From NCBI GenBank assembly GCA_002376885.1, contig DFOW01000001.1, positions 79,381-143,380 on the forward strand: a stretch of DNA of 64,000 bases. The letters are read 5' to 3'. Position numbers and translations under genes: made by a program. This document shows, one piece after another, positions 1 through 64,000 of the stretch. Origin of the DNA: Patescibacteria group bacterium UBA3531. GTDB lineage: Bacteria > Patescibacteriota > Minisyncoccia > Phycocordibacterales > UBA3531. The notes under the pieces are model-generated. The model ran no database searches. It saw only the letters and a program-made list of their open reading frames with translations, and was not told the origin of the DNA. Position 1 is the first letter of the stretch. Each line of letters begins with the position of its first letter.

Positions 1-3000
1 TCAATTAAAGACTTGTTTTATGGTTGCCCGCGTCTGTGGCCCCGCATACCCATAGAAGGCATCTGTTGGGATAGCTAAGTTGTGTCTCTCTTGGAACTTC
101 CCGACGGCTTTTCTTGTTAAAGAGCCATAGTAGCCAGTCGTGAGTCCTTCAGGGTAGATAGTCGTGTCTTGAGCAAGGATTTGCTGGAGAAGTCTTGTTT
201 GACTGCTTGTCGTATTGAACCTAAACGGTCCGGTAAGGTTTGTGGTACTGACCGTAAAGGTTTGATCGCCTGTTGGTGAGGTGTTTCCTTGGAGAATGTT
301 ACGTACCGTGTCTAAGGTTGCTTGATCGACATTGAATGAGGTGAGGAGTGTGATGATGGAGGTGACTTGAGCGCTTGTGAGACCTGAACCTGTACTTGGT
401 TGTGATGGTTGGGTTGGGGTGGTTGGGGCGCCTAACCCTCCTCCGAAGCTTGGAGGGAGTGCTGCTACTGATCCCGAGCTTGCACTCGTGTTTGTGGTGC
501 CTCCGGTATTGGTGATCGTGGCGGTGTCACTCGTTACGTCAGTTGATTCTTTGGTATCAGTAAAGGTAGCCGTCAAAATGGTTGATCCGCTGGGCACATT
601 GAGGGCTCCATCACTTCCTGATACAGAACCAGTATTAATACTTGGTGATCCGGTGAAGATACCCGTAGCACTTCCTGTTTCAGTAAGGGTAACCGTTTCC
701 GTATCACCATTTGAAAGTGTTGTAGTGATCGTGAAGGAGTCAGTGCTTGTGGCGCTGGTATTGGCATCACCATCTAAGACGGTGATGGTAGGACTATCAC
801 TGGTGGTGTAGCCCTCTTGATTGAGACTCGTCGTCGACGACGCACTAATGTATCCCGTTGACTCGTTTAAGTAACCTCCTAGGTTGGTGAAGGAGTTAAG
901 GACCGTCGTAACGGCACTGGTAAGGAAGCTTGCTCCTCCATCTAAAGCTAAGTTGTAGTACTGAAGGACGGGGATGGTGGTTTGGGTACTCGTTGCCTTG
1001 TAGGTCACGGTACCGGTACCCGGCGTAAAGGTTCCATTGACGGTGAGTGGTGTTGCGCTTGCGGTGGCATCGGTTAAGTAGAGATTGTTTGATCCGAGTG
1101 AGAAGGTCTCTCCACTTGCAATGGTAAGGCCAGAGCTTGTTGCGTTTGAGGCAAGTGTTAGGGATGCTACTGCTGTACTTGATGAGACGGTCAGGTCTCC
1201 CAGGTCAAAGGCGCCAGAGTTATCGGTATAGGTTGTGGTGCCGTCGATGGTGAAGGCTTCTCCGTTTCGGGTGTAAGAGCCTCCGCTTCCAATGGTAATG
1301 TCTTCTCCTACGGTGAGTGTCACATTGTTCGTGTCTATGTCTAAGTCACCGTCGGTGATGGTGAGATTGTTATCGACGTCAACGTTATTGACGAAGATGA
1401 CGTCGTTGCTTCCTGAAGCGCCGGTATTGTTGATAGTGAGGTTGTAGAAGGAGTCATTGATTTCAATGGTTTGATCGGTACTGGTGGCGGCAAAGATGAT
1501 GGTTGAGGTTCCGACAATGAGTGTCCCTGCCGTATCGAGTGTTAAGTCATCAGTGAAGGTGAGCGTGTTTCCGTTAGTGGTGGTGATAGCCCCTGCGGGG
1601 CTCCCGTTAGATTCACTAAGAGCACCAAAAGTTACAGAACTATCCCCCGAGATAGTGATTTGAGCGTTAACAACACCTGCCAAACCAATAGTTGTTTGTC
1701 CTAATACCGTTAAATCATGTCCAGCAGTGTTGAGCGTTTTAGTTCCAGAAAGAGGGTTTAACGGAAGATTCCCCAGAACGGTAGTACTTCCAGTAAGAGA
1801 GTATGACCCACCAGCAGTAAGAGCTGACAAATCTAAGGTCTTCATAACACCAGCTACAATATTTTCTTGGGTCGTAGTGTCATACTCAAAAGATATTCCA
1901 GAAAAATCACTAGTACCACTATCAACGACCGGTGTTGCAATAGCCGCCCGAAGAATAAAAGTTCCATTTCCTCCACTTGTGCCATCAGTAATAGTTCCTC
2001 CACCAAATGTCAGCACCCTATCAACAGTCACACTCGTAGACAAAGTGGTTGTTTGTCCAGAAGATCCTATGTTTAAATTATAAAAGACGGGAGAAAGAGT
2101 AGTTATTGTTCCTGTTCCATCAAGGATCACTGTGCTTGTTTCATCAGTAAATTTGTTTCCTGAATCCGTCCAATCACCACTTACCGTAATAGTTCCTGAC
2201 CCTCCCAACAAAGATCCTAAACTTGAATCAATAAGAAGGTCTCCATACACCGTCATGTTCTGATTGTTTGCATCAAGAGTGCCAACAACTTTTAAGTCCG
2301 AAGATGTATCACTGTCTCCAACGGTTATACTTGCATCTTGTGTAAGGGTATATCCATCAGGAATATACAATTCATAGTCAGAATCTGTACCAACTGTTAT
2401 TGCACCCCCTGATATAGATAGAAGATCGTCTGAATCAGACGTGTCTGAAGAAGAAACAATGGTGTTTGTTGTCGTTCCTGTATTATCGTTTTTAATGAGA
2501 ATATGATTCTGATACAGATCTAAATTAGCAAGACCCCCAGGACCAACGATAGAAAATGCCGATGCTTTTTCTGTCTCTCCATCTAAATAGATTGCAATAG
2601 CCGCACCTTCAGTAATCCCCGTTGTCGTTGTTGAGAATGAAAAGGTTCCATCAGACGCTGTTGTGGTAGTAAAAAAGTCTGTATTAAGCGTTGAGCCGCC
2701 GCTTACCGAAAGCGCTACTGTTTTACCCGATCCAAGCGCTGTGGAACCCTCATCACTATACGCTGTTCCTTGCATAAACTTTGACTCATACCATGCAATT
2801 TCGGAAGAACCCAAAGCACTAACCACAAAATCAATATCCCCGTCGTCATCAAAATCAGTTGGTACAACGTTCTCTGGGTTGTCCATATAAGTAGTGCCAT
2901 CCTCAACCATTCTTGAGGTAAAGCTAGTATCGCTTCCATCATTTTCAAACCATAACAGTTCATCATCTAACGAACCCGCCACAAAATCAAAATCCCCATC

Positions 3001-3939
3001 GTTATCAAAATCAACAGGACGACCACCACGTGGAGTCCCTACCGATAGAGACCCTATAGCGCGTCGCGTAAAACTTGTATCTGTGCCGTCGTTCTCATAC
3101 CAAGCAAAAGGACTTGACGAATTTTTTGCAACCGTTACTACATCCAAGTCGCCATCCTTATCAAAATCAAGTGGTCGTGCCCTCCATGCAGACGAAGCAT
3201 TGGAACTTGTATCGATTGATCTTCGCGTAAATGATAAGTCTGTGCCATCGTTTTGGTACCACATAAATTCTTGACCTTCATCAGCGGCAGCAACCACATC
3301 TATGTCTCCATCTTCATCGAAATCAATCGCTTCAATATAGGCAGCACCCGTTGCTGCCGCTGTTGCATCAATACTCCGTTTTGTAAAACTCGTATCGCTC
3401 CCGTCGTTTTGATACCATGCAAATTCTCCATCATTTTGTGCAGCCCCCAAAACATCAAGATCACCGTCTTCGTCAAAATCAATTACATAAATGTTACTCG
3501 GCTCACCAAGGTTGGAATCTATCTCGTGGAAGGTAAACGATGTATCTGTGCCGTCGTTCTCATACCAAGAATAAACACCAAGAGTAATACCAAGTCCATG
3601 CGCAGCCATAACCACATCTATATCTCCGTCTTCATCGAAGTCGATGGGCTGCACATCAAACATACTCGTTGTGCTTGCGGCAGTACTATCTATGAGGTGT
3701 CTGGTAAAAGATAGATTGGTTCCATTGTTTTCGTACCAGGCAAAGTTCGTTGATGCACCACTGATTACGTCCATATCTCCGTCTTCGTCGAAGTCAAAAA
3801 CTTCCACGTTTCTTGCGGCTACTGCAGCGATCTGATGACGCACATAAGGTCCAGATGCATCCACGTAGGAAACCAAGGAAAGCGATGCGAGTGCACCTAA
3901 AATACCAATTGTTAATATAGAAAGATTTTTTTTATACAT
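1..3939 (-). CDS. Giant secreted surface protein. N-terminal signal peptide, about nine FG-GAP/VCBS-like repeats, then a Thr-rich beta-helix-like region and a C-terminal putative peptidoglycan-binding domain.
   Basis: 1312-aa ORF with stop TGA at 1..3. Repeated DFDxDGDxDV and AWYENDGT motifs typical of FG-GAP/VCBS. C-terminus TSAQVTSIITLLTSFNVD...YPEGLTTGYYG...FYGYAGP resembles a PG_binding_1 fold. Signal peptide MYKKNLSILTIGILGALASLSLVSYVDA. Confidence 0.8.
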   Translation of the reverse strand: MYKKNLSILTIGILGALASLSLVSYVDASGPYVRHQIAAVAARNVEVFDFDEDGDMDVISGASTNFAWYENNGTNLSFTRHLIDSTAASTTSMFDVQPIDFDEDGDIDVVMAAHGLGITLGVYSWYENDGTDTSFTFHEIDSNLGEPSNIYVIDFDEDGDLDVLGAAQNDGEFAWYQNDGSDTSFTKRSIDATAAATGAAYIEAIDFDEDGDIDVVAAADEGQEFMWYQNDGTDLSFTRRSIDTSSNASSAWRARPLDFDKDGDLDVVTVAKNSSSPFAWYENDGTDTSFTRRAIGSLSVGTPRGGRPVDFDNDGDFDFVAGSLDDELLWFENDGSDTSFTSRMVEDGTTYMDNPENVVPTDFDDDGDIDFVVSALGSSEIAWYESKFMQGTAYSDEGSTALGSGKTVALSVSGGSTLNTDFFTTTTASDGTFSFSTTTTGITEGAAIAIYLDGETEKASAFSIVGPGGLANLDLYQNHILIKNDNTGTTTNTIVSSSDTSDSDDLLSISGGAITVGTDSDYELYIPDGYTLTQDASITVGDSDTSSDLKVVGTLDANNQNMTVYGDLLIDSSLGSLLGGSGTITVSGDWTDSGNKFTDETSTVILDGTGTITTLSPVFYNLNIGSSGQTTTLSTSVTVDRVLTFGGGTITDGTSGGNGTFILRAAIATPVVDSGTSDFSGISFEYDTTTQENIVAGVMKTLDLSALTAGGSYSLTGSTTVLGNLPLNPLSGTKTLNTAGHDLTVLGQTTIGLAGVVNAQITISGDSSVTFGALSESNGSPAGAITTTNGNTLTFTDDLTLDTAGTLIVGTSTIIFAATSTDQTIEINDSFYNLTINNTGASGSNDVIFVNNVDVDNNLTITDGDLDIDTNNVTLTVGEDITIGSGGSYTRNGEAFTIDGTTTYTDNSGAFDLGDLTVSSSTAVASLTLASNATSSGLTIASGETFSLGSNNLYLTDATASATPLTVNGTFTPGTGTVTYKATSTQTTIPVLQYYNLALDGGASFLTSAVTTVLNSFTNLGGYLNESTGYISASSTTSLNQEGYTTSDSPTITVLDGDANTSATSTDSFTITTTLSNGDTETVTLTETGSATGIFTGSPSINTGSVSGSDGALNVPSGSTILTATFTDTKESTDVTSDTATITNTGGTTNTSASSGSVAALPPSFGGGLGAPTTPTQPSQPSTGSGLTSAQVTSIITLLTSFNVDQATLDTVRNILQGNTSPTGDQTFTVSTTNLTGPFRFNTTSSQTRLLQQILAQDTTIYPEGLTTGYYGSLTRKAVGKFQERHNLAIPTDAFYGYAGPQTRATIKQVFN

Positions 3940-4047
3940 TTATTATGACCTTACCAATCAGCCCCGTATATATACCTGTCTTCTTCCAGGTCCATATTAG
4001 TATAGCAATCCTAAAAAATAAGGAAACAAAGCTATTAACAGGTGTTT

Positions 4048-5145
4048 TTAGATCTTAAATTCGACCACATCACCATCTTTGACGACATACTCTTTCCCTT
4101 CTGTCCGTACCAAACCCTTTTCACGAGCGGTCGCATATGAACCCGCACTAACAAGGTCGTCGTAGGCTACAATTTCTGCACGAATAAATTTATCTCTAAA
4201 GTCAGTGTGGATCGCTATGCCCGCAACCGGTGCTACAGACCCTCTTTTTGTGGTCCAGCCTCTGGTTTCTTTCTCTCCTGTTGTAAGAAAGGTTATCAGA
4301 TCTAAGAGTTCATAGCTTTTTTTGATAAGAAGATTGATACCATCATCTTGTGCACCAAGCTCATTTCTATATTCTTCTTTTTCCCCTGATTCAAAGTCTT
4401 TTAATTCATGCTCTATCCCCGCATCGATGACAAGATACTTTGAATCTCTCTCTTTTAAAAAACTAAGGAGATTTTTAAACCGGTCATCTTCTGTTTCATC
4501 TAAGTTGGTTCCTCCTGCTTTTTTATTAAGTCCATACATCATCGGTTTAAGTGTTAAAAGGTTACGTTCTTTTACAAGTTCTTTTTCTTCATCCTCTAAA
4601 TCAAGTTCTTCAGCTCGTTTTTCTTCTTCAAGTCCTTTTTTTAGTTTTTCTAAAACTTCTTTTTCTTTAAGAACTTTTTTATCTCCTTTTTTGATTTCTC
4701 GGTCAAGCGCCCCTAGTCGTTTTGCAACATTCTCCAAATCTTTCAGGGTAAGTTCTAAGTTGATTGTTTTTATATCATCAAGAGGATCGATTTTATCACT
4801 CACATGAGTAATGTCTTTGTCTTCAAAAATACGAACCATATGCAAAATAGCGTCCACCTCTTGAATATGGGAAAGAAATTGATTACCAAGCCCTTCCCCT
4901 TCGGAAGCTCCACGAACTAAGCCTGCGATATCAACAAATTCAGTTACTGCAGGGATTGTTTTTTCTGATTGAGATAGCTCAGTTAGTGTTTGTAATCGGG
5001 CATCGGGGACTGGGACAATACCCACCGATGGATCGATAGTACAAAAGGGGTAGTTTTCTGCCGGGACACTCTTTTTTGTAAGTGCGTTAAAGAGCGTGGA
5101 CTTCCCTACGTTTGGGAGTCCTACAATACCAATCGAGAGAGCCAT
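4048..5145 (-). CDS. ychF: Ribosome-binding ATPase YchF (Obg-family GTPase with C-terminal TGS domain)
   Basis: N-terminal G1 motif GIVGLPNVGKSTLFNALT, long coiled insertion, C-terminal TGS-like KDGDVVEFKI. Confidence 0.9.
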   Translation of the reverse strand: MALSIGIVGLPNVGKSTLFNALTKKSVPAENYPFCTIDPSVGIVPVPDARLQTLTELSQSEKTIPAVTEFVDIAGLVRGASEGEGLGNQFLSHIQEVDAILHMVRIFEDKDITHVSDKIDPLDDIKTINLELTLKDLENVAKRLGALDREIKKGDKKVLKEKEVLEKLKKGLEEEKRAEELDLEDEEKELVKERNLLTLKPMMYGLNKKAGGTNLDETEDDRFKNLLSFLKERDSKYLVIDAGIEHELKDFESGEKEEYRNELGAQDDGINLLIKKSYELLDLITFLTTGEKETRGWTTKRGSVAPVAGIAIHTDFRDKFIRAEIVAYDDLVSAGSYATAREKGLVRTEGKEYVVKDGDVVEFKI

Positions 5146-5146
5146 A

Positions 5147-5368
5147 TTACATTAACTTTTTAAGCTCGTCTTGGTACTTTTTACCTACTTCCATAACGGC
5201 AGCCATTTGATCCTTCCCTTTATCCATTTCAGCTTTTACCTCGACTGCCATTTTTTGGAAAAGCTCTGGATTTTTAGTTACAAGCTCCATCATCTTCTCT
5301 TGCTGATCTTTTGGAACTCCAGCCATTTGCTTCTCCACGGCCTTTTTCATAAAAAATTCTTTAAACAT
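5147..5368 (-). CDS. Small hypothetical protein (73 aa, charged, helical)
   Basis: ORF packed between ychF and the ROK kinase on the same strand. No recognisable motif. Confidence 0.4.
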   Translation of the reverse strand: MFKEFFMKKAVEKQMAGVPKDQQEKMMELVTKNPELFQKMAVEVKAEMDKGKDQMAAVMEVGKKYQDELKKLM

Positions 5369-5379
5369 AGAGCTCTATA

Positions 5380-6216
5380 TTAAAGATTATTGTTTGCGTA
5401 TGCAAGCGCACCATACAGCCCCCCAATATCATTTAATTTTGCTTTTTTGAGGACAGGAGTATTTGGGAAAATTTTCATAATCTTTTTTAGATGCTTTTCA
5501 ACATGGGGCACAGCAATACCCACCTCTTTCATCATTGATCCTCCAAGAACAATTACATCCGGAGACCACAGCACCGTTATATTATTTAAACCAATTGCTA
5601 AAAGCTCTGCTTCTTTCTCCCATACTTCGTCGTCGTGAATATCGTATGGTTTTTTTCCATATCGCTCTTCGACAGCACTTCCACTAATGTAGCCCTCTAA
5701 ATGACCCTTATCTTTGCAATGAGAACACTCCACTCCTTGAAAATCAATAATCTGGTGCCCTGGCTCAAAGCCATGGGCGCTTGCATCAATACGTTGGTTT
5801 ACGATACGCGCGCCACCCACCCCCGTACTAATAGTTAAGTAAGCAACAATATCGTACCCCTTACCTGCGCCACTCACTGCCTCTCCAAGTCCAACAAGTG
5901 CCGAATCATTTTCTAAAAAAACAGGGCAATCAAATAGGTGTTCAAGCTCTTCTTTTATGGGAAGCCCTATCCAGGAATGCAAGTTGGGCGAATTAACAAG
6001 ACAAGATTTTTCTTTATTTAAAGGGCCAGCAATACCACCAACAACTGCTTCTAATTTTTTATCGCCACACAATTCATCAGCAACTTTTTTGATAGTTTTT
6101 AATTGTGTATCAAAATTTTTTTCAGTAGGGAAAATAACAGGATCAATAAAACTTTCTCCATTTTTTGAATACGTTACGCGAGTTTTTGTTCCCCCATTAT
6201 CAAATAAAAGATACAT
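5380..6216 (-). CDS. ROK-family sugar kinase (glucokinase-like)
   Basis: N-terminal LFDNGGTKTR ATPase motif. Cys/His-rich CSHCKDKGHLE zinc motif typical of ROK kinases. Confidence 0.8.
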   Translation of the reverse strand: MYLLFDNGGTKTRVTYSKNGESFIDPVIFPTEKNFDTQLKTIKKVADELCGDKKLEAVVGGIAGPLNKEKSCLVNSPNLHSWIGLPIKEELEHLFDCPVFLENDSALVGLGEAVSGAGKGYDIVAYLTISTGVGGARIVNQRIDASAHGFEPGHQIIDFQGVECSHCKDKGHLEGYISGSAVEERYGKKPYDIHDDEVWEKEAELLAIGLNNITVLWSPDVIVLGGSMMKEVGIAVPHVEKHLKKIMKIFPNTPVLKKAKLNDIGGLYGALAYANNNL

Positions 6217-6223
6217 GCCGTAA

Positions 6224-7195
6224 TTATACGGTATTCTTTACATGCGGTTTTGTATGCTTTTCACACGTGCCACCATATTTCCTTTCAAACTCATAGGCAC
6301 TTGTTGCAGCAACAGAACCTGTGCATGCTGCCGTAATATCTTGCTTAAAGCTTCCGAATATATTTACTGCGTCTCCTGCTGCACAGATTCCAGGGATATT
6401 GGTTTGCATCATATTGTTTACTTTTATGTATCCTTCTTCATCGAGAGCCACTCCCAGTGATTTTGGTAATTCAACATCAGGAACAGCACCAATCTCTATA
6501 AACAAACCATCTGCGACAAGTTCATTGTTTCCGTTAAATTCCTTTGAAAGTTTAACTTTTTCGAATTTTTCTGTTCCAATAATCTCTTCAATGGTTGTCT
6601 CATACAAAACCTCCACCTTGTCACCCAATTTTTCCATTTGTTCCAAGTTAATAGGCTCTCCATGAAGCTCTTTCTCCATTGTTATAAGATAAATCTTATC
6701 GGCATACTCACCTGCTAAATTTATTCCTTTAACGGATGCATCCCCTCCGCCAACTACAATTATTGTTTTACCGATATACAGCGGTGCATCGCAGGTTGCG
6801 CAGTAATGAATCCCTTTTCCGGTTAATTCTTTTTCATTGGGGAGGCCTAGGTGTCTGCGCTCTGTCCCGATAGCAAAAATTACCGTGCTTGTTTCGTATT
6901 TTTTATCTCGGGTGGAGACCACAAAGCAATCTCCTTCCTTTTCTACTTTTGTTACTTTGCCATCAATAATTTTTGCACCAACATTCTCTGCCTGCTCTTT
7001 CATAATCTTCATAAGATCGTACCCATCAATTGCCTTTGCACCAGGATAATTCCAAATAGTCCATGCAGTCGCAGTAGCGCCACCAAAGTCCTCGCCAATG
7101 GTGAGAACCTTCATTTTGTAGCGACCAGCATAAAGTGACGCAGCAAGCCCTGCAGCACCCGTACCAATTATGACAACATCGTAATGCTCCTCCAT
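6224..7195 (-). CDS. trxB: Thioredoxin-disulfide reductase
   Basis: FAD motif VVIIGTGAAGLAAS, redox-active CATCDAPL, NADPH motif VVGGGDASV. Confidence 0.9.
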   Translation of the reverse strand: MEEHYDVVIIGTGAAGLAASLYAGRYKMKVLTIGEDFGGATATAWTIWNYPGAKAIDGYDLMKIMKEQAENVGAKIIDGKVTKVEKEGDCFVVSTRDKKYETSTVIFAIGTERRHLGLPNEKELTGKGIHYCATCDAPLYIGKTIIVVGGGDASVKGINLAGEYADKIYLITMEKELHGEPINLEQMEKLGDKVEVLYETTIEEIIGTEKFEKVKLSKEFNGNNELVADGLFIEIGAVPDVELPKSLGVALDEEGYIKVNNMMQTNIPGICAAGDAVNIFGSFKQDITAACTGSVAATSAYEFERKYGGTCEKHTKPHVKNTV

Positions 7196-7201
7196 GTACC
7201 C

Positions 7202-7444
7202 TTACGCGCTAATGCCAGCAAGTTCTGCAAGCTTCTCTTTATTGAAGCCAACTAAAACTTGGCCATCAATATCAATAACCGGAACCCCCATTTGCCCCGA
7301 TTTTTCAATCATTTCGTTTCGAGCAGTTTCATCTTGTGTTACATCAACTGCTTCGTACTTTACATTATTTTCATCCAAAAACTCTTTTGTCATTTTACAG
7401 TAATGACAGGTTGGAGTTGTGTAAATCTTTATATTGTGCTCCAT
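7202..7444 (-). CDS. Glutaredoxin-like protein (NrdH/Grx family)
   Basis: 80 aa, CHYC active site at the N-terminus (KIYTTPTCHYCKMTKEFL), thioredoxin-fold pattern. Confidence 0.8.
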   Translation of the reverse strand: MEHNIKIYTTPTCHYCKMTKEFLDENNVKYEAVDVTQDETARNEMIEKSGQMGVPVIDIDGQVLVGFNKEKLAELAGISA

Positions 7445-7581
7445 GGTATTTTATTTATCTAATAAGTGATTCTTATTATATCGCTGAAATGTTATCTCGC
7501 AAAACAAGAAAAGACTCAATCCCCAGGTTTACTAATTTAATCCTTGCCTCGTGCCATACTTTAAACAGAGAGGGGGAGGTC

Positions 7582-7842
7582 ATGTTTGAACTTGTCCTCA
7601 TCTTCATTTCCACGTTCGATGGGAAAATGGCGGGAAGTACCGTCATCAATCATGAGGTCGTTGGTTTGTTCGACACCAAGACTCAATGTGAGCGACACGC
7701 CGACGCCTATGAAGGGGGTACGTGGCGCAAGTTCACGCTCATGGGCTCGAACAAGGACAACGAGAGGGTCCAGGTACAACTCATGATGAAGTGCATGCCA
7801 GCTGGCCAGGGACCGGCAGTTGCGAAGAGGCCGTCCAAATAA
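7582..7842 (+). CDS. Small hypothetical protein encoded in a high-GC patch
   Basis: GGAGG RBS directly upstream of the ATG, G/C-enriched third codon positions. Followed by a GC-rich hairpin (ggccg...cggcc) plus T-run. Confidence 0.4.
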   Translation: MFELVLIFISTFDGKMAGSTVINHEVVGLFDTKTQCERHADAYEGGTWRKFTLMGSNKDNERVQVQLMMKCMPAGQGPAVAKRPSK

Positions 7843-7886
7843 GGCGGCCTTTTCCCTACTCCATAACCCAAAAGTGTTACTCAAAA

Positions 7887-7915
7887 CAAAAGACCCCCCA
7901 ACGGGGCTCTTTTGC
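7887..7915. terminator. Bidirectional intrinsic-terminator-like hairpin (caaaagaCCCC...GGGGctcttttg) between convergent small genes
   Basis: Imperfect GC stem flanked by an A-run upstream and a T-run downstream on the plus strand. Confidence 0.45.
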
Positions 7916-7935
7916 AGCTTCTTTTAATATTAAAA

Positions 7936-8097
7936 TTAGCTCTTTGGGAGTATCTTGTACATCCCGGTACCACAGACGGAACACTTGCCCTTAGCTGCCT
8001 TTCGTCCATTCTTCATGGTAACCTCTTGGACGTCTTGCATCTCTCGGCCCGCTTTGTCCCGACACTTTACGCAGTACCCCATTACTTTGTCTGACAT
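7936..8097 (-). CDS. DUF5679-like small zinc-ribbon protein (53 aa)
   Basis: MSDKVMGYCVKCRDKAGREMQDVQEVTMKNGRKAAKGKCSVCGTGMYKI matches the CxxC-(MKNGR)-CxxCG pattern of the DUF5679 family common in Actinobacteria. Start chosen at the internal Met of the longer 112-aa ORF. Confidence 0.55.
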   Translation of the reverse strand: MSDKVMGYCVKCRDKAGREMQDVQEVTMKNGRKAAKGKCSVCGTGMYKILPKS

Positions 8098-8161
8098 ATA
8101 CAAAAATCCTACCACATAGGCAGGATTTTTGAATAGAGGCCTCCGCTCCTGTGGAAATCGA

Positions 8162-8545
8162 TTATTTGAACCATCCTTTGACTGACCGTGGGATTCCCTG
8201 CACAAAGAAGAGGGCAAGTGGTGCACCAATATTGGCAAATTGTTCAACAAAATCCCAAATCGGTTCTCCTGCAAGTGGGCGAAGCACAGCTGTCCATGTC
8301 CCCCAAAGAGTCATCCATAAGAGAAGAATTGGGATAAGCCGTACCAATACAAGAACCGCAAGGATTATATCCATAATTCCAATAAGTTGGAGCAATTGTG
8401 TGATTTGAGCAGGATCAGTCATTCCTATAACGTTGAAGTATGGGAACCATCCCTCCTTTCCTTGAAGCGCAAATACTCCATGCCCCAAAAATTCTCCCGC
8501 AACAGTAATACGCAAGGTCCATTCAACCTTTTTTTCGTTTGTCAT
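8162..8545 (-). CDS. Hypothetical integral membrane protein (about 4 TM)
   Basis: 127-aa ORF with native low GC and hydrophobic helices. Downstream hairpin aaaaatcctacc...ggcaggattttt (8103..8131). Confidence 0.6.
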   Translation of the reverse strand: MTNEKKVEWTLRITVAGEFLGHGVFALQGKEGWFPYFNVIGMTDPAQITQLLQLIGIMDIILAVLVLVRLIPILLLWMTLWGTWTAVLRPLAGEPIWDFVEQFANIGAPLALFFVQGIPRSVKGWFK

Positions 8546-8950
8546 AGGCTATGTAAAATTATGCTAATAATATTTTATCGACCTCTTTAAAAAAGAGAGG
8601 GAAAATTCACACCTTTATTATATCAAGCGCTCATGATCTAAAAACCAAAAAATCCCCTCTTTATGGGGATTTTTGTCCAGTGTGGTGGACCACACTATCC
8701 CGTCACTCGAACCGCTCCAATTCGCCCTGGTGTCGAACTTCGTCATCCTCTTTGGGACGAGAAGATGCTCGAGATGCAACGCAAATGGATTTGGGAATTG
8801 AATCCGAGATTAGAGAAAGATGAAGTTGAAGCTGCCGTCTATGCGTGGCTTGCGTATGCGGAGTATGTGGTAAGGTTGGTGGAGAGAAAGTGAACCAAAG
8901 AGAAAGGCCCGACCGAGGTCTGACCAATCTCTTGGTTGACCTGTCGGGCC

Positions 8951-9452
8951 CTACTTGTCCAGGTCGACGAACGAGGCGTCGATGAGCGTCAGGTACTCGA
9001 GGTCCGGACTGACGTCGCCGATGACGTTGCCGAGCTCGCCCACATCATCCGGGACGCCGACCACCAGGCACTCGAGGCCCATGTAGGTCACCTTCATGCC
9101 GGACTTGAGAGTCTGGCCCTTGAGCTGCTTGAGCACCTCGCGGGGAATCCCCTCGTCATCACCCCAGGCGAACGCGCGCGGAATCCCGAACCTCTCCAGA
9201 ACGCTGCTCCAGAAGAGCTCCGCGTCCCACTCCTCGTACTCCCCATCGGGATACTCCTCGAGACTTGTGACACGGGCAGCTTCCCGAAGAACGCTCGCCG
9301 GGATGCACGGACGGGTCGTCTCGTCGTCGGTGAAGAGACTCGGGAACCCCTTCTGGAGACCCTCGAGGGGTCGCCTTGTCGTCGGTCAAGCTCACGCAGA
9401 GCCTGAGCCACGGATCGGAGACCTTGCAGATTTCCTGCCAATTCCTGTTCAT
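8951..9452 (-). pseudogene. High-GC gene of unknown function, apparently frameshifted
   Basis: The minus-strand frame reading ...EEYPDGEYEEWDAELFWSSVLERFGIPRAFAWGDDEGIPREVLKQLKGQTLKSGMKVTYMGLECLVVGVPDDVGELGNVIGDVSPDLEYLTLIDASFVDLDK* has almost exclusively G/C at third positions. The only upstream ATG (9452, MNRNWQEICKVSDPWLRL) lies in a different frame. Confidence 0.45.
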
Positions 9453-9588
9453 GGTCCTTCTCTCTCCTTCCTGAATCCGCCAGCCGAAGCTGGTGTGTTC
9501 AGGTAGAGAGAGAAATCACTACCTGGGTGGATAGTGACACAGTATTGTGTATTTGTCTAGACTACGAGATTCACCGTAGTGACGATAG

Positions 9589-9662
9589 TGGACCCGACTG
9601 GATTCGAACCAGCGACCTCCTGAGTGCAAAACAGGTGCTCTAGCCAACTGAGCTACGGGCCC
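9589..9662 (-). tRNA. tRNA-Ala (anticodon UGC)
   Basis: Minus-strand sequence GGGCCCGUAGCUCAGUUGGCUAGAGCACCUGUUUUGCACUCAGGAGGUCGCUGGUUCGAAUCCAGUCGGGUCCA. Acceptor stem carries the G3:U70 wobble that is the Ala identity element, T-loop GGUUCGAAUCC, anticodon loop UUUGCAC. CCA is not encoded. Confidence 0.85.
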
Positions 9663-9738
9663 CTCACATGAAATCGTATTGCACGAAGTGCGTTTGCGAC
9701 TGCAAACAATACCATTTCATGTGAGGGGCTACGGGCCC
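9661..9738. repeat. Hairpin element beside the tRNA 5' end. It has a 14-bp inverted repeat (ccctcacatgaaat / atttcatgtgaggg) with internal sub-hairpins, and is flanked by a 13-bp direct repeat of the tRNA 5' end (gagctacgggccc / gggctacgggccc).
   Basis: Read directly: IR at 9661..9674 and 9715..9728. Inner stems gtattg/caatac, gtttgc-gact-gcaaac, gcac-gaa-gtgc. DR at 9650..9662 and 9726..9738. Confidence 0.6.
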
Positions 9739-9741
9739 TAC

Positions 9742-9999
9742 TCAACCCGCGAGAGAATTATATATTCTTTTCTTCAGATGTGTAAAGGCTCCACTAAATC
9801 TCTTCAACTGCTTTTCTCTATACTTTGCATCAGAACGAGAGTTATAAGCTTCGTAATATACTAACTCAAAAGGAGCCTTACTTTTTGTTGATTTACTCTG
9901 TTTTGTATTATGTTCCTCAAAACGTCTTTTTAAATCATTGGTATAACCAATATAGAGACTTTCATCTGTCTTGCTCTTCAAGACATACACATAATACAT
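9742..9999 (-). CDS. GIY-YIG nuclease-superfamily small protein (UPF0213-like)
   Basis: MYYVYVLKSKTDESLYIGYTNDLKRRFEEHN fits the GIY-x10-YIG motif followed by the R...E...N core. Confidence 0.8.
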   Translation of the reverse strand: MYYVYVLKSKTDESLYIGYTNDLKRRFEEHNTKQSKSTKSKAPFELVYYEAYNSRSDAKYREKQLKRFSGAFTHLKKRIYNSLAG

Positions 10000-10020
10000 A
10001 AGGGCAGAAGAATTATACTG

Positions 10021-10977
10021 TTACTTCCTTAAATGCGCAAGGTCTAAAACATGACCTAAAAAGTCTTTAAAAGACGTCCCTGCGCTCCGCAGGGATTTAT
10101 GCACCAAAGAATCACGGTGGAGCCCCGGCAAGCTGTTTACCTCGAGCAAAAAAACTCCTCGTTTTGGATCAATAATGCAATCAACTCGAGAATAATGACG
10201 CAACCCTAACTTTTTGTGAGCTTGTGCTGCAATGTTTTTAACCATCCAATGCTCTTCTGACGAAAGATCTTCTGGAAAAGTAAGATTTGAAATCTGCTGT
10301 TTAGTTTCGTAATCAAGAATAGGTGTATTTTTTTGGATAACTACAGGCGGCAAAACATGAACCACCCCGTCCCCCTCAACTACAAGAGACGAGACTTCTT
10401 TCCCGTTTATATATTCCTCAACAAGTACAGAATCGCCATATTCAAGAGCCTCCTCTACTCCACGTCTAAGTTCTTCAAACGATCGCGCATAGGATACTCC
10501 AAGTGATGCCCCCTCCCTTGTTGGCTTAATTACCCATGGCGGGCTCACAGAATTAAAAATGTACCTGAGTGCATTTTCTATATCATCGTTTTTGTGGATT
10601 ATGGTTGCATGGGGAATTTTGAATCCATGTTTTTTAAAGTGGTCCCGCGCCAAATGCTTGTGTAATGAGAGCATACTTGGGAACCCTTGCGAGCCCGTAT
10701 ATGGCACTCCTAGAGATTCTAGTATGTGTTGTACTTTTCCATCTTCTCCATACCCGCCATGCAATGCATTAAAGATGATATCTACTTTTCGCGCAGCCTC
10801 TTCTGGAGAAACAGGGGCTCCATATACATGCCATGTTCCATCACGAGCCACAAAAATATCGAGTGTATCAAAGTCTTCAGGAATGTTTTTTAAAACATGT
10901 TGGCCAGAAAGAACAGAAATATCGTAAAGAGAACTTTTGCCCCCACGCAAAACACCAACTACTTTTCGATTAGCCAT
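10021..10977 (-). CDS. ddl: D-alanine--D-alanine ligase (ATP-grasp)
   Basis: N-terminal KVVGVLRGGKSSL, ATP-grasp central region and C-terminal EVNSLPGL motifs. Confidence 0.85.
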   Translation of the reverse strand: MANRKVVGVLRGGKSSLYDISVLSGQHVLKNIPEDFDTLDIFVARDGTWHVYGAPVSPEEAARKVDIIFNALHGGYGEDGKVQHILESLGVPYTGSQGFPSMLSLHKHLARDHFKKHGFKIPHATIIHKNDDIENALRYIFNSVSPPWVIKPTREGASLGVSYARSFEELRRGVEEALEYGDSVLVEEYINGKEVSSLVVEGDGVVHVLPPVVIQKNTPILDYETKQQISNLTFPEDLSSEEHWMVKNIAAQAHKKLGLRHYSRVDCIIDPKRGVFLLEVNSLPGLHRDSLVHKSLRSAGTSFKDFLGHVLDLAHLRK

Positions 10978-11030
10978 AAAAAGATTGTATCACAGAGAAG
11001 TTTTTACTTCGCAAATTAAAAGCTAAGAGC

Positions 11031-14000
11031 TTAGTAGACTTCCTTAATCTTCGCACGCGTCATAGGCCCCGCATACCCGTAAAAGGCATCTGTTGGGATA
11101 GCTAAGTTATGTCGCTCTTGGAACTTCCCGACAGCTCGTCTGGTTAAGGTTCCATAGTAGCCAGTGGTTAAGCCTTCAGGGTAGATGGTGGTGTCTTGAG
11201 CAAGGATTTGTTGGAGAAGTCTTGTTTGACTACTGGTGGTATTGAATCTAAAGGGTCCGGTAAGGTTTGTGGTACTGACGGTAAAGGTTTGATTGCCTGT
11301 TGGTGAGGTGTTTCCTTGGAGAATGTTACGTACGGTATCTAAGGTAGTTTGATCAACGTTGAATGAGGTGAGTAGGGTGATTATGGACGTGACTTGGGCG
11401 CTTGTTAAGCCTGAACCTGTGCTTGGTTGTGAGGGCTGGGATGGAGTTTGTGGCTGAGTTGGGGTGGTTGTTTGTTTCCTTGTTCCACCGCTGAAACTTG
11501 GTGGTAGTGATGCTACTGCTCCCGTACTTGTAGTGGTGTTTGTGGTGCCTCCGGTATTGGTGATGGTGGCAGTGTCACTCGTTGTGTCAGTTGACTCTTT
11601 GGTATCAGTGAAGGTGGCCGTCAAAATGGTTGAACCACTTGGCACATTGAGGGCCCCATCACTTCCTGATACAGAGCCAGTATTAATACTTGGTGATCCG
11701 GTGAAGATACCGGTAGCGTTTCCAGTTTCAGTAAGGGTAACAGTTTCGGTGTCACCATTTGAAAGAGATGCGGTAATGGTAAAGGAGTCAGTACTTGTGG
11801 CACTGGTATTAGCATCTCCATCTAAGACGGTGATAGTTGGGCTGTCACTGGTGGTATAGCCATCTTGGTTTAAACTCGTCGTTGATGACGCACTAATGTA
11901 TCCCGTTGATTCGTTTAAGTAACCTCCTAGGTTGGTGAAGGAGTTGAGAACCGTGGTAACCGCACTCGTTAAGAAGCTTGCCCCACCATCGAGGGCTAAG
12001 TTGTAGTACTGAAGGACGGGGATGGTGGTTTGGGTACTGGTTGCCTTGTAGGTCACGGTACCGGTACCGGGAGTAAAGGTTCCGTTGACGGTGAGAGGAG
12101 TACTTGAGGCAGTGGCATCCGTTAAGAAGAGATTGTTTGATCCGAGTGAAAGGGTTTCTCCACTTGCAATGGTTAAGCCAGAGCTTGTGGCATTTGATCC
12201 AAGGGTGAGGGATGCCGCAGCAGTTGTTGAGGCAACGGTGAGATCTCCCAGGTCAAAGGCTCCACTGTTGTCCGTGAAGGTGGTGGTGCCATCGATGGTG
12301 AATGCTTCTCCGTTTCGAGTGTAAGATCCTCCACTTCCAATGGTAATGTCTTCTCCGACCGTTAGGGTGACATTGTTCGTGTCTATGTCTAAGTCACCAT
12401 CGGTGATGGTGAGATTGTTATCGACATCAACGTTATTTGAGAAGATGACGTCATTGCTTCCTGAAGCTCCGGTATTGTTGAGGGTGAGGTTGTAGAAGGA
12501 GTCATTGATTTCAATGGTTTGGTCAGTTGAGCCCGTAAAGGCGACTGTCCCCGTCCCCACAAAAAACGAGTCTGCCGTATCAAAAGTAAAATTTCCGCCA
12601 AGATTAAGAGTATTTCCATTTAGTATTCTTATAATACCCGTTGTAGGAAAAAGATGAGCCTCTGTAACATTTCCATTTATTGTTACGGTACTATCTCCAG
12701 ACAAAACAATATCTCCATCATAAAAACTAGCGGCCCCAAGTTGCGCGTTGCCTTCAATAGTAAGGTCATTCCCATTAGTATCCAAGTCTAAGGTCTTTAC
12801 AAGCCCAGATCTAATTAAAAAATTACCACCAATTGTTGTACTACCCGTTAAAGATAGTACATTACTGGCTGCACCAGAGTTATTACCGAAAAGGGTATAA
12901 TCTTCAAACAGACCTCCCAAAACATTTAAAGACGTAACAACTGTTGGGACCGCATAATAAAAGTCCGTATTAGCCATTAGGACAGTTGAGTTAGATGTAT
13001 TCATGGTTCCTGCATTCAAATAAATTTCGGTATTAGTAAAATCTTTGTGCTCTGTTATTGTCCCAGAACCTGGAAAAAAAATGTTCGTTACATAAAAACT
13101 ATTGGAATCTCCTCCTCGAAGCTGTGTTTCCTTTGTGCTGGTTGCAATTTCAAGATTATAAAATGTTAAATCTGTACCATCGGAGGGTCCGTAATCAATT
13201 CGACCATCCCCGATAAGTTTTACCGTACTTGTGTCGGGGGTAAAAATTGGAGCACCCCAACTACTAAGAGCAGCATACCTTAAAAAAGAAGAGTCTATGG
13301 TTATGGTCTCGTCATTGGCATCAAGTTCTCCAAACGTTCCAATCACTAAATCGCCCGCCCCAACAAAACCCTGTTCATCATCTACAGTTAAACTTGCGTT
13401 AAGGTCAAGAATAGTTGTAATTTGACCGCCGCAGGAACTAATAAAAGACCCGTGCGGTTTTCCTATCGTGAGTCTTCCAACGGTGACTGCTGATGTTACC
13501 GTAACGGTAGTGGTAGATGTTACCGTGTCGTCACACAGGGTCACGTCATACGTATTATCGTTTGGTATGGCACCACAGCTCCAGTTACTAGTTGAATCAG
13601 CCCAATCGGCATTTCCTCCAACCCATGAGCACTCGACTTTAGTACTGTTTGTTGTGGTTGCATTAAAGAATGGCTCTATAGGAAGGGAATAGGTACTACT
13701 GTCTGTTGGTACTGTTTCTCCCTGAGAATCATCACCATACCCCATAGACACAGCCAATATTCCAGTAGCTGCCTCTGCTAGATTAAGTTCCAGTTGGGTT
13801 GTGCCAACAGTGGCAACACTCGATACTGTTTTAGGAATACCATTGTCTGTGACATAAAAACCTCCCGACCCACTTCCCGGAAGAATGGGTCCTGTGTCAT
13901 CAGTAAATGTTAAGGTGATGGTGTCTCTTGTTCCGTTTTCCTCTGCACTAACAAAACGAGGGCCGCGCCCATCATCGGACCCACTATAGTATTCTCCTTC

Positions 14001-15050
14001 AAGTGCTGCCCATATTCTATTCGCAGCTGTTTGTAGGTCTTCGTTTGTTGAAATATGTGATCCATCTGGTGTGGCCAGATCATAAAGGGAGCCGCCAGGA
14101 ACAACATTACTATTATCATTCCATGCATCAACTTGTGCTTCCCTTATGGCATTTTTTGCCTCGTCTGTAGCAGAAGCTGAGACCATACCCACCACAACTG
14201 TTTTTACTCCAAAGTCTGAGTTTATAGCAGAAACAAGTGCATCAAGAGAAGTATTATATGCTGTTGACGCTGCCTGGAAAGCAGAGTCCGATTCTCCCTG
14301 CCAAAAAATAACGGCCTTCACTCCCCCAACACCACCAGCGGTGTTTATTCGTCTTTGCATAGAACCATACAAAGTTGTTGTAGCAGAGTTTTGTGCCCAA
14401 CCGGAAATAAAAGATCCAGATTTTGCTGCCGGAATAAAAGCAACAGGTACCCCCTGATCGGCAAGAAAGCGGGTAGCAACAAGGGGCCACACAGAACCCC
14501 CAGGAAAAGTAGAATCATCACTCACACTATCAACCTGATTAGTACTATCGTCTGTCGGATCAGTAAGTTCTTTCCAATTATCGTCGTTTCCAAAAAGAGA
14601 TGCTGCGAGAGTTGAGTGGGAATAGCTTTGGTTATTATCCCCTTTTCCTACTCCATTGCTTTGCCCCGCAATCACAAAAATATCACCAATACCAATCGTA
14701 GTAGTTGAATTACTGGTGTCGGTATCATCAGTAAACCGCACTTCAAGTGTTCCCTGCCCCGCTGTTTGATTAGTAGTTGTCCCAGTAAAAGCACCTCCAC
14801 TAGGGGAAGCGTCAATAGTTGTCCAGGACCCCCCATTAAAACGCGCTTCAATTGCTGCCGGAGAACCAGTATACGTACCTGAAATAGGGATATCTGCCTG
14901 ATCAGAACCGTCGCGTTGGAAAACCTGATACGGAACAGGTGAAGTTATTGTAACCGTTTGTGCGTAAGAGAAACTAGGTAAAAAAAACACAAAAAAAGTG
15001 ACCGGAAGGATCAGGAATAGGCACTTTTTTTCTGGAATTATTTTTTCCAT
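11031..15050 (-). CDS. Giant secreted surface protein with an N-terminal SASA/SGNH-type carbohydrate esterase domain. It then has a Cys/Trp motif region, a beta-helix-like Thr-rich region and the shared C-terminal module with a putative peptidoglycan-binding domain.
   Basis: Signal peptide. Esterase blocks IAGQSNGVGKG (Ser nucleophile), VIFWQGESDS, TPDGSHIS. Motif CSWVGGNADWADSTSNWSCGAIP. The C-terminal 620 aa are near-identical to the 1..3939 protein. Confidence 0.8.
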   Translation of the reverse strand: MEKIIPEKKCLFLILPVTFFVFFLPSFSYAQTVTITSPVPYQVFQRDGSDQADIPISGTYTGSPAAIEARFNGGSWTTIDASPSGGAFTGTTTNQTAGQGTLEVRFTDDTDTSNSTTTIGIGDIFVIAGQSNGVGKGDNNQSYSHSTLAASLFGNDDNWKELTDPTDDSTNQVDSVSDDSTFPGGSVWPLVATRFLADQGVPVAFIPAAKSGSFISGWAQNSATTTLYGSMQRRINTAGGVGGVKAVIFWQGESDSAFQAASTAYNTSLDALVSAINSDFGVKTVVVGMVSASATDEAKNAIREAQVDAWNDNSNVVPGGSLYDLATPDGSHISTNEDLQTAANRIWAALEGEYYSGSDDGRGPRFVSAEENGTRDTITLTFTDDTGPILPGSGSGGFYVTDNGIPKTVSSVATVGTTQLELNLAEAATGILAVSMGYGDDSQGETVPTDSSTYSLPIEPFFNATTTNSTKVECSWVGGNADWADSTSNWSCGAIPNDNTYDVTLCDDTVTSTTTVTVTSAVTVGRLTIGKPHGSFISSCGGQITTILDLNASLTVDDEQGFVGAGDLVIGTFGELDANDETITIDSSFLRYAALSSWGAPIFTPDTSTVKLIGDGRIDYGPSDGTDLTFYNLEIATSTKETQLRGGDSNSFYVTNIFFPGSGTITEHKDFTNTEIYLNAGTMNTSNSTVLMANTDFYYAVPTVVTSLNVLGGLFEDYTLFGNNSGAASNVLSLTGSTTIGGNFLIRSGLVKTLDLDTNGNDLTIEGNAQLGAASFYDGDIVLSGDSTVTINGNVTEAHLFPTTGIIRILNGNTLNLGGNFTFDTADSFFVGTGTVAFTGSTDQTIEINDSFYNLTLNNTGASGSNDVIFSNNVDVDNNLTITDGDLDIDTNNVTLTVGEDITIGSGGSYTRNGEAFTIDGTTTFTDNSGAFDLGDLTVASTTAAASLTLGSNATSSGLTIASGETLSLGSNNLFLTDATASSTPLTVNGTFTPGTGTVTYKATSTQTTIPVLQYYNLALDGGASFLTSAVTTVLNSFTNLGGYLNESTGYISASSTTSLNQDGYTTSDSPTITVLDGDANTSATSTDSFTITASLSNGDTETVTLTETGNATGIFTGSPSINTGSVSGSDGALNVPSGSTILTATFTDTKESTDTTSDTATITNTGGTTNTTTSTGAVASLPPSFSGGTRKQTTTPTQPQTPSQPSQPSTGSGLTSAQVTSIITLLTSFNVDQTTLDTVRNILQGNTSPTGNQTFTVSTTNLTGPFRFNTTSSQTRLLQQILAQDTTIYPEGLTTGYYGTLTRRAVGKFQERHNLAIPTDAFYGYAGPMTRAKIKEVY

Positions 15051-15152
15051 TTTGAATGATTATAGCACAGGGTCGCATTATGCCTGTGGATATGCTATAA
15101 GGTTTCTAGATTTATAACCTATTGCCCTTCGTGGCTAGGAAAGGACAGTACC

Positions 15153-16295
15153 TTGAGACATCGAAGTCGAGTCATGTTTTTTATGGCCGTAGTGGTCATG
15201 ATGAACATCGGTGCAAACGATTGCCAGAACAACCAGGCACCGGTCCCCTCTCCGCTTCCTCAGCCTCTCATGACGATGCTTGCAGGAAACGATATGGAGG
15301 TTCGTGGGAACGACTGCCCTGTCACCTCGACATTTGTTGAGGCAAGCTGGAACGGAGGCCCTTGGATCTACGTCGGCTCATGCACCCTCGGTGAGTACGA
15401 AGGATTTCTGCCTCCCCAGGGGGCTGGCCATGGAATCCTCGCCATCCGAGACAACACAGGGCAGATCCTCCGAACGACACTTTCTGTCGGATGGGGTCTA
15501 CCGATCGAGATCACCGGCCAGTCGAATGCCACTGGCCTCATGGAAACCTTGATCAATGCGATCTCTTCGCTTGCTTCGGTATTCATGGTCGGCCACCAGA
15601 ACGAGGCCGAATCCATCAAGCACGCCGACGATCGCTTCACCGACCACGGCAATGGCTCTGCGTGGCCCCTCCTTGCAGATGAAATCATTGGACAGACAGG
15701 GCTTCCTGTCATGTTCATTTCTTCACCGGTGGGGGCAACATCAGTCAGCCAGTGGGTTCCTGGTGGGAATCTTCGCGAAAGGGCGAAGGATCTGAGAATG
15801 ACCGCAACGAATGATTGTTCGGCTGCAGACATCTTCTACCAGGGAGAGAACGAACCTGTATTCGCCTCTAATCCCACGATCGATCCCGAAACGGGTCTGA
15901 CTTTTGGCGAGCTGTGGCTCGCCTCAATCGGGGGAGATTTGAAGCAGTACTACAAGGGAGAGCTCTTCAAGATCGCAGACGATCACATGAATGCGGGGTG
16001 TGGAGGAACTCCGCTTGTCATCGTCCAGATTGGAGACAATACTGCCAACCAGAATCCAGGTATCCAGGGCTTCATCCAAGAGGTTCGGGACGCCCAGTAC
16101 GAGGCAGCAATCGAGCACCCCAACATCCACCTGGGAGCCTGTACTGCCGGTCTTCCGGTCCCTGACGGTCTCCACCTGGGCGATGATGCTCGAGAGGAAT
16201 TCGTTTCGCGACTCATGAAAGGCTTGGCGCCAGTGCTCTGGGGTGGGCCGGTTCCAACCGACGAAGAGCTTGGATGCACGCCTCCGCAAGTCTAG
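15153..16295 (+). CDS. SASA/SGNH-type carbohydrate esterase encoded in a high-GC island (homologous to the N-terminal domain of the adjacent giant protein)
   Basis: Blocks ITGQSNATG, SAWPLLADEIIGQTGLPVMFISSPVGATSVSQW, IFYQGENEP, VPDGLHLGDD. Strong G/C third-position bias. The start may instead be the Met at 15174. GC-rich terminator follows the stop. Confidence 0.7.
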   Translation: MRHRSRVMFFMAVVVMMNIGANDCQNNQAPVPSPLPQPLMTMLAGNDMEVRGNDCPVTSTFVEASWNGGPWIYVGSCTLGEYEGFLPPQGAGHGILAIRDNTGQILRTTLSVGWGLPIEITGQSNATGLMETLINAISSLASVFMVGHQNEAESIKHADDRFTDHGNGSAWPLLADEIIGQTGLPVMFISSPVGATSVSQWVPGGNLRERAKDLRMTATNDCSAADIFYQGENEPVFASNPTIDPETGLTFGELWLASIGGDLKQYYKGELFKIADDHMNAGCGGTPLVIVQIGDNTANQNPGIQGFIQEVRDAQYEAAIEHPNIHLGACTAGLPVPDGLHLGDDAREEFVSRLMKGLAPVLWGGPVPTDEELGCTPPQV

Positions 16296-16313
16296 CACTC
16301 GAACTTTTCACAA

Positions 16314-16346
16314 GGGCCACGTACTTCCGGTACGTGGCCCTTTTCG
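16314..16346. terminator. Intrinsic terminator hairpin gggccacgtac-ttccg-gtacgtggccc followed by a T-run, between the convergent esterase and giant-protein genes
   Basis: Perfect 11-bp GC-rich stem read directly, with ttttcgtt downstream. Confidence 0.6.
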
Positions 16347-16371
16347 TTCATATAGTTATATGTTTTTTCTC

Positions 16372-19107
16372 TTACTTCTCAAATACCTCCCTCATCTTTG
16401 CTCTAGTTTGTGGTCCTGCATACCCATAAGCAGGGTGGTCTGGTCCTGCAATGGTGTGGCGAATCTGGAACCGTTCTACAGCTTTGGTAGTAAGTGTTCC
16501 ATAGTAGCCAGTGATTAATCCTTCAGGGTAGATAGTAGGGTCCTGAGCGAGTATTTGTTGGAGTAATCTGTTTTGTGGCGTGGTTTGGTTCACCTGGAAA
16601 GGCCCTGTGAGTTGTGAGACATCAATTGCATAGGTGGTTTGTTGTGATTGGTTTCCTTCTAAAATACGTCGTACAGTCTCAAGAGTGATTTGATCTACAT
16701 TAAAAGAGGTGAGAAGCGTAATAATGGAGGTGATTTGAGAGTTTGAGAGGCTGCTTCCTGTGCTTGGTTGAGTTGGAGTGATTGGAGTACTGCCCGTATT
16801 TTGTGAGAAACTTGGGGGGAGAACAGCAACAGAGCCGGTGGATGAAGAGGATGAGGACCCAGAAGCGGCGGCAGCTTGGGACGCTGAATGAGTAACCGTT
16901 GCCGTATCGGTCGAGATATCGATTGATTCTTTTGAATCAATGAACGTTAATGTAAGAGTATCATTCCCACCAATGGGGAAATCAAGTGTACCGTCTCCTG
17001 TTGTCACGCTTCCTGTCGCAAGCGTAATGGTTCCAGTAAAGACACCTGTTGCATTGCCAGTTTCAGTTAAGGTAACAGTTTCTGTATCAGTTGCAATAGT
17101 GGTGGTGGCCACAATACTATCGGTCGAAGTGGCACTAATATTCGCGTCGTAGTCAGTAACCGTAAGGGTAACCGTATCCCCTGTTTCGTAAGAGGTTGCA
17201 TCAAGTGCCGCAGATGAAGAAGCACTAATGTAACCCGTTGCTTCGTTCAGATAACCAGCACTATTGGTAAAGGTTCCTGTAACAGTGGTCACCCCTTCTG
17301 TCACAAACGAGGCTGCCCCTCCTAGAGTTAAATTATTGTATTGAGTAGCTTCAATAGTGGTTTGAGTTGAGGTTGCCTTGTAGTTAACAGTACCTGTTCC
17401 TGGAGTGAAAGTTCCGTTTACAGTCAGGGGAGTTGAGCTTCCAGTGGCATCAGTAAGGTACAGCGTATTGGAACCAAGGGCCAAGGTTTCTCCACTTCCC
17501 ACCACGATACCAGAACTTGTTGCATTTGATCCCAAAGTGAAGGTTGCAGCAGCTGAGGATGAGGCAATAGTAAATTCTCCTAGGTTGAACACCCCAGAGT
17601 TATCTGTATAGGTAGTAGTACCATCAAAAGTAAGTGATTCATTTGTTCGGGTCCAAGCCCCATTTAGTCCCACGGTAAAGTCTCCCCCTATCGTGAGGGT
17701 CGCATCGTTGGTATCAATATCCAAATCCCCGTCAGTTAGTGTAAGGTCATTATCGACATCAACATTGTTGGTAAATATCACATCGTCATTCCCTGTTGAG
17801 CCAGTATGATTTACCACAAGATCGTAGAAAGAGTTTCCTGCAACCATATCAATTGTTTGATCAGTTGAAGTTGCAACCAGGTTTACTGTTGACGTTCCAA
17901 AACTAAATGTTGCTGTTTCAGCCCCGTTTACCATGTCGATATCGCCAGAAAAATTCACTGTATTACCATTATGTACTTGTATAGCTGCTGACTCCCCATT
18001 ATTTTCATACGCAGTAAAATCGTGAAAAGACGCGGTACTGTTTCCTGTGACATCAATACGAGAGGGATAATATACAACATTTACCCCAAGTAGGTCTTCT
18101 CCTAGTTGGGTGGTTCCATACTGAACATCAAGATCATAACCCGCAGTAGTTAAGGTGGAAACATTTGTATCGTGGTTGCCGTAAAACCTAAAGCCAGTTG
18201 ATGTTGCTGTGATATCACCAGTAAGAGTTAGCGTCATAGCACCCCCAGCATTGTCTGCTCTTCCGATATCAATGCCATTTGCTGTGAAAGGAGGTATGTT
18301 GTGAGTAGTTCCTAGGGCAGTAAATTGAATCCTTGTAACCGGCGTAAGAGCAACTCCGTTTCTCAAAACTACAGGTGTGGTGTTAATACTTGAGCTAGGA
18401 AATGATAGTGAGTCGTTCCCCAAAAAACCAATAAATGGTGCTCCATTCAAAACAAGCTGGTGATTAATACTAATAGGAGTAGAATAAGCAATCGACCAAA
18501 AGGAAGTCTGAATGTGCACCAACTTATAAAAAACTAGTGTTGAGTTATCGGTTGTAGTAACAAAATGCCCAGTAAGTCCATCAAAAACATATGTTGCTGT
18601 CTCTGGCTGAATTCCTTGCAAGGAGGATGTAACAGTACTCCCCAAGCGTCCAAAAATAGTTGTTGTTCCTGTTCCTGGATAATATCTTCCTCGAGAGTTG
18701 GCATTAAGGAACCCGGCCTCTGTAAATCCCTCTGAGTTGGTGATCGTAACATTTGCTCCATCGTTTATGTCAACCGTATGGATCCTACTATTACATGTTG
18801 AAGTGGTTGAACCAACTTGGAGTCTCCCCAGTGTGATACTTGTTGTGGCCGTAACTGTAATATTTCCACTTGCAGAAGTGTTACAAATATCTACATTGTA
18901 CTCTGCACCATCTGGAAAAGCGCCACAACTCCAGTTACTAACTGAGTCAAACCATCCTCCACTTCCATCTTTTATCCAATTACATTTTGTTTCGGCGGCA
19001 TACACAAATGTACCACCCAAAAAAGAGAGTCCCATAAAGAGCAAAGACAGAAACAATGCAAAAAAGGGAAAGTTTTTTAAATTTTTTTTACTAAAAAATT
19101 TTTTCAT
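16372..19107 (-). CDS. Giant secreted surface protein, paralog 3. Cys/Trp-motif N-terminal head, beta-helix-like Thr-rich region, and a diverged copy of the shared C-terminal module with putative peptidoglycan-binding domain.
   Basis: Signal peptide/TM at the N-terminus. CNWIKDGSGGWFDSVSNWSCGAFP motif. TSTDQTID...NNVDVDNDLTLTDGDLDIDTN block and C-terminal ITSIITLLTSFNVDQ...YPEGLITGYYG...YGYAGP, each aligning with the other two giants. Confidence 0.8.
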   Translation of the reverse strand: MKKFFSKKNLKNFPFFALFLSLLFMGLSFLGGTFVYAAETKCNWIKDGSGGWFDSVSNWSCGAFPDGAEYNVDICNTSASGNITVTATTSITLGRLQVGSTTSTCNSRIHTVDINDGANVTITNSEGFTEAGFLNANSRGRYYPGTGTTTIFGRLGSTVTSSLQGIQPETATYVFDGLTGHFVTTTDNSTLVFYKLVHIQTSFWSIAYSTPISINHQLVLNGAPFIGFLGNDSLSFPSSSINTTPVVLRNGVALTPVTRIQFTALGTTHNIPPFTANGIDIGRADNAGGAMTLTLTGDITATSTGFRFYGNHDTNVSTLTTAGYDLDVQYGTTQLGEDLLGVNVVYYPSRIDVTGNSTASFHDFTAYENNGESAAIQVHNGNTVNFSGDIDMVNGAETATFSFGTSTVNLVATSTDQTIDMVAGNSFYDLVVNHTGSTGNDDVIFTNNVDVDNDLTLTDGDLDIDTNDATLTIGGDFTVGLNGAWTRTNESLTFDGTTTYTDNSGVFNLGEFTIASSSAAATFTLGSNATSSGIVVGSGETLALGSNTLYLTDATGSSTPLTVNGTFTPGTGTVNYKATSTQTTIEATQYNNLTLGGAASFVTEGVTTVTGTFTNSAGYLNEATGYISASSSAALDATSYETGDTVTLTVTDYDANISATSTDSIVATTTIATDTETVTLTETGNATGVFTGTITLATGSVTTGDGTLDFPIGGNDTLTLTFIDSKESIDISTDTATVTHSASQAAAASGSSSSSSTGSVAVLPPSFSQNTGSTPITPTQPSTGSSLSNSQITSIITLLTSFNVDQITLETVRRILEGNQSQQTTYAIDVSQLTGPFQVNQTTPQNRLLQQILAQDPTIYPEGLITGYYGTLTTKAVERFQIRHTIAGPDHPAYGYAGPQTRAKMREVFEK

Positions 19108-19278
19108 AATACAAATAACCTCGCCAGCAAATGCGGTTTTACACGAGTACTTTAATTATACAAAAAAACATCCCTTAAAATAGGAGTTTTCTACAGTTTG
19201 ACACTTATAGGCTTTTATTATTTATTTTAGTTTTGAGATACAAAATCACCTTTCCAAATACTGTGCCCTCTTTTGCCT

Positions 19279-20496
19279 TTACAAAAAAGATTTTGCTCGT
19301 TTTTGCTTATGGTAAGCAATGGCGTAGCGGTGAGTGTCGGCATTGAGTGCCACAATATCATCTTTGTGTTTTGTGATGATTGACTTGAGACCCAATAATT
19401 TTGTAGCCTTGTGTCTAGCATCTTTTACCACGCCAACCACAGGAATTTTATAGTTGAGCTCTTCTAAAACATCTTTTGCCACGTTTACTTGTGCTGTTCC
19501 TCCATCTATCACAAGAATGTTTGGCTTTTGCCACTCGTCATGACGAAAACGTCTGTCCAACACCTCACGCAGGTTTCCCGTGTCGTCAATCCCTTTTCCA
19601 CTTTTTATTTTAAATTTTCTATATTCTTGTTTAGCTAAATTTCCTCCCTCCATAACAGCCATGACACCCACCACGTCACTCCCTGCCATGTGCGCAATGT
19701 CATAACTTTCAATACGAAGACCAATATTTGTTCTGTCATGAGTCCGTCCATCTTTTTTAAGGAGCGCGACATCGTGAATGTGTTCGAGTGAAAAAATTCG
19801 ATTTCGTATAATTGCCGCCTTCTCAAACTCTTTTTTAGAAACGTATCCCTTCATTTCTTGTTTTAAGTTTTTAAGAACCTCTTTCTTCTTACCAGTAAAA
19901 AAGAGACTGATATTTTTTACCAGTTCACTATATTCTTTTTTTGAAATCTCCCCCATGCATACTCCTGGACACAATCCAATTTGAGCATTAAAACAAGGTT
20001 TTTTTTGATCAACTTCGCATTTGTCTCGCCATGGAAAAATTTTGCGAACAATACGCATTGCTTCTTTTAATTCTCCCCCTCGTGTAAAAGGACCGAATGT
20101 TTTTTTGTATTGCTCATGTGATTCACGCAACTCTTTACCACGAACAAGAACAACTCGTGGATAATCCTCTTTGGTTATTGCCACATAGTTATAGCTTTTA
20201 TCGTCCTTTTCTTTGACGTTATATGGGGGTTTGAATTTTTTTATAAATTCGCTTTCAAGCAAAAGCGCCTCAAGTACAGAATCAGTTTTTACTACTTCTA
20301 CACTATCGGCCTCCTCTACCATCTGCACAATCCGGGGCCCACGACTCTCTACCACATCTTTATTAAAATAACTCTTTACACGATCAGAAAGACTGGTTGC
20401 CTTACCAACATAGAGTGGAGTTTTTACTCGCTTTTTTTTAAAGAGATAAATCCCCGGCTCAGCAGGTATTTTTTTAGATACATCTTTCTTTTTCAT
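19279..20496 (-). CDS. uvrC: Excinuclease ABC subunit C, short form lacking the C-terminal (HhH)2 domain
   Basis: GIY-YIG (PGIYLFKK...LYVGKATSLSDRVKSYF), UVR domain (EFEKAAIIRNRIFSLEHI), endonuclease V-like region (ESYDIAHMAGSDVVGVMAV). Only 405 aa. Confidence 0.85.
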   Translation of the reverse strand: MKKKDVSKKIPAEPGIYLFKKKRVKTPLYVGKATSLSDRVKSYFNKDVVESRGPRIVQMVEEADSVEVVKTDSVLEALLLESEFIKKFKPPYNVKEKDDKSYNYVAITKEDYPRVVLVRGKELRESHEQYKKTFGPFTRGGELKEAMRIVRKIFPWRDKCEVDQKKPCFNAQIGLCPGVCMGEISKKEYSELVKNISLFFTGKKKEVLKNLKQEMKGYVSKKEFEKAAIIRNRIFSLEHIHDVALLKKDGRTHDRTNIGLRIESYDIAHMAGSDVVGVMAVMEGGNLAKQEYRKFKIKSGKGIDDTGNLREVLDRRFRHDEWQKPNILVIDGGTAQVNVAKDVLEELNYKIPVVGVVKDARHKATKLLGLKSIITKHKDDIVALNADTHRYAIAYHKQKRAKSFL

Positions 20497-20557
20497 AGAC
20501 CTATGATACTATACGCGAAGACTTGAGCTCACAACCCCTTACAAGAAGGAAGAAATC

Positions 20558-20953
20558 ATGAGCGAACCCGATGGAAAAGTTCAATTGCCACCCTCTCCAC
20601 CTCTCGACTTGCACCTGCTCATTAGCAGTGTGCTCATGCAGGAAGCGGAAGAACTCCTGGAGGAGCTCGGCATCGTAGAGAAGCTCGAACCCTTCATTGC
20701 GAGCGCCCTCGAGTCGATCGAACGATCTCGACAGGCAGAGATCGCAAATACCAGGGAGAAGCTCGGGCCGTTCTTCAAGATCGACACGGAAGTTCCGGAG
20801 CCGGTGCGGGGAGTTTCTCCTCCTCCTGCACACCTGCTCGAGAAGATGGGGGGACTTCGGAAGCCCGCCCTCGAGCGACTCGGCGAGCTTCTCGGTCGTG
20901 CACTCAAGCACAGGATCGATGCACGCTACCGAACGATCGGAAGCACTGCCTAG
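20558..20953 (+). CDS. Hypothetical protein in a high-GC patch between uvrC and uvrA
   Basis: 131-aa ORF with G/C-biased third positions, acidic helical sequence, followed by a GC-rich terminator. Confidence 0.45.
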   Translation: MSEPDGKVQLPPSPPLDLHLLISSVLMQEAEELLEELGIVEKLEPFIASALESIERSRQAEIANTREKLGPFFKIDTEVPEPVRGVSPPPAHLLEKMGGLRKPALERLGELLGRALKHRIDARYRTIGSTA

Positions 20954-20960
20954 AAGGGCT

Positions 20961-20995
20961 CACGGCCGGAGGAAACTCCGGCCGTGCTCTATTTA
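20961..20995. terminator. Intrinsic terminator cacggccggag-gaaa-ctccggccgtg plus T-rich tail (bidirectional; uvrA converges on it)
   Basis: Perfect 11-bp stem and GAAA tetraloop read directly. Confidence 0.65.
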
Positions 20996-23541
20996 AGATA
21001 TTTCTTCAAATATTTCCCGGTAATAGATTTTGGATTGTTGGCAACTTCTTCTGGGGTCCCTTTTGCCACAAGCTTTCCACCATTAACTCCCCCTTCAGGG
21101 CCAAGATCAATTAAGTAGTCGGAACTCTTAATAATTTCCATATTGTGTTCGATCAAGACGACCGTGTTTCCCCGTTCAATTAATTTTTGCAAAATAGTAA
21201 GGAGGTTTTTTACATCTTCATAATGAAGCCCAATCGTTGGTTCATCAAGTAAGTACACAGTCTTTTCAGTAAACGGACGGTACAATTCTTTTGAGATTTT
21301 TACCCGTTGTGCTTCCCCACCAGAGAGCGTTGTAGCGCTCTGTCCTAATTCTAAATATCCAAGACCAACATCGTTCAAGGTTTTCAAACGATCATAAATT
21401 GCAGGGATTTCTTCAAAAAACGTCATTCCCTCTTCGATCGTCATGGTGAGCACTTCATAAATATTTTTATGTTTGTACTTAACTTCGAGCGTTTCTTTTT
21501 GGAAGCGCTTACCCATACAGACATCGCAGGTTACATAGACAGTCGGTAAAAATTGCATTTCAACTCCTACTTCTCCATTACCTTGGCAGGCTTCGCATCG
21601 TCCGCCTTTGACATTAAAGCTAAAACGTCCAGGACCCCATCCACGGAACCGCGCCTCTTCCGTCGTTGCAAACAAATCTCTAATATGACTCCATGCGCCA
21701 GTGTAGGTTGCTGGATTTGAACGAGGGGTTCTTCCAATAGGACTTTGATCAATCAAAATAGTTCGATGAGCATACTCTGTCCCGGTAAAGTTTTTACAAT
21801 TGAAAACTTCGTTGCTCCTAAACTTTCTGTCGAGTCGTGCACGCAAGTTTCTGTGTAAAATGTCGTACAAAAAACTTGATTTACCAGAACCGGACATTCC
21901 GGTAACGGTAACCATTCGCCCAAGAGGAACCTCCACATTGAGATTTTGAATATTGTGGATCTTGCCTCCGCTTACTTTAAGTGAACCCTTATTTTTGTTG
22001 CGTCTTTTTTCTGGAATCTCTACCTCTTCTTCTCCTCGTAAATACTTAAGGGTAAGCGAATTATTTTTTGGAGTTTTTGCCGTCAAAAGTTTTTCCGTGT
22101 AGTCGGCTACTACAATATCACCGCCATGCACTCCCGCACCAGGACCAATATCGACTAGATAGTCAGAAGCAAAAATAGTGTCTTCATCGTGCTCTACCAC
22201 CAAAATAGTATTGCCAAGCTCACGCAAATCTTTGAGCGTTTTAATAAGTCTGTCATTGTCTTTTTGATGGAGGCCAATCGTTGGTTCATCTAATACATAC
22301 AAGGCACCTACCAATCGTGAGCCTAGTTGCGATGCCAACCTAATACGCTGTGCCTCTCCACCAGAGAGGGTATTTGCTTTTCTATTTAACCCCAAGTAAT
22401 CAAGTCCGACATCAAACATAAACTTGAGCCGCGCCTCAATCTCTTTTGTTACTACGTTCGAAATTTCTTTTTCTTTTTTGGTAAGTTTGAGCTTTTCGAA
22501 AAACGTACGTCCATCTTTAATGGTAAGCCCCGTAACTTCAACAATATTTTTACCACCAATAAGAACGTTTAACGCCTCTTTACGTAATCGCGCACCATTA
22601 CATTCTTCACACACCTCGTTTCCAAAAAAGTGTTTTGTTCCGAGTCCGTGGCAAGCCTCACACGCACCATACGGTGAGTTGAATGAAAAGAGTCGTGGCT
22701 CAATCTCAATAAACGAGAATCCGTCTTTTGGACACGTATAACTTGAAGACATTAAAAATTCGTCCTTCTTTTTCCCTTCTTTGATAATTACTTTTACAAC
22801 ACCGTGCGCTTCTTCAAGCGCTCGTTCAATGTCCTCTGAAAGACGTTCGGTAAATGCTTTTTTATCCCTGTCTGACGACGAGGCAGGTTCAGTTTCTTCT
22901 TTGGTAAACTCATCTACTACAACTTCAATGTCATGTTTTTTTGTTTTGGTAAGGATGATCTGCTCTCGTAATTGCTTACGTTTTCCATCAACGATAACAT
23001 CGGCAAATCCTTTCCCTAAAAGATCATAAAGTAATTGATAGTGTTCACCCTTTCGTCCACGAACCACAGGAGCCGAAATAATGATTTTTGCTTTTTTGGT
23101 AGTTTTACCAATTTTTAGAAGTGTTAAGTTAATGATTTCTTCGTTTGAGAGTTTTTGGATTTCGTCACCACACACCAAACAATGGGGCTTGCCCACTCGG
23201 GCAAAAAGAACCCGTAAGTAATCGTAGATTTCGGTAATGGTTGCCACGGTTGATCGTGGATTGTTTGACCGAGACTTTTGATCGATAGAGATTGCAGGAG
23301 AAAGCCCACTAATTTCATCAATGTCTGGTTTTTGCATTTGTCGCAAAAATTGCCGCGCGTATGCCGAAAGCGACTCAACATAACGCCGTTGCCCTTCGGC
23401 AAAAATGGTATCAAATGCCAAACTCGATTTACCTGAACCTGAAAGTCCAGTAAACACAATCATCTTATTGCGCGGTATCTCAAGGCTGATATTTTTTAAA
23501 TTATGCGTTCGCGCTCCTTTTACTTTAATCTTATCTTCCAT
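20989..23541 (-). CDS. uvrA: Excinuclease ABC subunit A
   Basis: Two ABC ATPase modules (GLSGSGKSSLAFDTIFAEGQRRYVESLSAYARQF; second Walker A GMSGSGKSS), zinc-finger cysteines, LSGGE signature motifs. Confidence 0.9.
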   Translation of the reverse strand: MEDKIKVKGARTHNLKNISLEIPRNKMIVFTGLSGSGKSSLAFDTIFAEGQRRYVESLSAYARQFLRQMQKPDIDEISGLSPAISIDQKSRSNNPRSTVATITEIYDYLRVLFARVGKPHCLVCGDEIQKLSNEEIINLTLLKIGKTTKKAKIIISAPVVRGRKGEHYQLLYDLLGKGFADVIVDGKRKQLREQIILTKTKKHDIEVVVDEFTKEETEPASSSDRDKKAFTERLSEDIERALEEAHGVVKVIIKEGKKKDEFLMSSSYTCPKDGFSFIEIEPRLFSFNSPYGACEACHGLGTKHFFGNEVCEECNGARLRKEALNVLIGGKNIVEVTGLTIKDGRTFFEKLKLTKKEKEISNVVTKEIEARLKFMFDVGLDYLGLNRKANTLSGGEAQRIRLASQLGSRLVGALYVLDEPTIGLHQKDNDRLIKTLKDLRELGNTILVVEHDEDTIFASDYLVDIGPGAGVHGGDIVVADYTEKLLTAKTPKNNSLTLKYLRGEEEVEIPEKRRNKNKGSLKVSGGKIHNIQNLNVEVPLGRMVTVTGMSGSGKSSFLYDILHRNLRARLDRKFRSNEVFNCKNFTGTEYAHRTILIDQSPIGRTPRSNPATYTGAWSHIRDLFATTEEARFRGWGPGRFSFNVKGGRCEACQGNGEVGVEMQFLPTVYVTCDVCMGKRFQKETLEVKYKHKNIYEVLTMTIEEGMTFFEEIPAIYDRLKTLNDVGLGYLELGQSATTLSGGEAQRVKISKELYRPFTEKTVYLLDEPTIGLHYEDVKNLLTILQKLIERGNTVVLIEHNMEIIKSSDYLIDLGPEGGVNGGKLVAKGTPEEVANNPKSITGKYLKKYLK

Positions 23542-23693
23542 ATTCCATTTTTAAGATTGCCTGTCCCGTAGCTTTTGTTAAAGACAGAGTGGTACCGGGA
23601 TGGGTCCGTGCTCCTTTTACGATAATTTCTTCTTCCATAATTAATTGACGAGGGTGTAATTTTGTGTTAAATATTTCTTCGGAGGTGCGTGCC

Positions 23694-23936
23694 ATGTCTT
23701 ATTCGGGTGTTTGCGAAGTTTGCGAGACATGGCGCCCAAGTGGTGTACATCGTTCTCGAAAAACAGGTAAGTTGGTCGGCAGGTGCTGCTACCGGAAGAG
23801 TCACACGGAAGTCTGTTCCATCTGCGAGAAGCTGAAGCCGGTGGCCAAGCGGACCGAAGATGGAAAGTCGGTGTGTCCCAACTGCTACCAACGAGAACGC
23901 CGTAAGAAAAAAAGGAGGGCAACAATGGGCGCCTAA
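23694..23936 (+). CDS. Small Cys-rich double zinc-ribbon protein with a basic tail (higher-GC patch)
   Basis: MSYSGVCEVCETW...RCCYRKSH...CSICEKL...CPNCYQRERRKKKRR. GGAGG RBS eight nt upstream of this ATG. The tracked ORF begins at an upstream in-frame ATG at 23664 (MLNISSEVRA...) and my call starts at the 11th codon. Confidence 0.45.
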   Translation: MSYSGVCEVCETWRPSGVHRSRKTGKLVGRCCYRKSHTEVCSICEKLKPVAKRTEDGKSVCPNCYQRERRKKKRRATMGA

Positions 23937-24010
23937 TAACTTCATAAGAAGTTTTAGGCGCTCTGTTAATTTTCATATAATTTAAAATCATAGTCTGGAT
24001 ACCTACGTTG

Positions 24011-25036
24011 TTAAAAATTAGTGAGCGGAGTAAAGGCTGTCCGAGCAATATTTATATCCAAAATTCGGGCAAGTGATTCTAACTGTCCCAATTGAACAAA
24101 CGTTGAGACACCAAGCAAACAATTATCTTCGAGTAACACTACAATTCCACCGCTGTTACCCTTTTCAATCTTTGCTGAGGTAATAAAGTAATCGCTTTCA
24201 AAGCCAGAGATTATTCCATCAGTTGCCGTAATATCTCCTACCGAACCAATAACCGGATAGCCAATACTAATTACTTCATCTCCAATTGAGGGCCGTGCAC
24301 TACAAAATCGGCGCGTATCGGTTGCAACATTCCGTATATAGCTATCAGGTTGGACAATTTTTAAACGTCCTAAGTCAAAATTCCCCACCGTTCCTTCAAT
24401 GGCATTATCTTCTGATACGGCTACATAGGTCCCAGACCCATCAGGGAATTCAATCGTACAATCACGTGCAACAAAGTTCCCGCTCACTAATACATGACGA
24501 TTAGTAAGGACAGAATAGTTAGTGACTCCATTTTCATTAAACGCTACCAGCACCCCAGACCCTGTAGAGAATCCGCTATCAAACTGACACCGAATAAGCG
24601 GCGTGCGTGTTCTCCAATCGCTAATAATAGAAACAAGATCAATATTCCCCGACAAACTTGCCTCGAGTTCTGCAATCTTTTGTGCCGAAAGCCCCGCGCT
24701 ATTTTCTAACTCTTCTTCAAGTTCAGATGTTCTGGCTTGGGCATTTTCAAGCTCTTCTGTAAGCCCTGCAACCTTTTCGTTAATGATTCTTTGTGTTGAT
24801 TCTTCAGATGCACTCACCAGCTCCTCTACCCGAACCTCAAGAAGCGCAAGTTCTTGATTAGCCTCCTGGAGCGCTCTACTTTGATTATTAATAAGGCCAG
24901 AGATATGTTGAAATCCAAGGTATCCTAAAATCAATAAAACCACCAAAAAGATCCCTATGATGTGTCCATAGGGTTTGGTGTGATTTGTTTGTTTGTGTGT
25001 TTCAAAATCCATTCTGTAGTTCTCCTTGCCTAACAA
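24011..25036 (-). CDS. Membrane-anchored trypsin-like serine protease with an N-terminal coiled-coil
   Basis: N-terminal TM helix, Glu/Leu-rich coiled region, protease motifs TNRHVL (His), DLGRLK (Asp), GNSGG (Ser). Confidence 0.75.
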   Translation of the reverse strand: MLGKENYRMDFETHKQTNHTKPYGHIIGIFLVVLLILGYLGFQHISGLINNQSRALQEANQELALLEVRVEELVSASEESTQRIINEKVAGLTEELENAQARTSELEEELENSAGLSAQKIAELEASLSGNIDLVSIISDWRTRTPLIRCQFDSGFSTGSGVLVAFNENGVTNYSVLTNRHVLVSGNFVARDCTIEFPDGSGTYVAVSEDNAIEGTVGNFDLGRLKIVQPDSYIRNVATDTRRFCSARPSIGDEVISIGYPVIGSVGDITATDGIISGFESDYFITSAKIEKGNSGGIVVLLEDNCLLGVSTFVQLGQLESLARILDINIARTAFTPLTNF

Positions 25037-25093
25037 AACAGCCCCCGATTCCTTTCTACTGGGGGTATGGGACCATTATAGCACATCCATCAA

Positions 25094-28352
<3,259 letters not shown>

Positions 28353-28368
28353 CTAGCACATGAAATGA

Positions 28369-28398
28369 TTGACAAATCATACATGTATATGATACATT
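28369..28398 (+). promoter_or_regulatory. Sigma70-like promoter TTGACA-N18-TGaTACATT reading into the candidate ncRNA
   Basis: ttgaca at 28369..28374; extended -10 tgatacatt ending at 28398. Confidence 0.5.
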
Positions 28399-28404
28399 GG
28401 TGGT

Positions 28405-28653
28405 GCGAGTTCGGCAGAGACCACATTCCGCGAGGGATGCCGCCGTCTCTGTGGAGGAACAACATCGGGAATACCATCGCTTGATGGCTGAACCGTTGCC
28501 CCACCTACGACGTTGGTTCTAGACCCGGACCGCAGGAGCATAGCGTCCCAAACCTGAAATACGGTTTCGGATTGAAACAAGGCCTTGCGCCAGAGCTAGT
28601 GCTTCGGGCCCCCAATCTGACTGCGGTCGGTGCGGGGGCCTTCTTCTTTTTTT
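28405..28653 (+). ncRNA. Candidate structured ncRNA of unknown class (about 250 nt, GC-rich relative to the genome), ending in an intrinsic terminator
   Basis: Bounded by the promoter above and the hairpin gggccccc...gggggcc (28606..28640) plus ttcttcttttttt. Internal stems ggtgg...ccacc, cagagac...gtctctg, aaacc-tgaaatac-ggttt, gtttc-ggatt-gaaac. Lies in divergent/convergent intergenic space, so it is not a leader for a plus-strand gene. Confidence 0.4.
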
Positions 28654-28683
28654 ACGTAAGGATTTACGTAAATCCTTACGTAA
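28652..28683. repeat. Perfect 32-nt palindrome ttacgtaaggatttacgtaaatccttacgtaa containing three TTACGTAA cores
   Basis: Reverse complement equals itself; begins inside the terminator T-run of the candidate ncRNA. Confidence 0.9.
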
Positions 28684-28693
28684 ACACATTCCC

Positions 28694-28874
28694 CCAAGAA
28701 ACCATATTTGGAAGCGTCCCTAAATAAAACCCTCTTGGAATAATATTTGAAGTACTATCAAACCTGCTTCCCAGCATAACTTTTGAAAGGGTCCTCGATT
28801 TTTTTAAAATACTCCCAAGGAACCACATTTGGGAGCGTCCCTAAATAAAACCCTCCTGGAATAATGTTTGAAGT
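28694..28874. repeat. Two 60-nt direct repeats (28694..28753 and 28815..28874, about 90 percent identical). Each has an internal stem (ccaaga/tcttgg; ctcccaa/ttgggag) and the conserved core agcgtccctaaataaaaccctc.
   Basis: Aligned by eye: ccaagaaaccatatttggaagcgtccctaaataaaaccctcttggaataatatttgaagt versus ccaaggaaccacatttgggagcgtccctaaataaaaccctcctggaataatgtttgaagt. Confidence 0.85.
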
Positions 28875-28979
28875 GTTGCCGCAGGCGAAGTGTGCTTGGT
28901 CTGCCTTAAGCAGACACAAGCCGAGGATAAGGAAATGTTGTCGCTGGAACAACATTTCCGGCGCTTCAAATATTATTCC
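28858..28979. repeat. Long hairpin of about 120 nt (ggaataatgtttgaag ... cttcaaatattattcc) enclosing nested perfect hairpins ggaaatgttgt-cgctgga-acaacatttcc and gtctgc-cttaa-gcagac
   Basis: Arms at 28858..28873 and 28964..28979; inner IR at 28931..28959. Overlaps the second direct repeat and abuts the GH15 stop. Confidence 0.8.
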
Positions 28980-28987
28980 AAAAAAAC

Positions 28988-30943
28988 CTATTTCTCTAGC
29001 TCCGCCAGTTTCTCCAAGTAATCCAAGATCGTGTGAATATACTCTGCGTGGCTCCAGGTTAGTGGGGCAACAGATAATTGTTCCCCAGTATACGGATCAA
29101 ATTGTTCTGCCAAGATTCCAGAACGAGGCGCGCGCTTAAAAATCCAGTCTAATTTTTTTTCAACTTCTTTTAGATCTTTGACTGTTTTTGCTTTAGCAAT
29201 TTCGTATTGATACATCCACAACGTAGTAATAATCCACGGATTTGGAATCTCTGCACGTCTATGGTATTGATCTCCTTCATATCTAATTGCACCACCAATA
29301 TCACCCTCATGGATCACACAACAAGGACCCTCCTGAAGCTGTGCAAACCCTTCTTGGTTTTTTGGATCATCTACCGGCAATACCCCAAACCGAAACGGAC
29401 CATAAAAACTACTGATGTCGTGTGTTCTGTCATAGGTAGGTTCTTTTGTTCGGTAGTCAATAAGTTTATAGAAAAATTTCTCATCTTTATTATAAAGATG
29501 TTTTTTAATAGCTGACTTTACAGCACTTGCTCCGTCTTTATATTTTTTGGCATCGAGCTTTTTACCAAGTGTCTCTGCAAAATTTGATGCAGCCATAAGC
29601 CCCGCATACACTACTGATGAAGAGTATGCTGTTGTTCCAAATTTCTCTTCCCATAAGTCATAGCTTCCGTATGGTAAGCCTGTCTTTTCGTCTCGATAAA
29701 AGTAGAGGAAATCTGCAGCTTTTTTAATGAACGAATTATAAATCTTTTCTATAAACTCAAGATCTTTTCTTCTTTTATAGTGCTCCCATAGGGCATATAA
29801 AATAATTGCTGTTTCATCTTCTTGGATTGCTAACTGTTTTTTGCCTTCATATACCCATGGATGCCAACTACTTCCAAGCGATCCATCGGGGCTAAATTTA
29901 TGATTCAAATATCCTTCCTCACTTATTACTTGATTACAAAATTCATAGAAACGTTTGGTGGTATCAAAATACCCAAGACGATCAAAAGCAGTTGCTGTTA
30001 CCCCTGCATCTCGCGGCCACATATATGCATATGTATCGTGCCCATGATGAGAAATATCAGAGTCCCCTGATGCAATGATAGACCCTCGCTTATCAACATG
30101 CGTTTGCATAATAAGGAGTGATTTTTTAAAAAGCGAAACAAGCTTTGCATCAAGCCCATTAAAATCAAGATCAACTTTATTAACCCACGCATGCCAATAG
30201 TCTCGTGTTGTTTGAATAAGATGCTCGGGAGTTTTTATATGGATATAGTTATGTATCCCCTTTACCTCATGAATTGTATTGGATGACACAACCCAATAAT
30301 GGATTACTGATTCTCCGTCACCTTTTATTTCTGTTTCAAATGATATTGTTGAATCAACAGAACCATGTTGGATAGGATTATTTGAAAGGTTTCCATCTTC
30401 AGCATCCTTCCATGTTCCTTCTTTTCCTTGAGTTTGATAAAGGCCAATACCATATTCTTTAAATGGCTTTCCATCCATTTTCCCCGAAACCAAAAAATTT
30501 GTTTTATTACGGTAATGAATAATAGCAGTCAAATCTGGATCGTAATATGCAGTATGACCGCCGTCGTCTTCTCCTTGAAATTGCTGGTTGAAAAATATTT
30601 TAAATGAACGCGTACGTGGCATGGTATTTTTTACCGACACCTTCCGCAAAAAAATATTTTGCTCGTTATAGATTGCGTCACTAAAATTAAGCTCAATACC
30701 AAGAGCCTTGTGTCGTGCTCGAATAGAAGAAACCATGGTTTCTTTTTCGTAATCAATAACGGTCTCCCACCCTGGACCAGAAAGCCAACTCATGTTGCCA
30801 TCTACCCATACACCAATTTTGTGTTGTCGGCCTCCTGTATGGTTTTCTTGCCCAACATACGGATAGAAAAAATCACATACTTGCGCACAATTATCGTATG
30901 CAATTAACATTTCTCCATTACCCAATACTAAAGAGCGAGGCAT
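28988..30943 (-). CDS. Glycoside hydrolase family 15 (glucoamylase/glucodextranase-like)
   Basis: 651 aa. N-terminal SLVLGNGEMLIAYDNCAQVCDFFYPYVG beta-sandwich followed by an (alpha/alpha)6 catalytic region (WPRDAG...). Architecture typical of bacterial/archaeal GH15. Confidence 0.8.
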   Translation of the reverse strand: MPRSLVLGNGEMLIAYDNCAQVCDFFYPYVGQENHTGGRQHKIGVWVDGNMSWLSGPGWETVIDYEKETMVSSIRARHKALGIELNFSDAIYNEQNIFLRKVSVKNTMPRTRSFKIFFNQQFQGEDDGGHTAYYDPDLTAIIHYRNKTNFLVSGKMDGKPFKEYGIGLYQTQGKEGTWKDAEDGNLSNNPIQHGSVDSTISFETEIKGDGESVIHYWVVSSNTIHEVKGIHNYIHIKTPEHLIQTTRDYWHAWVNKVDLDFNGLDAKLVSLFKKSLLIMQTHVDKRGSIIASGDSDISHHGHDTYAYMWPRDAGVTATAFDRLGYFDTTKRFYEFCNQVISEEGYLNHKFSPDGSLGSSWHPWVYEGKKQLAIQEDETAIILYALWEHYKRRKDLEFIEKIYNSFIKKAADFLYFYRDEKTGLPYGSYDLWEEKFGTTAYSSSVVYAGLMAASNFAETLGKKLDAKKYKDGASAVKSAIKKHLYNKDEKFFYKLIDYRTKEPTYDRTHDISSFYGPFRFGVLPVDDPKNQEGFAQLQEGPCCVIHEGDIGGAIRYEGDQYHRRAEIPNPWIITTLWMYQYEIAKAKTVKDLKEVEKKLDWIFKRAPRSGILAEQFDPYTGEQLSVAPLTWSHAEYIHTILDYLEKLAELEK

Positions 30944-30965
30944 AGTGTTTTAATTGTAACGTAGA

Positions 30966-32213
30966 TTAAAGTGCTGCGTCTACCGCATTAACACCCGCAA
31001 GTGGAGATTTTTTATTGTGGTGATTGTTTATTCGCAACTTTAAATCCTGAACTGCATTCATGTACGTAATAAATGCGTCATACGGTGTTTCGTAAGGATT
31101 GAAGTATTTATGAACATCGCCATCAGCAAACCATTTGGTACACATGTAGTAAAAATGGTCTGAAGTTTGCAGTTTTCTCCAGTCATGGATTAAGTCTTCG
31201 TCTTCTGTCTCAAGCACTGCATGTTCTAATTCATAAATCTTTTTTGCAGAATCGTGTTGGAGCGGGTTTGAAAGCCATGCAGAAAGGTCTCGCTCGATAT
31301 CTGCCCACGAATAAAACTCTGGGGCATCAATTTCATCTGTTGGTTCAAACCGAGCAGCTGCCTCGCTTGGAGTTATAAAGTAATTATGAGGATTTTTTAG
31401 AAGTTCGGCTGGTAATTGTTCTAGAAACTCAAAGATTCCTGTGTCTTCCCACTGATGCTCACCAAAGGTTTCATAGTCCATAAACAAATTAATAATTTCA
31501 GCAGAATCATTTTTTGCACCAACCCATTGGCCAAATTTTGAAACTGTCAGAGGGTGCTCTCCCCATTCTTTTGAAGAAAAGCGAAATGCAATATCGTCGG
31601 AGAGTTTATAGTTTTTTAAAAGAAGCGCTAAGTTTTTTCCTCCTTTTGGTTTATATACAAAGTCCGGACTTCGCCATCCTAAAATATGATCCGCACCTTC
31701 TGCTAAAATTCCCTTGTAGCCCATCTCTTCAATTTTTTGAGCAAGGTCATTGTTGTAAATAAGTTCAGTGTTACGGAAGACTTTCGGCTCTATATTAAAG
31801 AGTCGTTTGATAATATCTTTGTGTTTTTGTACCTGTCGTTCAAATTCTTTTTCAGAAAAAATATAGGAAAGCGAGTGATAATATGTCTCGTTTAAAAGTT
31901 CAACTTGGCCTGTTGCAACAAGATCTTGAAATGATTTTAAAACTTCTGGTGCAAACTCCTCGAACTGTTCAAGTGCAACTCCTGAAATTGAATAACTTAC
32001 TTTAAATTCTGGATGCTTTTTTAAAAGTTTGAGAATCGCCTTATTGGTGGGTAGATAGCATTTGTTGGCTACCTTATTTAAGACCCATTCATTATTAAGG
32101 TTTCCGTTTTCGTCTCCGTTAAAGTAGTTTTGGTCATTCCCTACATCAAAAAACCTATATTTTTTTACTCGATAGGGTTGATGAACCTGAAAGTAAAAAC
32201 AAATAGCTGACAT
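30966..32213 (-). CDS. Glycoside hydrolase family 57 (alpha-amylase / branching-enzyme-like)
   Basis: N-terminal FYFQVHQPYR motif characteristic of GH57, 415 aa. Confidence 0.75.
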   Translation of the reverse strand: MSAICFYFQVHQPYRVKKYRFFDVGNDQNYFNGDENGNLNNEWVLNKVANKCYLPTNKAILKLLKKHPEFKVSYSISGVALEQFEEFAPEVLKSFQDLVATGQVELLNETYYHSLSYIFSEKEFERQVQKHKDIIKRLFNIEPKVFRNTELIYNNDLAQKIEEMGYKGILAEGADHILGWRSPDFVYKPKGGKNLALLLKNYKLSDDIAFRFSSKEWGEHPLTVSKFGQWVGAKNDSAEIINLFMDYETFGEHQWEDTGIFEFLEQLPAELLKNPHNYFITPSEAAARFEPTDEIDAPEFYSWADIERDLSAWLSNPLQHDSAKKIYELEHAVLETEDEDLIHDWRKLQTSDHFYYMCTKWFADGDVHKYFNPYETPYDAFITYMNAVQDLKLRINNHHNKKSPLAGVNAVDAAL

Positions 32214-32215
32214 AG

Positions 32216-33484
32216 TTATGCAAGAGAAGGGCCCGTTAGGTTTTCATATAATACCATACATTTTTGAGCGGCTTTTTTCCACGAAAGCAGTTTAGCCTCT
32301 TGTTTTCCATTCTCTGCTAGGTGTTTACCAAGCGGGGGGTGCTCAAGTGTTGAAATTATTTTGTTTGCCATCTCGTCGGTGTCCCAAAAATCTACTTTGA
32401 GTGCATGTTGCAAAACCTCGGAAACTCCACTTTGTTTTGAAATAAGAACAGGTGTGTCTTGTAAAAGCGCCTCAAGCGGAACAATTCCAAACGGTTCCGA
32501 AACACTTGGCATAACAAATAAATCTGAAAGATGAAAAATCTTTTTTTGATCTTCTCCGCGCAAGAATCCTGTAAAGATGACTTTGTCAGAAAGTCCCATA
32601 TAACTTGCCTCTTTCATCATTTGTCGTTCCATGTCTCCAGAACCGGTCATTAAAAACAAAACATTTTTTTTGTATGTGTCGGTTACTTTTTTAGCAGCCC
32701 GAATAAAGTAATCTGGCCCTTTTTGGAGGGTAATGCGTCCCAAAAAAGAAACAATTTTAAATCCATGTTTTTTGAATTCGTTAAGATCGTTCTCAAGTTT
32801 TTTGGCATTTATCTTTTCTTCCTGAACACCGTTGTGAACTACTTCTACTTTTTCTGGTTTGATTCCGTAATGCTGAATTACTTTGTTTCGTGTGTATTCT
32901 GAAACAGCAATTATTTTGTCAGCTTTTTGAAGTCCTTCTTTTTCTATTTCATATTCACTTCCCATAACCCCAAGACCACTGTAACGATCAAAAACAGTAT
33001 TGTGAATGTGTACCACAAGCGGTTTTCCTGTCTCTTTTTTTGCATTGACTCCCGCGCAAAAAGTAAGCCAGTCGTGCGCATGAATGACATCAAAATCTTG
33101 TTCTTTGGCAATCTCTTTTGCTTCTTTGGCGTATTGATTTACCTGATGAAATAATGTGTTCCCATAACGCTTCTGTTCTTCTTCAGTAAGTTTACTAAAC
33201 GCATCCCTGTATTCGGCGTCATTGATGTATGCATTTAAAAGTGCCTTTGTAAACGACTCGTCACTAACCTCACCATCTGCAAATATAAAATTAAGGTGTT
33301 CAGCCTTTAGGGGAACTTTTTTAGGGAGCACAAAATCTATATCGGCACCCTCTTTTGCAAGAGCCATCGTTAAACCCTCACAAGCAACACCAAGACCCCC
33401 ACTGTTATGGGGTGGGAATTCCCAACCGAACATGAGTATTTTCATTGGTAGGTATTCACGCTTAAACAGAGCCTTCACTCCCAA
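32216..33484 (-). CDS. GT-B glycosyltransferase (glycogen/alpha-glucan synthase-like)
   Basis: N-terminal KILMFGWEFPPHNSGGLGVACEGLTMALAKEG resembles the starch/glycogen synthase donor-binding motif. GT4/GT5-type C-terminal domain. Adjacent to the GH57 and GH15 genes. Confidence 0.75.
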   Translation of the reverse strand: MGVKALFKREYLPMKILMFGWEFPPHNSGGLGVACEGLTMALAKEGADIDFVLPKKVPLKAEHLNFIFADGEVSDESFTKALLNAYINDAEYRDAFSKLTEEEQKRYGNTLFHQVNQYAKEAKEIAKEQDFDVIHAHDWLTFCAGVNAKKETGKPLVVHIHNTVFDRYSGLGVMGSEYEIEKEGLQKADKIIAVSEYTRNKVIQHYGIKPEKVEVVHNGVQEEKINAKKLENDLNEFKKHGFKIVSFLGRITLQKGPDYFIRAAKKVTDTYKKNVLFLMTGSGDMERQMMKEASYMGLSDKVIFTGFLRGEDQKKIFHLSDLFVMPSVSEPFGIVPLEALLQDTPVLISKQSGVSEVLQHALKVDFWDTDEMANKIISTLEHPPLGKHLAENGKQEAKLLSWKKAAQKCMVLYENLTGPSLA

Positions 33485-33604
33485 GGCTCACTTTCAATTT
33501 TATCATGTGAATCATTAAAAATTGGCTCAACAAAGGCGCCTAAATGTGTATATCTTACTAAAAAAGTATGAAAGTTGGTTCAAATATCGTGCTAAAATGA
33601 CGTC

Positions 33605-34501
33605 ATGGGAGAATTTAGTGTTATTTTGCAAGAAATTATAAGCTCTCTTGGGTTTCGAGAGCTTTTAGACATTGTTATTGTTGCTACTCTTATTTATCTT
33701 GGACTTATTTTTATTCGAGAAACACGTTCATTTTTTATTTTCAGTACGCTTTTAATCCTCTCTGGTGTTGTATATCTTTCAGAACTTATCGATTTAGGAT
33801 TAACACGTCAATTGTTTCAACCATTTCTTACCTTTTTCCTTTTGATAATTGTTATTGTCTTTCAAAAAGAAATTAGAAGGTTTTTTGAGTGGTTTTCTAT
33901 TCCAAAAGAAGGGCTTCTACGTTTTAAACGCAACAAAAACACTGCTGGACTTGCACAAAAAATATCTCAAGCAGTAAATGCAATGATAAAAGAACACGTG
34001 GGTGCACTTATTGTACTTGCTGGAGTACATCCTCTTGAACACTCTATTGAGGGGGGTATTGAACTTGGGGGGAAGGTGTCGGTCCCTCTTCTGCTTTCAA
34101 TTTTCAATACTGAAACCCCAGGACATGATGGCGCAGTCATTATTGAAGATGGAAAAATAAAGTATTTTGGTGCGCACTTACCACTTGCCCAAAAAGTTGA
34201 GGGGCTCACGCGCGCTGGTACTCGTCACCGTGCCGCAACAGGACTCACTGAAGAAACCGATGCCCTTGTAATTGTTGTCTCTGAAGAGCGCGGAATTGTA
34301 TCACTTGCACAAAATGGACATATTAAACAAGTTTCAAAAGATGTTTTCATCGACAGGGTCTCTAGTTTTATTCGAGAACAAGCGATACAAAAAAATGACA
34401 AGTCCAGATGGTGGGATTACCTACTAATAGAGAATTGGATTGAAAAATTAATTAGTATTATTTTTGCTCTTGTTCTTTGGATAGTGTTTATCTTTTATTG
34501 A
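33605..34501 (+). CDS. cdaA: Diadenylate cyclase (c-di-AMP synthase), membrane-anchored CdaA type
   Basis: Three N-terminal TM helices. DisA_N motifs GALIVL, TPGHDGAVII, AGTRHRAATGLTEETDALVIVVSEERG. Confidence 0.85.
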   Translation: MGEFSVILQEIISSLGFRELLDIVIVATLIYLGLIFIRETRSFFIFSTLLILSGVVYLSELIDLGLTRQLFQPFLTFFLLIIVIVFQKEIRRFFEWFSIPKEGLLRFKRNKNTAGLAQKISQAVNAMIKEHVGALIVLAGVHPLEHSIEGGIELGGKVSVPLLLSIFNTETPGHDGAVIIEDGKIKYFGAHLPLAQKVEGLTRAGTRHRAATGLTEETDALVIVVSEERGIVSLAQNGHIKQVSKDVFIDRVSSFIREQAIQKNDKSRWWDYLLIENWIEKLISIIFALVLWIVFIFY

Positions 34502-35385
34502 ATACATTCGTTGAATGCACGGACTTGTGTATTGTAAGTATTTGTTAATTGCTTTGTTTGTGCAATAAGATCGTTATACGTTGCCACATAACCGTTGTAT
34601 ACTTCCACCTTCTGATTATAGACACTCCCCCTTTTTGGACTAAATGAATTGAGCTCTGCCTGGAGTGAATCAAGAGTATCTGCAAGTCCGTTGAGTTCAA
34701 TCTTATTGTTTTCAATCTGGTTTGCTAGGGTACTGTTTATAAAGGGGCAATCAGACCTGGGTCTTCCAAATTCTTGTACTGCAAGCCATGTTTCTCTTCC
34801 TTCATAAACTCCTCTTTTAACTGATATACCAATCTCAGTAAAATTATCACTTAAAATATTTGCCCGGTGGCCGGGGCTATTCATCCAGGCCTGGACAAGC
34901 GCTTCATCATTTTCAAAATTCCCAAGGGCTAGATTTTCTCCAACAGATAAATAGTTGTACCCGACTTGTTCCATAATACCGTCTACACCAACACCATTTG
35001 GAGAGACATGTTCAAAATATTGATTGGTAAACATATCATCTACTTTTATCTCAGCTCCAACCGAAAGCGTTTCATCTAACAAGAGAGGGGGAAGATCACT
35101 GTTAGCGCGCTGGATATTTGTCCAAGCAAATACTCCTCCAACGGTTAAATCTGCGTTTGGATCACCAAAGTCAAAAAAAGTAACGAGCGGTTCAGGAAGG
35201 GAAAAAGTTTCTTTTGGGGTTTCTCCCTTCTCTTCCTTTACCGCGACAATTTCTCCAATATCATTGAGTGCTTCTTGTGTGTTTTCCGGAAGTGAGAAGT
35301 TAGAATCATTTTTTATAAACTCTCCAATAAAAAAACCTCCCCCAAGGAGGATCACAACCAAAAGAGTTGTTGCAAGCTTACTCAT
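34495..35385 (-). CDS. Secreted CAP-domain (SCP/PR-1/YkwD-like) protein with a C-terminal coiled region
   Basis: HVSPNG, GENLA, WMNSPGHRANIL motifs of CAP domains. N-terminal TM/signal. Confidence 0.7.
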   Translation of the reverse strand: MSKLATTLLVVILLGGGFFIGEFIKNDSNFSLPENTQEALNDIGEIVAVKEEKGETPKETFSLPEPLVTFFDFGDPNADLTVGGVFAWTNIQRANSDLPPLLLDETLSVGAEIKVDDMFTNQYFEHVSPNGVGVDGIMEQVGYNYLSVGENLALGNFENDEALVQAWMNSPGHRANILSDNFTEIGISVKRGVYEGRETWLAVQEFGRPRSDCPFINSTLANQIENNKIELNGLADTLDSLQAELNSFSPKRGSVYNQKVEVYNGYVATYNDLIAQTKQLTNTYNTQVRAFNECIQ

Positions 35386-35407
35386 AACTAAAGTATATCA
35401 CGAGGTA

Positions 35408-35435
35408 TTTGACAAACTTTTTGGTACGTCTAGTA
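35408..35435 (+). promoter_or_regulatory. Sigma70-like promoter TTGACA-N16-TAGTAT upstream of the IclR-like gene
   Basis: Read directly; low-GC promoter immediately followed by a high-GC coding patch. Confidence 0.45.
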
Positions 35436-35490
35436 TGGAAATCAGAATTGGGGGGATGGGCCGTGTGCCCAAAAGGAGCTCGGAAAGCAA

Positions 35491-35964
35491 ATGCCGAAAG
35501 CAGCCGAAGAGTACATGATCGAGACGCTCGCCCGAGGGATGAGGGTCTTCGCCCTCATCGCAACGAGTCCCTCGAACAGCATCGGGGTGACCGAGATCGC
35601 GACGACGTTGGATCTTCAAAAGAACAACGTCTTCCGGATCCTGAAGACGCTCGAGGTGGAAGGCTTGGTCTCCCACAACGGCGAGACCGATGCCGACAAG
35701 TGCCGCTACGGGCTGGGGCCCAAGGCCATCGAGCTCGGCGAGTGGCTCCTCATCCACGCCGACAAGACCGTGGTCGAGGTGGTCGAGTTCTTCAAGGGAG
35801 CCGATGGGCCGGGGAGCGTGAAGCTCACGGCAACAGCTCGCGTCGAGAACCGTGACGACGTCGAGGAGGACCTCCGGATGGAGGCGAGCGAGCTCGCCGG
35901 ACGTCTGGCGGTCACGCCCGACGAGGGGCTCGAAGTCGTTCCCGCAACCGGGACCGACGGCTAG
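35491..35964 (+). CDS. Truncated IclR-family transcriptional regulator (N-terminal HTH only), in a high-GC patch
   Basis: VFALIATSPSNSIGVTEIATTLDLQKNNVFRILKTLEVEGLVS matches the IclR HTH_IclR domain. GC-rich codons. Followed by a GC-rich hairpin plus ttctttct. Confidence 0.6.
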   Translation: MPKAAEEYMIETLARGMRVFALIATSPSNSIGVTEIATTLDLQKNNVFRILKTLEVEGLVSHNGETDADKCRYGLGPKAIELGEWLLIHADKTVVEVVEFFKGADGPGSVKLTATARVENRDDVEEDLRMEASELAGRLAVTPDEGLEVVPATGTDG

Positions 35965-36015
35965 AGCTACGAAAGAGGGAGGCCACTGGGAGACCGGTGG
36001 CCTTCTTTCTATTAC

Positions 36016-36402
36016 TTATTCTGTGGTAACCCCGTCAAAATGTTCCTCTTTTTCTTCTGCTTTTGTTGGGTGAACTGTTTGATCTTTGTGTTCAGGAGGC
36101 GAATAAATACTGTAAAGTTTTAAATCGTTATCACTAGTATTGATTACATTGTGTTTTGTTCCTTGTGGAATAACTACCGCCATCTCTGCATAAACATCAT
36201 GTTCCACATCATCCAAAATCACCTTTCCTTTTCCCTCTTCAAACCGAATAAACTGATCGAGCTCATGCACCTCCTCTCCAATCTCGTCTCCTGGTTTTAT
36301 GGTCATCAATACTAATTGACTGTTTTTTGATGTATACAGGACCCTTCTGTAATCTTTATTTTCTTTGGTTTCTTTTTCTATGTTTGCTATATATCCTTTC
36401 AT
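36016..36402 (-). CDS. Cupin-fold protein
   Basis: 128 aa. Metal-site-like pattern G.E.G.E.H....F..E (GDEIGEEVHELDQFIRFEEG) and a second cupin motif PQGTKHNVIN. Confidence 0.65.
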   Translation of the reverse strand: MKGYIANIEKETKENKDYRRVLYTSKNSQLVLMTIKPGDEIGEEVHELDQFIRFEEGKGKVILDDVEHDVYAEMAVVIPQGTKHNVINTSDNDLKLYSIYSPPEHKDQTVHPTKAEEKEEHFDGVTTE

Positions 36403-36408
36403 TAAAGT

Positions 36409-36735
36409 TTATTCATTATCTTCTAATCGTTTCCCCCATTGCCAACGCGGTTTTTCTCCTGTTGCGTATGCAATCCGTATAAATAAAAGTGTGAGAACAA
36501 TAAGTGGAAGAAACACCCGAAGCATAAATTCATCGTCACTCACATATTCTGCTGAATAGCCAAGCATTCCCATTACTCCAATATACAAAAAAGTTACAAG
36601 CCATCCTTCCCACGATGAGGGATACCAACCCCATCCAAAAAGCTTTCGTTTAAACCAAAGCTTTTTTTGTATTGTGTCCTTAGACGGTGTCGCGTCGTTC
36701 GGTGTCATAATCTTCTTGTGCATCAGCCTCAACAA
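36409..36735 (-). CDS. Hypothetical small membrane protein
   Basis: Two or three hydrophobic helices; no motif recognised. Confidence 0.45.
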   Translation of the reverse strand: MLRLMHKKIMTPNDATPSKDTIQKKLWFKRKLFGWGWYPSSWEGWLVTFLYIGVMGMLGYSAEYVSDDEFMLRVFLPLIVLTLLFIRIAYATGEKPRWQWGKRLEDNE

Positions 36736-37231
36736 GACCTTTTAATTGTTCTGCTCGCCACCCCACCAAATTAATAGCAATTTGAATAAGAGACGAAAAT
36801 CCTGCTACTGCCAACACAAAAATTGGGAACCATAAATATGGCGTTGCAAAAAAGAAGAAAGAAACAAACAAGGAAAGCCACATACCAATACACCATGGGC
36901 ACGACAACAGGTCTGAAATTGTTCGTCTAATACCATCTTTGTACACTGCCCTGACGGTAATAATGTTTCCATCTTCGTCTTTTTTGATTGTTTTTTGTAC
37001 AAAAAAGTCCCGGAAGAACCTAAACACACTGTCATACACCACTAATCGAGTAAGTCTGAAGATGGCAAGTGTAATAATAACCGTATCAAAAAAAGAAATT
37101 GATTCTGGAATTCTGTCGAGTTCATTCAATGCATACACGGCTCCCACAAACAAAACCATAAAGAAGCTGGTAAGGATAAAGCTCCATATATTTTGATTAT
37201 TTTTATGGGTTGTTTTTGTGATAACACTCAT
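36680..37231 (-). CDS. Hypothetical membrane protein with a CPWC motif
   Basis: 183 aa, multiple TM helices, LLSCPWCIGMWLSLF motif. Overlaps the previous ORF; the true start may be internal. Confidence 0.45.
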   Translation of the reverse strand: MSVITKTTHKNNQNIWSFILTSFFMVLFVGAVYALNELDRIPESISFFDTVIITLAIFRLTRLVVYDSVFRFFRDFFVQKTIKKDEDGNIITVRAVYKDGIRRTISDLLSCPWCIGMWLSLFVSFFFFATPYLWFPIFVLAVAGFSSLIQIAINLVGWRAEQLKGLVEADAQEDYDTERRDTV

Positions 37232-37254
37232 ATAAAAAGTATATCGTATTACTG

Positions 37255-38394
37255 TTAGTTACTAAATTGGGATGGATTTAGACGAATAATTTTGTCATCA
37301 CCAGGGCGGACGCTCCCCCTCCCATCACGATTACTGGTTGTAATATAAAGCATTCCATCTGGACCAGCAACCGTTGTCCTGATCCTTCCAAATTCTCCCT
37401 TAAAGTGCTCTTTTAATTCTATAGAGCCTGGCAGAATAATTGCTTCATAAAGCGCCTCGCCACGCAAACCTCCAAAAAAGATACTTCCGTTTAAATACGT
37501 TGCGCTTGCTGGGGCCCACGTTACATTAGGACCAGAATGAAGAGCGGGTGGGGTAGTACCAGGCAAAACAGTGTCCCCCTCACTTTCTGGCCAACCATAA
37601 TTCCCTCCACGAACAATTTTATTTAACTCATCAAGCCCCGAACGAACACCTGAACGCCCATGTTCGGTACTCCACAAATTGTTAGCGTCGTCCCACGTTA
37701 ATCCTTGTGGGTTTCTGTGACCATATGAATAGATTTCGTCTCCAAAAGGATTATCTTCTGGAATACTTCCATCGTCATGTACTCGTAGAATTTTACCCGA
37801 CAAGGAGGTTAAGTCTTGGGCAGATTCTGGTGTTGTTGCATCGCCAGTTGTGACATATAAGAGCCCATCTGGACCGAATGCCATTCTTCCTCCGTCATGA
37901 AATATTGCCCCGGGGATATCGTCGATAATTATTTTCTCATCAACAAGCTTACCGTTCTGATAAACAAATCGTGACACACGATTAAGTGTGGTGTTTGTGC
38001 TTGAATGTGTAAAGTAAAGATAAAGATACTTGTTTGTTTCAAACTCTGGGTGAAGCACAAGTCCCAAAAGTCCCCCTTCGCCACCTGATTTAATCCCAGG
38101 GATATTTATAACGTCCGTCTCTCCTGTTTTGGTATTGAGAAAAACTAAATTCCCAATACGTTCTGTTATCAAAAGCTCATCATTTGATAAAAAAGCAATA
38201 TCCCATGGAATAGTAAGGTTTTCTGCAATTATAGTTACCGGAGGGATAGTATTGTTTATCTTTTCCTTAACGGGTTCATTAGTAACAAGAGGAGGACCCT
38301 CTGCCTCTTCTGGCACACTAAAAAGTTGCTGATACCCCCAAGCCCCTGCCCCAACAATAAAAAGTAAAAGAATAAAAATAATTAGTTTTTTCAT
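37255..38394 (-). CDS. PQQ-dependent sugar dehydrogenase (soluble aldose/sorbosone dehydrogenase, YliI-like beta-propeller)
   Basis: LTIPWDIAFLSNDELLITERIGNL, GGLLGLVLHPEF, YLYFT, AFGPDGLLYVTTGD are characteristic GSDH blocks. Confidence 0.8.
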   Translation of the reverse strand: MKKLIIFILLLFIVGAGAWGYQQLFSVPEEAEGPPLVTNEPVKEKINNTIPPVTIIAENLTIPWDIAFLSNDELLITERIGNLVFLNTKTGETDVINIPGIKSGGEGGLLGLVLHPEFETNKYLYLYFTHSSTNTTLNRVSRFVYQNGKLVDEKIIIDDIPGAIFHDGGRMAFGPDGLLYVTTGDATTPESAQDLTSLSGKILRVHDDGSIPEDNPFGDEIYSYGHRNPQGLTWDDANNLWSTEHGRSGVRSGLDELNKIVRGGNYGWPESEGDTVLPGTTPPALHSGPNVTWAPASATYLNGSIFFGGLRGEALYEAIILPGSIELKEHFKGEFGRIRTTVAGPDGMLYITTSNRDGRGSVRPGDDKIIRLNPSQFSN

Positions 38395-38403
38395 ACACGC
38401 AAA

Positions 38404-39690
38404 TTAAAACACCTGACTCCTATAAACATGGTTAAACTCTGGGAACTCTTTTGGTTCAACATTAAGTACCTTTACTGTTCCCGTCTCTTTATCAATTTCA
38501 ATAGTTGCAAAGCTTTTATTATTGTTACGTGTTATCTCGTTCAGAATATTTTCTGGATTTACATTGAATGACAAAGTATACACCCCTGACGCAAGGTCGG
38601 TTATATCAAGATTTTGATCAACATAGGTAAAGAAGTACGTATCTCCCCACCCAACCGACACCCCTTGTCGCTCCTTACCACAAATTAAATATCGTGCCTC
38701 GCTATCTTTAAATGCTTCGTCATTTATTTGTGTTACGTCTCTAATACAAAAAGTAGTTTTTTGTTCTTGCTTGCCACTAAACACATGGGGATGACTATCA
38801 TCGTGTACATGGTCATGTTGATTACGTGCACTAATATTCTCTTCTTGAGTTTGAGAAAGAACATAGGTAACAAAATCACTGTAATGATAATGCAGATGCT
38901 CTTCGTGCCATAAAAAGATCCCTACGGGGGTATCTCTGTATGAGTCATCAGTTTTATAAATTCTTTGAAGTACCACTCTATCAATATCTTCTTTTATTCC
39001 AGCTGTGCCTGGATCAGCAACAAGTTCAAGAGGGCCTTCTCCTACATTGTAGTAGGTAGTACTAAACAATAAAAAGTCTCGCCCCCCTTCTTGTTTAAGC
39101 GTTATATCTTGTGGCGGAAGAGGAATAAGGTCTGGCAATAATTCAACCTCTCCACGCACGAAAGCTTCTATAATAGTTCGCTCTTTCTTTGAAATAACCC
39201 TATCAAAAAATTTATTTTTATTAGAGTATCGTTCGTCTATCCGCGATACAATTTTTTCTGCAACAAAGGCTGGTGTGTCGTCCGATGAAAATTCATACAA
39301 ACCAGGAACAAAAAAGTCCCCTAAAATCTCAATTGGTGGAATAATAAATTGTGTTCCGTGTATCAAAAAGGCCTCGCGCTCAAGCTCCCCCCACTCAAGC
39401 TCTTGTGTTAAATATTCAAGAATATCTTGGTTATAAGCATCCCAGGTAATGCCACGAATTGCCTCTTGGAAGAGCTTTTCGTCATCCATCCCCCATCCGA
39501 ATTCTTCACCAATGGCATACGATAATGCCTTATGGTTGTATCCATCTTTTAAATCAACAAAGAGTGCTTGTGGTTCGCCACTTTCTACACGATTTAAAAA
39601 TACAAAAGGAGAAAAATAAAAATATCCTGAAACAAGGATACTGATAAACATTACAATCGTGAGGGACTTCCAAGGCATTACTTTTTCCAA
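38404..39690 (-). CDS. Hypothetical secreted/membrane-anchored protein (428 aa)
   Basis: N-terminal TM helix, His-rich patch (HEEHLHYHYSD...HDHVHDDSHPH); no family recognised. Confidence 0.5.
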   Translation of the reverse strand: MEKVMPWKSLTIVMFISILVSGYFYFSPFVFLNRVESGEPQALFVDLKDGYNHKALSYAIGEEFGWGMDDEKLFQEAIRGITWDAYNQDILEYLTQELEWGELEREAFLIHGTQFIIPPIEILGDFFVPGLYEFSSDDTPAFVAEKIVSRIDERYSNKNKFFDRVISKKERTIIEAFVRGEVELLPDLIPLPPQDITLKQEGGRDFLLFSTTYYNVGEGPLELVADPGTAGIKEDIDRVVLQRIYKTDDSYRDTPVGIFLWHEEHLHYHYSDFVTYVLSQTQEENISARNQHDHVHDDSHPHVFSGKQEQKTTFCIRDVTQINDEAFKDSEARYLICGKERQGVSVGWGDTYFFTYVDQNLDITDLASGVYTLSFNVNPENILNEITRNNNKSFATIEIDKETGTVKVLNVEPKEFPEFNHVYRSQVF

Positions 39691-39847
39691 TCTTTTATTA
39701 TGATGGTCTTTCCTTTCTTTGTAATCAGTAGCTTTTGACGTTCGCGAATATTGAGTTCATCTACAATCTCAGAAGGGATTACAATCGAAAGACTTCGTTT
39801 TCCTACTCGAGTAACCTTACGAACATATTTTTTCATAGCCCTATTAT

Positions 39848-39887
39848 GCTACGTAACATGTTACGTAGCAAGCTACGTAACAAAACG
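39848..39887. promoter_or_regulatory. Perfect 22-nt palindrome gctacgtaacatgttacgtagc followed by a third half-site copy (agctacgtaac); candidate operator upstream of the XRE gene
   Basis: Read directly. Shares the TACGTAA core with the 28652 palindrome. Followed by hairpin aaggccacc...ggtggcctt (39890..39930). Confidence 0.5.
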
Positions 39888-40004
39888 AACAAAGGCCACC
39901 GGAACTCCTCAAAGAGAGTTTGGTGGCCTTAGTTGACGTGCCTTTCCAGCTCACGTCTTTTTCTAAGTTTCCCCAGTGCCTTTGCCGATAAACAATAGTA
40001 GTAT

Positions 40005-40226
40005 ATGAAGAAGTCAATCCACACAAAAGAATACGCTTACTTCGTCGAGAAATTGCGAAAAGCGCGCCTTGAAGCAGGATTGACGCAGGTTCAGGTTGCT
40101 AAGAAGCTAAAACGTCCGCAGTCGTATATCTCCAATGTGGAATCAGGACAACAGCGTGTCGATGTTGTCGAATTGCAAAAATTTGCAAAAATGTACGGCA
40201 AGGACGTAAATTACTTTTTTAAATAA
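40005..40226 (+). CDS. XRE-family helix-turn-helix transcriptional regulator
   Basis: LRKARLEAGLTQVQVAKKLKRPQSYISNVESGQQ is a canonical Cro/C1-type HTH. Confidence 0.8.
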   Translation: MKKSIHTKEYAYFVEKLRKARLEAGLTQVQVAKKLKRPQSYISNVESGQQRVDVVELQKFAKMYGKDVNYFFK

Positions 40227-40234
40227 TTTTAATT

Positions 40235-40624
40235 ATGTTTAACAAGAAATTCATTGGTTCTACTGTTGCCCTGGTGGTGGGAGTCCTTGCAATCGTTGCG
40301 GGATTAGCTGAACCATCAAGTACAATGTTTGCAGGTATTTATATCGTACTTGGCTCGCTAGCTTACAGGTCACTAAAAAAGAGAAAGTTGGGCATGGTTC
40401 AGGATTCAAAAATCCGTCTAATTCTTGAGGTTGTGGGCATACTGGCAATTATTTTGCTAATACTCATGCAAAACAATCTACAGGCAAATATTGTGAACGA
40501 TCCGTTTCCAAATATCGTAATACCGCTATGGGTTATAGTTGCTTATCTTGTCGTTTACTTCCGCGGTACAAAAAGTAGCGAAGAAAAGGAAGCAAAAATT
40601 GAGGACTCCACTCAAACTACTTAA
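40235..40624 (+). CDS. Hypothetical membrane protein (4 TM)
   Basis: 129 aa, four hydrophobic helices; starts with MFN like the next gene. Confidence 0.55.
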   Translation: MFNKKFIGSTVALVVGVLAIVAGLAEPSSTMFAGIYIVLGSLAYRSLKKRKLGMVQDSKIRLILEVVGILAIILLILMQNNLQANIVNDPFPNIVIPLWVIVAYLVVYFRGTKSSEEKEAKIEDSTQTT

Positions 40625-40634
40625 ACCAAAAGTT

Positions 40635-41321
40635 ATGTTTAACTTTTCTACAAAAGAACAACGAAAGCTTGATGAGCAGCTATATTCTGTTGTAACTGAC
40701 GAAATTGAGCGTAACGAAATATATAAACCACTTTGGACAAAAGCTCTTGCCGATTCTGATAATGACAAGCAACGAGCGCAGGCTTTATATATCAAATATC
40801 GAGTTCAAAAGTTGAAAGATGAAATGCGTTTTGAAAAAGAACGGGAGCAAGCAAATGAGCGTGCTCGGGTTGCCACTGAAAACAAAAGGGTGAAATCTGA
40901 AAGAAGTATAACCACATTGGAAACTACAACATCTCATTTGCTATCCAGTTTCAAATGGCTAACAGCGATTATGCTAATCCTCGGGGCTATAGGTCTATTT
41001 TTGTCATACATAACAATTTCAGTCAGTTACGATTACAGTTGGTGGGTTCTTTCGGGTTTGAGTGTATTGCTTTTTGTGCTCGGCGGATACCTACTTTTTG
41101 ATTGTTTTAGAATTTCAAAAATAAGTGATCACAAAATACTCAAAAAGAAATTGAATACGTCTTTCTTAATTCTTATACCATTCTCACTTGTGGGAACAAT
41201 CATAGGAATAATCATGCCGTTGGTTGCACTGTTTATGTTTATAAGCTTTGTTGCATTAGTTATTCACGCAATCAAATTCAATCGTGCATTCAATTATGCA
41301 AAAAGAAATGGTTTGATATGA
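40635..41321 (+). CDS. Hypothetical membrane protein with a charged N-terminal cytoplasmic domain (LWTKALADSDNDKQRAQALYIKYRV) and a 4-TM C-terminus
   Basis: Start taken at the internal ATG (MFNFSTKEQ...) to avoid an 85-nt overlap with the upstream gene. The N-terminal region resembles a recurring G-x-LW-KAL-x-GD-x-KA-x-YI-x-RV module of unknown function. Confidence 0.5.
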   Translation: MFNFSTKEQRKLDEQLYSVVTDEIERNEIYKPLWTKALADSDNDKQRAQALYIKYRVQKLKDEMRFEKEREQANERARVATENKRVKSERSITTLETTTSHLLSSFKWLTAIMLILGAIGLFLSYITISVSYDYSWWVLSGLSVLLFVLGGYLLFDCFRISKISDHKILKKKLNTSFLILIPFSLVGTIIGIIMPLVALFMFISFVALVIHAIKFNRAFNYAKRNGLI

Positions 41322-41334
41322 CACTGTATAGATA

Positions 41335-42435
41335 ATGAAATGGATATTTGACTGGCTCATTAACTTATTTGGCAAGAAAGACATCGCACGAGATACGGAC
41401 GAGAGTTTTTTTCGTCCGATTTTGTTTTTGTTCCCTAATATTCTCAAAGAAAGCGTGTCGTCAGAAACGGATGTAAAAGATTGGCAAAAAGATTATCTCT
41501 CGAAAAACAAAAACATTGAAAAATATATCTTCAACGCCTGCGAAGCATTACAGGTCTGCGGAATCTCTTATACAAAATACAAGAAAGAACTCAAACGTTA
41601 CTCGGATGAAGAACTCAATAAAGGCGCGGGAGAAATTGTTGGCAGAAACTTTGAAATTGAAGCCCGGCTAATGCTAAGGCGAATGCTGGAGCTGTATGTG
41701 GAAAGCTGGCATTTCAAAGAAATCAAGAACGATAAAGAAACGATCTTCAGGCACTATTTCTTACTCCGAAATCTCAAAGCTTTTTATAGTAGAAAAACCA
41801 ACACAAAAGATTTTTGTGATTTTGATTTGGAATTTGATACCAAGGCTATTTCAGAAATCCGTACGGCGTTAAATAACTTATCTGTCCAAAATCCTTTTTA
41901 CCTAACGAATAATAAAGATCCGAACAAAGACAGTGATGTAAAAAAGTTGTTCAAACATTTTCGCGATTTGCTTGTGGAAGCTATGCCAAAAATGACGGAC
42001 GGACTGAGGGAAATGGTTGGTGAGTCATACCAGCTATATGCCGAAACCAGTGAAGTTGTTCATGGATTTTCGGGAGGACCGAATTTCAATCTACGCAATT
42101 ATCATCAAGAAATAACTGCGCTTTATGCAAGATCCGCGGTACTTGCTTCAAACATTTTGAAATATCTTGTAGTTATCGGCGATAACCAGATAAGCAATAC
42201 TGAAATAAAAGAAGCTATTAATGGCTTAAGAACTGACGATTTGCCTCATAGCTTCATGTTTGAAGTTGGAGATAAGGTTTTGGTGCTAGGGCAAATCAAA
42301 GCAGAAATTACGGAAATATCGCAATCAAAATATGGCTGCAAGAAATATAAAGTTAAATATAACGACAAGCGAGAAGATTGGAGTTGGTCTTTTGAGCGCG
42401 AATGGTTTTTATTGAAAGAGCTGACGAAGCTGTAA
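41335..42435 (+). CDS. Hypothetical cytoplasmic protein (366 aa), unknown family
   Basis: Long ORF with a strong hairpin after the stop (aatccccgtcgtt...aacgacggggatt, 42448..42490). No motif recognised. Confidence 0.6.
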   Translation: MKWIFDWLINLFGKKDIARDTDESFFRPILFLFPNILKESVSSETDVKDWQKDYLSKNKNIEKYIFNACEALQVCGISYTKYKKELKRYSDEELNKGAGEIVGRNFEIEARLMLRRMLELYVESWHFKEIKNDKETIFRHYFLLRNLKAFYSRKTNTKDFCDFDLEFDTKAISEIRTALNNLSVQNPFYLTNNKDPNKDSDVKKLFKHFRDLLVEAMPKMTDGLREMVGESYQLYAETSEVVHGFSGGPNFNLRNYHQEITALYARSAVLASNILKYLVVIGDNQISNTEIKEAINGLRTDDLPHSFMFEVGDKVLVLGQIKAEITEISQSKYGCKKYKVKYNDKREDWSWSFEREWFLLKELTKL

Positions 42436-42490
42436 GAATAAGGGAGCCAATCCCCGTCGTTTACAATTTTTCCTAAAACGACGGGGATTG

Positions 42491-43300
42491 CTGTTCGCGC
42501 ACTGGGCGGGCGGGGCAAGCACAATGCATCACCACCAACTTTAACGAAGCCACAGAGCGAACACGAAGCAAGCACCGAGCAGGCATCGCGAACGAATGTG
42601 AGTGGCCAATGCGAGGTGTTTGCGAAGTGTGAGCGTGTATAAGAACTACCACCAAACGCGGAGACGGGAGCGCCTCGGGCCGACGCGAAGCTAGAAAAAG
42701 CGGAGTATGGGAAATATAATGACCTTACGGAGCTTTTGGAAGCTGAAGCGACGGACGCAAACCAAAAATTTCCTTGCGATATCTTTTCGCCTAGCGGCGG
42801 AGGGGTCTGGGGAGGAGCCGCACAAAAATGAAAGGAAATTTTTTGTGTTTGCTCGCGCGAGGTACGAGCGCGCCCGGGGCGCAGAATCAACACACAAGCG
42901 GAGCGTACGAGTTAGGTTCGCATCACCACGCGCTCCGCGCGTGCGAAGTGGGTTCGCGCAATGTGTAATAATTCTTCACAAAACGAGACATAATCCAAAT
43001 CGTGAAAATTTTTTACTTTTGCCACAGGCAAAAGTGGGTACGCAAAATCGGTTTTCGTGTTGTAGGCAAAGACGAATTCAGAGAGAACGGAGCACCGGAG
43101 CGAATGCGGAGGCGCAGGGGCGTGAGCAGAATCACCACGCCTGCCTGCCGCAGGCAGGGACTCCAATGCGTACGCGGAAGGTTGGAGCCACCACGCGCGC
43201 GGCGCGTGATTAGTTGGTCTTTGACTCGAAATAAGTTCGAGCAAAGGCTACAATATCTTCGCAACTTTTTGAGCCTTATTTCTCAACGTCTTTTTTATCC
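42491..43300. other. GC-rich noncoding tract of about 800 bp with degenerate internal repeats and many perfect short palindromes; possible large structured RNA or decayed foreign DNA
   Basis: No frame has a convincing ORF. Repeats include GCGAA(CGAA)TGTGAGYG three times, gcagaatcaMcac twice, caccacgcgc..gcgcgtg twice. Palindromes include cctgcctgc-c-gcaggcagg, ctcgcgcgag, aaaaatttcct...aggaaattttt. Confidence 0.5.
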
Positions 43301-43324
43301 ACCAAACGGGACGTTGGAACCGAG

Positions 43325-44213
43325 CTACAAAACTAATTCCCACGTTTTCCCAGAATCAGTACTTTTATAAATTTTTTCTTCATGAGTGAGAGCGTATAGA
43401 ATTTCTAAGGTATCTCCATATCCAGTGAATTCTATAATCGTATTTCCATCAAAATAGTTAGTAACTTTATTCCAAGTCATTCCACTATCTTCACTCCCCA
43501 CAAGTCCTCTTGTTGGTGAATATATGATTATGTCCTTTGAATTACTTGGATTTATGTAATAAGGCGGTCACGGCTTCCTTGCCTAAGCCGTCAAAGGCTG
43601 TAACCCATGTTATTCCACGGTCTTCACTTTTCATAACCCCCTGCCACGTAAGAGCAGTTACCTTATTCTCATCTCTTGGATCAGGATTAAATGAAAAAAC
43701 AGTAGGAATAGCATTACTACCAATACCCCATGTGGCCCCGCCATCTGAACTTACTTGAACCGACTTATCATGCCATCCGTATAATATATTTGGATTTGCG
43801 CTACTTATGCCAAGAGAATGAAAGTCAACCGGTCCATCTATACCATTTGATAACTTACTCCAAGAATCTCCCCTATCATTTGATATACGGAGCCCTAAGT
43901 TGCCTCCTGTATTTTCATTATGTCCGCTCGAATAAAGGATATTTTGATTGGTAGGATGTGCTGCAAATCCCATAAAATCACTCCCGTCTGTACCAATCAA
44001 CCCTACTTCTCCATTCATAAGTCGAAACAATCCATCGTGTGTAGCAATGTATAATTCGTCGGGATTATTTATAGTTACTTCAATACTATGAATATGATTC
44101 ACTTGACCCACGGCATCATGCTCAACTTCCCCCTCTCCAAAGTAAGAATATCCTCCGCTAACAAGAAGTATTCCACCAATTAATATGATTAGGGCTTTGA
44201 TATTTTTTTCATA
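43325..44213 (-). pseudogene. BNR/Asp-box repeat protein (Ycf48/sialidase-like beta-propeller) interrupted by two frameshifts
   Basis: Asp-box motifs SNDRGDSW, SSDGGATW, SEDRGITW lie in the 43542..44111 ORF (GTG start). SEDSGMTW and STDSGKTW continue in another frame down to 43325. A signal-peptide-like MKKISK-ALIILIGGILLVSGG sits upstream, separated by a frame change at a 7-A homopolymer (44205..44211). Confidence 0.55.
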
Positions 44214-44225
44214 AATTAGACTTTA

Positions 44226-44831
44226 TTATTCCTCGAAATTATTGCTATCACTGTTAACAATCATTTCATCTACAGTATTGGGGTCTACTCCGGGAGCAGG
44301 AACTCCAAGACTCGTTGTTTCTTCACCAGAAGAGGCTGGACCTTGATAGAAGATCTCAATCCTATCATTATCTCTCATAATATAGTTTTCGTATTCTGTA
44401 TTAACCTCACCATTGACCATCATGGTGACCATTCCTCCATCAATACTTGTACACCTATCAAGGACACATTCTGAATTAAACTCCTTTCCCCATATAGTAA
44501 AGAAGTTTCCAAGTCGTGCATCATTTGGCCGGACCACACCCCCAAACTCCATATGAAGAGGCTTGTGGCCCGCTATTATTCGCCCCCCTGTTTCGCGGGC
44601 ATCAGTTACATCATTATGAGTATGGATGGGCGCGGGCCCCCCTGCCAGCCCAATGCCTGAGGGTATGTCTACCTGTTCCCCATCAATGTAGATAGCAAGT
44701 GTTGGATGCCAATGCAAGCCATTTTGGCTTAATATCGTTGGGTCTCTCTCTGTTAGGGTCTTAGACCACCAAGTGCCGCCAATAAAAAGTAGTATGGCCA
44801 CTCCTATAATTATATATGTGTTGTATTTCAT
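44226..44831 (-). CDS. Hypothetical secreted protein (201 aa)
   Basis: N-terminal TM/signal; His-rich HTHNDVTD...GHKPLHMEFGG suggests metal binding. Family not recognised. Confidence 0.5.
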   Translation of the reverse strand: MKYNTYIIIGVAILLFIGGTWWSKTLTERDPTILSQNGLHWHPTLAIYIDGEQVDIPSGIGLAGGPAPIHTHNDVTDARETGGRIIAGHKPLHMEFGGVVRPNDARLGNFFTIWGKEFNSECVLDRCTSIDGGMVTMMVNGEVNTEYENYIMRDNDRIEIFYQGPASSGEETTSLGVPAPGVDPNTVDEMIVNSDSNNFEE

Positions 44832-44846
44832 AAATCGTGTAATTGG

Positions 44847-45593
44847 TTAATAGCCTATAAATGCCTCTGTTCTTATTGTTTTTTGTAGGACTCCTATTTG
44901 TTGTAATACACAAGACACCTCGGTAACCATTGTTGGCGGGCCTACTATCCACCAAATCGTATCGTTTAAATTCAAAATATGTTTCTCTAGGTGCTGCGCC
45001 TCTATGCGCCCAACAATAAAATCAACATTGACACAATCCGAATCCTTTTCCAATTTTTCTAGTTTTTTTAAAAATGCTGTACTCTCTGTACTTCTGTTTG
45101 CATATAGCAGATTTATCGGAATCCCTTCTTTATTATTAACAACCGTTTCTATAATGCTCAAAAAAGGTGTAATTCCAATTCCTCCAGCTATAAATATATG
45201 TTTAAGGTTTTTTTGTGCTGGTAAAACGAAGTGTCCAAATGGCCCCTCAAGCAGAACAGGAGACCCCACCCGCAACTCAAAAAGTGTTTTCTTAAAACCA
45301 CTTCCTGTGTTGCGAAAAGCAATCTCTAATTCGTTCTTATTTAGCGGAGAAGAAGCAATGGAAAATACACGGGAAGAGCCTTTTGGATCAGGGTACAAAG
45401 GCGCCTCGACTCCGAGCTGAACATACTGACCGGCTTCGAACTCAAAAGACGGGGGACGTTCTACAGATATCGAAATTGTTTCTTCTGCAATTTCTCCTTT
45501 TCTAATGACTTTTGAAGTGTATACCTTACTCATAATATTACTAAATACTAGAAGGAGTATTGAATATATTGTTATCAATTTCTTCTCCCACAC
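44847..45593 (-). CDS. FAD/NAD(P)-binding oxidoreductase (ferredoxin-NADP reductase-like), membrane-anchored
   Basis: RVFSIAS (RxYS FAD motif), GGIGITPFLSI (NAD(P) binding). Partners the upstream ferric-reductase-like heme domain. Start possibly at the downstream Met (MSKVY). Confidence 0.7.
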   Translation of the reverse strand: MWEKKLITIYSILLLVFSNIMSKVYTSKVIRKGEIAEETISISVERPPSFEFEAGQYVQLGVEAPLYPDPKGSSRVFSIASSPLNKNELEIAFRNTGSGFKKTLFELRVGSPVLLEGPFGHFVLPAQKNLKHIFIAGGIGITPFLSIIETVVNNKEGIPINLLYANRSTESTAFLKKLEKLEKDSDCVNVDFIVGRIEAQHLEKHILNLNDTIWWIVGPPTMVTEVSCVLQQIGVLQKTIRTEAFIGY

Positions 45594-46818
45594 TTATGAT
45601 TGACACCGTCAACTCACCGTTCTCTGTAGATATTTGATGTTCCCCTACGCCAAGTTCCAGCGCCCACGATGCGGGCCCCGTAATAACGCTTGCCACGCCG
45701 AGAGATTGTATTTCAACATTTTCCTCTTTAGACCAAGCAAACACACCATTGGGATCCTTTTCTGCCATATAAAGTGTTTTTTCATCATAACGATATATTT
45801 GATGTATAACTGGAGAGCCATCAACATTTATTGTTTGCCTAAAATAAGGCTTGGTGTCAATATCTTGCACCCAAAGATACACGTCCTGTGCTTCTTCCTT
45901 AATCACCATATGGAAGGAACTAGCATAATTCTGTGGTAAATTTTGCTGTGCCAATGTTTCTGATGATACAACACTTATGCGACTATCTAGATATACAACT
46001 GAGGCAGACGCTAACAGTATGGGAAGCACTAAAAAGATGCCAACACCCACAACCATCAAGTTTTGAAACTTATTATTTGTAAAATTGACTTTTCCACCTC
46101 CTTTTTGTTCTAGTACTGTCTTTACAAATGCAATCGCTTGAAGCGACACAGCAATAAGTGACATTCCTAAAAATGGATACAAAAACCATATCGATGGATA
46201 CATTCGAAGTTCCGGCAATGTCGGTTGGAAAAAGAAAAACAAGTAAAGAATACCTCGGAGCACAATTACATAAAAAATTACAGAAACCAAGGAGCTATGC
46301 AACCACTTCCACGAGGAAATACCCAAGAAGCTTACTGCCCTGTCAGATGAAGTAATTGCAAGCACAATAATCATTGGGAAAATTATTACTGCCATCATGT
46401 TCATAATACCAACCTCTGGCCTAAACATTACAAAGCTTCCCAAGGTTTCAACATACTCAACACCAAAGAATCGCTCTACACTCCACATAGCCCAGCGATC
46501 CCATATAGCATAACCATGCCCTGCAGACAAAACCGCAAACCAAATACCTAGCTCACGTCTCCATGAGATAAAACGTGCAAACCAAGGCCATATCCTAGCA
46601 GCTGGCCCTATTATCAACAGAGTAAATAGAAAAACAAAAGCCGCGTGTGCCCATGCACGCCAAAATGGGTGCGCAACACCCCAATCAGGCCACAAAGCCG
46701 GGACAACGCCCCAGCTTTGATATGACAGATAAAAAAGATAGACCAATACCGCACTCAAAACACCCACTACGATATGTCTACCAATAACTATTTTCTTGCT
46801 TTTTATTCCAAGTAACAT
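45541..46818 (-). CDS. Ferric reductase-like transmembrane (heme b) domain protein with a C-terminal extracytoplasmic domain
   Basis: Multiple TM helices with conserved His (AHAAFVF, GHGYAIW, HSSLV) as in the YedZ/MsrQ/FRE family. Confidence 0.65.
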   Translation of the reverse strand: MLLGIKSKKIVIGRHIVVGVLSAVLVYLFYLSYQSWGVVPALWPDWGVAHPFWRAWAHAAFVFLFTLLIIGPAARIWPWFARFISWRRELGIWFAVLSAGHGYAIWDRWAMWSVERFFGVEYVETLGSFVMFRPEVGIMNMMAVIIFPMIIVLAITSSDRAVSFLGISSWKWLHSSLVSVIFYVIVLRGILYLFFFFQPTLPELRMYPSIWFLYPFLGMSLIAVSLQAIAFVKTVLEQKGGGKVNFTNNKFQNLMVVGVGIFLVLPILLASASVVYLDSRISVVSSETLAQQNLPQNYASSFHMVIKEEAQDVYLWVQDIDTKPYFRQTINVDGSPVIHQIYRYDEKTLYMAEKDPNGVFAWSKEENVEIQSLGVASVITGPASWALELGVGEHQISTENGELTVSIISVGEEIDNNIFNTPSSI

Positions 46819-46827
46819 ATGTATTTA

Positions 46828-47613
46828 TTAGCGAACAATTACCACTCCTAACTCACTTGCATTCACGTGATCGTGGTACTCCCAATTACCGGGCTGATCA
46901 AACGTGTACTGATAGCCCTCGCCAAACCCAGACACACCAAACTGATCAAATGTTGAGAGTATGGTGTGTGCCGGGTGTTCGTTTGAAGCCACCCACATTG
47001 GTCGACTACTTTTATTCACAAATCGGACTGTCTCTCCTTGCATAATTTCAACAGTTGGTGGTGAGAAACCATCGTCCGTATATGTGACCGTTGCCGCAAC
47101 TGGTATATCCGTGTCCTGGAAATCTTCTCTTATTACAAGTTCATCAGGTACAAGTGTGCCCGTAGGTGTGCGTACATACCGCCTAGCCCCTTCTACAACA
47201 GTGTCGAGAAATGGATTGAAGCCCTTGTCTCCATCATCACTGTAAAGAATCGCCGTAAGCTCTGCCACCACAGGAAATTTACCAATAATATCAGATGTGC
47301 CCATGGCTTCGGTATCACCAACAAAGATACGGACATCCTCATATGTGCCTGCTTCGAGGTAGTCACTCACTTCGAAAATTTGCCCTTGTTTGTTGTTAAC
47401 TACTTCTTGGATTGCCACGAATCCAGGGTCGTCAAGCACAACTCTTTCAAGAATAAAAGTGTTTGGCTCTTTTTCAGCAGACACAATCAATTCTGCGTTG
47501 GTCGCTTTCTGAGATTCTTGTTCTGTTGTTTGATTATTACCTCCCTGGGAAAAAGCAACAAAGACAAGGATCAGAACAATGAGAACAACAAGTGTAAGTA
47601 CGGTCTTTTTCAT
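46828..47613 (-). CDS. Hypothetical secreted protein (possible cupredoxin-like fold)
   Basis: Signal peptide; C-terminal PGNWEYHDHVNASELGVVIV beta-sandwich-like region. Confidence 0.45.
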   Translation of the reverse strand: MKKTVLTLVVLIVLILVFVAFSQGGNNQTTEQESQKATNAELIVSAEKEPNTFILERVVLDDPGFVAIQEVVNNKQGQIFEVSDYLEAGTYEDVRIFVGDTEAMGTSDIIGKFPVVAELTAILYSDDGDKGFNPFLDTVVEGARRYVRTPTGTLVPDELVIREDFQDTDIPVAATVTYTDDGFSPPTVEIMQGETVRFVNKSSRPMWVASNEHPAHTILSTFDQFGVSGFGEGYQYTFDQPGNWEYHDHVNASELGVVIVR

Positions 47614-47621
47614 GGGCTATA

Positions 47622-48020
47622 TTATATCACACGAACCTTAAGCTCCTCACCATGATCATCGGTTGTGTCACTCGGGTTTGGTCCTCCGCACACAGCAGCA
47701 TCTGTGTCAATAGGTCTGTCCGCCACGAACTCCATGCGTGCAGTACCACCTGCTGGCACATGCCCGCCAGGTACTGTTGCATTAAATTGCGGTAGTGCAA
47801 CACCATGAGCTACCGGATCACGGTTTTCAAAGTTGATGATCACCCTATCTCCAACTGAAGCAACAATCTCTGATGGATTATAACGATTATTTTCCATAAC
47901 CACGTCAAAAGTTTTAGTTCCGGAACGAACATCTCCACCAGTGGTAAAAACTATTGCCCCTACAATCAACGCAATAGCAATAATCCCTGACGCGATTGTT
48001 GTTTGATTAATTTCATTCAT
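47622..48020 (-). CDS. Small secreted cupredoxin-like protein
   Basis: N-terminal TM; H...C...H pattern (AHGVALP...AVCGGPNPSDTTDDHG). Confidence 0.45.
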   Translation of the reverse strand: MNEINQTTIASGIIAIALIVGAIVFTTGGDVRSGTKTFDVVMENNRYNPSEIVASVGDRVIINFENRDPVAHGVALPQFNATVPGGHVPAGGTARMEFVADRPIDTDAAVCGGPNPSDTTDDHGEELKVRVI

Positions 48021-48038
48021 ATTATAAGTGTTAAATTT

Positions 48039-48593
48039 TTAATTTGTTTCCGCCACACAAACAAGCGGTTCATCTATTTTTTGAGCAGTCCAGTACACTG
48101 AATACAAAAGTAGTACTACTCCCAAAATTCCGAATTCTTCACCACCTAGCGGCAGAAAAGCCAGTAGGCCACCGGCTCCGATAAGGGCAAGTACCACGCT
48201 CAGGAGAAATGTTCCGCATGCAGCACAACCAATACCGAAGACGCCGGCCACAAGACCGCCCACACCAGCCGTTGCTCCTTTTCCTCGCAGAGATCCTTTC
48301 CGTCTTTGCACGTAATACACAAGCATAGCTATGTTTATCCCAAAGAGAATTGCAATAAGAATCGTATAGGTAGCAGAAACAAGGGTAAAGTTTGTGCTAA
48401 GTGATCCAAATAACCCAAACGCTACTTTTGTTGCGTCGATAAACTCCACGTCGTGTGACACAAGAATCGTGTGCAGTAGACGCCAGTTCGGAAGCCATAC
48501 AGCAAAGGCCAGAACAACAAATGCAATCGGTAGTGCGATAGCAACGTAGCGAACATGGGAAAACACTTCTTTTATGTTGTGCAGTGTAGACAT
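48039..48593 (-). CDS. Hypothetical membrane protein
   Basis: 184 aa, 4 to 5 TM helices, CAACGT motif; possibly a DsbB/VKOR-like partner of the adjacent DsbA (speculative). Confidence 0.45.
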   Translation of the reverse strand: MSTLHNIKEVFSHVRYVAIALPIAFVVLAFAVWLPNWRLLHTILVSHDVEFIDATKVAFGLFGSLSTNFTLVSATYTILIAILFGINIAMLVYYVQRRKGSLRGKGATAGVGGLVAGVFGIGCAACGTFLLSVVLALIGAGGLLAFLPLGGEEFGILGVVLLLYSVYWTAQKIDEPLVCVAETN

Positions 48594-48598
48594 GCGGA

Positions 48599-49384
48599 TT
48601 AGTTAGCTTGAAGCGCTAGATCAATTAGTTGTTTAACAGAAGCATATGGTTGCGCACCAGAAAGTGGAAATGTTTGACCGTCTGGCCCGATAATGACACT
48701 CCATGGTGTACCTCGTCCTCCTGTTTCAACCGAATTAGCAATATCAGCTTGAATATGTTGATCATATTTTCCACTGGCAACACATTCATCTACGGCAGTT
48801 TGTGAGAGGCCAATTTCGCTGATAATTTGAGGCAATACTGTGTCCAAATCGGTTCGATTGTTTGACGGCGTCAACTCAAAGAACCGATCAGCAAACTGCC
48901 AAAAGGCATCATTGCCACCGAGCTCGGCAACACATTCTGAGACCACTGCTTCACGCATTGCCTTAACAGGGTGGAGCTGTTCAAGTGGAAATTGTCGGTA
49001 TACCCACGCAACTTGACCACTATCACCATACTCGTCCAGCACTTGTTTCATAGTCTCGTGGAATCGTTTACAGAAAGGACACTCAAAATCTGAATATTCT
49101 ACGATTTTGACTGGCGCATTTATATCTCCTCGTATATGATCTTCTTTTGTCACCTCACGGACACTGTCAGTAGACCCTGAGGGCTGTACAGGTGGCTGTG
49201 GGGAGGCAGTTCCCACCGTGGACGGCGTAGAGCCTCCACTAAAAACTATTGCCCCTGCGACAATCAGTCCGGCAACAACAATGGCCCCTGGTATCATGTA
49301 CGATTTATTTTGTTTTTGTATTGTATCTGTCATTTGGATAAAAATTAAATTAATAAAAAAACCAACGCCCCAGCGCTTACACAA
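48599..49384 (-). CDS. DsbA-family thiol:disulfide oxidoreductase
   Basis: Thioredoxin-fold active site CPFC (YSDFECPFCKRFH); secreted. Confidence 0.8.
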   Translation of the reverse strand: MCKRWGVGFFINLIFIQMTDTIQKQNKSYMIPGAIVVAGLIVAGAIVFSGGSTPSTVGTASPQPPVQPSGSTDSVREVTKEDHIRGDINAPVKIVEYSDFECPFCKRFHETMKQVLDEYGDSGQVAWVYRQFPLEQLHPVKAMREAVVSECVAELGGNDAFWQFADRFFELTPSNNRTDLDTVLPQIISEIGLSQTAVDECVASGKYDQHIQADIANSVETGGRGTPWSVIIGPDGQTFPLSGAQPYASVKQLIDLALQAN

Positions 49385-49412
49385 TAAATAAATCGTGTAA
49401 ACCAGTCGTTAG

Positions 49413-49823
49413 TTAGAAGGTCCTGTTATAAACTTGCGAGTGTAATATTCCCCTACGAAACGCGCGCAAAATAGGATTAGAAAGTTTATGAGAGTTCGAT
49501 ACTTTTGACTCGAAATACCAACACATGCGGTGACGAGATATATCAGAGACCACAGAGAGAAGCATAATAGCTCTTTTATAAAAAAATATCGAAAGGGACA
49601 AAACCAAAAAAATAAGGGTCAATACATCTCTTGCCGACAAAGAATTTGTAATAGGAGTAACACTGCATCCTGACAAATGATCACCTCCCGTAACATAGCC
49701 CGTTGAAAGTAATTGACCGCACGAGGATGCCGCCAACAGAACAAATAAAAAAACTAAAACTATTAATAGTTTTTTAAACGAAAAAAATTGACGTACTGAA
49801 GATCCGAGGAGATAATGAACCAT
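49413..49823 (-). CDS. Hypothetical membrane protein
   Basis: Hydrophobic N-terminus; low-complexity ORF, weak support. Confidence 0.35.
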   Translation of the reverse strand: MVHYLLGSSVRQFFSFKKLLIVLVFLFVLLAASSCGQLLSTGYVTGGDHLSGCSVTPITNSLSARDVLTLIFLVLSLSIFFYKRAIMLLSVVSDISRHRMCWYFESKVSNSHKLSNPILRAFRRGILHSQVYNRTF

Positions 49824-49988
49824 TATTTTTTTATAAAACTTTTATTATTTATTAAACATACACCCAAGACTAAATCCGTCGGCAATGATTAGCCAGCTGT
49901 TTTACAATAATACCTTTTGCCTTTTTGTGTCAAGTGTATTCATACTGAAAGTGCCTCTCCTCGGCATAAACGATCCCTACTCTTGTTT

Positions 49989-50933
49989 TTAGGTTTTTTT
50001 ATCTATCGTAAAGTCTATATCTTTTGCCTCAGAACCCTCTACACATGAATCTTCGATTTGAATAGTAGAAAAATATACACCAAACTCGTTACGTAATAGC
50101 TTGTATATTATCTTTTGTGTTTTAAAAACATCAACATTTTCCTCAACAATGACATGAGCAGATACAATATTTTTTCCAGTAGTTAAGCTCCAAGCATGTA
50201 AATGATGGGCGTTCTTAACCTCTTTTATATTTTCTAATTTTTGCTTGACTAGATTTAAATCGATGTCTTTTGGTACATTTTCAAGAAGTATATTTGTGGC
50301 ATCTTTAATTATTTTCCATGAAGCCCACACCAAAACAAGCCCAAATACCACCCCAAGAATCGGATCAATAGGAAGAAATCCTGTAAAACGGATAACAAGG
50401 GCGGCTATTATTATTAAAAGGCTTCCTATAAAAGTCTGTAGTACATGCCAGTAGGCTCCACGAATATTTAGATTGGTTTTTTGTTTTTTATAAAGCAAAC
50501 CTAATGAAATAAACTCTGTAACAAGACCGCCAAAAGCAGCGAAAAGCATAGGCGTTGTGGAGAGTTCGATCGGATCCATCAAGCGCATATATCCCATCCA
50601 CAATACTAGAATCGCCATTACAAGCAAAAACACTCCATTTATTAAAGCTCCTATAATCTCAGCACGCACTAATCCAAACGACCTAAAATGCGTTGCTCCT
50701 CTTCTTGCAATTTGCCCAGCAACAAGAGCAATAAGCACTCCTCCTACTGCAGAAAAGGTGTGGAAGGCATCAGATATAACAGAAACGGAACCAGTCCACA
50801 AACCAATTATAAGCTCAATAAGAAAATATACTCCCGTAAGCCACCCTGATATAGAGAGAGCCCTATTACCACTCCCCAAAAGAGCTGATTCGTGCCCTTT
50901 GTGTTCTGCAATTTTTTTGTTTTGGTTATTCAT
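49989..50933 (-). CDS. Cation diffusion facilitator family metal efflux transporter (CzcD-like)
   Basis: Six TM helices with the SDAFH motif and the C-terminal cytoplasmic domain HHLHAWSLT. Confidence 0.85.
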   Translation of the reverse strand: MNNQNKKIAEHKGHESALLGSGNRALSISGWLTGVYFLIELIIGLWTGSVSVISDAFHTFSAVGGVLIALVAGQIARRGATHFRSFGLVRAEIIGALINGVFLLVMAILVLWMGYMRLMDPIELSTTPMLFAAFGGLVTEFISLGLLYKKQKTNLNIRGAYWHVLQTFIGSLLIIIAALVIRFTGFLPIDPILGVVFGLVLVWASWKIIKDATNILLENVPKDIDLNLVKQKLENIKEVKNAHHLHAWSLTTGKNIVSAHVIVEENVDVFKTQKIIYKLLRNEFGVYFSTIQIEDSCVEGSEAKDIDFTIDKKT

Positions 50934-50952
50934 GCATGTGTTAGACAGTGTG

Positions 50953-51657
50953 TTAGACAGATTGTATCTTCTTCCAATGAATATGCTCGTATATACTAGA
51001 CCACAGGAATCCTAGCGCAAGCGCAAACAAAAGTTCTTCCATTGGTATTCCAAAAATAAGTATCCCCGTAAGACCTTCCAGGTTCCACACCGCACTAACA
51101 TAGTCTGGATAAATAATCACAAGACTCAAAAAGAAAACAAAATAAAGAACCAAAAAGAGCAGCGCACCCAAAGACATTTTTATTTTTAAATCGGGCCTGC
51201 AATACCAAGTGGCTGCGCCGCCACCAAAAAGTGCAATTATAACGGAATAAATTGGATTGAGTTCAGTAGCGAAAAATAATACGGAAAAAATAATGGGCGC
51301 CGAAAATAATGCCAAAATATGAAATTTATGACGCGAGTGGGCCATGTCTTTTTGTGTCATGTTTGTGTGGCGTGTCCCAATGAACGATTCATAAATAATG
51401 GAAGCAATGCCACCGACGGAAAATGCAAAAATTATGCTCTCAATATCAAACCCTGTTCGTTCCGCTAAATTAAACAACGATGGGGGATTCCAGTATTCTG
51501 GTATAAAAATTGGCTCCGTTAGGCCAAGCAGTGCGGTCCACATGCTTGTCGTCAGCATTTCCTTTTTAGACATGGCATTGTCCATCCGGTAATAAAATAC
51601 AAACCATATACCCAGCAAGACAACACTCCATATAAGCCACACGTACTGCATACTCAA
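50953..51657 (-). CDS. Hypothetical polytopic membrane protein
   Basis: 234 aa, about 7 TM helices. Confidence 0.5.
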   Translation of the reverse strand: MSMQYVWLIWSVVLLGIWFVFYYRMDNAMSKKEMLTTSMWTALLGLTEPIFIPEYWNPPSLFNLAERTGFDIESIIFAFSVGGIASIIYESFIGTRHTNMTQKDMAHSRHKFHILALFSAPIIFSVLFFATELNPIYSVIIALFGGGAATWYCRPDLKIKMSLGALLFLVLYFVFFLSLVIIYPDYVSAVWNLEGLTGILIFGIPMEELLFALALGFLWSSIYEHIHWKKIQSV

Positions 51658-52340
51658 AGAGTTAAAAAAATAATAAGCGAGTAAATAATAACCCCGGCAA
51701 TAAAGTATATCGGAGCTCCTTTATTTTTCTGTGGAATAAAGTCCATAAACGCTATGTAAAGAAAGCCACCAACCACAACAGCAAAGAGCGCATGGTACAT
51801 TAAAAACTTATTGATTGACAGGACATACGCCGTCAAAATACCCAAAATAGCCGATGCCGATAAAAACAAGCGTAAGAACATGTATTTTCGAACGGCATGG
51901 TGTACCGCCTCAAAAGACATGATACCTATCATTCCGTAGAAAGCAAGAGGAAGAAAGAATAAAATTCCCTGTAACGTGTCGTTTTCCAACATCGGCAGAA
52001 GAATTGACCCAACCATAAAATAGTAAAGGAAAAGAACCGCCACATGCACAAAACCATGCCAGAACACCCTTCCAACCCCGCGATTTCCTCGATAAATTGT
52101 TTTTTCTAAAAAATGTATAGCCGCAAAACCAAAAAGCAGGAGAAAATACAGCCCGCTTCCAAAGTGCCCCACCCTTAAATAGACATCGGGAAGTAAAAAC
52201 AAAAAGGCATATGCGACCGACACCCCCCCAACAAACGAAACAACGCCCTGCTTATATTGCTTGGGGATGTTGAACTTTTCGTTATAGAAATGAATGACAC
52301 CTAACAATAAGGAGAGTGTCACACCCAACCATAAAGCCAT
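51654..52340 (-). CDS. Hypothetical polytopic membrane protein (possible metal transporter)
   Basis: 228 aa, about 7 TM helices, His-rich loops (FWHGFVHVAV, EAVHHAV). Confidence 0.5.
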   Translation of the reverse strand: MALWLGVTLSLLLGVIHFYNEKFNIPKQYKQGVVSFVGGVSVAYAFLFLLPDVYLRVGHFGSGLYFLLLFGFAAIHFLEKTIYRGNRGVGRVFWHGFVHVAVLFLYYFMVGSILLPMLENDTLQGILFFLPLAFYGMIGIMSFEAVHHAVRKYMFLRLFLSASAILGILTAYVLSINKFLMYHALFAVVVGGFLYIAFMDFIPQKNKGAPIYFIAGVIIYSLIIFLTL

Positions 52341-52375
52341 ATTATTTACTTACTGCTTCTGAGCTTTCTAAATAT

Positions 52376-52630
52376 TTATTTTAATGAATCAAACTTTTCT
52401 TTAAGTTGGTCCTTGGTAGCGCCACCCATTGAGAAGAATTCGTCATTAATTAAAATGCCTGGGCTAGACATTATTCCATATTTTTGAACCATTTCCTGCC
52501 CTTCTTTTGTTACCATATCGACCTCTTCAACCACTATATCTGGGTATTCGGCCTTCATGTCTTCTAGAGTATTTTTCACCGCCTTGCAATGCCCGCACCC
52601 ATCAGGACGTATAAGTGTAACTTTTATCAT
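52376..52630 (-). CDS. Thioredoxin/glutaredoxin-like small protein
   Basis: CGHC active site (RPDGCGHCKAV), 84 aa. Confidence 0.75.
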   Translation of the reverse strand: MIKVTLIRPDGCGHCKAVKNTLEDMKAEYPDIVVEEVDMVTKEGQEMVQKYGIMSSPGILINDEFFSMGGATKDQLKEKFDSLK

Positions 52631-52878
52631 AATTCTTCATCTTTTACTTTGTTAATATTTGACCTTTTTGTAATTCTTTTAGCGGCAATCATAGAAAAAA
52701 CAATAACGATAATCGCAATAATGGGCCCTAGAATTTCTGCCTCTCCCAAATCAGTAACATCCGAACCTTCCTCGTGAGCAAACGACACAAATGGAAATAG
52801 AATTGTAATAACAACAATTAAAAACAGATATATTTTAGGGTTTTTTTGTGTAGTTGTGGTATTAATTATTTTGCTCAT
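52627..52878 (-). CDS. Small membrane protein
   Basis: Two TM helices; translationally coupled to neighbours. Confidence 0.4.
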   Translation of the reverse strand: MSKIINTTTTQKNPKIYLFLIVVITILFPFVSFAHEEGSDVTDLGEAEILGPIIAIIVIVFSMIAAKRITKRSNINKVKDEEL

Positions 52879-53830
52879 TCTGTTTTTTCCCTTTTAACGC
52901 ACTCCATATAATCGTTCCTCCAATTATACCTGCTAACACGATCCATGGCAGAACACCACCAGTACCTGGTGGAATATTTAAGGATGATTCAATTGCTCCA
53001 GATTCCGCAATTTGTGGAAAAGTCTTTTCGAGCATCCTGTTCCACCCCTGATGAATTATGGAGTCCTCAAACCATGCCATACCAAATGCACCATAGTTAA
53101 GTATGAACGCCCCAAGGACAATAAGTGACCACGATACCCACTGCTTAACCCTTTCTTGGTAAGAACTTATTTTATTCATGGCATTTATCCCGACCACAGC
53201 AAGAGCAACAAGAAACAGTAATGGAACCATCCTACCTAGTCCATGGAGCGCTCCTAGCGATGCGCCTATTTGGGGGATACCAAGCGTAGCAACATATCCA
53301 AACAGAATATAGAAAGCCGGATTAGGACACCCAACACCAGCATTTCCTAGAAAAAATCCAAGGAAAAAACTTCTAAAATAATCATTTTTTCCTTGAAGCG
53401 ATTTGGGTAATATAGTCTGCTTAAATGGAAGTTTGAATTTAATTAAGTTGAGTTCCGACAGACCAAACAGTAAGGCCGCCACACCTCCAAGTAGCAGCAT
53501 TACACTTATTATTTTGTACAAGGCCACAAAACCACCAAGCCAACCAAGCGCTAGCCCATAAATGGTGAAGGTAAGTGTAAGACCCGCACCAAATAAAAGT
53601 GCCATAATAATCCCCTTTCCAGGCTTTCGCGAAAGAGCAAGCGGGACAATGATAAATACAAGAGGGAAAGTGCACGGTAAAAAAATCATTGATATTCCCG
53701 CCAGAAATGCTAGGGAATAACCTGGCACAAATTGTGGAGAAGTCCACAAACTAAACAGGCTTATTAGAACAATAGACAGCAAAATAAATGCCGCAGAAAC
53801 CACCCAGATTTTTAACGTATTTGCACTCAT
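52862..53830 (-). CDS. CcdA/DsbD-family thiol-disulfide transmembrane electron transporter (probable)
   Basis: Polytopic, with Cys in TM segments (FLPCTFPL and GVGCPNPAFY) reminiscent of the CcdA Cys pair. Sits next to thioredoxin-like genes. Confidence 0.55.
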   Translation of the reverse strand: MSANTLKIWVVSAAFILLSIVLISLFSLWTSPQFVPGYSLAFLAGISMIFLPCTFPLVFIIVPLALSRKPGKGIIMALLFGAGLTLTFTIYGLALGWLGGFVALYKIISVMLLLGGVAALLFGLSELNLIKFKLPFKQTILPKSLQGKNDYFRSFFLGFFLGNAGVGCPNPAFYILFGYVATLGIPQIGASLGALHGLGRMVPLLFLVALAVVGINAMNKISSYQERVKQWVSWSLIVLGAFILNYGAFGMAWFEDSIIHQGWNRMLEKTFPQIAESGAIESSLNIPPGTGGVLPWIVLAGIIGGTIIWSALKGKKQNEQNN

Positions 53831-53889
53831 AGTTTTGTTATGATACCCATAAATCTATGGAACTTATTATACCACATTTAGAATTACTG

Positions 53890-54345
53890 CTATAAACTAG
53901 TTTTCCATTCAAATTTACGCTCTTCTACACCCCCAACATTCCTTATAAACAAAGTAATCGACTTAGCTTCGGGTTCTATTTCTTTAAAACTAAGTATTCC
54001 TTCGCGGTGATGTCCACCAGCTGGATCCCCTTCCCACCCTACTGGCTTATATTCATTACCCTTCTCGTCTACCATGATAGAAACTTCGACCATATCTTCA
54101 TTTATATCCATGGAATGGGTATTGAGTACCACATCGAAACTACTTAGGGTTTCATCTAGTGGTGTAACAGTCACCGAAACTGCTCCATCCTCATTAGTTT
54201 GAGAAACCAATTCTTCAATATATACGTTATTCTGTACAGGTTTCTCGACTTGAATTTGATTACTTTTATTATTACCCCAAACTACTACCGCCACACCAGT
54301 AGAAACTATTACAAGCAGAACAATACTTAGAGTTAATTTATTCAT
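53890..54345 (-). CDS. Hypothetical secreted protein
   Basis: Signal/TM then a beta-rich domain with GGHHREG. Confidence 0.5.
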   Translation of the reverse strand: MNKLTLSIVLLVIVSTGVAVVVWGNNKSNQIQVEKPVQNNVYIEELVSQTNEDGAVSVTVTPLDETLSSFDVVLNTHSMDINEDMVEVSIMVDEKGNEYKPVGWEGDPAGGHHREGILSFKEIEPEAKSITLFIRNVGGVEERKFEWKTSL

Positions 54346-54836
54346 ATTTGTTTATGAAAGATAATTACTTTTCTCGCTATATAGACAATACCAGCCATAT
54401 TAAAAGCCAGTCCTGTCCAAAAAAATTCGATTTGGTATTGACTTATAATGCTCACAAAACCAGTAACGCCAAGTACGGGCAGAATATTAACCAGATAGTG
54501 GGCACAACATGAAATCATTGCACCTGTTGATGTTGTTCCAGACACTGCAAGTACTCCCTTTGAAGAATCTAATTTATGTACCATATTTTTTAGGTAAGTA
54601 TAAAGGGCAATTTGGATACCAAAGCCTATGGCTAAACTTACAACGAAGTACCAGAATTGAGAAAATTGATCCACCGCAAATGGCCATCCGGATACAGCTG
54701 TGATTACACTGAAATATACAGCTAGCAGAGCAGTAGCACAAAAGACTCCATACGATACTGATTTTATTATGATTTTTTTATTCATGTTACTATGTCCTAC
54801 GTCTACCTCAACTTTTTTGCTTTTATGCGTATTCAA
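54342..54836 (-). CDS. Hypothetical membrane protein
   Basis: 164 aa, 4 TM helices. Confidence 0.5.
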   Translation of the reverse strand: MNTHKSKKVEVDVGHSNMNKKIIIKSVSYGVFCATALLAVYFSVITAVSGWPFAVDQFSQFWYFVVSLAIGFGIQIALYTYLKNMVHKLDSSKGVLAVSGTTSTGAMISCCAHYLVNILPVLGVTGFVSIISQYQIEFFWTGLAFNMAGIVYIARKVIIFHKQI

Positions 54837-54994
54837 TTTTTGATAATTTTGTAGTCCGTACAGCTCAACACTACAAAACTGAACGGCACGCGGCTATAGT
54901 AAAACTAACAATTATAAACAATTAAGATGAATTAAAGTCCATAATTCTTTTGTACAAAACAACCCCAACAAGGTCAAAATTTTTAAAGATATGT

Positions 54995-57457
54995 CTATAT
55001 ACGGGTTTTCTTTAAGCGAAGTGAGTTTACCAGGACACTTATTGAACTTGCTGCCATGGCAGCGGCAGCGATTATTGGACTCAATAGGAATCCAAAGAGT
55101 GGATACAGAAGCCCTGCCGCAACTGGTATTCCGGCAGTATTATATGCAAAAGACAAGAATAGATTCTGTTTTATGTTTTTCATAGTTCCCCTACTAAGCT
55201 TAATGGATTTTACGGCATCAAGTAGGTCACTCTTCATAAGCACAATGTCCGCACTCTCAATTGCAACATCCGTACCAGCCCCAATTGCTATACCAATATC
55301 AGCTTGTGTTAGTGCTGGAGCATCGTTTATTCCGTCACCAACCATCCCAATAATGGATCCTTCTTCTTGAAGTTTTTTAACATGATTTGATTTATCTTCT
55401 GGAAGAACTTGCGAAAAAACATGTTTTTTATCTATGCCAACCTGAGATGCAATAGCTTGTGCTGTTCGTTCATTATCGCCTGTTATCATATATACATTAA
55501 TACTTTCGTTTTTAAATGCCTTAATTGCAGCTTCTGAAGTTTCCTTTATGGTGTCGGCTACACAAATGATTCCTAAAAGTTTATTGGTATCAGCAAAGAG
55601 CATGACCGTATTACCCTCCTCTTCAAATTTGTGGATTGTTTCGAGATTGGTTTTATATTCTATATTTTTTTGGTCCATAAGTTTCCTTGTGCCTACATAA
55701 AACTTTTTACCTGATAGTTCTCCGTAAAGCCCATGTCCAGGTATTTCTTCAAAGTGCGACGTCTTTTCGAAATTAACTTCCTTTTCCTTGGCATGCCTTA
55801 CTATTGCTTCTGCAAGTGGGTGTTTAGAGTTCTTTTCAATTGAAGAAGAGGAGATCAGTATATCTTCTTCACTCATATCAGAAAAGCTTTTTATATTAGT
55901 GAGTGTTGGCTCTCCTTTGGTGATTGTTCCCGTTTTATCAAGAATAATTGCATTTATTTTCTGTGCCTGTTCAAGTGCCGTAGCACTCTTTATTAAGATT
56001 CCATGTTCAGCACCGAGACCAGTTCCAACCATGATCGATGTAGGAGTTGCAAGCCCTAGTGCACATGGGCATGCGATAATAAGAATAGTAATTAAAATTG
56101 TTAGTGCGAATAAAAATTCTGCACCAACTAAAAAGAACCATACAGCAAACGAAAGTAGTGCTACAACAATAACAGCCCATACAAAATATCCGGAGACAAT
56201 ATCAGCAAGTCTTGCAATAGGAGCTTTTGAACCTTGTGCTTCTTGAATAAGTTTAATAATTTGTGCAAGAGCTGTATCTTTTCCAACCTTTGTAGCCTTA
56301 AACTGTATTGCTCCAGACTTATTAATTGTTGCGCCTATGACAGCATCTCCAATTTTTTTGTCTATTGGAACACTCTCCCCAGTAATCATAGATTCATCGA
56401 CACTTGTTGTGCCGTCAATAATTTCGCCATCAACAGGGATCTTTTCACCAGGTCGCACCAATACAATGTCCCCTTCTACCAACTCTTCAATTGGAATCTC
56501 TTCCTCCTGGCCATTCCGCAAGACGATAGCGGTCTTCGCAGCAAGGTCCATAAGTTTCCTAATAGACTCTGATGTCTTTCCTTTGGTCGCTTCTTCGAGA
56601 TATTTACCAAGCAGTATAAGGGCAATAATAACACCGGCAGTTTCAAAATATAGATCTGTTACAAATTCAAAGTTACCATTCATTATTTCGTATACAGCGT
56701 ATATTCCGTAAAGATAAGCCGCAGCTGTTCCCAACCCTATAAGGGTGTCCATGTTTGGTGTCCTTTTTATAAGGTTTCGAAAACCTACCGTATAGAATTT
56801 ATACCCAGCAATAATTACAGGGATAGATAAAATAGCCTGCACCATTGCAAACCGGAGGGGATATATTTCTGGATTTAAAAAACCTGGTATCAGACTCTTG
56901 CTTATAATTTCGCTCATTGCCAAAAATAAAATTGGCGCTGAAAATATTGCTGCAACCCAGAATTTTCTTTTTAGTGTTGTTATTTCTTTTTCTTTTGCCT
57001 TTTTTTCTTTTTCGTATATATCCTCCCCCTCATCAGCTATAATTGCCTCATATCCTGCATTGTCAATAGCTTTTTTTAATTCAGATAATTTTACTAAAGA
57101 TGAATTGTATTTAAACTTGGCATACGTATTGGCAAAATTAACATCAACATCTTTTACTCCATCAAATTTAAGTAGTGTATCTTTAACCACACCAGCACAA
57201 TGATCTGAACCCATTCCAAGTACTTTAAACTCCCCATCTCGATAGTCCTCATCCATTAGCGTATAGCCAGTATCTTCAACCAACTCTGTGATTTCTTTTA
57301 TATTCGTTACCTTATCATCAAAATTCACTTCACAGCTTTCTGTTGCGTAATTTACATTAGCACTAGAAATACCTTCGTGTTTCTTTAAAGCACCCTCAAC
57401 AGTATGTGCACAACTCGCACAGTGCATTCCTATTATTTTAAAAGTTTTCTTTGTCAT
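54995..57457 (-). CDS. copA: Copper-translocating P1B-type ATPase with two N-terminal HMA domains
   Basis: [12 protein letters not shown] and a second metal-binding domain, TGES, CPC ([11 protein letters not shown]), [13 protein letters not shown]. Confidence 0.9.
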
Positions 57458-57462
57458 AAAAA

Positions 57463-58578
57463 TTATCTTATAGTCTTATAGCCGTTCTTAACACCCTTTT
57501 TAGAAAGCACAACCTGCCAAAGCTGGTTTTTTCTAGCACGAAACGCCCCTGCAGAAAGTAAGAGGTAATATTCCCACATCCTGTAGAATCTTTCGTCGTA
57601 ATTTGATTTAATTGTATCCCAATTATTTTTAAAATTCTTGTGCCACGCCATCAATGTTTTGTCGTAGTCCGAACCAAAATTATGCCAATCCTCCATCACA
57701 AACAATCCCTCTATAGATTTTCCAATTTGTGTAACTGACGGCAACATTGAATTTGGAAAGATATATTTTCCATACCACGGGTCTGTACCTTTCACTGACT
57801 TATTTCCACCGATCGTATGAAGTAAAAATAATCCGTCATCCTTCAAAGAACCGTGAACTGTTTTCATAAATGTACGATAATTTTTGTATCCAACATGTTC
57901 AAACATGCCCAACGATACCACATGGTCAAACTTCTGATCTATATCGCGGTAGTCTTTTAGAAGTGTTTTAGCCGATGTATTTTTATAGAGACTGTCAGCA
58001 AGTTCTTTTTGCTCTTTTGATACAGTAAGTCCTGTGGCATTTGCCTTGTATTTCTCTGCGGCATATCCTATAAAACTTCCCCATCCAGATCCTATATCTA
58101 AAACACTCTGGCCATCTTTAAGCCCAATTTTTTTGCATACTAGGTCAAGCTTTGCCTCTTGTGCTCTATCTAAATTTTCTGCATTTTCCCAATATCCACA
58201 GGTATACACCATTCTTTTATCAAGCATTGCTTTGTAAAGATCATTACCTGCATCATAGTGATGCTCTCCTATTTCAAAAGCCTTTGATTTTCTTCCGGTA
58301 TTTGATATCACTTGCCAAGCCAGCATGGCTGCCATTTTCCAATCCCTTTTAACTTTTTGATCAAGTTTTGCACGAAGAACCTTGTTGATCAGTTCATCAA
58401 GCTGATCACACTCCCACCATCCATCCATATAGGACTCCCCCAGACCAAGTGTTCCACTTTTTAATACGCGAGTATAAAATCTGCCATCTTTTATTTGTGG
58501 GTCGTAAGGTTTGTTACCATTTATAGTTACGCCCGTTCCCTCAAGCAAGTCGTCAAATGTCTTTTTATTGGTTCCCAT
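57463..58578 (-). CDS. cfa: Cyclopropane-fatty-acyl-phospholipid synthase (SAM-dependent methyltransferase)
   Basis: [13 protein letters not shown] motif, CMAS-family blocks ([15 protein letters not shown]). Confidence 0.85.
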
Positions 58579-58587
58579 AAAATAAAA

Positions 58588-59403
58588 TTAGTTGCTATTT
58601 TTAAATGTTGATTCGCATCTCTTACTACAAAAATAATATATTTCTCCATCCCGATCAAGGGTAAATGGAGCTAAATTTTTTTGAAGCTTCATTTCACAAA
58701 CTGGATCGATTACCATCTTTTGTTCCCCTTCTTTTAGTTTTCCGTCTTCCATCCAGAGCACTCTATCTGCGATATCCATAAGACGAGAATCATGGCTCAC
58801 AATAATAACCGCCTTGTTAAGTTTTTTGGCAATTGAGGTTAGAAGCTCCATAACCTTGTGCCCAGATTTTGAGTCAAGATTTGCCGTAGGCTCATCGGCA
58901 AGCACAATATCGGGATTTGTAACAAGGGCCCTTGCGATAGAGACTCTTTGCTTTTCTCCACCACTTAAATCTTGGACTCTGTAGTTCAGGCGATCCCCCA
59001 AACCAAGTTCCTTGAGTATTTCTATGGATTTGCTTTGTGCGTCATAGGACTGATAGCCGTTCATTTCAAGCACCACAGCAACGTTTTCTAAAACAGTCAG
59101 AGACTTTAATAGGTTAAAAGACTGGAACACAAAACCGATTTTCCGAGACCTAATTTCAGGAAGTTTCTTTTTAGGCAAGGAAGTTATGTTTGTGTTTCCA
59201 TAATATACATTACCGGAGTCAGCAGAAAGCAGAGATCCGATTATTGTTAACAATGTAGTTTTACCACTTCCAGAGGGCCCCATAATAAGAACTATTTCAT
59301 CCTTTTTCGCGGCAAAAGACACGTCATCCACGGCACGTACCACACCAGCCCCTTTACCAAAAGTTTTATTTAATTTTTCAATTTTTAAAAAGGTTTCTTT
59401 CAT
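58588..59403 (-). CDS. ABC transporter ATP-binding protein (MacB/LolD-like) fused to a C-terminal TRASH/YHS-type Cys metal-binding domain
   Basis: Walker A GPSGSGKTT, LSGGEKQR, Walker B. C-terminal DPVCEMKL...YYFCSKRCESTF. Confidence 0.8.
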   Translation of the reverse strand: MKETFLKIEKLNKTFGKGAGVVRAVDDVSFAAKKDEIVLIMGPSGSGKTTLLTIIGSLLSADSGNVYYGNTNITSLPKKKLPEIRSRKIGFVFQSFNLLKSLTVLENVAVVLEMNGYQSYDAQSKSIEILKELGLGDRLNYRVQDLSGGEKQRVSIARALVTNPDIVLADEPTANLDSKSGHKVMELLTSIAKKLNKAVIIVSHDSRLMDIADRVLWMEDGKLKEGEQKMVIDPVCEMKLQKNLAPFTLDRDGEIYYFCSKRCESTFKNSN

Positions 59404-59405
59404 AA

Positions 59406-60542
59406 CTATGATTTAAACACAAGTGCTGGATCGATTGAATCTATCTTTCTTATTGGAACAAAGGATGACAGAACGCTCATAAATAGCGCAATCACAAACA
59501 CATAAAGGTAATATTTTGCTGGAAGTTCAAAATTTACCGCAGGAACAATATAAAAAGCTATGACCTCTATCAAGAAATATAACCCCACACCAACAACAAA
59601 CCCTAAAACACTTGAAATAAAAGCCTGCTCAAACACGATCCTGTAAAGTTTCCCACTCTTAATTCCTATGGCCTTTAGTACTCCATATTCTTGAGACTTT
59701 TCCGATGTTGTGGAATAGACCGTAATCCCTATAACAGTTACTCCAACAAACAATCCTATAAAAACAAGTATTGATATTATTGGGAGAAAACTATCCTTAA
59801 TAACTTTTTCATTACTATCAGCAATAAACTCGTTTTCAACAACACTAGAGTCGGGAACAATATTTTTAGCAGACTCCAAAACATTGTCAGAATTGCCAGG
59901 CTCTACTTCAAGCAAATAATAGTTAACAATTGGGCCGCTATCAAATACTCTTTGGGCATCAGTTTTTGTAATAAATGTGTACTGAAACACTAGTACATTA
60001 GTATCAAGCGATATACCAGCCACCTTAAATACCTCATCATTAATTACGACTTCATCTCCGAGGTCAACTCCATACGCAAACGCTAGACTCCTGTCAAGAA
60101 TCACCTCACCACTATCTAGGTTTTTGGGGGTCTTTCCATCAAACAAACTCCATGGAGTTCCTGCTCCTGTATTTTGATCAAAACCAAGAACCACAGTTGT
60201 AACTTTCTCATTGTTAATTTCTATCCTCGTAGGAATACTCAATATAGAGCTTGCATTTTTCACGCCCCTTACCTTGCCCAATTCATCTGCAAAACCATCT
60301 AAAAGAAGTGACCTGGTGTGAAACAAGTCCGCACTTCCTTTTTGTATCACCCACAAATCACCCCCCGTCTTAAGAGGCAAATCTCGCGACGGAATAATTG
60401 AACCAAAATATACACCCAGAGGTGCAACGATTACTAGAATAGAAAAAGTAACTCCACCCACACTAGTAGCAAACTTAACCTTTTCTGCCAATAAATTTTT
60501 TCTAGATATAGAAATCATGTGAAAAATAGCTAGACTCCACAA
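59406..60542 (-). CDS. ABC transporter permease (FtsX/MacB-like)
   Basis: N-terminal TM, large periplasmic domain, three C-terminal TM helices. Confidence 0.75.
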   Translation of the reverse strand: MWSLAIFHMISISRKNLLAEKVKFATSVGGVTFSILVIVAPLGVYFGSIIPSRDLPLKTGGDLWVIQKGSADLFHTRSLLLDGFADELGKVRGVKNASSILSIPTRIEINNEKVTTVVLGFDQNTGAGTPWSLFDGKTPKNLDSGEVILDRSLAFAYGVDLGDEVVINDEVFKVAGISLDTNVLVFQYTFITKTDAQRVFDSGPIVNYYLLEVEPGNSDNVLESAKNIVPDSSVVENEFIADSNEKVIKDSFLPIISILVFIGLFVGVTVIGITVYSTTSEKSQEYGVLKAIGIKSGKLYRIVFEQAFISSVLGFVVGVGLYFLIEVIAFYIVPAVNFELPAKYYLYVFVIALFMSVLSSFVPIRKIDSIDPALVFKS

Positions 60543-61420
60543 CCAGCACCTCCTTGTATATTTGTTGGTTTTACTTTTGCCAAAACGCTTCTATATCCGG
60601 ACGCACTTGAATACTCATAACTAAGTAGTTCTTTTGGGGTGATGTCATTCAAATTATTTTCAGAAACATACTGAGCCAAAACAGAATAGGTGCTTGGGAA
60701 CCATAATGCATTGACACCAAGCGCAATGGTATACATTTCATCTTCTGTTGTGTCATTTGCCGCTAACAGCTCAAGGAGTCCAAGCATTGCCATTCCATGA
60801 TTGCAGTCTGGGAAATAGGTTGAGTTCCCGCAACATGGCCTATATATATTTTTGGACACCTCTTCGACACGACGCTGTTGTTCCGGTGTTAGTGTTACAA
60901 ATTCATATTTACTGTAGTGATCCATTGCGTTGCCTCTTGCAATAGACCACCCGCCTGTCGAGGCAAACCTTCCTGCTCCACCATACTTGGGATCCATCAT
61001 CGGACCCTCTTCAAGAATCATGTTTTTATTAGAAAGCCCAAACGCCCACAACACATTTAAAAGCACCCCAGCGTTTTGTTGTGTTATAACAATTTCTCTA
61101 TTATTGCTCTCGAATAATAACTTTCTAGTTTCGGGATCAAGGCCTCCTCGTTTTTCATAAAGTGACTCGAATTTTTCCTTATCTATAACCCCTTGTTCAA
61201 TCATTTGTTTTCCATAGTCAGACCAAATAACAGGAAGAGCAATCTCTTTTGGCATCAGTATTGAAGCAATCTCAGTCTCTTTAGCCACTGTTTCCGAACT
61301 TGTGCGCGCTCTTTGTTCATTACCAGTTAACAAAAAGATACCAAGTATAAGTAACACAAGCACCGCAAGAGAAATAAATCCAATTATATACTCTTTTGAA
61401 TTATTGGTTTTTTGTTCCAT
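60530..61420 (-). CDS. Hypothetical secreted protein
   Basis: N-terminal TM anchor; Cys cluster CCGNSTYFPDCNHG. Confidence 0.5.
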   Translation of the reverse strand: MEQKTNNSKEYIIGFISLAVLVLLILGIFLLTGNEQRARTSSETVAKETEIASILMPKEIALPVIWSDYGKQMIEQGVIDKEKFESLYEKRGGLDPETRKLLFESNNREIVITQQNAGVLLNVLWAFGLSNKNMILEEGPMMDPKYGGAGRFASTGGWSIARGNAMDHYSKYEFVTLTPEQQRRVEEVSKNIYRPCCGNSTYFPDCNHGMAMLGLLELLAANDTTEDEMYTIALGVNALWFPSTYSVLAQYVSENNLNDITPKELLSYEYSSASGYRSVLAKVKPTNIQGGAGCGV

Positions 61421-61426
61421 ATATAA

Positions 61427-61912
61427 TTACCCTTCTTGCTTAATTACGTTTGCGGTAAATTGGACTTTTATATCTGGAGTTGCAGTTGAATTAGTCTTCA
61501 AAAATAATTCTCGCTTAACCGGACCAACCCCATTGGGGCCATGCGCTAGTGGGTCATAAATGGCTGTTAATATCTTCTCATTGCCCGCAGGTATAACGAC
61601 ATTTCCACCCCTGCTTTCATGCATACCAAACCGCAGCCCCCCAATCTCTCCCTCTGTGCACACACAGCTTGTTACCGCAGAAACTATCTCGACGTCCTCT
61701 GCTCCTTCGTTTTTCAAAACATATTCTGTACTTACCTTCCCACCCAAAATATCTATTTCCCCAAAATCATAAAGTGGATTAACTACAGTGATTTCAGAAG
61801 CAGAAGTTGTTTTAATATTGTTCTCTGTAGAATTTCCAGGTGATCCCCACACGACAAGTACAATAGCCACAAGTGCTATTAGACCTAGAATAGTAATGGT
61901 ATTATTTTTCAT
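61427..61912 (-). CDS. DUF1573-domain protein
   Basis: YDFGEI...VLKNEGAEDVEIVSAVTSCVCT pattern typical of DUF1573. Confidence 0.7.
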   Translation of the reverse strand: MKNNTITILGLIALVAIVLVVWGSPGNSTENNIKTTSASEITVVNPLYDFGEIDILGGKVSTEYVLKNEGAEDVEIVSAVTSCVCTEGEIGGLRFGMHESRGGNVVIPAGNEKILTAIYDPLAHGPNGVGPVKRELFLKTNSTATPDIKVQFTANVIKQEG

Positions 61913-61936
61913 ATTTTTTAAATTCCTATTATTAAT

Positions 61937-62773
61937 TTATTTTCCTTCGTCAATGTCGACTTGTATAACTACCTCTGCTTCCGGTGTTGTTGGGTCATTT
62001 GTTGGTATAAACACCGTACGCTTAAATACATCGACAGGCTCTTCGTGAAAATCGGGGTCAAATACGACTGTCAATGTTGCTTCTCCTCCAGAATCTATTG
62101 AAGTTGCTGAGACGGACGCAGATGTACAACTACAACTTGTAGTAATACCACCTATTTCTAAAATACTTGTTCCATTATTTTGTATTGTAAATGTCTCTGT
62201 AACCACACCCCCAAACTGCGGGATAACCCCAAAGTCATGAAATGTTCTGTCAATTGCGATTATTGGTCCGTCTTTTAATGCGCTCGTTTCTGTACCTGAA
62301 CGAAACACATTTCCTTCATATTCTCCAGACTCAGTAAAGGGGTAGCCGTCCTCCTCCCAATGTATCATGCCCCCCGCCACACTTTTAATATTGGTGTACC
62401 CAAGGGAATCCATAATATCGTAAGCCGTCTTGCTTCTAGCGCCACTTCTACAGTAAATAATGATCTCTTTGTTCTTCGCATCCTCACCTAGCCCGATACC
62501 GTTGAGAGATTCTTGAGACAATTCCTGCACTGGAAGCAGTAGTGAGTTTTCAAGGTGCACTTCTTCATATTCTTCTGGGGTACGAACATCAAGAAGGATA
62601 ATATCTTCATTGTTTTTTATCTTCTGGACAACAATAGAGGGGGCTATTTCAAAATCTTTCACATCATCTACATGAGCTACATCTTTCATATCATTACCAG
62701 CAACACTCACAATATACAATAGTACGATGACAATAAGAACAATTACTATATAAAAGATTACCTTTGGATTCAT
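61937..62773 (-). CDS. Rhodanese-domain sulfurtransferase fused to a C-terminal DUF1573 domain
   Basis: Rhodanese active-site loop CRSGARS. C-terminal FHDFGVI...IQNNGTSILEIGGITTSCSCT. Confidence 0.75.
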   Translation of the reverse strand: MNPKVIFYIVIVLIVIVLLYIVSVAGNDMKDVAHVDDVKDFEIAPSIVVQKIKNNEDIILLDVRTPEEYEEVHLENSLLLPVQELSQESLNGIGLGEDAKNKEIIIYCRSGARSKTAYDIMDSLGYTNIKSVAGGMIHWEEDGYPFTESGEYEGNVFRSGTETSALKDGPIIAIDRTFHDFGVIPQFGGVVTETFTIQNNGTSILEIGGITTSCSCTSASVSATSIDSGGEATLTVVFDPDFHEEPVDVFKRTVFIPTNDPTTPEAEVVIQVDIDEGK

Positions 62774-62774
62774 A

Positions 62775-63068
62775 TTATTTCTTCTTAGATACTTTATACA
62801 CCGACAAAATCTCTTTAATTGCTTTCTCTTGATGCTTCTTGCTCTTCATCTGTTCAATAGCATGAGTGGAGAGATGATTTTCGAGCATCATATCTTCTAT
62901 GGAAGAAAGAGCCTCTTTGACAGCTTGTGTTTGAGTAATGATATCAATACAATACTCTTCTTTTTCGGCCATTTTTTGGAGTCCTCTGACTTGCCCCTCA
63001 ATTATTTTTAACCTGTGCATAAGTCGCTTCTTGACGTCTTTTTTCATATGGGTGTATAATACCCCCAT
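62775..63068 (-). CDS. csoR: CsoR/RcnR-family metal-sensing transcriptional repressor
   Basis: 97 aa four-helix protein with conserved C-x-H-x-C ligand positions (YCIDIITQ...H). Confidence 0.75.
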   Translation of the reverse strand: MGVLYTHMKKDVKKRLMHRLKIIEGQVRGLQKMAEKEEYCIDIITQTQAVKEALSSIEDMMLENHLSTHAIEQMKSKKHQEKAIKEILSVYKVSKKK

Positions 63069-63075
63069 AGGGTAT
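63059..63075. promoter_or_regulatory. Candidate CsoR-type operator ATACCC-ccata-GGGTAT in the csoR / His-rich gene divergent region
   Basis: Inverted ataccc/gggtat arms overlapping the csoR start. CsoR operators are typically TACCC...GGGTA-type palindromes. Confidence 0.35.
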
Positions 63076-63135
63076 CCATGTCAATGCGTCGAAACGTGGA
63101 TAACTATATTTATCACAGGTATAAGTATTAAGAAT

Positions 63136-63579
63136 ATGAAAAAAATATTTGTTATTGCATTTTTTCTCGTTCTGACCTCCCCTCTTCTTGTCTATGGGCA
63201 TGCTGGTGAGACAACAGAATCATCTGTCTCCGGCTTCATGATGATGAGACAAATTGAGGACAGTGTACTTGGGAATGAACTCCATGAAGAGATGGAGGGG
63301 TTGATGACCAAAATGATGAGCGGGCAATCTCTTACACAGGACGAGATAAGTAGGGTGACATCTTTTATGGAGGAATACCCTGGTCCACACGCAACAATGA
63401 TGAATCGATTGGGATACGAAGGATACAGTTGGGGAACCCATCCTCATTACAACTATGGCCATGGCGGTGTAGGGATGTTTGGGTTTAGTACAGGGTTCAT
63501 GTGGGTAACGCAACTCTTGTTTTGGGGAGTGCTAATACTCGCCATCGTTGCACTTATTAAGTGGATTAATAAAAAATAA
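63136..63579 (+). CDS. Secreted His/Met-rich putative metal-binding protein with a C-terminal TM anchor
   Basis: Signal peptide MKKIFVIAFFLVLTSPLLVYGHAGE. Met/His clusters MMMRQ, HEEMEGLMTKMM, HPHYNYGHGG. Start at the internal ATG of the longer ORF. Confidence 0.6.
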   Translation: MKKIFVIAFFLVLTSPLLVYGHAGETTESSVSGFMMMRQIEDSVLGNELHEEMEGLMTKMMSGQSLTQDEISRVTSFMEEYPGPHATMMNRLGYEGYSWGTHPHYNYGHGGVGMFGFSTGFMWVTQLLFWGVLILAIVALIKWINKK

Positions 63580-63580
63580 G

Positions 63581-63970
63581 ATGGAATACGGTTACAGAAA
63601 AAAAATAAATCTTTCCTTTGAGAAAGCTATAGAGAAGGCCAGATCGGAACTTACAAAAGAAGGATTTGGTGTGCTTACCGAAATCGACGTTAGGGACACC
63701 TTAAAGAAAAAGCTTGATGTTGAATTTGATAACTACATAATTCTTGGTGCATGCAATCCACCGTTTGCCCACAAATCTCTTTTGGTAGAAAAAGAAATTG
63801 GGCTCTTGCTTCCTTGTAATGTGATCGTATATCAGAATGAAGATGATGTGTACGTTTCTGCAATAGTTCCTTCAGTTGCCATGAACATGGTAGAAAATAA
63901 AGAACTAAAGATAATCGCCCAAGAGGTTGAAAACAAATTGAAAAAGGTTGTTGACAACATCAACACATAG
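63581..63970 (+). CDS. DUF302-domain protein
   Basis: FGVLTEIDV...ILGACNPPFAHKSL...LLPCNVIVY matches the DUF302 signature. Start at the internal ATG (MEYGY). Confidence 0.7.
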   Translation: MEYGYRKKINLSFEKAIEKARSELTKEGFGVLTEIDVRDTLKKKLDVEFDNYIILGACNPPFAHKSLLVEKEIGLLLPCNVIVYQNEDDVYVSAIVPSVAMNMVENKELKIIAQEVENKLKKVVDNINT

Positions 63971-64000
63971 GTCGATCTTATAAGCCAACACGCTAAATTA

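Follow-up and report, generated by a model that had tools for sequence, protein, structure and literature searches.

A GC-rich SGNH-type esterase gene beside giant surface protein genes in a Paceibacteria-like genome, probably acquired from a GC-richer bacterium

Gene content and organization of the ddl-uvrC region

The window analyzed here is a 64,000-nt stretch of DNA from the genome, of about 41% GC, of an ultra-small Patescibacteria (Paceibacteria-like) bacterium. Between ddl (10021..10977) and uvrC (19279..20496), it carries a three-gene block of 8.3 kb (11031..19107) composed of (i) a giant ORF, giant1339 (11031..15050, minus strand, 1339 aa), (ii) a stand-alone ORF, ORF380 (15153..16295, plus strand, 380 aa), and (iii) ORF911 (16372..19107, minus strand), which is convergent with ORF380 and encodes a giant surface protein devoid of an esterase head and ending with a C-terminal PG_binding_1 domain. 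The positions and strands previously given for the divergent giant and ORF380 genes, on inspection of the sequence alone (hereafter the sequence-only reading), were correct. The head of the giant protein (aa 1-470, 13641..15050, minus strand) comprises a signal peptide, a beta-sandwich and a SASA esterase domain (aa 123-337, 14040..14684, minus strand), which is a clear member of its Pfam family (92.3 bits) with the blocks IAGQSNGVG, WQGESD and PDGSH. The body (11031..13640, minus strand) is a Thr/Gly/Ser-rich repetitive surface region with a Pfam PG_binding_1 domain at its end (aa 1274-1334, 11049..11231, minus strand). It is a paralogue of ORF911, with 56% identity over 605 aa, and this paralogy is also visible as DNA direct repeats spaced by about 5.34 kb.

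In related Paceibacteria, ddl is found at most 600 nt downstream of uvrC in 24 of the 73 loci with enough flanking sequence, and 0.6-5 kb from uvrC in about 11 further loci. No homologue of the giant or of ORF380 was found between the two genes in those relatives, and no ORF380 homologue in the 80 related loci. Hence, judging from gene order, the giant-ORF380-giant block separates uvrC and ddl, which are neighbors in many relatives (8.3 kb vs. at most 600 nt), the relatives compared all having at most 55% UvrC identity and the empty-site comparison concerning the whole block rather than ORF380 alone.

The 102-nt divergent intergenic region between the giant and ORF380 (15051..15152) was read from the sequence. 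On the minus strand, an extended -10-like motif, TGTGCTATAAT, lies 8 nt upstream of the giant ATG. On the plus strand, TGCTATAAG is followed by the SD-like GGAAAGGA, 7 nt upstream of the TTG start codon of ORF380. The promoter assignment in this region is putative, and a consensus promoter scan of it returned no match at its threshold. At the other end of ORF380, between this gene and the convergent ORF911, the GC-rich hairpin pointed out by the sequence-only reading is real (16312..16342, plus strand). It consists of a 14-bp stem and a 3-nt loop followed by TTTCGTT, with an RNAfold dG of -25.0 kcal/mol, and is probably the intrinsic terminator of ORF380; it is absent from the output of the consensus terminator scan.

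ORF380 is predicted to encode a secreted SGNH-fold esterase

The product of ORF380 begins with a signal peptide (about aa 1-26), followed by an N-terminal beta-sandwich (about aa 31-120); its SGNH domain spans about aa 116-365. It possesses the GQSN serine block I (ITGQSNATG), the QGE block III (YQGENE) and the DxxH block V (PDGLH) of SASA proteins. The predicted nucleophile is Ser124 in the GQSN block (codon 15522..15524, plus strand), and the catalytic set would be completed by Q230-G231-E232 of block III together with D338 and H341 of PDGLH (His341 codon 16173..16175). In a 49-sequence alignment, G122, Q123, S124, N125, G231 and H341 (ORF380 numbering) were invariant. The Pfam SASA profile PF03629 scored 24.6 bits on ORF380 (E 2.3e-5), 0.2 bits short of the gathering score of 24.8, and a precomputed PF03629 match is present on P0002, a full-length homologue with 49% identity that shares the MR.RS N-terminus. 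The AF2 model (pLDDT 88.3, pTM 0.86) shows strands at residues 41-122 followed by an alpha/beta domain, and Foldseek retrieved 7kmm, 8f9r, 1zmb and 2apj with a probability of 1.00, thereby indicating the SGNH-hydrolase alpha/beta/alpha fold. A PDB profile search with the ORF380-clade profile yielded the same set of structures (2apj 4e-11, 1zmb 2e-9). The P0002 homologue, the pLDDT of the model, the Foldseek and PDB profile matches and the invariant S124, G231 and H341 indicate that ORF380 is a real gene. From the model and these matches, we infer an intact gene for an SGNH-fold carbohydrate O-acetylesterase of the SASA/CE6-like superfamily, with a predicted activity. The enzyme is presumably secreted and would remove acetyl groups from an O-acetylated glycan, which may lie on the cell surface of a partner organism.

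ORF380 shares the GQSN, QGE and DxxH blocks and the SGNH alpha/beta/alpha fold with the Pfam SASA/CE6-like proteins, represented by 1zmb (Clostridium acetobutylicum, acetylxylan-esterase-related) and 2apj (Arabidopsis At4g34215), both matched by Foldseek at E values of about 1e-10 to 1e-11. It differs from them by a signal peptide and some 90 additional residues that form an N-terminal beta-sandwich, by its marginal Pfam score and by its belonging to a rare divergent clade. The best structural match was XacXaeA of Xanthomonas citri (XAC1771, PDB 7kmm, family CE20; E 3e-17), with about 370 aligned columns, a TM score of 0.57-0.59 and 17% identity. In this enzyme of 638 aa, a seven-stranded beta-sandwich at the N-terminus is packed against an SGNH core whose Ser-His-Asp triad is classical (PMC8245568), and in CE20 the SGNH core is split by an inserted X448 ancillary domain and accompanied by N- and C-terminal beta-sandwiches (PMC8245568; PMC12313940). 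ORF380 also has an N-terminal beta-sandwich of the seven-strand type, but with its 380 aa it lacks the X448 insert and the C-terminal sandwich, and its SGNH domain is contiguous. Despite the fold match to 7kmm, membership in CE20 was therefore rejected, as there is no room for these two elements; no sign of xyloglucan as substrate was found either. Sialate O-acetylesterases, i.e., mammalian SIAE (8f9o/8f9r) and bacterial proteins so annotated, belong to the same superfamily and fold with 13-16% identity. This label is given to the bacterial proteins by family name only, and the window shows no sialic-acid context.

Base composition and codon usage of ORF380

ORF380 has a GC content of 0.561, with GC1, GC2 and GC3 values of 0.614, 0.451 and 0.617. 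The 43 other ORFs of the window have a mean GC3 of 0.335 (sd 0.044, maximum 0.445), which places ORF380 at a z-score of 6.5. The compositional contrast that the sequence-only reading had seen between the two SASA/SGNH copies is thus confirmed, the giant head being host-like (GC 0.446, GC3 0.298), and GC3 is 0.366 for the full giant and 0.332 for ORF911. Codon usage leads to the same picture: the codon log-likelihood ratio of ORF380 is +0.45 vs. a host mean of 1.86 (sd 0.14), 10 sd away from host genes. A two-change-point likelihood scan, alongside a 200-nt GC profile, delimited a maximum-likelihood GC-rich segment at 15233..16341 (GC 0.570 inside vs. 0.447 in the flanks; LLR 25.3), whose extent matches ORF380 plus the hairpin. 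GC steps near 15100 and 16350 had been named beforehand as a test, and the change-points agree with them. By GC3, codon LLR and change-point LLR, ORF380 therefore has the atypical composition and codon usage of a foreign gene, and its GC1 and GC3 are both consistent with a source of about 56% GC.

Relatives of the two esterase copies

BLASTP aligned aa 31-342 of ORF380 with aa 35-333 of the giant in one HSP (22% identity over 337 residues, E 6e-14), spanning the N-terminal NGG.W domain and the GQSN, GS.WPL, G.PV.FI, (Y/W)QGE and PDG.H blocks. The common family blocks and N-terminal beta-sandwich previously proposed thus extend well beyond GQSN and, on this alignment, the homology between ORF380 and the giant head is genuine but remote. 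For the head, 523 homologues are known, with a best identity of 54%, in Patescibacteria, Bacteroidota and others, and NCBI annotates homologues of the head as "sialate O-acetylesterase"; the closest, P0003, is on a contig of 37.7% GC.

An exhaustive HMMER search with ORF380 among 1.84 billion representatives, in which P0002 is covered by the ORF380 cluster itself, retrieved three non-self proteins at E values up to about 1e-30 (P0126, P0127 and P0128), P0129 being just above this cut-off (7.4e-30). P0002, P0129 and P0257, a near-identical member of the P0127 cluster, are on contigs of 72-74% GC. The P0002 contig (73% GC) carries an aromatic-ring hydroxylase, an SDR and an enoyl-CoA hydratase as neighbors, the gene context of one high-GC relative, which includes SurA, is of the Gram-negative type, and the P0129 gene is GC-poorer (GC3 0.76) than its 72%-GC contig. 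In the phylogenetic trees, which are all neighbor-joining (NJ), ORF380 and P0002 grouped in 98 of 100 bootstraps and the four-member clade in 93 of 100. ORF380 is thus phylogenetically incongruent, its sister lying on a 73%-GC contig, and the WLASIGGDL and PSPLPQPLM indel/motif states are common to ORF380 and P0002 only. P0126, a clade member with 36% identity, is GC-elevated and located on a low-GC contig (L085), probably from a related Patescibacteria, beside an ORF911 orthologue with 56% identity. The clade gene and the ORF911-type gene are convergent in the window and divergent in L085. The ORF380 clade is very small and patchily distributed, and probably moves between hosts of very different GC content.

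Origin of ORF380

Since ORF380 is compositionally alien and phylogenetically misplaced, lateral acquisition is the best reading of these data: the gene for this predicted secreted esterase was probably acquired horizontally from a GC-richer bacterium and is not a local duplicate of the giant head. The sequence-only reading had opposed a native copy to a laterally acquired one. Its proposal is supported for ORF380, whereas the head is native in composition only, the whole block being a lineage-specific insertion. Likewise, the high-GC donor that it put forward agrees with the 73%-GC organism harboring the nearest relative, but this relative is only 49% identical and the GC1 and GC3 values fit a source of about 56% GC. 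No pointer to Actinobacteria specifically was found among the relatives of ORF380, one of the high-GC ones being in the Gram-negative-type context described above.

A different history is considered unlikely, in which a Paceibacteria sub-lineage either gained the gene once, long ago, or had it from the start. ORF380 and P0126 would then be vertical orthologues functionally coupled to ORF911-type giants, the high-GC organisms would have received their copies from Patescibacteria, and the elevated GC would somehow have been retained. It would account for the presence of a clade member directly beside an ORF911-type gene in both the window and L085, and the GC-poorer P0129 shows that transfers into high-GC hosts also occur. 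However, the trees pair ORF380 with the high-GC P0002 and leave P0126 outside, and with the latter ORF380 shares neither the two indel/motif states nor the orientation relative to the ORF911-type gene. In addition, at 36% protein identity synonymous sites should already match the host bias, whereas GC3 is 0.62 in ORF380 and 0.52 in P0126 vs. 0.33-0.35 in their neighbors. Descent of ORF380 and the giant head from each other, by local duplication or domain donation with later divergence in GC, appears extremely improbable. The two are adjacent and share a two-domain architecture and motif blocks, but their identity is merely 22%, all 523 homologues of the head are closer to it, ORF380 comes 240th when the 243 family members are ordered by their distance from it, and the two grouped in 0 of 100 NJ bootstraps. 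The earlier suggestion that the GC-rich gene was the source of the giant head is abandoned on these grounds. To our knowledge, moreover, no mutational process lifts the GC3 of one paralogue to 0.62 where that of the genome is 0.33. Because the ORF380 clade is merely a distant cousin of the giant-head clade, the two copies are therefore xenologues placed side by side and not products of local duplication or domain donation.

The GC richness could also be a property of the gene itself, imposed by the amino acids that it encodes or by selection acting on its mRNA or expression. Indeed, GC2 is unusually high across the family in all hosts (45-54%). Nevertheless, the ORF380 protein encoded with host codon usage would have a GC3 of 0.343 vs. 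the 0.617 observed, the homologous head in the same genome is at 0.298, and family members follow their hosts (0.92 on contigs of 73% GC, 0.28 for P0003 on its contig of 38% GC), which makes this explanation very unlikely. We give equally little credence to an assembly or binning chimera, i.e., a fragment of a GC-rich organism wrongly joined into a Patescibacteria contig. The sharp composition step does fall at gene boundaries, and the flanking giants are repetitive paralogues that could mislead assemblers. On the other hand, host sequence borders the insert at both ends within one contig, its junctions are in unique intergenic sequence outside the repeats, and an analogous juxtaposition exists on L085, in another organism. 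Besides, the order ddl-giant-ORF380-ORF911-uvrC recurs on at least three contigs of 50-246 kb from several public sources and different pipelines (an ENA megahit contig, an NCBI/Tara MAG and GEM), one of which, L004, matches the window base for base across 21 kb. This recurrence renders chimerism unlikely and argues against an artefact, although several of these assemblies may stem from the same read sets and so may not be independent.

According to the preferred reading, horizontal transfer would have brought ORF380, apparently with its own hairpin terminator, from a GC-richer bacterium into the Paceibacteria-like genome of about 41% GC. The gene would have landed in an accessory block that encodes giant surface proteins anchored to peptidoglycan and is itself an interruption of the uvrC-ddl neighborhood. 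Uptake may have occurred via transformation and illegitimate recombination. ORF calls and Pfam revealed no integrase, transposase or tRNA target in 11031..19107, no convincing target-site duplication was found around ORF380, where the only repeated sequence is a T-rich direct repeat of 9 nt (ATGTTTTTT, 15174 and 16360), and no close relatives were found on viral contigs or plasmids; ORF380 thus bears no mobility signature of a horizontally acquired gene. We infer the direction and age of the transfer and, with the nearest relative only 49% identical, neither its date nor its direction is certain. The position of P0126 beside an ORF911 orthologue could point to a long residence in this Patescibacteria group rather than a recent arrival.

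A broader proposal is that this Paceibacteria lineage has gained single genes time and again from GC-rich bacteria, which may be the host cells it lives on, members of the rare ORF380 clade having perhaps been recruited independently at least twice (window and L085) beside ORF911-type genes. This remains speculative and is on the whole rather unlikely. If true, a soluble deacetylase and anchored adhesin-like fibers would cooperate in attacking, or docking on, the O-acetylated surface of a partner, and islet composition could mark the host of the lineage.

Inter-phylum transfer into Patescibacteria from donor phyla outside this group is documented (PMC12455944). ORF380 resembles these cases as a single gene with foreign composition and phylogenetic affinity in a Paceibacteria genome, and would represent a clear but ordinary case of a gene gained from another, GC-richer lineage. 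Unlike them, it duplicates a function already present next door on the giant surface protein, and it is accompanied by several other small GC-rich islands in the window. The 64 kb hold at least four sharp GC-rich islets, with candidate ORFs on the plus strand, the backbone being almost entirely on the minus strand.

Gene organization of the ddl-uvrC interval

The interval between ddl (10021..10977, - strand) and uvrC (19279..20496, - strand) is occupied by a block of three genes. The first, giant1339 (11031..15050, -), encodes a protein of 1339 aa whose first ~470 residues (aa 1-470, 13641..15050; hereafter the giant head) comprise a signal peptide, a beta-sandwich and a SASA domain (Pfam PF03629, 92.3 bits), the remainder being a Thr/Gly/Ser-rich body with a PG_binding_1 domain at its end. 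ORF380 (15153..16295, +; 380 aa) is transcribed divergently from it and is convergent with ORF911 (16372..19107, -; 911 aa), which has no esterase head and is a paralogue of the giant1339 body (56% identity over 605 aa). DNA repeats spaced by ~5.34 kb show that this body and ORF911 are tandem paralogues. A third giant gene (1..3939, -) carries an FG-GAP head and a PG-binding tail as in the other giants. All three have a Thr/Gly-rich body with PG_binding_1 at the C-terminus, while their heads differ (FG-GAP repeats in the third giant, SASA esterase in giant1339, none in ORF911), so that they resemble a modular family whose heads were exchanged. Upstream of giant1339, positions 15051..15075 (- strand) hold TGTGCTATAAT, a perfect extended -10 element. 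Only 8 nt, without a Shine-Dalgarno sequence, separate the end of this element from the ATG, which suggests a leaderless or near-leaderless giant1339 transcript. About 40 of the 44 long ORFs of the window lie on the - strand.

ORF380 encodes a putative secreted esterase

A single BLASTP HSP (ORF380 aa 31-342 vs giant1339 aa 35-333, 22% identity, E 6e-14) covers the N-terminal-domain motif 'WNGGPW/FNGGSW' together with the GQSN, GS.WPL, G.PV.FI, (Y/W)QGE and PDG.H blocks. The family blocks and the N-terminal NGG.W beta-sandwich that the sequence-only reading had seen in both proteins are thus joined in one alignment, and the two are homologous across both domains. The TTG start at 15153, preceded by GGAAAGGA, is supported by the full-length homologue P0002 (49% identity), which carries the same MR.RS N-terminus. 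The AlphaFold2 model of ORF380, built on a 49-sequence alignment (mean pLDDT 88.3), consists of a signal-peptide helix, a beta-sandwich (strands 41-122) and an alpha/beta domain. In a Foldseek search of the PDB, it matched the CE20 acetylesterase XacXaeA (7kmm; E 3e-17, ~370 columns), as well as mammalian sialic-acid esterases (8f9r, 8f9o), the CE6-like 1zmb and Arabidopsis 2apj; a profile search of PDB sequences gave the same set of structures. S124 (GQSN), G231 (QGE) and H341 (PDGLH) are invariant in the 49-sequence alignment, and the Pfam SASA score is 0.2 bits under the gathering cut-off. SASA/CE6/CE20-type esterases with beta-sandwich extensions have been structurally characterised (PMC8245568, PMC12313940). 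In XacXaeA, an SGNH core with an X448 domain inserted into it is flanked by seven-stranded beta-sandwiches at the N- and C-termini (PMC8245568). ORF380 shares the N-terminal beta-sandwich but, unlike XacXaeA, has an uninterrupted SGNH core and the N-terminal sandwich only; it resembles this architecture, yet is not assigned to CE20. All six clade members carry an n-region, an h-region and a conserved N-terminal Cys, from which we infer that ORF380 is secreted; its enzymatic activity and substrate are likewise putative.

Base composition points to a foreign gene

The GC content of ORF380 is 0.561 (GC1/2/3 = 0.614/0.451/0.617), versus 0.446 for the giant head (GC3 0.298), in line with the initial observation of two side-by-side esterases of radically different composition. 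ORF380 is 6.5 sd out in GC3, since the 43 other ORFs of the window average 0.335 (sd 0.044, maximum 0.445). A two-change-point likelihood fit delimited a GC-rich segment at 15233..16341 (0.570 inside vs 0.447 outside, LLR 25), corresponding to ORF380 plus a downstream hairpin. This hairpin (16312..16342; 14-bp stem, dG -25 kcal/mol, then TTTCGTT), previously proposed as a GC-rich terminator, is real, even if a simple consensus scan did not list it. Amino-acid content was ruled out as the cause of the high GC, because the same protein written in host codons would have a GC3 of 0.343. The per-codon log-likelihood ratio (host vs high-GC usage table) was +0.45 for ORF380 and 1.86 +/- 0.14 for host genes.

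The Muto-Osawa/Lawrence-Ochman regressions relate GC at each codon position to genomic GC. According to them, the GC1 (61.4) and GC3 (61.7) of ORF380 each imply a ~56%-GC genome; GC2 is high in every family member and hence uninformative. A gene ameliorating from 73% to 40% GC is expected to show GC3 ahead of GC1, which ORF380 does not. With both positions at ~56% and no such lead, ORF380 is most simply read as having arrived fairly recently, from an unsampled donor whose GC was moderately high; alternatively, it may be a partly ameliorated gene whose donor had very high GC. P0128, another homologue, looks like a more ameliorated copy (GC1 implies 59%, GC3 47%).

The three-gene block is accessory in the host lineage

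The UvrC of the window is at most ~55% identical to those of Vogel-, Taylor- and Paceibacteria-type MAGs, which places the host in Patescibacteria (Paceibacteria-like) with no close relative among GTDB species representatives. The uvrA-uvrC-ddl neighbourhood is conserved in related Paceibacteria (loci L005-L084). Of the 73 related loci that extend far enough downstream, 24 have ddl at most 600 nt downstream of uvrC and ~11 others have it 0.6-5 kb away. Here the gap reaches 8.3 kb and is filled by giant1339, ORF380 and ORF911, no homologue of which was found at this site in 80 related Paceibacteria loci. Hence, the whole block is accessory, and the variable gap, with its 0.6-5 kb inserts elsewhere and 8.3 kb of giant genes here, looks like an insertion hotspot. 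The proposal that one esterase was native and the other laterally acquired is retained with ORF380 as the likely foreign gene; the giant head owes the label 'native' to its composition alone.

Neither ORF380 nor the giant head derives from the other

When 1.84 billion cluster representatives were searched exhaustively with HMMER, the ORF380 clade proved to be tiny, made of P0002 (49% identity; represented in this search by ORF380's own cluster), P0126 (36%), P0127 (33%), P0128 (31%) and P0129 (28%). Next after these five came the large family containing the giant head. P0002, P0129 and P0257 (retrieved instead of P0127, to whose cluster it belongs as a near-identical member) are encoded on contigs of 72-74% GC; one of these high-GC relatives has a Gram-negative-type context (SurA, PilZ, ATP synthase, UvrA) and another adjoins an aromatic-ring hydroxylase, an SDR and an enoyl-CoA hydratase. 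Searching a word index with the alignment of the six clade sequences gave no further members, GTDB species-representative genomes scanned with the ORF380+P0002 alignment contained no ORF380 relatives, and JGI metagenome contigs matched neither ORF380 nor the ORF911 N-terminus alignment.

The sequence-only reading had also considered the GC-rich gene as the source of the giant head. In neighbour-joining trees including both copies (100 bootstraps), ORF380 grouped with P0002 in 98 replicates and ORF380+P0002+P0126+P0129 in 93, whereas ORF380 and the giant head were paired in 0. Moreover, ORF380 ranks 240th of 243 family members by distance from the giant head, which itself has 523 word-search homologues of up to 54% identity. 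These occur in Patescibacteria (some with a PG_binding_1 tail), Bacteroidota (T9SS tails), Armatimonadota and Chloroflexota, the closest lying on a 37.7%-GC contig with host-like GC3. The tree, the distance rank and these closer homologues led us to reject domain donation in either direction; local duplication is dismissed on the same evidence. The two esterases are distant cousins that came to lie side by side.

P0126 is encoded at 1511..2605 of a 2.7-kb contig, L085, that most likely comes from related Patescibacteria. The gene has 52.3% GC against 42.8% in its flank, and a GC3 of 0.518 vs 0.353 in its divergently transcribed neighbour, an ORF911 orthologue (56% identical over 400 aa). As in the window, a low-GC contig thus carries a compositionally alien member of this rare clade beside an ORF911-type giant gene. 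The tree joins ORF380 to P0002 rather than to P0126, which requires two or more transfers between lineages; independent captures near giant genes, a giant+esterase cassette moving among Patescibacteria and transfer out of Patescibacteria are all possible explanations. In P0126, GQSN is replaced by GQSG and QGE by NGE, possibly a sign of relaxed or altered catalysis. P0129 (L089, 674..1873; GC 0.636, GC3 0.76) is GC-poorer than its 72%-GC contig, so that, depending on the host, members of this clade deviate from the surrounding composition towards either higher or lower GC.

Assembly artefact and route of arrival

An assembly chimera would also place a foreign gene among host genes. The exact ORF380 protein is recorded in GEM, NCBI (MAZ40892.1, 'hypothetical protein CL654_02145 [bacterium]', listed under Tara too), ENA, JGI and Logan, the longest contigs measuring 233 and 246 kb. 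On at least three contigs, most of the proteins encoded around it are the same as well, and L004 (ENA ERZ27286447), whose sequence was retrieved, matches window 5153..26295 base for base. The junctions fall in unique intergenic DNA outside the repeats of the giants. A chimeric origin is hence unlikely, even though these assemblies may share raw data.

Neither an integrase nor a transposase nor a tRNA target was found at ORF380. Besides the paralogy repeats of the giants, the flanking-repeat search yielded only a 9-nt T-rich repeat, ATGTTTTTT, at 15174 and 16360, close to chance expectation. PLSDB plasmids gave no match to ORF380, and viral contigs contained distant SASA proteins only (23-35% identity) and no close relative, hence no evidence for a phage vector. 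Uptake of free DNA followed by illegitimate recombination would be a reasonable inference, as comEC and pilus genes for DNA uptake have been reported in Patescibacteria (PMC12455944).

ORF380 is therefore a well-documented xenologue beside a distant cousin, and otherwise an ordinary finding. Compositional islands derived from horizontal transfer are textbook, and the ultra-small genomes of Patescibacteria leave little space for accessory DNA. Inter-phylum transfer into Patescibacteria has already been surveyed (PMC12455944), and the present locus adds a clean, well-bounded case of inter-lineage gene gain in such a genome. The acquired gene would repeat in soluble form the putative activity displayed at the tip of the neighbouring giant surface protein. 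Mildly unusual are the rarity of the clade, the interleaving of high-GC and Patescibacteria hosts, the recurrence beside ORF911-type genes and the presence of several more GC-rich islets in the window.

Other GC-rich islets in the window

The candidate ORFs of the islets are all on the + strand (15153, 20558, 35491, possibly 8936 and 42707). A still sharper island than ORF380 is formed by a 157-aa ORF (35491..35964, +; GC 0.641, GC3 0.861) that is placed between - strand host genes and whose N-terminus carries an IclR/MarR-type HTH (Pfam 1.7e-10); 200-nt GC across it goes from 0.40 to 0.69 and down to 0.36. It had no homologue in the 80 related Paceibacteria loci and only weak plasmid matches (34-39% identity), and was probably acquired as well, more recently than ORF380 and from a donor very rich in GC. 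Between uvrC and uvrA, the islet 20497..20988 (GC 0.573) contains a 131-aa ORF (20558..20953, +; GC3 0.652) matching neither Pfam nor the related loci. Blastn among the islands revealed no shared sequence. Across the entire window, Rfam gave tRNA-Ala only, both at the gathering threshold and at E <= 0.05, so the other islands are not known RNAs. Were the islets to share a donor, they could indicate the physical partner of this uncultured episymbiont, otherwise hard to learn. Finally, ~1 kb at 8600..9560, as well as 7561..7884, is GC-rich (0.56-0.64), with overlapping stop-free frames on both strands. Neither Pfam (above threshold) nor Rfam (even at E <= 0.05) gave a match in the 8600..9560 segment. 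This segment abuts tRNA-Ala(TGC) at 9588..9662 and may be a decayed foreign insert next to the tRNA or an undescribed structured RNA.

Follow-up and report, generated by a model that had tools for sequence, protein, structure and literature searches.

A Candidate Small-RNA Gene on Acquired DNA between tgt and a GH15-Family Gene of a Marine Patescibacterium

Introduction

Stand-alone small RNA (sRNA) genes are generally found in intergenic regions, where they are transcribed from a sigma-70 promoter, end at a Rho-independent terminator and are often divergent from the adjacent gene, e.g., OxyS beside oxyR and GcvB beside gcvA in E. coli. The fold of 6S RNA, for its part, is an extended rod with a large central bubble, in which the 5' and 3' ends are paired. 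Riboswitches that control antisense transcription are also known, e.g., the B12-controlled AspocR in Listeria. The Patescibacteria (CPR) possess tiny genomes from which the classical sRNA chaperones are mostly absent and, to our knowledge, their regulatory RNAs are very poorly known, almost none having been described.

The locus considered here belongs to a stretch of 64,000 nucleotides, hereafter called the window, and lies between tgt and a GH15-family gene. In the first instance, a promoter and an intrinsic terminator on the same strand bracket an ORF-less intergenic segment, i.e., the arrangement by which a stand-alone sRNA gene is recognised in sequence. Like OxyS and GcvB, the candidate unit would thus have its own near-consensus promoter and a strong terminator, it is intergenic and devoid of an ORF, and it is divergent from its neighbour with overlapping promoter regions, as are OxyS/oxyR and GcvB/gcvA. 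Unlike these, however, it is homologous to no described sRNA in either sequence or structure, it is longer (~245 nt) and more G+C-rich (58%) than most of them, it is absent from the closest syntenic relatives, its neighbour tgt encodes an enzyme and not a regulator, and its transcript is only a predicted one. That the segment 28369-28653 is an orphan, independently transcribed small-RNA gene carried on acquired DNA is the reading developed below, and we put its chances at roughly even.

Genomic Context of the Candidate Unit

The window is part of a marine, Paceibacteria-like genome of the Patescibacteria. The protein encoded by its tgt has identical copies on Tara Oceans contigs (JGI, Logan), and the best relatives of this protein in GTDB are Patescibacteria with at most 64% identity. 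The features of the locus, together with those of related elements elsewhere in the window, are gathered in Table 1. Pfam assignments confirm the original prediction in placing the candidate unit between two minus-strand genes, namely tgt and the GH15-family gene. The unit had also been described as G+C-rich relative to the genome, and this holds as well, the G+C content of 28400-28640 being 0.575-0.595 vs. 0.415 for the window. Downstream of the candidate unit, there is no gene on the plus strand; the next gene, GH15, is convergent and its 3' end is 335 nt away.

Five independent contigs of the species, originating from three samples, are 99.99-100% identical to the window over the stretches they share. 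As the candidate unit is identical in these independent assemblies, it is not an assembly artefact; on the other hand, the population is clonal and SNPs are therefore uninformative on constraint in the candidate unit.

Table 1. Positions of the candidate unit, its surroundings and related elements, counted from the first nucleotide of the window.
Feature	Position	Strand	Basis or remark
tgt	27114-28328	-	Pfam
GH15-tgt spacer	28329-28987		659 nt, between two minus-strand genes
Candidate non-coding transcription unit	28369-28653	+	promoter and terminator bracketing ~245 nt
-35 hexamer TTGACA of the RNA promoter	28369-28374	+	sequence scan
tgt promoter TTGTCA-17-TATTTT	-35 at 28375->28370	-	promoter scan
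Extended -10 TGaTACATT	28390-28398	+	TG at 28390-28391, TACATT at 28393-28398, 18-nt spacer to -35
Predicted 5' domain, four-way junction	28405-28533	+	MFE and centroid agree; single sequence
Predicted second domain, irregular hairpin	28535-28605	+	GGAGCAUAGC pairs with GCUAGUGCUUC; single-sequence prediction
Predicted intrinsic terminator	28606-28653	+	8-bp G+C stem with inner hairpin, then T-tract
Perfect 34-nt palindrome with three TTACGTAA boxes	28651-28684		boxes at 28652, 28664 and 28676
Repeat-rich remainder of the insert	28688-28981		repeat analysis
GH15-family gene	28988-30943	-	Pfam
131-aa ORF cassette	20558-20953	+	-10 TGATACTAT at 20503, hairpin terminator, minus-strand native neighbours
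IclR/MarR-type HTH gene cassette	35491-35964	+	GC3 0.86, TTGACA-17-TAGTAT promoter, hairpin terminator
52-aa AbrB/MazE-type gene	39678-39836	-	38-52% identical to array-adjacent metagenome genes
Array TTACGTAG-CTTG-CTACGTAA-CATG-TTACGTAG	39849-39880	-	upstream of the 52-aa gene

Promoter and Terminator

The promoter of the candidate unit exhibits 10 matches out of 12 in addition to its extended -10. When both strands of the window were scanned, 19 sites reached at least 10/12 and only the one at 28369-28398 also has the TG. The TTGACA hexamer, 18-nt spacer and extended -10 originally proposed are borne out. The TTGACA hexamer overlaps the -35 element TTGTCA of the tgt promoter on the opposite strand, and the two promoters are divergent, back to back. 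The tgt promoter has a counterpart, TTGGTA-17-ATTTTT, in a syntenic relative (locus L084, see below). Because its -35 element overlaps the native -35 of tgt, the RNA promoter is a hybrid of native and inserted DNA.

At the other end of the unit, the stem of the predicted terminator, GGGCCCCC/GGGGGCCU (28606-28641), encloses an inner hairpin and is followed by the T-tract TTCTTCTTTTTTT (28641-28653), which would read UUCUUCUUUUUUU in the RNA. The G+C hairpin is as originally reported; the accompanying “13-nt T-run” is an approximation, with 11 T among 13 nucleotides, 7 of them consecutive. As the loop of this terminator exceeds 8 nt, its rank was obtained from a scan with a relaxed loop limit, where at -29.5 kcal/mol it is the most stable of the 16 hairpin-plus-T-run sites in the window. 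The terminator can be considered unidirectional since, when read on the minus strand, its hairpin comes after an A-run and has no T behind it.

A pairing of promoter and terminator on the same strand, some 250 nt apart, is unlikely to have arisen by chance. A sigma-70-type RNA polymerase would initiate at ~28405, a start deduced from the position of the -10 element, using the near-consensus promoter back to back with the -35 of tgt. Transcription would then proceed up to the very strong one-directional terminator, which would prevent antisense transcription into the convergent GH15, GH57 and glycosyltransferase (GT) genes.

Insertion in the Spacer between GH15 and tgt

The relatives examined comprised 12 loci of Patescibacteria, taken from a genome scan for tgt, and the contigs of the four closest tgt proteins. 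The gene order GT-GH57-GH15-tgt-UvrB is kept in only two of them, namely L084 and L085, where the spacer between GH15 and tgt measures 64 and 11 nt, respectively, against 659 nt in the window. About 580 nt of the spacer, i.e., roughly 28381-28959, are missing from both. The identities between tgt proteins (78% between the window and L084, 69% between the window and L085, and 70% between L084 and L085) give the tree ((window, L084), L085), from which a single gain in the lineage of the window follows as the most parsimonious history; on this sequence comparison, the spacer would most parsimoniously be a lineage-specific gain.

The two ends of the insert, 28338-28380 on one side and 28948-28982 on the other, can each be aligned with one and the same portion of the L084 spacer, which suggests that a diverged target duplication of ~25 bp flanks the insert; this alignment is tentative because the sequence is A+T-rich. 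Beyond the candidate unit, the remainder of the insert (28688-28981) is rich in repeats. A 66-nt segment occurs twice in direct orientation, at 28688-28753 and at 28809-28874, the two copies being 89% identical; hairpins rich in G+C occupy 28875-28963, and an arm of 18 nt at 28964-28981 has the inverse orientation of 28735-28752 and 28857-28873. This remainder folds strongly on either strand, the z value being -7.8 for the plus and -6.5 for the minus strand.

Compared with MITE and IS elements, the insert shows internal inverted and direct repeats and possibly the diverged flanking duplication of ~25 bp; no outer TIR pair was found, nor any second copy in ~74 kb of the genome or elsewhere. Specifically, no further copy of the repeats of 28688-28981 was detected in the window or in any of the loci, and the 6 kb of the genome beyond one end of the window contained no second copy of the element. 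The 66-nt repeats do not correspond to a DGR, as the differences between them are not adenine-specific, nor to CRISPR or TIGR, whose repeat length and number do not fit.

Coding Capacity and Other G+C-rich Cassettes

The candidate unit is non-coding. No ORF with a start codon and a ribosome-binding site was found inside the candidate transcript, where the only ATG-initiated peptides are of 15 and 12 aa, non-hydrophobic and without an SD site. The longer ORFs of the region are antisense or start upstream of the predicted transcription start. A Pfam search of eight small ORFs in the region returned zero matches. The antisense ORFs of 67 and 53 aa share no words with 5.8 billion proteins, and a phmmer search of the former against 1.84 billion representatives retrieved only two tandem-repeat artefacts. 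A type I toxin-antitoxin mRNA was rejected since the transcript includes no small ORF that is hydrophobic and equipped with a start codon and an SD.

The G+C content by codon position is near flat in all frames of the candidate unit (0.54-0.66), compared with a GC3 of 0.86 in the neighbouring G+C-rich HTH gene. Some weak local 3-nt periodicity is nonetheless present (mean range 0.277 vs. 0.184 +/- 0.039 in shuffles); it switches phase mid-way and its phase order fits the minus strand. This weak periodicity with its phase switch keeps alive the reading of the unit as a decayed gene, which has to be considered in the light of the rest of the window. Several further small G+C-rich islands are indeed present there, some of them being protein-coding cassettes (Table 1), and a G+C-rich stretch also adjoins tRNA-Ala. 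Given several such islands, the genome has acquired G+C-rich cassettes repeatedly, and since other G+C-rich cassettes code for protein, G+C-richness alone is no sign of an RNA. The initial argument that the unit is G+C-rich in the way of stable RNAs in A+T-rich genomes is therefore undercut by these horizontally acquired protein-coding cassettes, of which the candidate unit shares the outer architecture but not the ORF.

As such, the unit could have begun as an acquired G+C-rich coding cassette, like those at 20558-20953 and 35491-35964, whose ORF was destroyed by deletions or frameshifts, which we consider unlikely; that only a promoter and a terminator survive from it, any transcript being functionless, is held to be unlikely to the same degree. 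Several cassettes made of a promoter, a G+C-rich ORF and a hairpin terminator stand on the plus strand amid minus-strand native genes and include a similar -10 (TGATACTAT at 20503) and similar terminator ends (GGCCTTCTTTCT), the candidate unit has the weak codon-like periodicity with its phase switch and the candidate RNA is unconserved in any collection searched, all of which are in line with decay. On the contrary, the periodicity is far weaker than in intact cassettes (0.28 vs. 0.35-0.49), its phase order is opposite to that of the promoter and terminator, and no translated similarity was found with Pfam, the protein sets of 5.8 and 1.84 billion or tblastx against the window and 211 loci. 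Moreover, the -35 hexamer lies in native DNA, outside the insert, and the promoter was thus not simply imported with a cassette.

Predicted Fold and Comparison with Known RNA Families

Under the reading as an sRNA gene, a G+C-rich RNA of ~245 nt would be made, with a predicted four-way-junction domain followed by a second hairpin domain. In the former, the predicted closing helix is GCG.AGUUCGG/CCGGACCGC and the predicted arms are (i) a hairpin with a GCGA (GNRA) tetraloop, (ii) a long irregular hairpin capped by CCAUC-GCUU-GAUGG, and (iii) a short hairpin. For the plus strand, the MFE has a z of -2.0 when the terminator is included and of -1.67 when only the body is folded, 9 out of 200 shuffles folding as well. 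By this modelling, the fold appears to exceed only marginally what a composition of 58% GC gives. The picture of a segment “full of nested stems” is accordingly not sustained, as the plus-strand z values stay near the expectation from composition; of the ~250-nt structured ncRNA first proposed, a discrete non-coding unit on the plus strand is supported, and the qualifier “structured” is not supported by the weak thermodynamics. For the minus strand, the fold is no more stable than those of shuffles (z = -1.0 and -0.73), and this strand asymmetry agrees with the orientation of promoter and terminator.

The same asymmetry bears on the possibility that the region acts from the other strand, as a leader between the GH15 and tgt cistrons, e.g., a queuosine-related regulator of tgt. 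On the coding strand, the region immediately precedes tgt, and GH15 and tgt are adjacent in relatives and probably co-transcribed. Against this, besides the shuffle-like fold of the minus strand, there is no Rfam match to a riboswitch aptamer, including preQ1, on either strand at E <= 10, the conserved tgt promoter TTGTCA-17-TATTTT is located downstream of the G+C-rich part, and the promoter and terminator signals are specific to the plus strand, making such a leader very improbable.

With cmscan at the gathering threshold, Rfam 15 recognised only tRNA-Ala (9589-9662) in the whole window; the more permissive cut-off of E <= 10, applied to 801 nt and to 261 nt of the region, gave chance-level matches only. 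This check, suggested at the outset, leaves the candidate RNA in no Rfam family. The best look-alikes were ctRNA_p42d (RF00489, 16.7 bits) and ctRNA_pGA1 (RF00236, 15.7 bits), for gathering thresholds of 50 and 45, respectively. Only a terminator hairpin with its U-tract is common to them and the candidate (E 0.5-0.9); with scores this far below gathering and no rep gene near the candidate, this is a generic resemblance between terminators.

The candidate had been described as matching neither RNase P, tmRNA, SRP nor 6S RNA, and it indeed comes near the threshold of no Rfam family, ARAGORN finding no tmRNA in the window. Superficial resemblances by eye to RNase P P4, SRP helix 8, a T-box, the group II 5' GUGCG or CsrB-like GGA motifs were discarded, Rfam being silent on all of them. 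A riboswitch or cis-regulatory leader class was likewise discarded, since there is neither an aptamer match nor a same-strand gene downstream. Regarding 6S RNA (RF00013), the candidate resembles it in being stand-alone, G+C-rich, of about 200 nt and equipped with a strong promoter and terminator, but it differs in its junction and second domain, in the absence of any Rfam match at E <= 10 and in being a lineage-specific insertion; MFE and centroid both give a junction (1-129 of the RNA) and a separate domain (131-201), the ends of the RNA not being paired together. More generally, a housekeeping RNA (6S, SRP, RNase P or tmRNA) that has diverged too far in Patescibacteria for Rfam models to recognise would account for the size, the G+C-richness and the strong promoter and terminator, as these are typical of abundant stable RNAs. 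Such an identity is nonetheless extremely improbable: none of those families matches at E <= 10, the predicted fold is multi-domain with no 6S-like rod, and the insertion is recent and absent from relatives that must also carry such essential RNAs.

Search for Homologues of the RNA

The search for homologues was carried out in several collections. With nhmmer, no homologue of the RNA was found among 211 loci (80 GTDB tgt loci, the contigs nearest by tgt and 120 array loci), and a covariance model of the four-way-junction domain recovered only itself from 634 kb of loci. Neither a tblastx comparison of the region with the window and the 211 loci nor blastn against INPHARED phages and PLSDB plasmids gave a match. 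In IMG/VR, translation of the antisense ORFs led to no related locus and the DNA patterns of the RNA motif or of the repeat core had no match; querying the JGI metagenome collection, from which the source contig itself is absent, with the antisense-ORF translation led to no related locus either. A literature search yielded no relevant match. A structured RNA class is recognised by homologues with covarying pairs; no homologue was present in the collections searched, and hence there is neither covariation nor sign of purifying selection.

The candidate unit belongs to no named RNA family and, from its sequence, is plausibly a lineage-specific small RNA. Its product would most likely act in trans as a free RNA, by base-pairing or by binding a protein, and a role as mRNA or leader is unlikely; within the window, no complementarity of more than 12 nt to the candidate RNA was found. 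Because it is a single-genome orphan without conservation, which by itself defines no class and answers no open question, its scientific weight is limited. An RNA gene with clear limits and a strong promoter, located on DNA of recent acquisition, would nevertheless be a concrete candidate for validation in metatranscriptomes.

TTACGTAA Palindrome Array and AbrB/MazE-Type Gene

Immediately after the candidate unit lies a perfect palindrome, which includes the final three T of the terminator tract and whose boxes are phased by 12 nt with inverted spacers, GGAT/ATCC. It exhibits the hallmarks of an array, i.e., at least three boxes with a TACGTA core at a phasing of ~12 nt; it overlaps no recognisable promoter and no ORF was found downstream of it. 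Metagenomes were scanned for three TTACGTAA boxes separated by spacers of 2-6 nt, a pattern whose chance expectation is near zero because 24 bases are specified. It occurs in at least 120 metagenome contigs. The 12-nt phasing is present in most of the array matches listed, many of which are arranged as box, spacer, box, inverted spacer, box. In at least seven of the array contigs, an AbrB/MazE-type gene (PF04014) of 56-61 aa starts 8-23 nt from the array.

In the genome under study, a 52-aa gene of this type, 11 kb from the candidate RNA, has its own array. Its promoter, TTGCTA-17-CATAAT (39871->39843), overlaps this array; with 6 nt separating the end of the -10 from the ATG, the mRNA appears to be leaderless. 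In ~74 kb of the genome, these two arrays are the only ones, and each of them comes directly after a G+C hairpin and a T-rich tract. The palindrome shares the architecture of arrays overlapping the promoters of AbrB/MazE-type genes (SpoVT_AbrB, PF04014), but it differs from such operators in having no recognisable promoter or downstream ORF, and binding to it is only predicted. From this architecture, it is probably an operator for the 52-aa AbrB/MazE-type regulator, the protein binding to the three TTACGTAA boxes. Once bound, the array could reinforce termination by acting as a roadblock past the terminator, or it could be the vestige of a regulated downstream unit that is now gene-less.

The position of this array raises the question of a cis-acting switch, where the candidate region would be an orphan riboswitch or attenuator whose read-through runs antisense into the GH15, GH57 and glycosyltransferase genes of glycogen metabolism, a quite unlikely proposal, as is, to the same extent, its second element, namely that the TTACGTAA array and the AbrB-type protein constitute a second gate. 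The geometry would be as expected, with a region the size of an aptamer followed by a terminator and, 335 nt further downstream, by the 3' end of a convergent operon, the operator-like array comes directly after the T-tract, and AspocR offers a precedent for a riboswitch controlling an antisense RNA. However, no riboswitch aptamer of Rfam matches at E <= 10, the terminator is extremely stable and no competing antiterminator was established, there is no conservation to define a ligand pocket, and the closest relatives, which have the same genes, manage without the element. A more far-reaching proposal is that the candidate is the first member of a new class of structured RNA, borne on small G+C-rich cassettes that Patescibacteria acquire horizontally, with a terminator coupled to an AbrB-type array such that a tiny looped-hinge-helix (AbrB-fold) regulator would control whether transcription reads through into the glycogen-metabolism operon or is kept insulated from it; this is a decidedly long shot.

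In 20 metagenome loci with TTACGTAA arrays, the known ncRNAs adjacent to the arrays were only occasional tRNAs. In viral DNA, the three-box pattern corresponded only to an unrelated 12-mer tandem repeat on a contig of microvirus size. TTACGTAA arrays are widespread, tied to an AbrB/MazE-type regulator of 52-61 aa and often located directly after terminators. This link between the array and a mini-AbrB is arguably a more general lead than the RNA and may prove more useful.

Box arrays and the AbrB/MazE-type gene

As revealed by a pattern scan, TTACGTAA boxes (or boxes with a TACGTA core) are clustered into arrays, with a minimum of three boxes each, in at least 120 metagenome contigs (loci L092-L211), where the boxes most often follow a 12-nt phasing and the arrays often form perfect palindromes of 32-34 nt. 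In seven of these contigs among the matches listed, as well as at the second of the window's two arrays (see the table), the array overlaps or abuts the start of a gene encoding an AbrB/MazE-type protein of 52-61 aa (PF04014), and an intrinsic terminator often directly precedes the array (L093, L103, L107, L136, and L169). The combination of array and AbrB/MazE-type gene gives the impression of a mini-regulator that controls its own expression as well as a dispersed regulon. The window's own AbrB/MazE-type gene appears leaderless, since 6 nt separate its predicted -10 element (CATAAT) from the ATG.

Two independent Logan assemblies of the window's species (L002 and L003) break exactly inside the 34-nt perfect palindrome of the first array, position 1 of each corresponding to window 28680, as expected from k=31 de Bruijn graphs. 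Wherever operator arrays contain palindromes of this kind, assemblies from short reads will be broken systematically.

Features of the window (G+C-rich islands, box arrays, and neighbouring genes)
Feature	Position	Strand	Remarks
Giant gene	1-3939		FG-GAP/PG_binding
Island	8936-9452		G+C-rich stretch adjoining tRNA-Ala(TGC) (9588-9662)
Giant gene	11031-15050		SASA/PG_binding
Island	15153-16295		SASA-esterase-like gene
Island	20500-20995	+	131-aa ORF (20558-20953); native genes on both sides on minus strand
Box array	28651-28684
Island	35410-36012		IclR/MarR-type HTH gene (35491-35964), GC3 0.86; own promoter and terminator
428-aa gene of unknown function	38404-39690	-	Start overlaps AbrB/MazE-type stop codon (TAATG)
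AbrB/MazE-type gene	39678-39836	-
Box array	39849-39880
XRE-type HTH gene	40005-40226	+	Divergent from AbrB/MazE-type gene

Repeats at the insertion

The repeat-rich part of the insertion in the GH15-tgt spacer (28688-28981), of which no further copy was found in any collection searched, is extreme in fold stability (z -7.8) and contains a 66-nt direct repeat with copies 89% identical. An 18-nt arm (28964-28981) is inverted relative to both copies and resembles the native GH15 3' UTR of the syntenic relative L084, which suggests that a local inverted duplication accompanied the insertion. Within the spacer of the predicted RNA promoter, an imperfect palindrome with 6-nt arms, i.e., ATCATA-CATGTA-TATGAT (28376-28393), may act as an operator or, alternatively, mark a Xer/dif-like core where the insertion was joined.

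G+C-rich islands and other repeats

The small protein-coding islands in the table are strongly G+C-rich (up to 0.69, compared with 0.415 across the window) and seem to have been acquired horizontally, on repeated occasions, from a donor rich in G+C; the 131-aa ORF in one of them has no Pfam match. Another G+C-rich stretch of about 750 nt (42480-43215) consists of units some 245-265 nt apart, with CACCAC followed by G+C palindromes (CACGCGCTCCGCGCGTG / CACGCGCGCGGCGCGTG), and with recurring GCGAAG motifs. It yielded neither a convincing ORF nor a Pfam or Rfam match; possibly it represents a further element that does not code for protein. Finally, the ends of the two giant genes share approximately 1.47 kb at 86% identity (26-1473 and 11053-12521), a repeat that forms a C-terminal module common to two putative surface proteins, each some 1,300 aa long.

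Follow-up and report, generated by a model that had tools for sequence, protein, structure and literature searches.

The cluster of a palindrome, direct repeats and hairpins between the tgt gene and a GH15 glycoside hydrolase gene of a marine Patescibacteria species is tentatively explained as a termination and insulation zone. This zone would separate the GH15 operon from a convergent candidate RNA gene and would additionally carry a non-canonical orphan operator. The explanation was favored at a confidence falling somewhat short of even, and we infer that the strands are transcribed, that transcription terminates here and that a protein binds. The layout itself is convergent: on the plus strand, a promoter-like site is followed by a GC-rich segment and then by a terminator, and GH15 is located on the minus strand.

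All features are part of a non-coding block of 659 bp (28329..28987) between tgt (27114-28328, minus strand) and the GH15 gene (28988-30943, minus strand), both flanking genes being assigned by Pfam. According to a gap survey, this block represents the largest gap without genes in the window, i.e., in the whole stretch of 64,000 nucleotides that was analyzed; other intergenic spacers of this compact genome are otherwise short. The 340-bp stretch featured in an earlier note on this DNA corresponds to the distal portion of the block. Pfam annotation of the neighborhood yielded tgt, uvrB, GH15 and GH57.

L086 and L087, the nearest relatives with conserved synteny, share the gene order CAP, DAC, GT4, GH57, GH15, tgt, uvrB; their GH15 and tgt genes are separated by spacers of only 64 and 11 bp, respectively, compared with 659 bp here. 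Because of these short spacers, the whole block is regarded as lineage-specific, and it appears to be confined to one marine Patescibacteria species. Moreover, pattern search, blastn and nhmmer revealed no homologs of the block in approximately 2 Mb of fetched loci, and it showed no homology to the hairpin-rich non-coding DNA beside an orphan operator in locus L144. Since the block is carried by one species only, none of its structures has comparative support. The earlier note had named absence of the repeats from close relatives with conserved synteny, together with a lack of transcripts and binding, as speaking against a function; the features are indeed absent from the syntenic relatives, although the Tgt proteins of these nearest relatives share only 78% and 69% identity with the one studied here. 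Within the species, the intergenic sequence of 659 bp is identical in the ENA, NCBI and JGI assemblies apart from one SNP at 28936 (T in the window, C in contigs L001-L003), which is also the sole SNP relative to L001 and L003 across 14.6-21 kb. The palindrome, repeat and hairpin features are no assembly artefact, since three independent assemblies agree on the sequence. The genome is also represented in the metagenomes ERR599159 and JGI 3300020447.

A consensus scan identified a promoter-like site on the plus strand (TTGACA-18-TACATT with TG; 28369..28398) that faces a GC-rich candidate non-coding RNA (28399..28652, plus strand) recognized by its composition and fold. The -35 element of this site overlaps a second promoter-like site, located on the minus strand and facing tgt (TTGTCA-17-TATTTT; 28375 to 28347). 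The GC content of the candidate RNA amounts to 56-59% compared with about 40%, and its 3' end consists of the stem GGGCCCCC...GGGGGCC followed by a T-run (28606-28652); the 'ncRNA terminator' previously placed ahead of the palindrome does comprise a genuine stem and T-run. Searches of the candidate RNA against Rfam 15 returned nothing but noise at E<=10, and both strands of 28300-29050 likewise yielded noise only (<=20 bits). Further Rfam scans, including relaxed thresholds and the loci of the relatives, detected no known RNA family, and homologs of the candidate RNA were found in none of the fetched loci.

Beyond this RNA, the block contains two direct repeats of 66 nt, R1 (28688..28753) and R2 (28809..28874), that are identical at 59 of 66 positions (89%), with 121 bp between their starts; the two 60-nt repeats of about 90% identity at this distance that had been described before are thus borne out in slightly longer form. 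The substitutions between them comprise six transitions and one transversion (T/A, C/T, A/G, T/C, A/G, T/C, A/G). The window contains two occurrences of a 28-mer of the repeat, shuffles none. Pattern search, blastn and nhmmer detected no other copy of this 28-mer, of an 18-mer or of the whole block, either within the 64-kb window, in a further 6 kb outside it or among the approximately 2 Mb of fetched loci; the search for further genomic copies suggested by the earlier note covered 70 kb of this genome and was negative. R1 and R2 are read as a local duplication. Conspecific assemblies differ by 1-3 bases in 21 kb, whereas R1 and R2 are 11% apart; the block has therefore been retained for a long time. 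The possibility that R1 and R2 represent a DGR TR/VR pair was rejected, as the mismatches are not confined to the adenines of one copy and no RT gene is located nearby.

On the minus strand, the R1/R2 consensus forms a predicted hairpin of 21 pairs, in which all five in-stem substitutions preserve pairing, with an energy of -13.8 kcal/mol versus -5.35 kcal/mol on the plus strand. About nine of these pairs are G.U pairs, corresponding to C.A mismatches on the plus strand; the minus strand is G/U-rich at the repeats, which inflates G.U pairing, and the strand-specific substitution signal comprises six events only. Single repeats folded with z values of only -0.8 to -2.0 relative to shuffles, and the stem formerly attributed to each repeat does not exceed chance expectation.

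In contrast to the single repeats, the region 28640-29000 as a whole folds far better than shuffles (z = -7.1 on the plus and -6.0 on the minus strand). Just after the GH15 stop codon, the minus strand is predicted to form a long Y-shaped hairpin of 124 nt (28857..28980; -56 to -61 kcal/mol), whose arms of 17 nt (28857-28873 and 28964-28980) match at 94%. The long nested hairpin with an arm overlapping repeat 2, as noted before, is thereby recovered. Regarding the two further perfect hairpins said to lie within it, hairpin A (28931..28959) possesses a perfect stem of 11 bp, but hairpin B (28894..28921; 11 bp) contains one bulged A. The SNP at 28936 falls within hairpin A and converts an A-U to a G.U pair on the minus strand and to a C.A mismatch on the plus strand. 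The arms of the long hairpin are related to an 18-nt motif, TTGGAATAATATTTGAAG, with three matches in the window versus 0.13 expected: copy 1 (28735..28752, plus strand), copy 2 with two mismatches (28856-28873, plus strand) and an inverted copy (28964..28981, minus strand) located 7 nt from the GH15 stop codon. The inverted copy may pair either with copy 2, giving the 124-nt hairpin, or over 18 of 18 positions with copy 1.

Furthermore, a terminator-like element was located on the minus strand (28799..28835), consisting of the hairpin CUCCCAA...UUGGGAG (28835 to 28812) and the subsequent tract UAUUUUAAAAAAA (28811 to 28799). The minus-strand hairpin of R2 (7-8 bp) is followed by UAUUUU and the long hairpin by GGGUUUUAUUU, neither of which is called by the rule-based scan. 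The consensus terminator scan made no call in 28200-29200 and missed the element at 28799-28835 because its loop exceeds 8 nt. We read the long hairpin as a putative structure that would form the 3' end, or the terminator, of the GH15 operon mRNA. The earlier view that the cluster is not a simple terminator was fair, yet among the roles predicted for the hairpins, termination or 3'-end formation for GH15 operon transcripts of the minus strand has the best support.

Directly behind the T-run of the candidate RNA's terminator, a perfect palindrome was observed. The sequence ttacgtaaggatttacgtaaatccttacgtaa (28652-28683) had been reported as a palindrome of 32 nt; its perfect symmetry in fact extends to 34 nt (28651..28684), with 17+17 nt and no spacer. 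Stems of 17 nt were encountered in none of 20 shuffles of the window. The palindrome is composed of the three 12-bp units TTTTACGTAAGG, ATTTACGTAAAT and CCTTACGTAAAC, the TACGTA cores of which lie at 28653, 28665 and 28677 and thus keep an exact 12-bp period. Units 1 and 3 are reverse complements of each other, and unit 2 is symmetric in itself. Neither the palindrome nor its immediate surroundings show an evident promoter; the palindrome is not upstream of any gene but lies between the RNA terminator and the non-coding repeats, with no ORF downstream. Two Logan k-mer contigs stop within it, presumably because the assembly graph is broken by a perfect palindrome that exceeds the k-mer in length. 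Searches for the palindrome and for a 22-mer repeat core in metagenome and viral collections gave no matches, the metagenome collection being incomplete for this species, as the known JGI contig L003 was also missed by the scan. A viral scan for (TACGTA-N6)x3 retrieved 35 loci and was uninformative because nearly all of these matches are simple 12-nt tandem repeats.

Mismatch-free TACGTA-N6-TACGTA occurs in the window only in the palindrome and at 39850-39879. The latter belongs to the window's only other TACGTA-N6-TACGTA-N6-TACGTA, which is situated 11 kb from the palindrome and 10 nt upstream of a gene (39678..39836, minus strand) encoding a stand-alone AbrB-N (swapped-hairpin) DNA-binding protein of 52 aa (Pfam PF04014, E=1.7e-6, above cut-off). 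This canonical operator (39847..39882) consists of three tandem 12-bp units TGYTACGTARCA and, as read from the sequence, contains a promoter-like TTGCTA-17-CATAAT for the AbrB-like gene. The family profile of the protein aligns over the full AbrB N-domain 1Z0R, and family members share 65-86% identity across Patescibacteria. An exact two-unit motif was present within 150 nt upstream of the AbrB-like gene in 51 of 69 distinct Patescibacteria loci; allowing up to two mismatches, 62 of the 69 carried two units, and three units were found in nine. The motif matched 77 times in 297 kb of AbrB-like gene loci versus zero times in 909 kb of tgt loci. Of the 142 units (80 loci) that define the operator pattern, 133 carry G at position 2 and 141 carry C at position 11. 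Moreover, locus L205 harbors a second operator before a NUDIX gene, representing a secondary target of the regulator. The 52-aa protein is a candidate binder of the TACGTA units. Searches of full-text papers yielded nothing on the tandem TGYTACGTARCA operator or on AbrB-type regulators in Patescibacteria.

Several observations connect the palindrome with this operator. The order of hairpin, T-run and TACGTA units is common to 28606-28684 and the canonical site (alignment score 35; null 21+-2.4), and the three-unit operators of L128, L154, L161 and L167 are perfect palindromes of 36 bp with the same design. The orphan operators in L135 and L144 likewise feature a hairpin, a T-run and TACGTA units and are placed between a stop codon and a terminator hairpin. 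In contrast, the canonical G at position 2 and C at position 11 are absent from all three palindrome units, the flanks of which score log-odds of -10 to -16, equivalent to random TACGTA background, compared with a canonical mean of +8. We read the palindrome as a putative orphan, non-canonical operator-like site. Protein binding, as proposed before, is accordingly plausible for the palindrome, given its shared plan with the AbrB operator, but not for the other elements. The 52-aa AbrB-like protein would be a likelier binder than the XRE protein previously suggested, no XRE homolog adjoining the AbrB-like gene in any of the 80 loci. It is a candidate only, because the palindrome lacks the near-invariant G/C flanks of the operator. 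It is doubtful whether the palindrome functions as an orphan operator of the 52-aa regulator, or of a close specificity variant, and acts as a roadblock insulating the convergent units. As a separate observation, orphan canonical sites do exist at gene 3' ends (L135, L144).

The elements could also be neutral leftovers, a decaying remnant of inserted DNA such as a degraded gene cassette or mobile-element scar without present function, which is considered rather unlikely. Absence of the block from both syntenic relatives, the lack of a homolog in any collection searched, repeat substitutions that are chiefly transitions, as drift predicts, and single-repeat folds no better than shuffles all agree with such an origin. 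However, a perfect palindrome of 34 bp, an 18/18 inverted repeat and an 11-bp hairpin would not outlast the 11% drift seen between R1 and R2, agreement with the AbrB operator plan by chance is very improbable, and the block is the largest gap without genes in an otherwise compact genome. Strong folding of the region on both strands and a promoter-like TTGAAA-16-TAAAAT on the plus strand, ending at 28810 just ahead of R2, would suit tandem sRNA genes, with R1 and R2 as plus-strand paralogous sRNA cores or the minus-strand hairpins as independent structured RNA. This was judged clearly unlikely, considering that R1 and R2 have unrelated upstream sequences, that neither repeat is followed on the plus strand by a terminator with a U-tract, that the plus-strand consensus structure is weak (-5.35 kcal/mol), and that neither Rfam matches nor homologs were obtained. 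The tandem paralogous small RNAs envisaged earlier are not supported: the repeats have no common promoter or terminator, and their plus-strand fold is unremarkable, the minus-strand fold being better. Less likely still is a MITE-like non-autonomous element of approximately 247 bp, in which the 18-bp inverted repeats would serve as terminal repeats and R2 would be an internal duplication. The inverted repeats are indeed perfect (18/18; 28735-28752 and 28964-28981) and 211 bp apart, and the block is an insertion relative to the relatives; its ends show no visible target-site duplication though, the flanks differ, a second copy is missing from the 64-kb window, the 6 kb beyond and every fetched locus, the 22-mer core has zero matches in metagenome or viral collections, and no transposase gene is located nearby.

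Two paralogous small proteins, encoded on the minus strand by one ORF of 65 aa (28758-28955) and another of 50 aa (28676-28828), are a very improbable explanation. Both ORFs are open and read the repeat in one frame (TSNIIPxGFYLGTLPNxVxW), and the 50-aa ORF was called by the ENA and JGI gene callers. None of the six ORFs of the block tested has a Pfam match, and no homolog outside the species was contained in a library of 5.8 billion clusters or one of 1.84 billion representatives: a word-index search with the 50-aa ORF returned itself alone, and an exhaustive HMMER search with the 65-aa ORF found its own variant and P0243, a spurious satellite-repeat ORF. Moreover, only two of seven repeat substitutions are synonymous, which gives no indication that purifying selection acts on a coding sequence, and the start codon of the 65-aa ORF falls within hairpin A. 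In addition, tblastn of the AbrB-like, XRE and neighboring proteins against the block gave no matches. The least probable explanation is a replication origin, iterons as in plasmids, or a site for site-specific recombination (dif or att); the earlier note had raised iterons, an origin-like element or a recombination site on the grounds that symmetry elements are densely packed in an intergenic region. The GC-skew analysis recommended there showed a cumulative skew declining steadily over the window, monotonically at 18-40 kb, with no switch near 28.7 kb. No DnaA box (<=1 mismatch) occurs in 28.3-29.0 kb, counts over the window being at chance, and TTATCCACA with <=1 mismatch is absent between 20.2 and 30.0 kb. 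Neither dnaA nor a rep, par or recombinase gene is nearby, two long repeats stand against three or more short phased iterons, and the block is missing from the syntenic relatives. A dif site is usually imperfect, 28 bp long and located at the terminus, which a perfect 34-bp palindrome at a locus without skew switch does not fit; no evidence supports a recombination site. Altogether, since no skew switch, DnaA box, rep gene, further repeat copy or protein or Rfam homolog was found, there is no support for an origin or iterons, for a dispersed mobile element or for small proteins.

According to the favored explanation of a termination and insulation zone, the candidate plus-strand RNA gene would run head-on into the minus-strand GH15 operon, and the features described would occupy the convergence zone of both transcription units. 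The GH15 transcript would form the Y-shaped hairpin after its stop codon and then the R2 hairpin with its U-tract, together providing its 3' end or terminator. R1 and R2 would have arisen by local duplication of part of the GH15 3' region and would have drifted by 11% with minus-strand pairing kept. The palindrome would serve as the DNA target of a small, symmetric DNA-binding protein and follow the plan of the AbrB-N regulator's operator; a protein bound to it, behind the T-run of the RNA terminator, would stop read-through from both sides. On the doubtful reading of the palindrome as a working operator, orphan sites of this kind, abutting intrinsic terminators on their T-run side, would be protein roadblocks; here, such a roadblock would shield a hitherto undescribed structured RNA gene specific to the lineage against antisense read-through.

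The 340 bp themselves are a curiosity of one species and of modest practical value. The broader outcome is a highly conserved 52-aa AbrB-type protein throughout Patescibacteria, most loci of which carry two or three tandem TGYTACGTARCA palindromes upstream. Next to nothing is known about the regulation of transcription in these uncultured bacteria with reduced genomes, and a conserved regulator-operator pair with secondary sites offers a concrete handle on it. Such sites so far comprise the NUDIX gene, the orphan sites at terminators and possibly the palindrome at 28651-28684. If the palindrome proved to be a working orphan operator and roadblock, this would establish, for the candidate phyla radiation, a first conserved regulon of a transcription factor together with a novel device for insulation.

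Compared with known systems, the zone resembles intrinsic terminators and 3'-UTR hairpins in that stable hairpins begin right after a stop codon, in its minus-strand hairpin with U-tract (28835 to 28799) and in its setting between two convergent units. Ordinary terminators of the window, composed of an A-run, a hairpin and a T-run, typically measure 25-31 nt, whereas the zone is much larger and features a branched hairpin of 124 nt, a duplicated 66-nt module and a 34-bp palindrome. With origin iterons it shares the grouping of direct repeats and palindromes in non-coding DNA, but it has only two repeats of 66 nt at 121 bp, neither DnaA boxes nor a skew switch, and no AT-rich unwinding element beside an initiator gene. 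MITEs and REP/BIME elements are similar regarding the perfect 18-bp inverted repeats around approximately 210 bp of hairpin-rich non-coding DNA and the intergenic position at a gene 3' end; unlike these, the zone is single-copy as far as visible, without target-site duplication or family members in the collections searched. Relative to AbrB/MazE-fold operators of the tandem TGYTACGTARCA type, the palindrome differs by its lack of the outer G/C at positions 2 and 11, of a gene within approximately 150 nt downstream and of a recognizable promoter. It agrees with them in its three TACGTA-centered units with 12-bp period, in its overall symmetry, unit 1 and unit 3 being reverse complements and unit 2 self-symmetric, and in following a terminator hairpin and T-run, as do the canonical site and those of L135 and L144.

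The window represents a chromosomal stretch of a marine, Paceibacteria-type member of the Patescibacteria, in which the genes tgt (27114-28328, minus strand) and GH15, encoding a glycoside hydrolase (28988-30943, minus strand), are separated by a non-coding block of 659 bp (28329-28987). According to a gap survey of the window, this block is the longest gap without genes in the 64 kb. GH57 and GT4 genes are located upstream of GH15, and uvrB follows downstream of tgt. Tgt was found unaltered on ENA, NCBI (GCA_002708165.1, PAMJ01000009.1), JGI and Logan contigs, and its closest named relatives belong to Patescibacteria and Paceibacterota. The gene order Cupin/CAP, DAC, GT4, GH57, GH15, tgt, uvrB is common to the two nearest relatives retrieved, L086 and L087 (Tgt identity of 78% and 69% to the window, respectively). 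Since the GH15-tgt spacer comprises only 64 bp in L086 and 11 bp in L087, the entire 659-bp block, including a GC-rich RNA candidate, is a lineage-specific insertion. Absence from syntenic relatives, part of what the earlier note would count as refuting, was thus observed. Likewise, the search for further repeat copies yielded no second copy, and no relative of any other part of the block was detected, in the remaining window sequence, an adjoining 6 kb and ~2 Mb of fetched loci. Pattern scans of metagenome and viral collections and comparison with Rfam also revealed no relative.

The feature, i.e., the distal ~340 bp of the block, has the same sequence in three independent assemblies save one SNP at 28936 and is therefore no assembly artefact. 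This position, located in the stem of hairpin A, is T in the window and C in three same-species contigs; it is the sole difference to two of them (L001 and L003) across 14.6-21 kb, and L002 (NCBI) features two further SNPs. Moreover, two Logan contigs from different runs (L004, L005) end within the palindrome, position 1 corresponding to window position ~28680. This would fit a perfect palindrome that exceeds k in length and thereby interrupts a de Bruijn graph, and k-mer assemblies may systematically place such palindromes at contig ends.

The perfect palindrome reported previously is present and symmetric over 34 nt (28651-28684), and so are the two direct repeats R1 (28688-28753) and R2 (28809-28874), which are 66 nt each, 89% identical and start 121 bp apart. 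Both contain a direct copy of the 18-nt motif TTGGAATAATATTTGAAG, of which an inverted copy is located at 28964-28981, separated by 7 nt from the stop codon of GH15 (three matches in the window vs. 0.13 expected). The inverted copy closes a 124-nt hairpin with R2 or, by pairing at 18/18 positions with R1, a longer domain. Of the two perfect hairpins said to be enclosed by the long hairpin, hairpin A is indeed perfect (11 bp), but hairpin B (11 bp) contains one bulge. On both strands, the region is folded more stably than shuffles, by 6-7 standard deviations. The stem attributed to each repeat does not exceed chance, folding of the single repeats being unremarkable compared to shuffles (z -0.8 to -2.0).

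Six transitions and one transversion separate R1 from R2, interpreted as ordinary drift following local duplication. Their minus-strand consensus hairpin comprises 21 bp, including ~9 G.U pairs, and reaches -13.8 kcal/mol, vs. a much weaker -5.35 kcal/mol on the plus strand. All five in-stem substitutions preserve minus-strand pairing (UG/UA, AU/GU and GU/GC exchanges), and SNP 28936 yields G.U in the minus-strand RNA vs. C.A in that of the plus strand. Furthermore, the minus-strand R2 hairpin is followed by UAUUUU, and the long hairpin begins immediately past the GH15 stop codon. Based on these findings, a function within the GH15 mRNA is favoured, where the elements would act as tandem terminators or structures of the 3' end, albeit on a weak signal: it consists of six events on a G/U-rich strand, and folding of the single repeats does not exceed that of shuffles.

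On the plus strand, a candidate RNA of ~250 nt (28399-28652, GC 56-59%) is bounded by a promoter-like TTGACA-18-TACATT and a stem with T-run. It has no Rfam match and no homolog in the fetched loci, and is missing from the syntenic relatives. Within it, GGACCGCAG (28527-28535) is complementary to CTGCGGTC in the terminator loop, so that alternative pairing could occur. Back-to-back promoter-like sites with overlapping -35 boxes (TTGACAA / TTGTCAA) were observed at 28347-28398, one facing the RNA candidate and the other tgt; because of the latter, the inserted block may have supplied tgt with its own promoter.

Exact TACGTA-N6-TACGTA occurs in the window only at the palindrome and at 39847-39882, where a perfect-hairpin scan identified TGCTACGTAACA TGTTACGTAGCA AGCTACGTAACA. 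A stand-alone 52-aa ORF (39678-39836, minus strand), whose start codon follows the latter cluster by 10 nt, matches the AbrB/MazE fold (PF04014, E=1.7e-6), and its family profile aligns over the entire AbrB N-terminal domain (1Z0R). This highly conserved family (65-86% identity) is widespread in Patescibacteria. Among 80 metagenome loci fetched, 69 were distinct; the exact motif lies within 150 nt upstream of the AbrB-like gene in 51 of these, with at most two mismatches in 62, and as three units in nine. In total, 77 motifs were counted in 297 kb of AbrB-like loci vs. none in 909 kb of tgt loci. Each operator consists of two or three head-to-tail copies of the palindromic 12-bp unit TGYTACGTARCA, and the three-unit operators of L128, L154, L161 and L167 represent perfect 36-bp palindromes. 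No XRE homolog resides beside the AbrB-like gene in the 80 loci, and the motif therefore belongs with the AbrB-like gene. Gene and TGYTACGTARCA units thus look like a conserved, autoregulated repressor-operator pair, of which full-text literature searches retrieved no description.

Variations of this arrangement were also observed. In L205, a gene for a NUDIX hydrolase is directly preceded by a second canonical operator (4290-4313), whose flanks nearly match those of the autoregulatory one, so that the regulator appears to have further targets in some genomes. Orphan canonical operators in L135 (2046-2110) and L144 (3911-3990) lie 12 nt past a gene's stop codon and adjoin a terminator hairpin with its T-run on the operator side. 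The L144 site is followed by ~600 bp of non-coding DNA that is rich in hairpins, in part GC-rich, and without sequence similarity to the window block. One lineage (L208-L210, 6944-10156) carries the AbrB-like gene without operator, as the last gene of an operon that also encodes an HTH protein and two N6/N4 DNA methyltransferases. Between the window's canonical operator and the XRE gene (39883-40004), two hairpins with T-runs are encoded on opposite strands (AAGGCCACC...GGTGGCCTT, minus; GACGTG...CACGTC+TTTTT, plus); this interval may encode a small RNA, although Rfam returned weak noise only.

The block would set the candidate plus-strand RNA gene head-on to the GH15 operon, and the feature would then represent the convergence zone of both transcription units, where 3' structures of GH15, a duplicated module and, directly adjoining the terminator of the RNA gene, an operator-like palindrome are located. 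This reading, a termination zone plus orphan operator, is tentatively preferred at slightly less than an even chance. A neutral remnant is unlikely; against pure junk argues that perfect symmetry elements persist in a compact genome beside R1 and R2, which have diverged by 11%. The remaining probability is shared by small RNA, MITE, peptide, origin and recombination readings. The proposed origin or iterons are unsupported, as a GC-skew switch, a DnaA box and a nearby initiator gene are lacking, and so are tandem small RNAs, given the weak plus-strand consensus and unexceptional single repeats. A dispersed mobile element would agree with the perfect 18-bp inverted repeats, but neither a second copy nor a target duplication was found. 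The seven R1/R2 mismatches are not adenine-specific, which disagrees with a DGR repeat pair. As for small proteins, the minus strand contains ORFs of 65 and 50 aa that share one reading frame through the repeat; they lack Pfam matches, neither 5.8 billion clusters nor 1.84 billion representatives contained a homolog, and only two of seven substitutions are synonymous in this frame. The sole extra match to the 65-aa query, P0243 (E=1.8e-18), is a false positive caused by satellite repeats, this 1414-aa 'protein' consisting of ~50-aa tandem repeats whose matches sum up to the score.

Protein binding, as suggested earlier, is plausible for the palindrome but for no other feature of the block. Like the AbrB-N operator, the palindrome shows a TACGTA core, an exact 12-bp period and three units, with units 1 and 3 being reverse complements of each other and unit 2 symmetric in itself. 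It is placed directly behind a terminator hairpin with T-run, an order shared with the window's canonical site and the orphan sites; alignment of the two window loci over stem, T-run and units scored 35 vs. a null of 21+-2.4. In contrast to the AbrB-N operator, whose 142 canonical units almost always carry G at position 2 and C at position 11, none of the palindrome's three units has either base, and their flank scores resemble random TACGTA sites. Since core, period, units and placement fit and flanks do not, the palindrome is termed operator-like but non-canonical; it is a plausible protein-binding site and, for the 52-aa AbrB-like protein in particular, a putative one. The chief value of the block's features would lie in the apparently conserved AbrB-N regulator-operator pair reached through them.

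Follow-up and report, generated by a model that had tools for sequence, protein, structure and literature searches.

The staphylococcal and enterococcal cassette chromosomes SCC, SCCmec and ECC are moved by Ccr large serine recombinases (LSRs). Islands that target tRNA genes, with the tRNA 3' end copied in their attP, classically use tyrosine integrases. The Patescibacteria (CPR) have tiny genomes and few described mobile elements. We analysed a stretch of 64,000 nucleotides from Patescibacteria group bacterium UBA3531 (hereafter the window), in which an initial annotation had singled out an orphan gene cassette followed by GC-rich non-coding DNA. Comparison with related loci makes it probable that 39977-43262 is what remains, immobilised, of the right-hand side of one member of a family of small LSR-driven integrative islands that occurs throughout the CPR.

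Everything the initial annotation had listed is present: a plus-strand XRE gene, two membrane proteins beginning with MFN, a 366-aa orphan and a strong hairpin, then about 800 bp of GC-rich, ORF-free DNA (Table 1). The cassette had also been described as a plus-strand module in a mostly minus-strand region, and nearly all other large ORFs in the window are indeed on the minus strand. GC content is 0.51-0.55 over 42450-43350 versus 0.32-0.40 in the cassette; the tract has 54% GC in a CPR genome of 38-41%. The XRE protein is a Cro/C1-type helix-turn-helix regulator scoring above the Pfam gathering cut-off. The 129-aa protein matched no family in Pfam, PADLOC or PHROG, and the 228-aa protein, which has a soluble N-terminal part and C-terminal hydrophobic segments, gave only sub-threshold Pfam matches; neither has a homologue among the other element loci. 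For the 228-aa gene, a longer ORF that starts with TTG at 40539 overlaps the 129-aa gene.

Table 1. Features of the cassette and the adjoining GC-rich tract, in window coordinates.
Feature	Position	Strand	Evidence
Perfect 20-bp palindrome CTACGTAACATGTTACGTAG	39849-39868		Sequence; third half-site CTACGTAAC at 39873-39881
Left edge of the putative remnant: last 28 nt of the XRE upstream region still matching the canonical element	39977-40004	+	blastn against locus L232
XRE-family HTH regulator, 73 aa	40005-40226	+	PF01381 HTH_3, E=1.7e-12, 47.6 bits against a cut-off of 23
129-aa membrane protein MFNKKF..., cargo	40235-40624	+	ORF; hydrophobic runs 6-25 and 28-44
228-aa protein MFNFSTKEQ..., cargo	40635-41321	+	ATG at 40635; hydrophobic runs 108-132 and 134-155
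366-aa orphan, cargo	41335-42435	+	ORF; no Pfam, PADLOC or PHROG match
5'half of the conserved non-coding element	42439-42748	+	nhmmer model positions 1-310, also in 42 long copies elsewhere
Repeat A, putative att arm	42749-42979	+	Alignment A2, 67 copies; sharp boundaries at CGGCGAAGC and after CACCGC
Spacer, no homologue elsewhere	42980-43089	+	Sequence comparison
Second A copy, 5'-truncated, direct orientation	~43090-43262	+	Repeat search D1 (75% over 51 nt); alignment A1; profile nhmmer; blastn

The left edge was located by blastn against locus L232, which matches the window at 91% identity over 39977-40226, so that homology to the element begins at about 39977. Further upstream of XRE, L232 carries an inverted A copy. 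Of the parts expected to the left of 39977 the window has none: neither the promoter/operator region on the recombinase side nor an inverted A.B copy, an LSR or a tRNA. The palindromic operator that had been placed ahead of the module does exist as a perfect 20-bp palindrome, but its assignment to XRE is less likely. It probably serves as operator of a MazE/AbrB-like gene at 39678-39836 on the minus strand (MazE_antitoxin Pfam match), since it lies 13 nt upstream of that gene and outside the region of element homology.

The GC-rich tract is a composite of four parts: a 5'half, a repeat A, a spacer and a second A copy truncated at its 5' end. The hairpin that ends the cassette has a perfect 15-bp stem (42448-42462 / 42476-42490) and is likely the terminator of the cargo operon. 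The first hairpin of the 5'half shows two-sided compensatory changes (CG 23 / UA 6, and others), and the first 85 nt of the 5'half are also conserved downstream of the homologue of the 366-aa gene in loci L008-L010; a poorly conserved stretch follows at about 42555-42640. Within A lie a long hairpin, a GC hairpin at about 42851-42875 and a CACGCGC-TCC-GCGCGTG hairpin at 42926-42942. The long-loop stem noted earlier is the long hairpin, a 15-nt stem around 56 nt (42761-42775 / 42832-42846). The perfect palindromes reported for the tract were found at 42852-42861 (ctcgcgcgag) and 43140-43158 (cctgcctgccgcaggcagg), as were its reiterated motifs, of GCGAAG/GTGAG type, with ATCACCAC occurring three times. 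Gene callers put a spurious Arg-rich ORF of 164 aa in this tract.

The 3' part of A is a promoter-like imitation of a tRNA 3' end (TGCGAA-18 nt-TAATAA ... GGGTTCGCGC ... TTCTTCAC) that stops at the crossover core. In the window, TTCTTCAC ends at 42979 and is joined at 42980 to AAAACGAGAC, with no B' end and no tRNA alongside. These first 10 nt of the spacer are identical to the start of repeat B in locus L175, and the spacer also holds a hairpin, ACTTTTGCC-ACA-GGCAAAAGT, at 43015-43035; it may be what is left of the B arm of an older element, or else the host flank of an attR. The second A copy has no long hairpin but does have the palindrome at 43140-43158, and it terminates in ATATCTTCGC. 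It is closest to the L143/L175/L007 subfamily and most probably remains from an earlier insertion at this site.

The first two parts of the tract, 42439-42979, are one copy of a non-coding element of about 550 nt that occurs in about 190 copies in about 120 Patescibacteria loci of many classes. A search by nhmmer with 42439-42989 as query gave 194 matches, and the hairpin pattern was found in at least 119 stretches, almost all from Patescibacteria MAGs of many classes. Long copies span positions 1-550 and short copies about 310-550; relative to the 42 other long copies, to which it is 70-89% identical, the window copy is full length. The GC-rich tract had also been read as decayed foreign DNA, considered here as higher-GC foreign or pseudogenised sequence without present function, whose hairpins and repeats would be relics. 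This would fit the unique spacer and truncated second copy at 42980-43262, the spurious ORF, and the presence of further GC-rich islands in the window. Against it, a full-length conserved element with sharp conserved boundaries makes up the first 540 nt, and only the last 280 nt or so look like decay products. A coding tract was rejected: no frame is conserved, and the lengths of the indels against L007 are not divisible by three, which also counts against pseudogenised DNA. The other GC-rich islands carry long ORFs, two of them with Pfam domain matches, and have no significant similarity to the tract. We regard decay as a very improbable account of the whole tract, and because the tract is conserved we take it to be a functional part of the element.

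In the relatives the usual order is tRNA, B', LSR, B.A, a short promoter/operator region, then XRE, variable cargo and 5'half.A, and finally host DNA. Repeats A (about 240 nt) and B (about 131 nt) each occur twice per locus, inverted and about 100% identical within a locus. In most loci the members of the A pair (200-270 nt) share 96-100% identity, and in 11 loci a second pair, of B, encloses the LSR; the loci come from MAGs, some of them short-read assemblies, in which identical inverted repeats can be mis-joined. An inverted partner lies 1.2-4.1 kb away across the cargo for 20 of the 42 long copies, and only 3 long copies are without a partner where at least 5 kb of sequence exists. The central A.B copy lies upstream of the LSR, and for short copies an LSR ORF begins 17-374 nt downstream in at least 19 cases. 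The LSRs have Resolvase, Recombinase and Zn_ribbon_recom domains; 43 LSR ORFs were found at E<1e-5, whose ends are unreliable, several running through the tRNA. Homologues of XRE were detected by tblastn in 36 fetched loci at 52-97% identity (weaker ones down to 28%), and in the loci examined the gene directly adjoins the recombinase-proximal repeat on its inner side and points away from it. By this homology and position, the XRE gene of the window is the backbone regulator gene of the recombinase-borne family. The cargo of the relatives is heterogeneous and includes APH, Fic, AbiEi/AbiEii, an ABC transporter, a deaminase, MvaI/BcnI endonuclease and methyltransferases.

The repeat boundaries point to integration. 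The outer repeat copies stop exactly at a core of 2-9 nt common to all three junctions, and A/B, A/host and tRNA/B junctions sharing such a core were identified in 8 loci. The "host" side of the host/B junction is the 3' end of a tRNA, and over its last 30 nt or so A imitates the tRNA 3' end found next to B'. In 13 of 20 loci ARAGORN called a tRNA (Ala, Ser, Leu, Gln or Glu) lying against B' or, if a B pair had not been mapped, at the 3' end of the LSR ORF; 14 of the 20 have a tRNA close to or at the LSR-distal end. In L007 the tRNA and B' are separated by a 203-nt repeat, which suggests serial insertions.

We propose that A/B would be the attP of an excised circle, which the LSR would integrate at the 3' end of a tRNA gene to give tRNA/B as attL and A/host as attR. 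The circle would carry two inverted A.B repeats separating an LSR arc from a cargo arc, and recombination between the repeats could keep them identical. The XRE protein may be the regulator of the island, and the end of A may hold an outward promoter-like site reading across the core. We infer excision, integration and inversion of the islands from assemblies, which are static and showed no excised circle, no empty site and no single locus in two orientations. Classical LSR phages do not retain an attP-like copy intact within the integrated element, and this counts against the scheme. With about 50 bp of attP sufficing for an LSR, the greater part of the 550 nt is also left without a functional explanation.

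The paired copies were first read as terminal inverted repeats of a transposon and then as a pure inverton, until the tRNA junctions made integration the better frame. The inverton reading, in which the repeats form an invertible switch of shufflon or Gin/Hin type, the LSR flips the cargo and its own gene to vary their expression, and the window tract is one boundary of a switch now frozen, draws on the near-identical inverted A and B repeats that flank cargo and LSR, on a recombinase gene adjoining the repeats as in Gin/Cin systems, and on the placement of the 5'half, which is LSR-distal in most loci and proximal in L218 and L172. We think it unlikely. The outer repeat ends are a tRNA 3' end and its imitation, a signature of integration rather than of pure inversion, and the two arrangements are known from different lineages only. 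The pattern would also arise, with no dedicated function, if 240-nt repeats underwent homologous recombination, and the window has a single repeat and so nothing to invert. An integron was also rejected: the related loci have a serine, not an IntI tyrosine, recombinase, and in place of direct attC sites they carry inverted repeats of about 240 nt.

The tract had further been suggested to be a large structured RNA, here a plus-strand non-coding RNA of about 550 nt that would serve the cassette or recombinase as, for instance, a guide, a scaffold or a regulator. It is GC- and purine-rich on the plus strand in an AT-rich genome, it folds better than shuffled sequences (z = -6.8 on the plus strand versus -4.7 on the minus strand), and its short form lies directly upstream of the LSR gene. 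Across 29 full-length copies RNAalifold gave 89 pairs, 20 with two-sided changes, and G-U cells numbered 250 versus 65 on the plus and minus strands (variant G-U 47 versus A-C 15). Several observations run the other way. In the 67-sequence alignment A2 only 3 of 35 pairs covary, a test of limited power with copies averaging 84% identity, and what is conserved is mostly primary sequence. The 58 pairs predicted on both strands have 7 G-U and 7 A-C cells, so composition and the predictor's own bias explain the plus-strand excess. In 20 of 130 copies the segment inside the long hairpin runs the opposite way to its flanks, which a sense-specific RNA would not tolerate, and the element's edges are recombination junctions rather than transcript-like ends. 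Rfam gave no family at gathering score or E<1: the whole window yielded only a tRNA at gathering score, and a permissive search of 42300-43450 gave best E values of 1.1-5 to animal miRNA, lncRNA and snoRNA models. The helices thus appear to be palindromes without strand bias; a large structured RNA is not supported, and we give it little credence. From its homology, and from the junctions seen in relatives, the tract is probably instead the conserved non-coding attachment arm of the island.

The 366-aa protein is predicted to consist of an all-alpha domain and a C-terminal SH3/Tudor-like barrel (AF2 pLDDT 85.3, pTM 0.86). Its fold had no match below E=1e-3 in the PDB or BFVD, and a PDB sequence profile search found none. 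There are 52 close homologues, the named ones nearly all from CPR, and a profile search extended the relatives to 128 representatives; Pfam had no match on 10 distant relatives apart from the SSF transporter part of one fusion protein. The genes upstream of the homologues show no homology between different loci. The initial annotation had proposed checking whether homologues occur in housekeeping contexts; their neighbours are instead LSR, restriction-modification, NACHT, Fic and DUF3800 genes. Because the homologues travel with the last four of these, our guess, a weak one, is that the product is an accessory or conflict-related cytoplasmic protein.

These mobile contexts, together with an XRE that is the backbone regulator of a recombinase-borne element, bear out the earlier description of an accessory cassette, one of mobile origin. 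Its further suggestions of a prophage remnant and of a defence-like cassette are not supported. PHROG matched the XRE protein only, the tract had no blastn match among the phage genomes of INPHARED, and IMG/VR held neither a relative of the 366-aa protein nor the hairpin pattern. PADLOC likewise matched only XRE, through generic HTH/control-protein models, and none of the other three proteins. An 18-mer, GCGAGGTACGAGCGCGCC, was set aside: its one match in IMG/VR and 119 in metagenome contigs, many of soil type, all lacked the hairpin and look like chance.

What the window keeps of the island is XRE, three cargo genes, 5'half.A and the stump of a second A; only the homology of its XRE and arm places it in this architecture. 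Neither the window ORFs of at least 150 aa nor the neighbourhood of the cassette showed an LSR, no tRNA lies near the cassette, and the family profile HMM, searched across the window for a partner repeat or LSR, found only the 3' fragment of the second A at 43166-43265 (E=2.3e-15). With LSR, tRNA and partner repeat all absent, the locus is classed as a remnant rather than an intact island. The cassette would no longer be self-mobile, and the tract would be at most the terminator/insulator of the cargo operon plus an orphan att arm.

A broader reading is more tentative. The islands may be a CPR-wide class of "double-att" serine-recombinase cassette elements, in which the circle has two identical inverted A.B copies of about 370 nt, each bearing attP, that flank the recombinase gene. 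One copy would be split on insertion at the imitated tRNA 3' end and the other kept intact as promoter/operator and flip-flop partner, with the 5'half of about 300 nt having a role of its own, such as circle origin, landing pad for cassettes or RNA cofactor. As part of this doubtful reading the class would be previously undescribed; in the literature on CPR, serine recombinases and inverted repeats we found no description of the element. If true, double-att elements would be a main vehicle for accessory genes (resistance, restriction-modification, Abi/TA and transporters) between Patescibacteria classes.

From Saccharibacteria to Paceibacteria a single non-coding module keeps almost the same base sequence and goes together with an LSR, an XRE regulator and very diverse cargo. 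This points to a vehicle of gene exchange that is active across the radiation. The family also supplies natural LSR/att pairs whose tRNA targets are defined, and these could be put to use as recombination tools. For the window, the annotation changes from an orphan cassette with GC-rich mystery DNA to a defined, probably immobilised island remnant, with a warning about the spurious ORF in its arm.

The tract shares with OLE, GOLLD, ROOL, HEARO/omega RNA and IS110 bridge RNA a length of several hundred nucleotides, high GC in an AT-rich genome, abundant hairpins, an association with mobile DNA and a form directly upstream of a recombinase gene. Unlike these large RNAs, it has no Rfam match, little covariation, no strand asymmetry, a hairpin interior in both orientations and boundaries at recombination junctions. 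The FLP/FRT system of the yeast 2-micron plasmid and the Gin/Cin/Hin invertible segments likewise combine a recombinase gene with long identical inverted repeats and two arcs in either relative orientation; however, the 2-micron recombinase is a tyrosine enzyme and the flipping there amplifies copy number, the serine invertases Gin and Hin are small and act on 26-bp sites, and the CPR repeats, which may flip, also contain the att core.

The CPR islands resemble tRNA-targeting islands in inserting at a tRNA 3' end, in having tRNA-3'-like sequence at the crossover and in carrying the integrase gene at the tRNA-proximal edge. They differ in that the recombinase is an LSR, the imitation is partial with crossover identity of 2-9 nt, and insertion makes no long direct repeat, the 203 nt of L007 excepted. 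With SCC and ECC they have in common the small LSR-driven format, very variable cargo, a specific insertion site where one conserved gene has its 3' end, accretion in tandem and decayed remnants without a recombinase at that site. In contrast to SCC, the target is a tRNA 3' end rather than rlmH, there is one LSR rather than ccrAB, and the island has a fixed XRE backbone gene and a conserved non-coding arm of 550 nt, with A and B present twice, inverted and about 100% identical, and an intact A.B copy kept inside the integrated island.

All the features listed in the initial annotation, namely an XRE regulator, two proteins beginning MFN, a 366-aa orphan protein, a hairpin and a GC-rich tract bearing palindromes, are present in the window, whose sequence is identical to contigs of the marine MAG GCA_002708165.1 (PAMJ01000009.1) and of one JGI and one ENA assembly. 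Close homologues of the window proteins come from Paceibacterota and Giovannonibacteria, which places the organism in the CPR/Patescibacteria. The tract is conserved and meaningful, being one copy of an element that is itself conserved and widespread. L007, one of the fetched loci (handles in L) compared with the window, contains two inverted, 100% identical segments of 230 nt that are homologous to the tract and flank an XRE...DUF3800 cassette. We scanned species-representative genomes with a hairpin pattern common to L007 and the window, CCAAAAATTTCCTT-N35-65-AAGGAAATTTTT, and obtained at least 119 stretches. Among the matches listed, nearly all are in MAGs of Patescibacteria (CPR), including two complete genomes, and the groups represented are Saccharibacteria and Nomura-, Kaiser-, Yanofsky-, Uhr-, Moranii-, Doudna-, Magasanik-, Gottesman- and Peribacteria; the few in MAGs labelled otherwise are possibly contigs binned into the wrong genome.

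An nhmmer search with window positions 42439-42989 returned 194 matches, which are either long copies spanning the entire query or short copies spanning positions ~310-550 only. The part common to both, A, is sharply bounded, by CGGCGAAGCAAAACC on the left and by CACCGC on the right (TTCTTCAC in the window); the preceding portion of long copies is termed the 5' half. The element often lies no more than 100 nt from a contig or locus end (e.g. L138, L143, L150, L162, L183, L211, L252), which fits assembly breaks at a multi-copy repeat, so that its copy number per genome is probably underestimated. Two public annotations call an Arg-rich "protein" in this non-coding arm, an ORF that is almost certainly spurious.

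Coordinates of features in the window and compared loci, and gene neighbourhoods of homologues of the 366-aa protein.
Locus	Feature	Position	Remarks
Window	GC-rich island	8900-9450
Window	tRNA-Ala	9588-9662	minus strand
Window	GC-rich island	15153-16295
Window	GC-rich island	20558-20953
Window	GC-rich island	35491-35964
Window	MazE/SpoVT-AbrB-like gene	within 39678-39881	minus strand, 52 aa; no toxin gene adjoining
Window	start of homology with canonical element	39977	28 nt upstream of XRE start
Window	HTH_3 (XRE) protein	40005-40226
Window	hydrophobic protein	40235-40624	N-terminal MFN
Window	hydrophobic protein	40635-41321	N-terminal MFN
Window	366-aa protein	41335-42435
Window	5' half	42439-42748
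Window	hairpin	42448-42490	perfect, 15 bp
Window	164-aa Arg-rich ORF	42719-43213	spurious almost certainly
Window	A	42749-42979
Window	long hairpin	42761-42846
Window	unique spacer		~110 nt, after A and a 10-nt B-like start
Window	sigma-70-like motif in second A	43226-43254	from consensus scan
Window	end of second A	43262	copy lacks its 5' 40%
Window	GC-rich stretch	ends ~43300	51-55% GC, rest of region 32-40%; holds the annotated palindromes and repeated motifs
Window	BNR/Sortilin-repeat ORF	43325-43501	minus strand, 58 aa
Window	BNR/Sortilin-repeat ORF	43542-44111	minus strand, 189 aa
L001/L002	164-aa Arg-rich ORF	11385-11879
L004	366-aa homologue		upstream Fic protein, EcoRI-type methylase, GmrSD; downstream HTH_36 protein and LSR
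L004	iteron-like repeats	7107-7574
L005/L006	366-aa homologue		NACHT, DpnII system, LSR
L005/L006	iteron-like repeats	7101-7671
L007	366-aa homologue		LSR, XRE, 294-aa protein, homologue, DUF3800
L007	203-nt direct repeat	2669-2871, 8402-8604	third, partial copy 9431-9482
L008-L010, L012/L013	366-aa homologue		preceded by small HTH_3 genes
L014	366-aa homologue		Resolvase-domain protein and S24 peptidase on same contig

In relatives the element belongs to a larger structure. In at least 19 cases an ORF for a large serine recombinase (LSR), its domains confirmed, lies 17-374 nt downstream of a short copy on the same strand, and on the other side a divergent XRE gene is separated from the short copy by a promoter/operator-like spacer of 80-100 nt. 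Homologues of the window XRE occur in 36 loci, and the close ones (52-97% identity, the highest in L232) occupy this position. Beyond 1.2-4.1 kb of unrelated cargo lies an inverted long copy (20 of the 42 long copies); only 3 long copies have no partner despite at least 5 kb of sequence. The cargo includes an APH phosphotransferase, Fic, AbiEi/AbiEii, an ABC transporter set, a deaminase, an MvaI/BcnI endonuclease with methylases, a LexA-S24-methylase fusion and a protein that by eye looks like a candidate P-type ATPase. Within most loci the A pair is 96-100% identical over 200-270 nt, while between loci A differs by 10-30%. In 11 loci the LSR body lies between the members of a further inverted pair, B (131-134 nt, mostly 98-100% identical): one copy directly follows A in the central repeat, and the other, B', lies where the LSR ORF ends. 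Lineages differ in how the cargo arc is oriented relative to the rest, with both orientations represented; the 5' half is LSR-proximal in L218 and L172 but LSR-distal in most loci.

The A/B, A/host and host/B junctions, aligned in the same register for eight loci, have in common only a short core (e.g. CAC-AAA, CCGC-A, CACC-AAAT). At the host/B junction the "host" side consists of a tRNA T-arm and acceptor 3' end. ARAGORN called an intact tRNA (Ala, Ser, Leu, Gln or Glu) in 13 of 20 loci, adjoining B' on its outer side or, if no B pair was mapped, the 3' terminus of the LSR ORF; in L007 a 203-nt repeat lies between tRNA-Glu and B'. The tRNA end is imitated by the final ~30 nt of A: in L175, tRNA-Glu reads GGGGTTCGATTCCCCGTAGGGTCAC before AAA and A ends with AAGTTCGCGCAAGGGTTAGTATTTCTTCAC before AAA. 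The simplest reading of these sequences is that A/B would be attP, tRNA/B attL and A/host attR of an island integrated by an LSR. A conserved sigma-70-like motif, TGCGAA, 18 nt, TAATAC (or TAATAA / TACAAT), is also present at the end of A and is directed across the core. The L007 direct repeat, which opens with a 40-nt palindrome and closes with a copied tRNA-Glu 3' end, brackets the whole island and suggests serial insertions at one tRNA. The LSR ORFs of L165, L205, L175, L207, L164 and L244 cross B' and enter or traverse the antisense strand of the adjoining tRNA gene, which places the att core inside the called ORF; either integration alters the recombinase C-terminus or the ORF ends are artefactual. 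On the sequence comparisons, putative LSR cassette elements are present across CPR, marked by an att site that imitates a tRNA 3' end, by att arms that are duplicated and inverted, and by a 550-nt conserved non-coding module; full-text literature searches found no description of the family.

The 366-aa protein has 52 close homologues (43-83% identity); a source is named for few of them, and these are CPR except for one partial sequence. Their neighbourhoods are accessory and mobile, and homologues of the XRE sit in the LSR element, in agreement with the proposed accessory cassette of mobile origin. The suggestions that the module is prophage-derived or a defence system were not upheld, and it is no recognised defence system. 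The 366-aa protein has no match in Pfam, PADLOC or PHROG. In several cases the contig ends 70-380 nt past the homologue, as expected if a repeat comes next. When 1.8 billion representatives were searched with a profile, 128 relatives emerged, the majority distant and of 400-460 aa, and no Pfam domain was detected in ten distant relatives tested. The AlphaFold model, built with 34 homologues, is confident (pLDDT 85, pTM 0.86) and predicts an all-alpha domain with a C-terminal five-stranded SH3/Tudor-like barrel. L004 and L005/L006 represent a different type of LSR island, in which the homologue is followed by ~500 nt with iteron-like repeats (AAAGTAATTCCTAC / TTAGGATTAG) and then by an HTH_36 protein (295-301 aa) and the LSR; this arrangement points to a module for replication or partition, not to the A/B arms.

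Within the window, the position occupied farther upstream of XRE in L232 by an operator region and then an inverted A copy is taken instead by a hairpin, a 20-bp palindrome and the MazE/AbrB-like gene. The palindrome, which is perfect and accompanied by a third half-site, is probably that gene's own operator. To the right of XRE come three cargo genes, the 5' half and A, and the 10 nt past the core, AAAACGAGAC, are those with which B begins in L175; similarity goes no further. The second A is nearest the L143/L175/L007 subfamily; a BNR-repeat gene runs towards it and has its stop codon 63 nt beyond the end of this copy. No LSR, partner repeat or tRNA was found near the cassette. We infer that a single site, in the lysyl-oxidase / BNR-protein interval, received two insertions in succession: the older was probably reduced to a stump, and a deletion apparently removed the tRNA-LSR-A.B side of the younger. 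The window instance is an ordinary decayed island, in which the tract can at present presumably act only as a cargo-operon terminator/insulator and orphan att arm. The BNR/Sortilin-repeat gene beside it is split into two ORFs 40 nt apart, both of which match BNR/Sortilin; the split is present in all three independent assemblies and may reflect a pseudogene or frameshift.

Four further short islands of 55-68% GC (the window is 41% GC and mostly minus-strand) have, unlike the tract, long ORFs with GC-rich codon usage. Pfam gave an IclR-type HTH protein for one, a marginal SASA-like esterase just below cut-off for another and nothing for two. The island at 8900-9450 begins its neighbourhood with tRNA-Ala, lying immediately beyond that gene's 3' end, and tRNA 3' ends are classic island insertion sites. 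All four look like separately acquired foreign genes.

The initial annotation had also proposed a large structured RNA. Whichever strand is folded, the tract is more stable than shuffled sequence (z = -6.8 and -4.7), and it matches no Rfam family. The A alignment (67 sequences) is mostly invariant, with 3 of 35 pairs covarying. RNAalifold on 29 full-length copies (mean identity 84%) gave more pairs and more G-U on the plus strand; the 58 pairs predicted on both strands have 7 G-U cells on the plus strand versus 7 A-C cells, so there is no strand asymmetry beyond composition and predictor bias. These results do not support a large structured RNA, although the power of the test is limited. Relative to the arm beside it, the ~55-nt interior (GGAGGGGT..GGGGAGGAG) of the long hairpin is inverted in 20 of 130 copies, all of them from one subfamily (L007, L175, L193, L150, L143, L191, L242, L136). 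Such an inversion is tolerable for a DNA palindrome, not for a sense RNA, and resembles the hairpin-loop inversions known in plastid DNA. We conclude that the helices are conserved DNA palindromes, perhaps serving as binding sites for proteins, as cruciforms or as bidirectional terminators.

It is unusual that an intact inverted A.B copy is kept inside the island, upstream of the LSR. An excised circle would consequently contain two A.B repeats in inverted orientation, dividing it into one arc with the LSR and another with the cargo. Partner repeats are nearly identical, which implies that they recombine often, whether through the LSR or through homologous recombination; possible purposes are promoter/operator duplication, flip-flop or amplification as in the yeast 2-micron plasmid.
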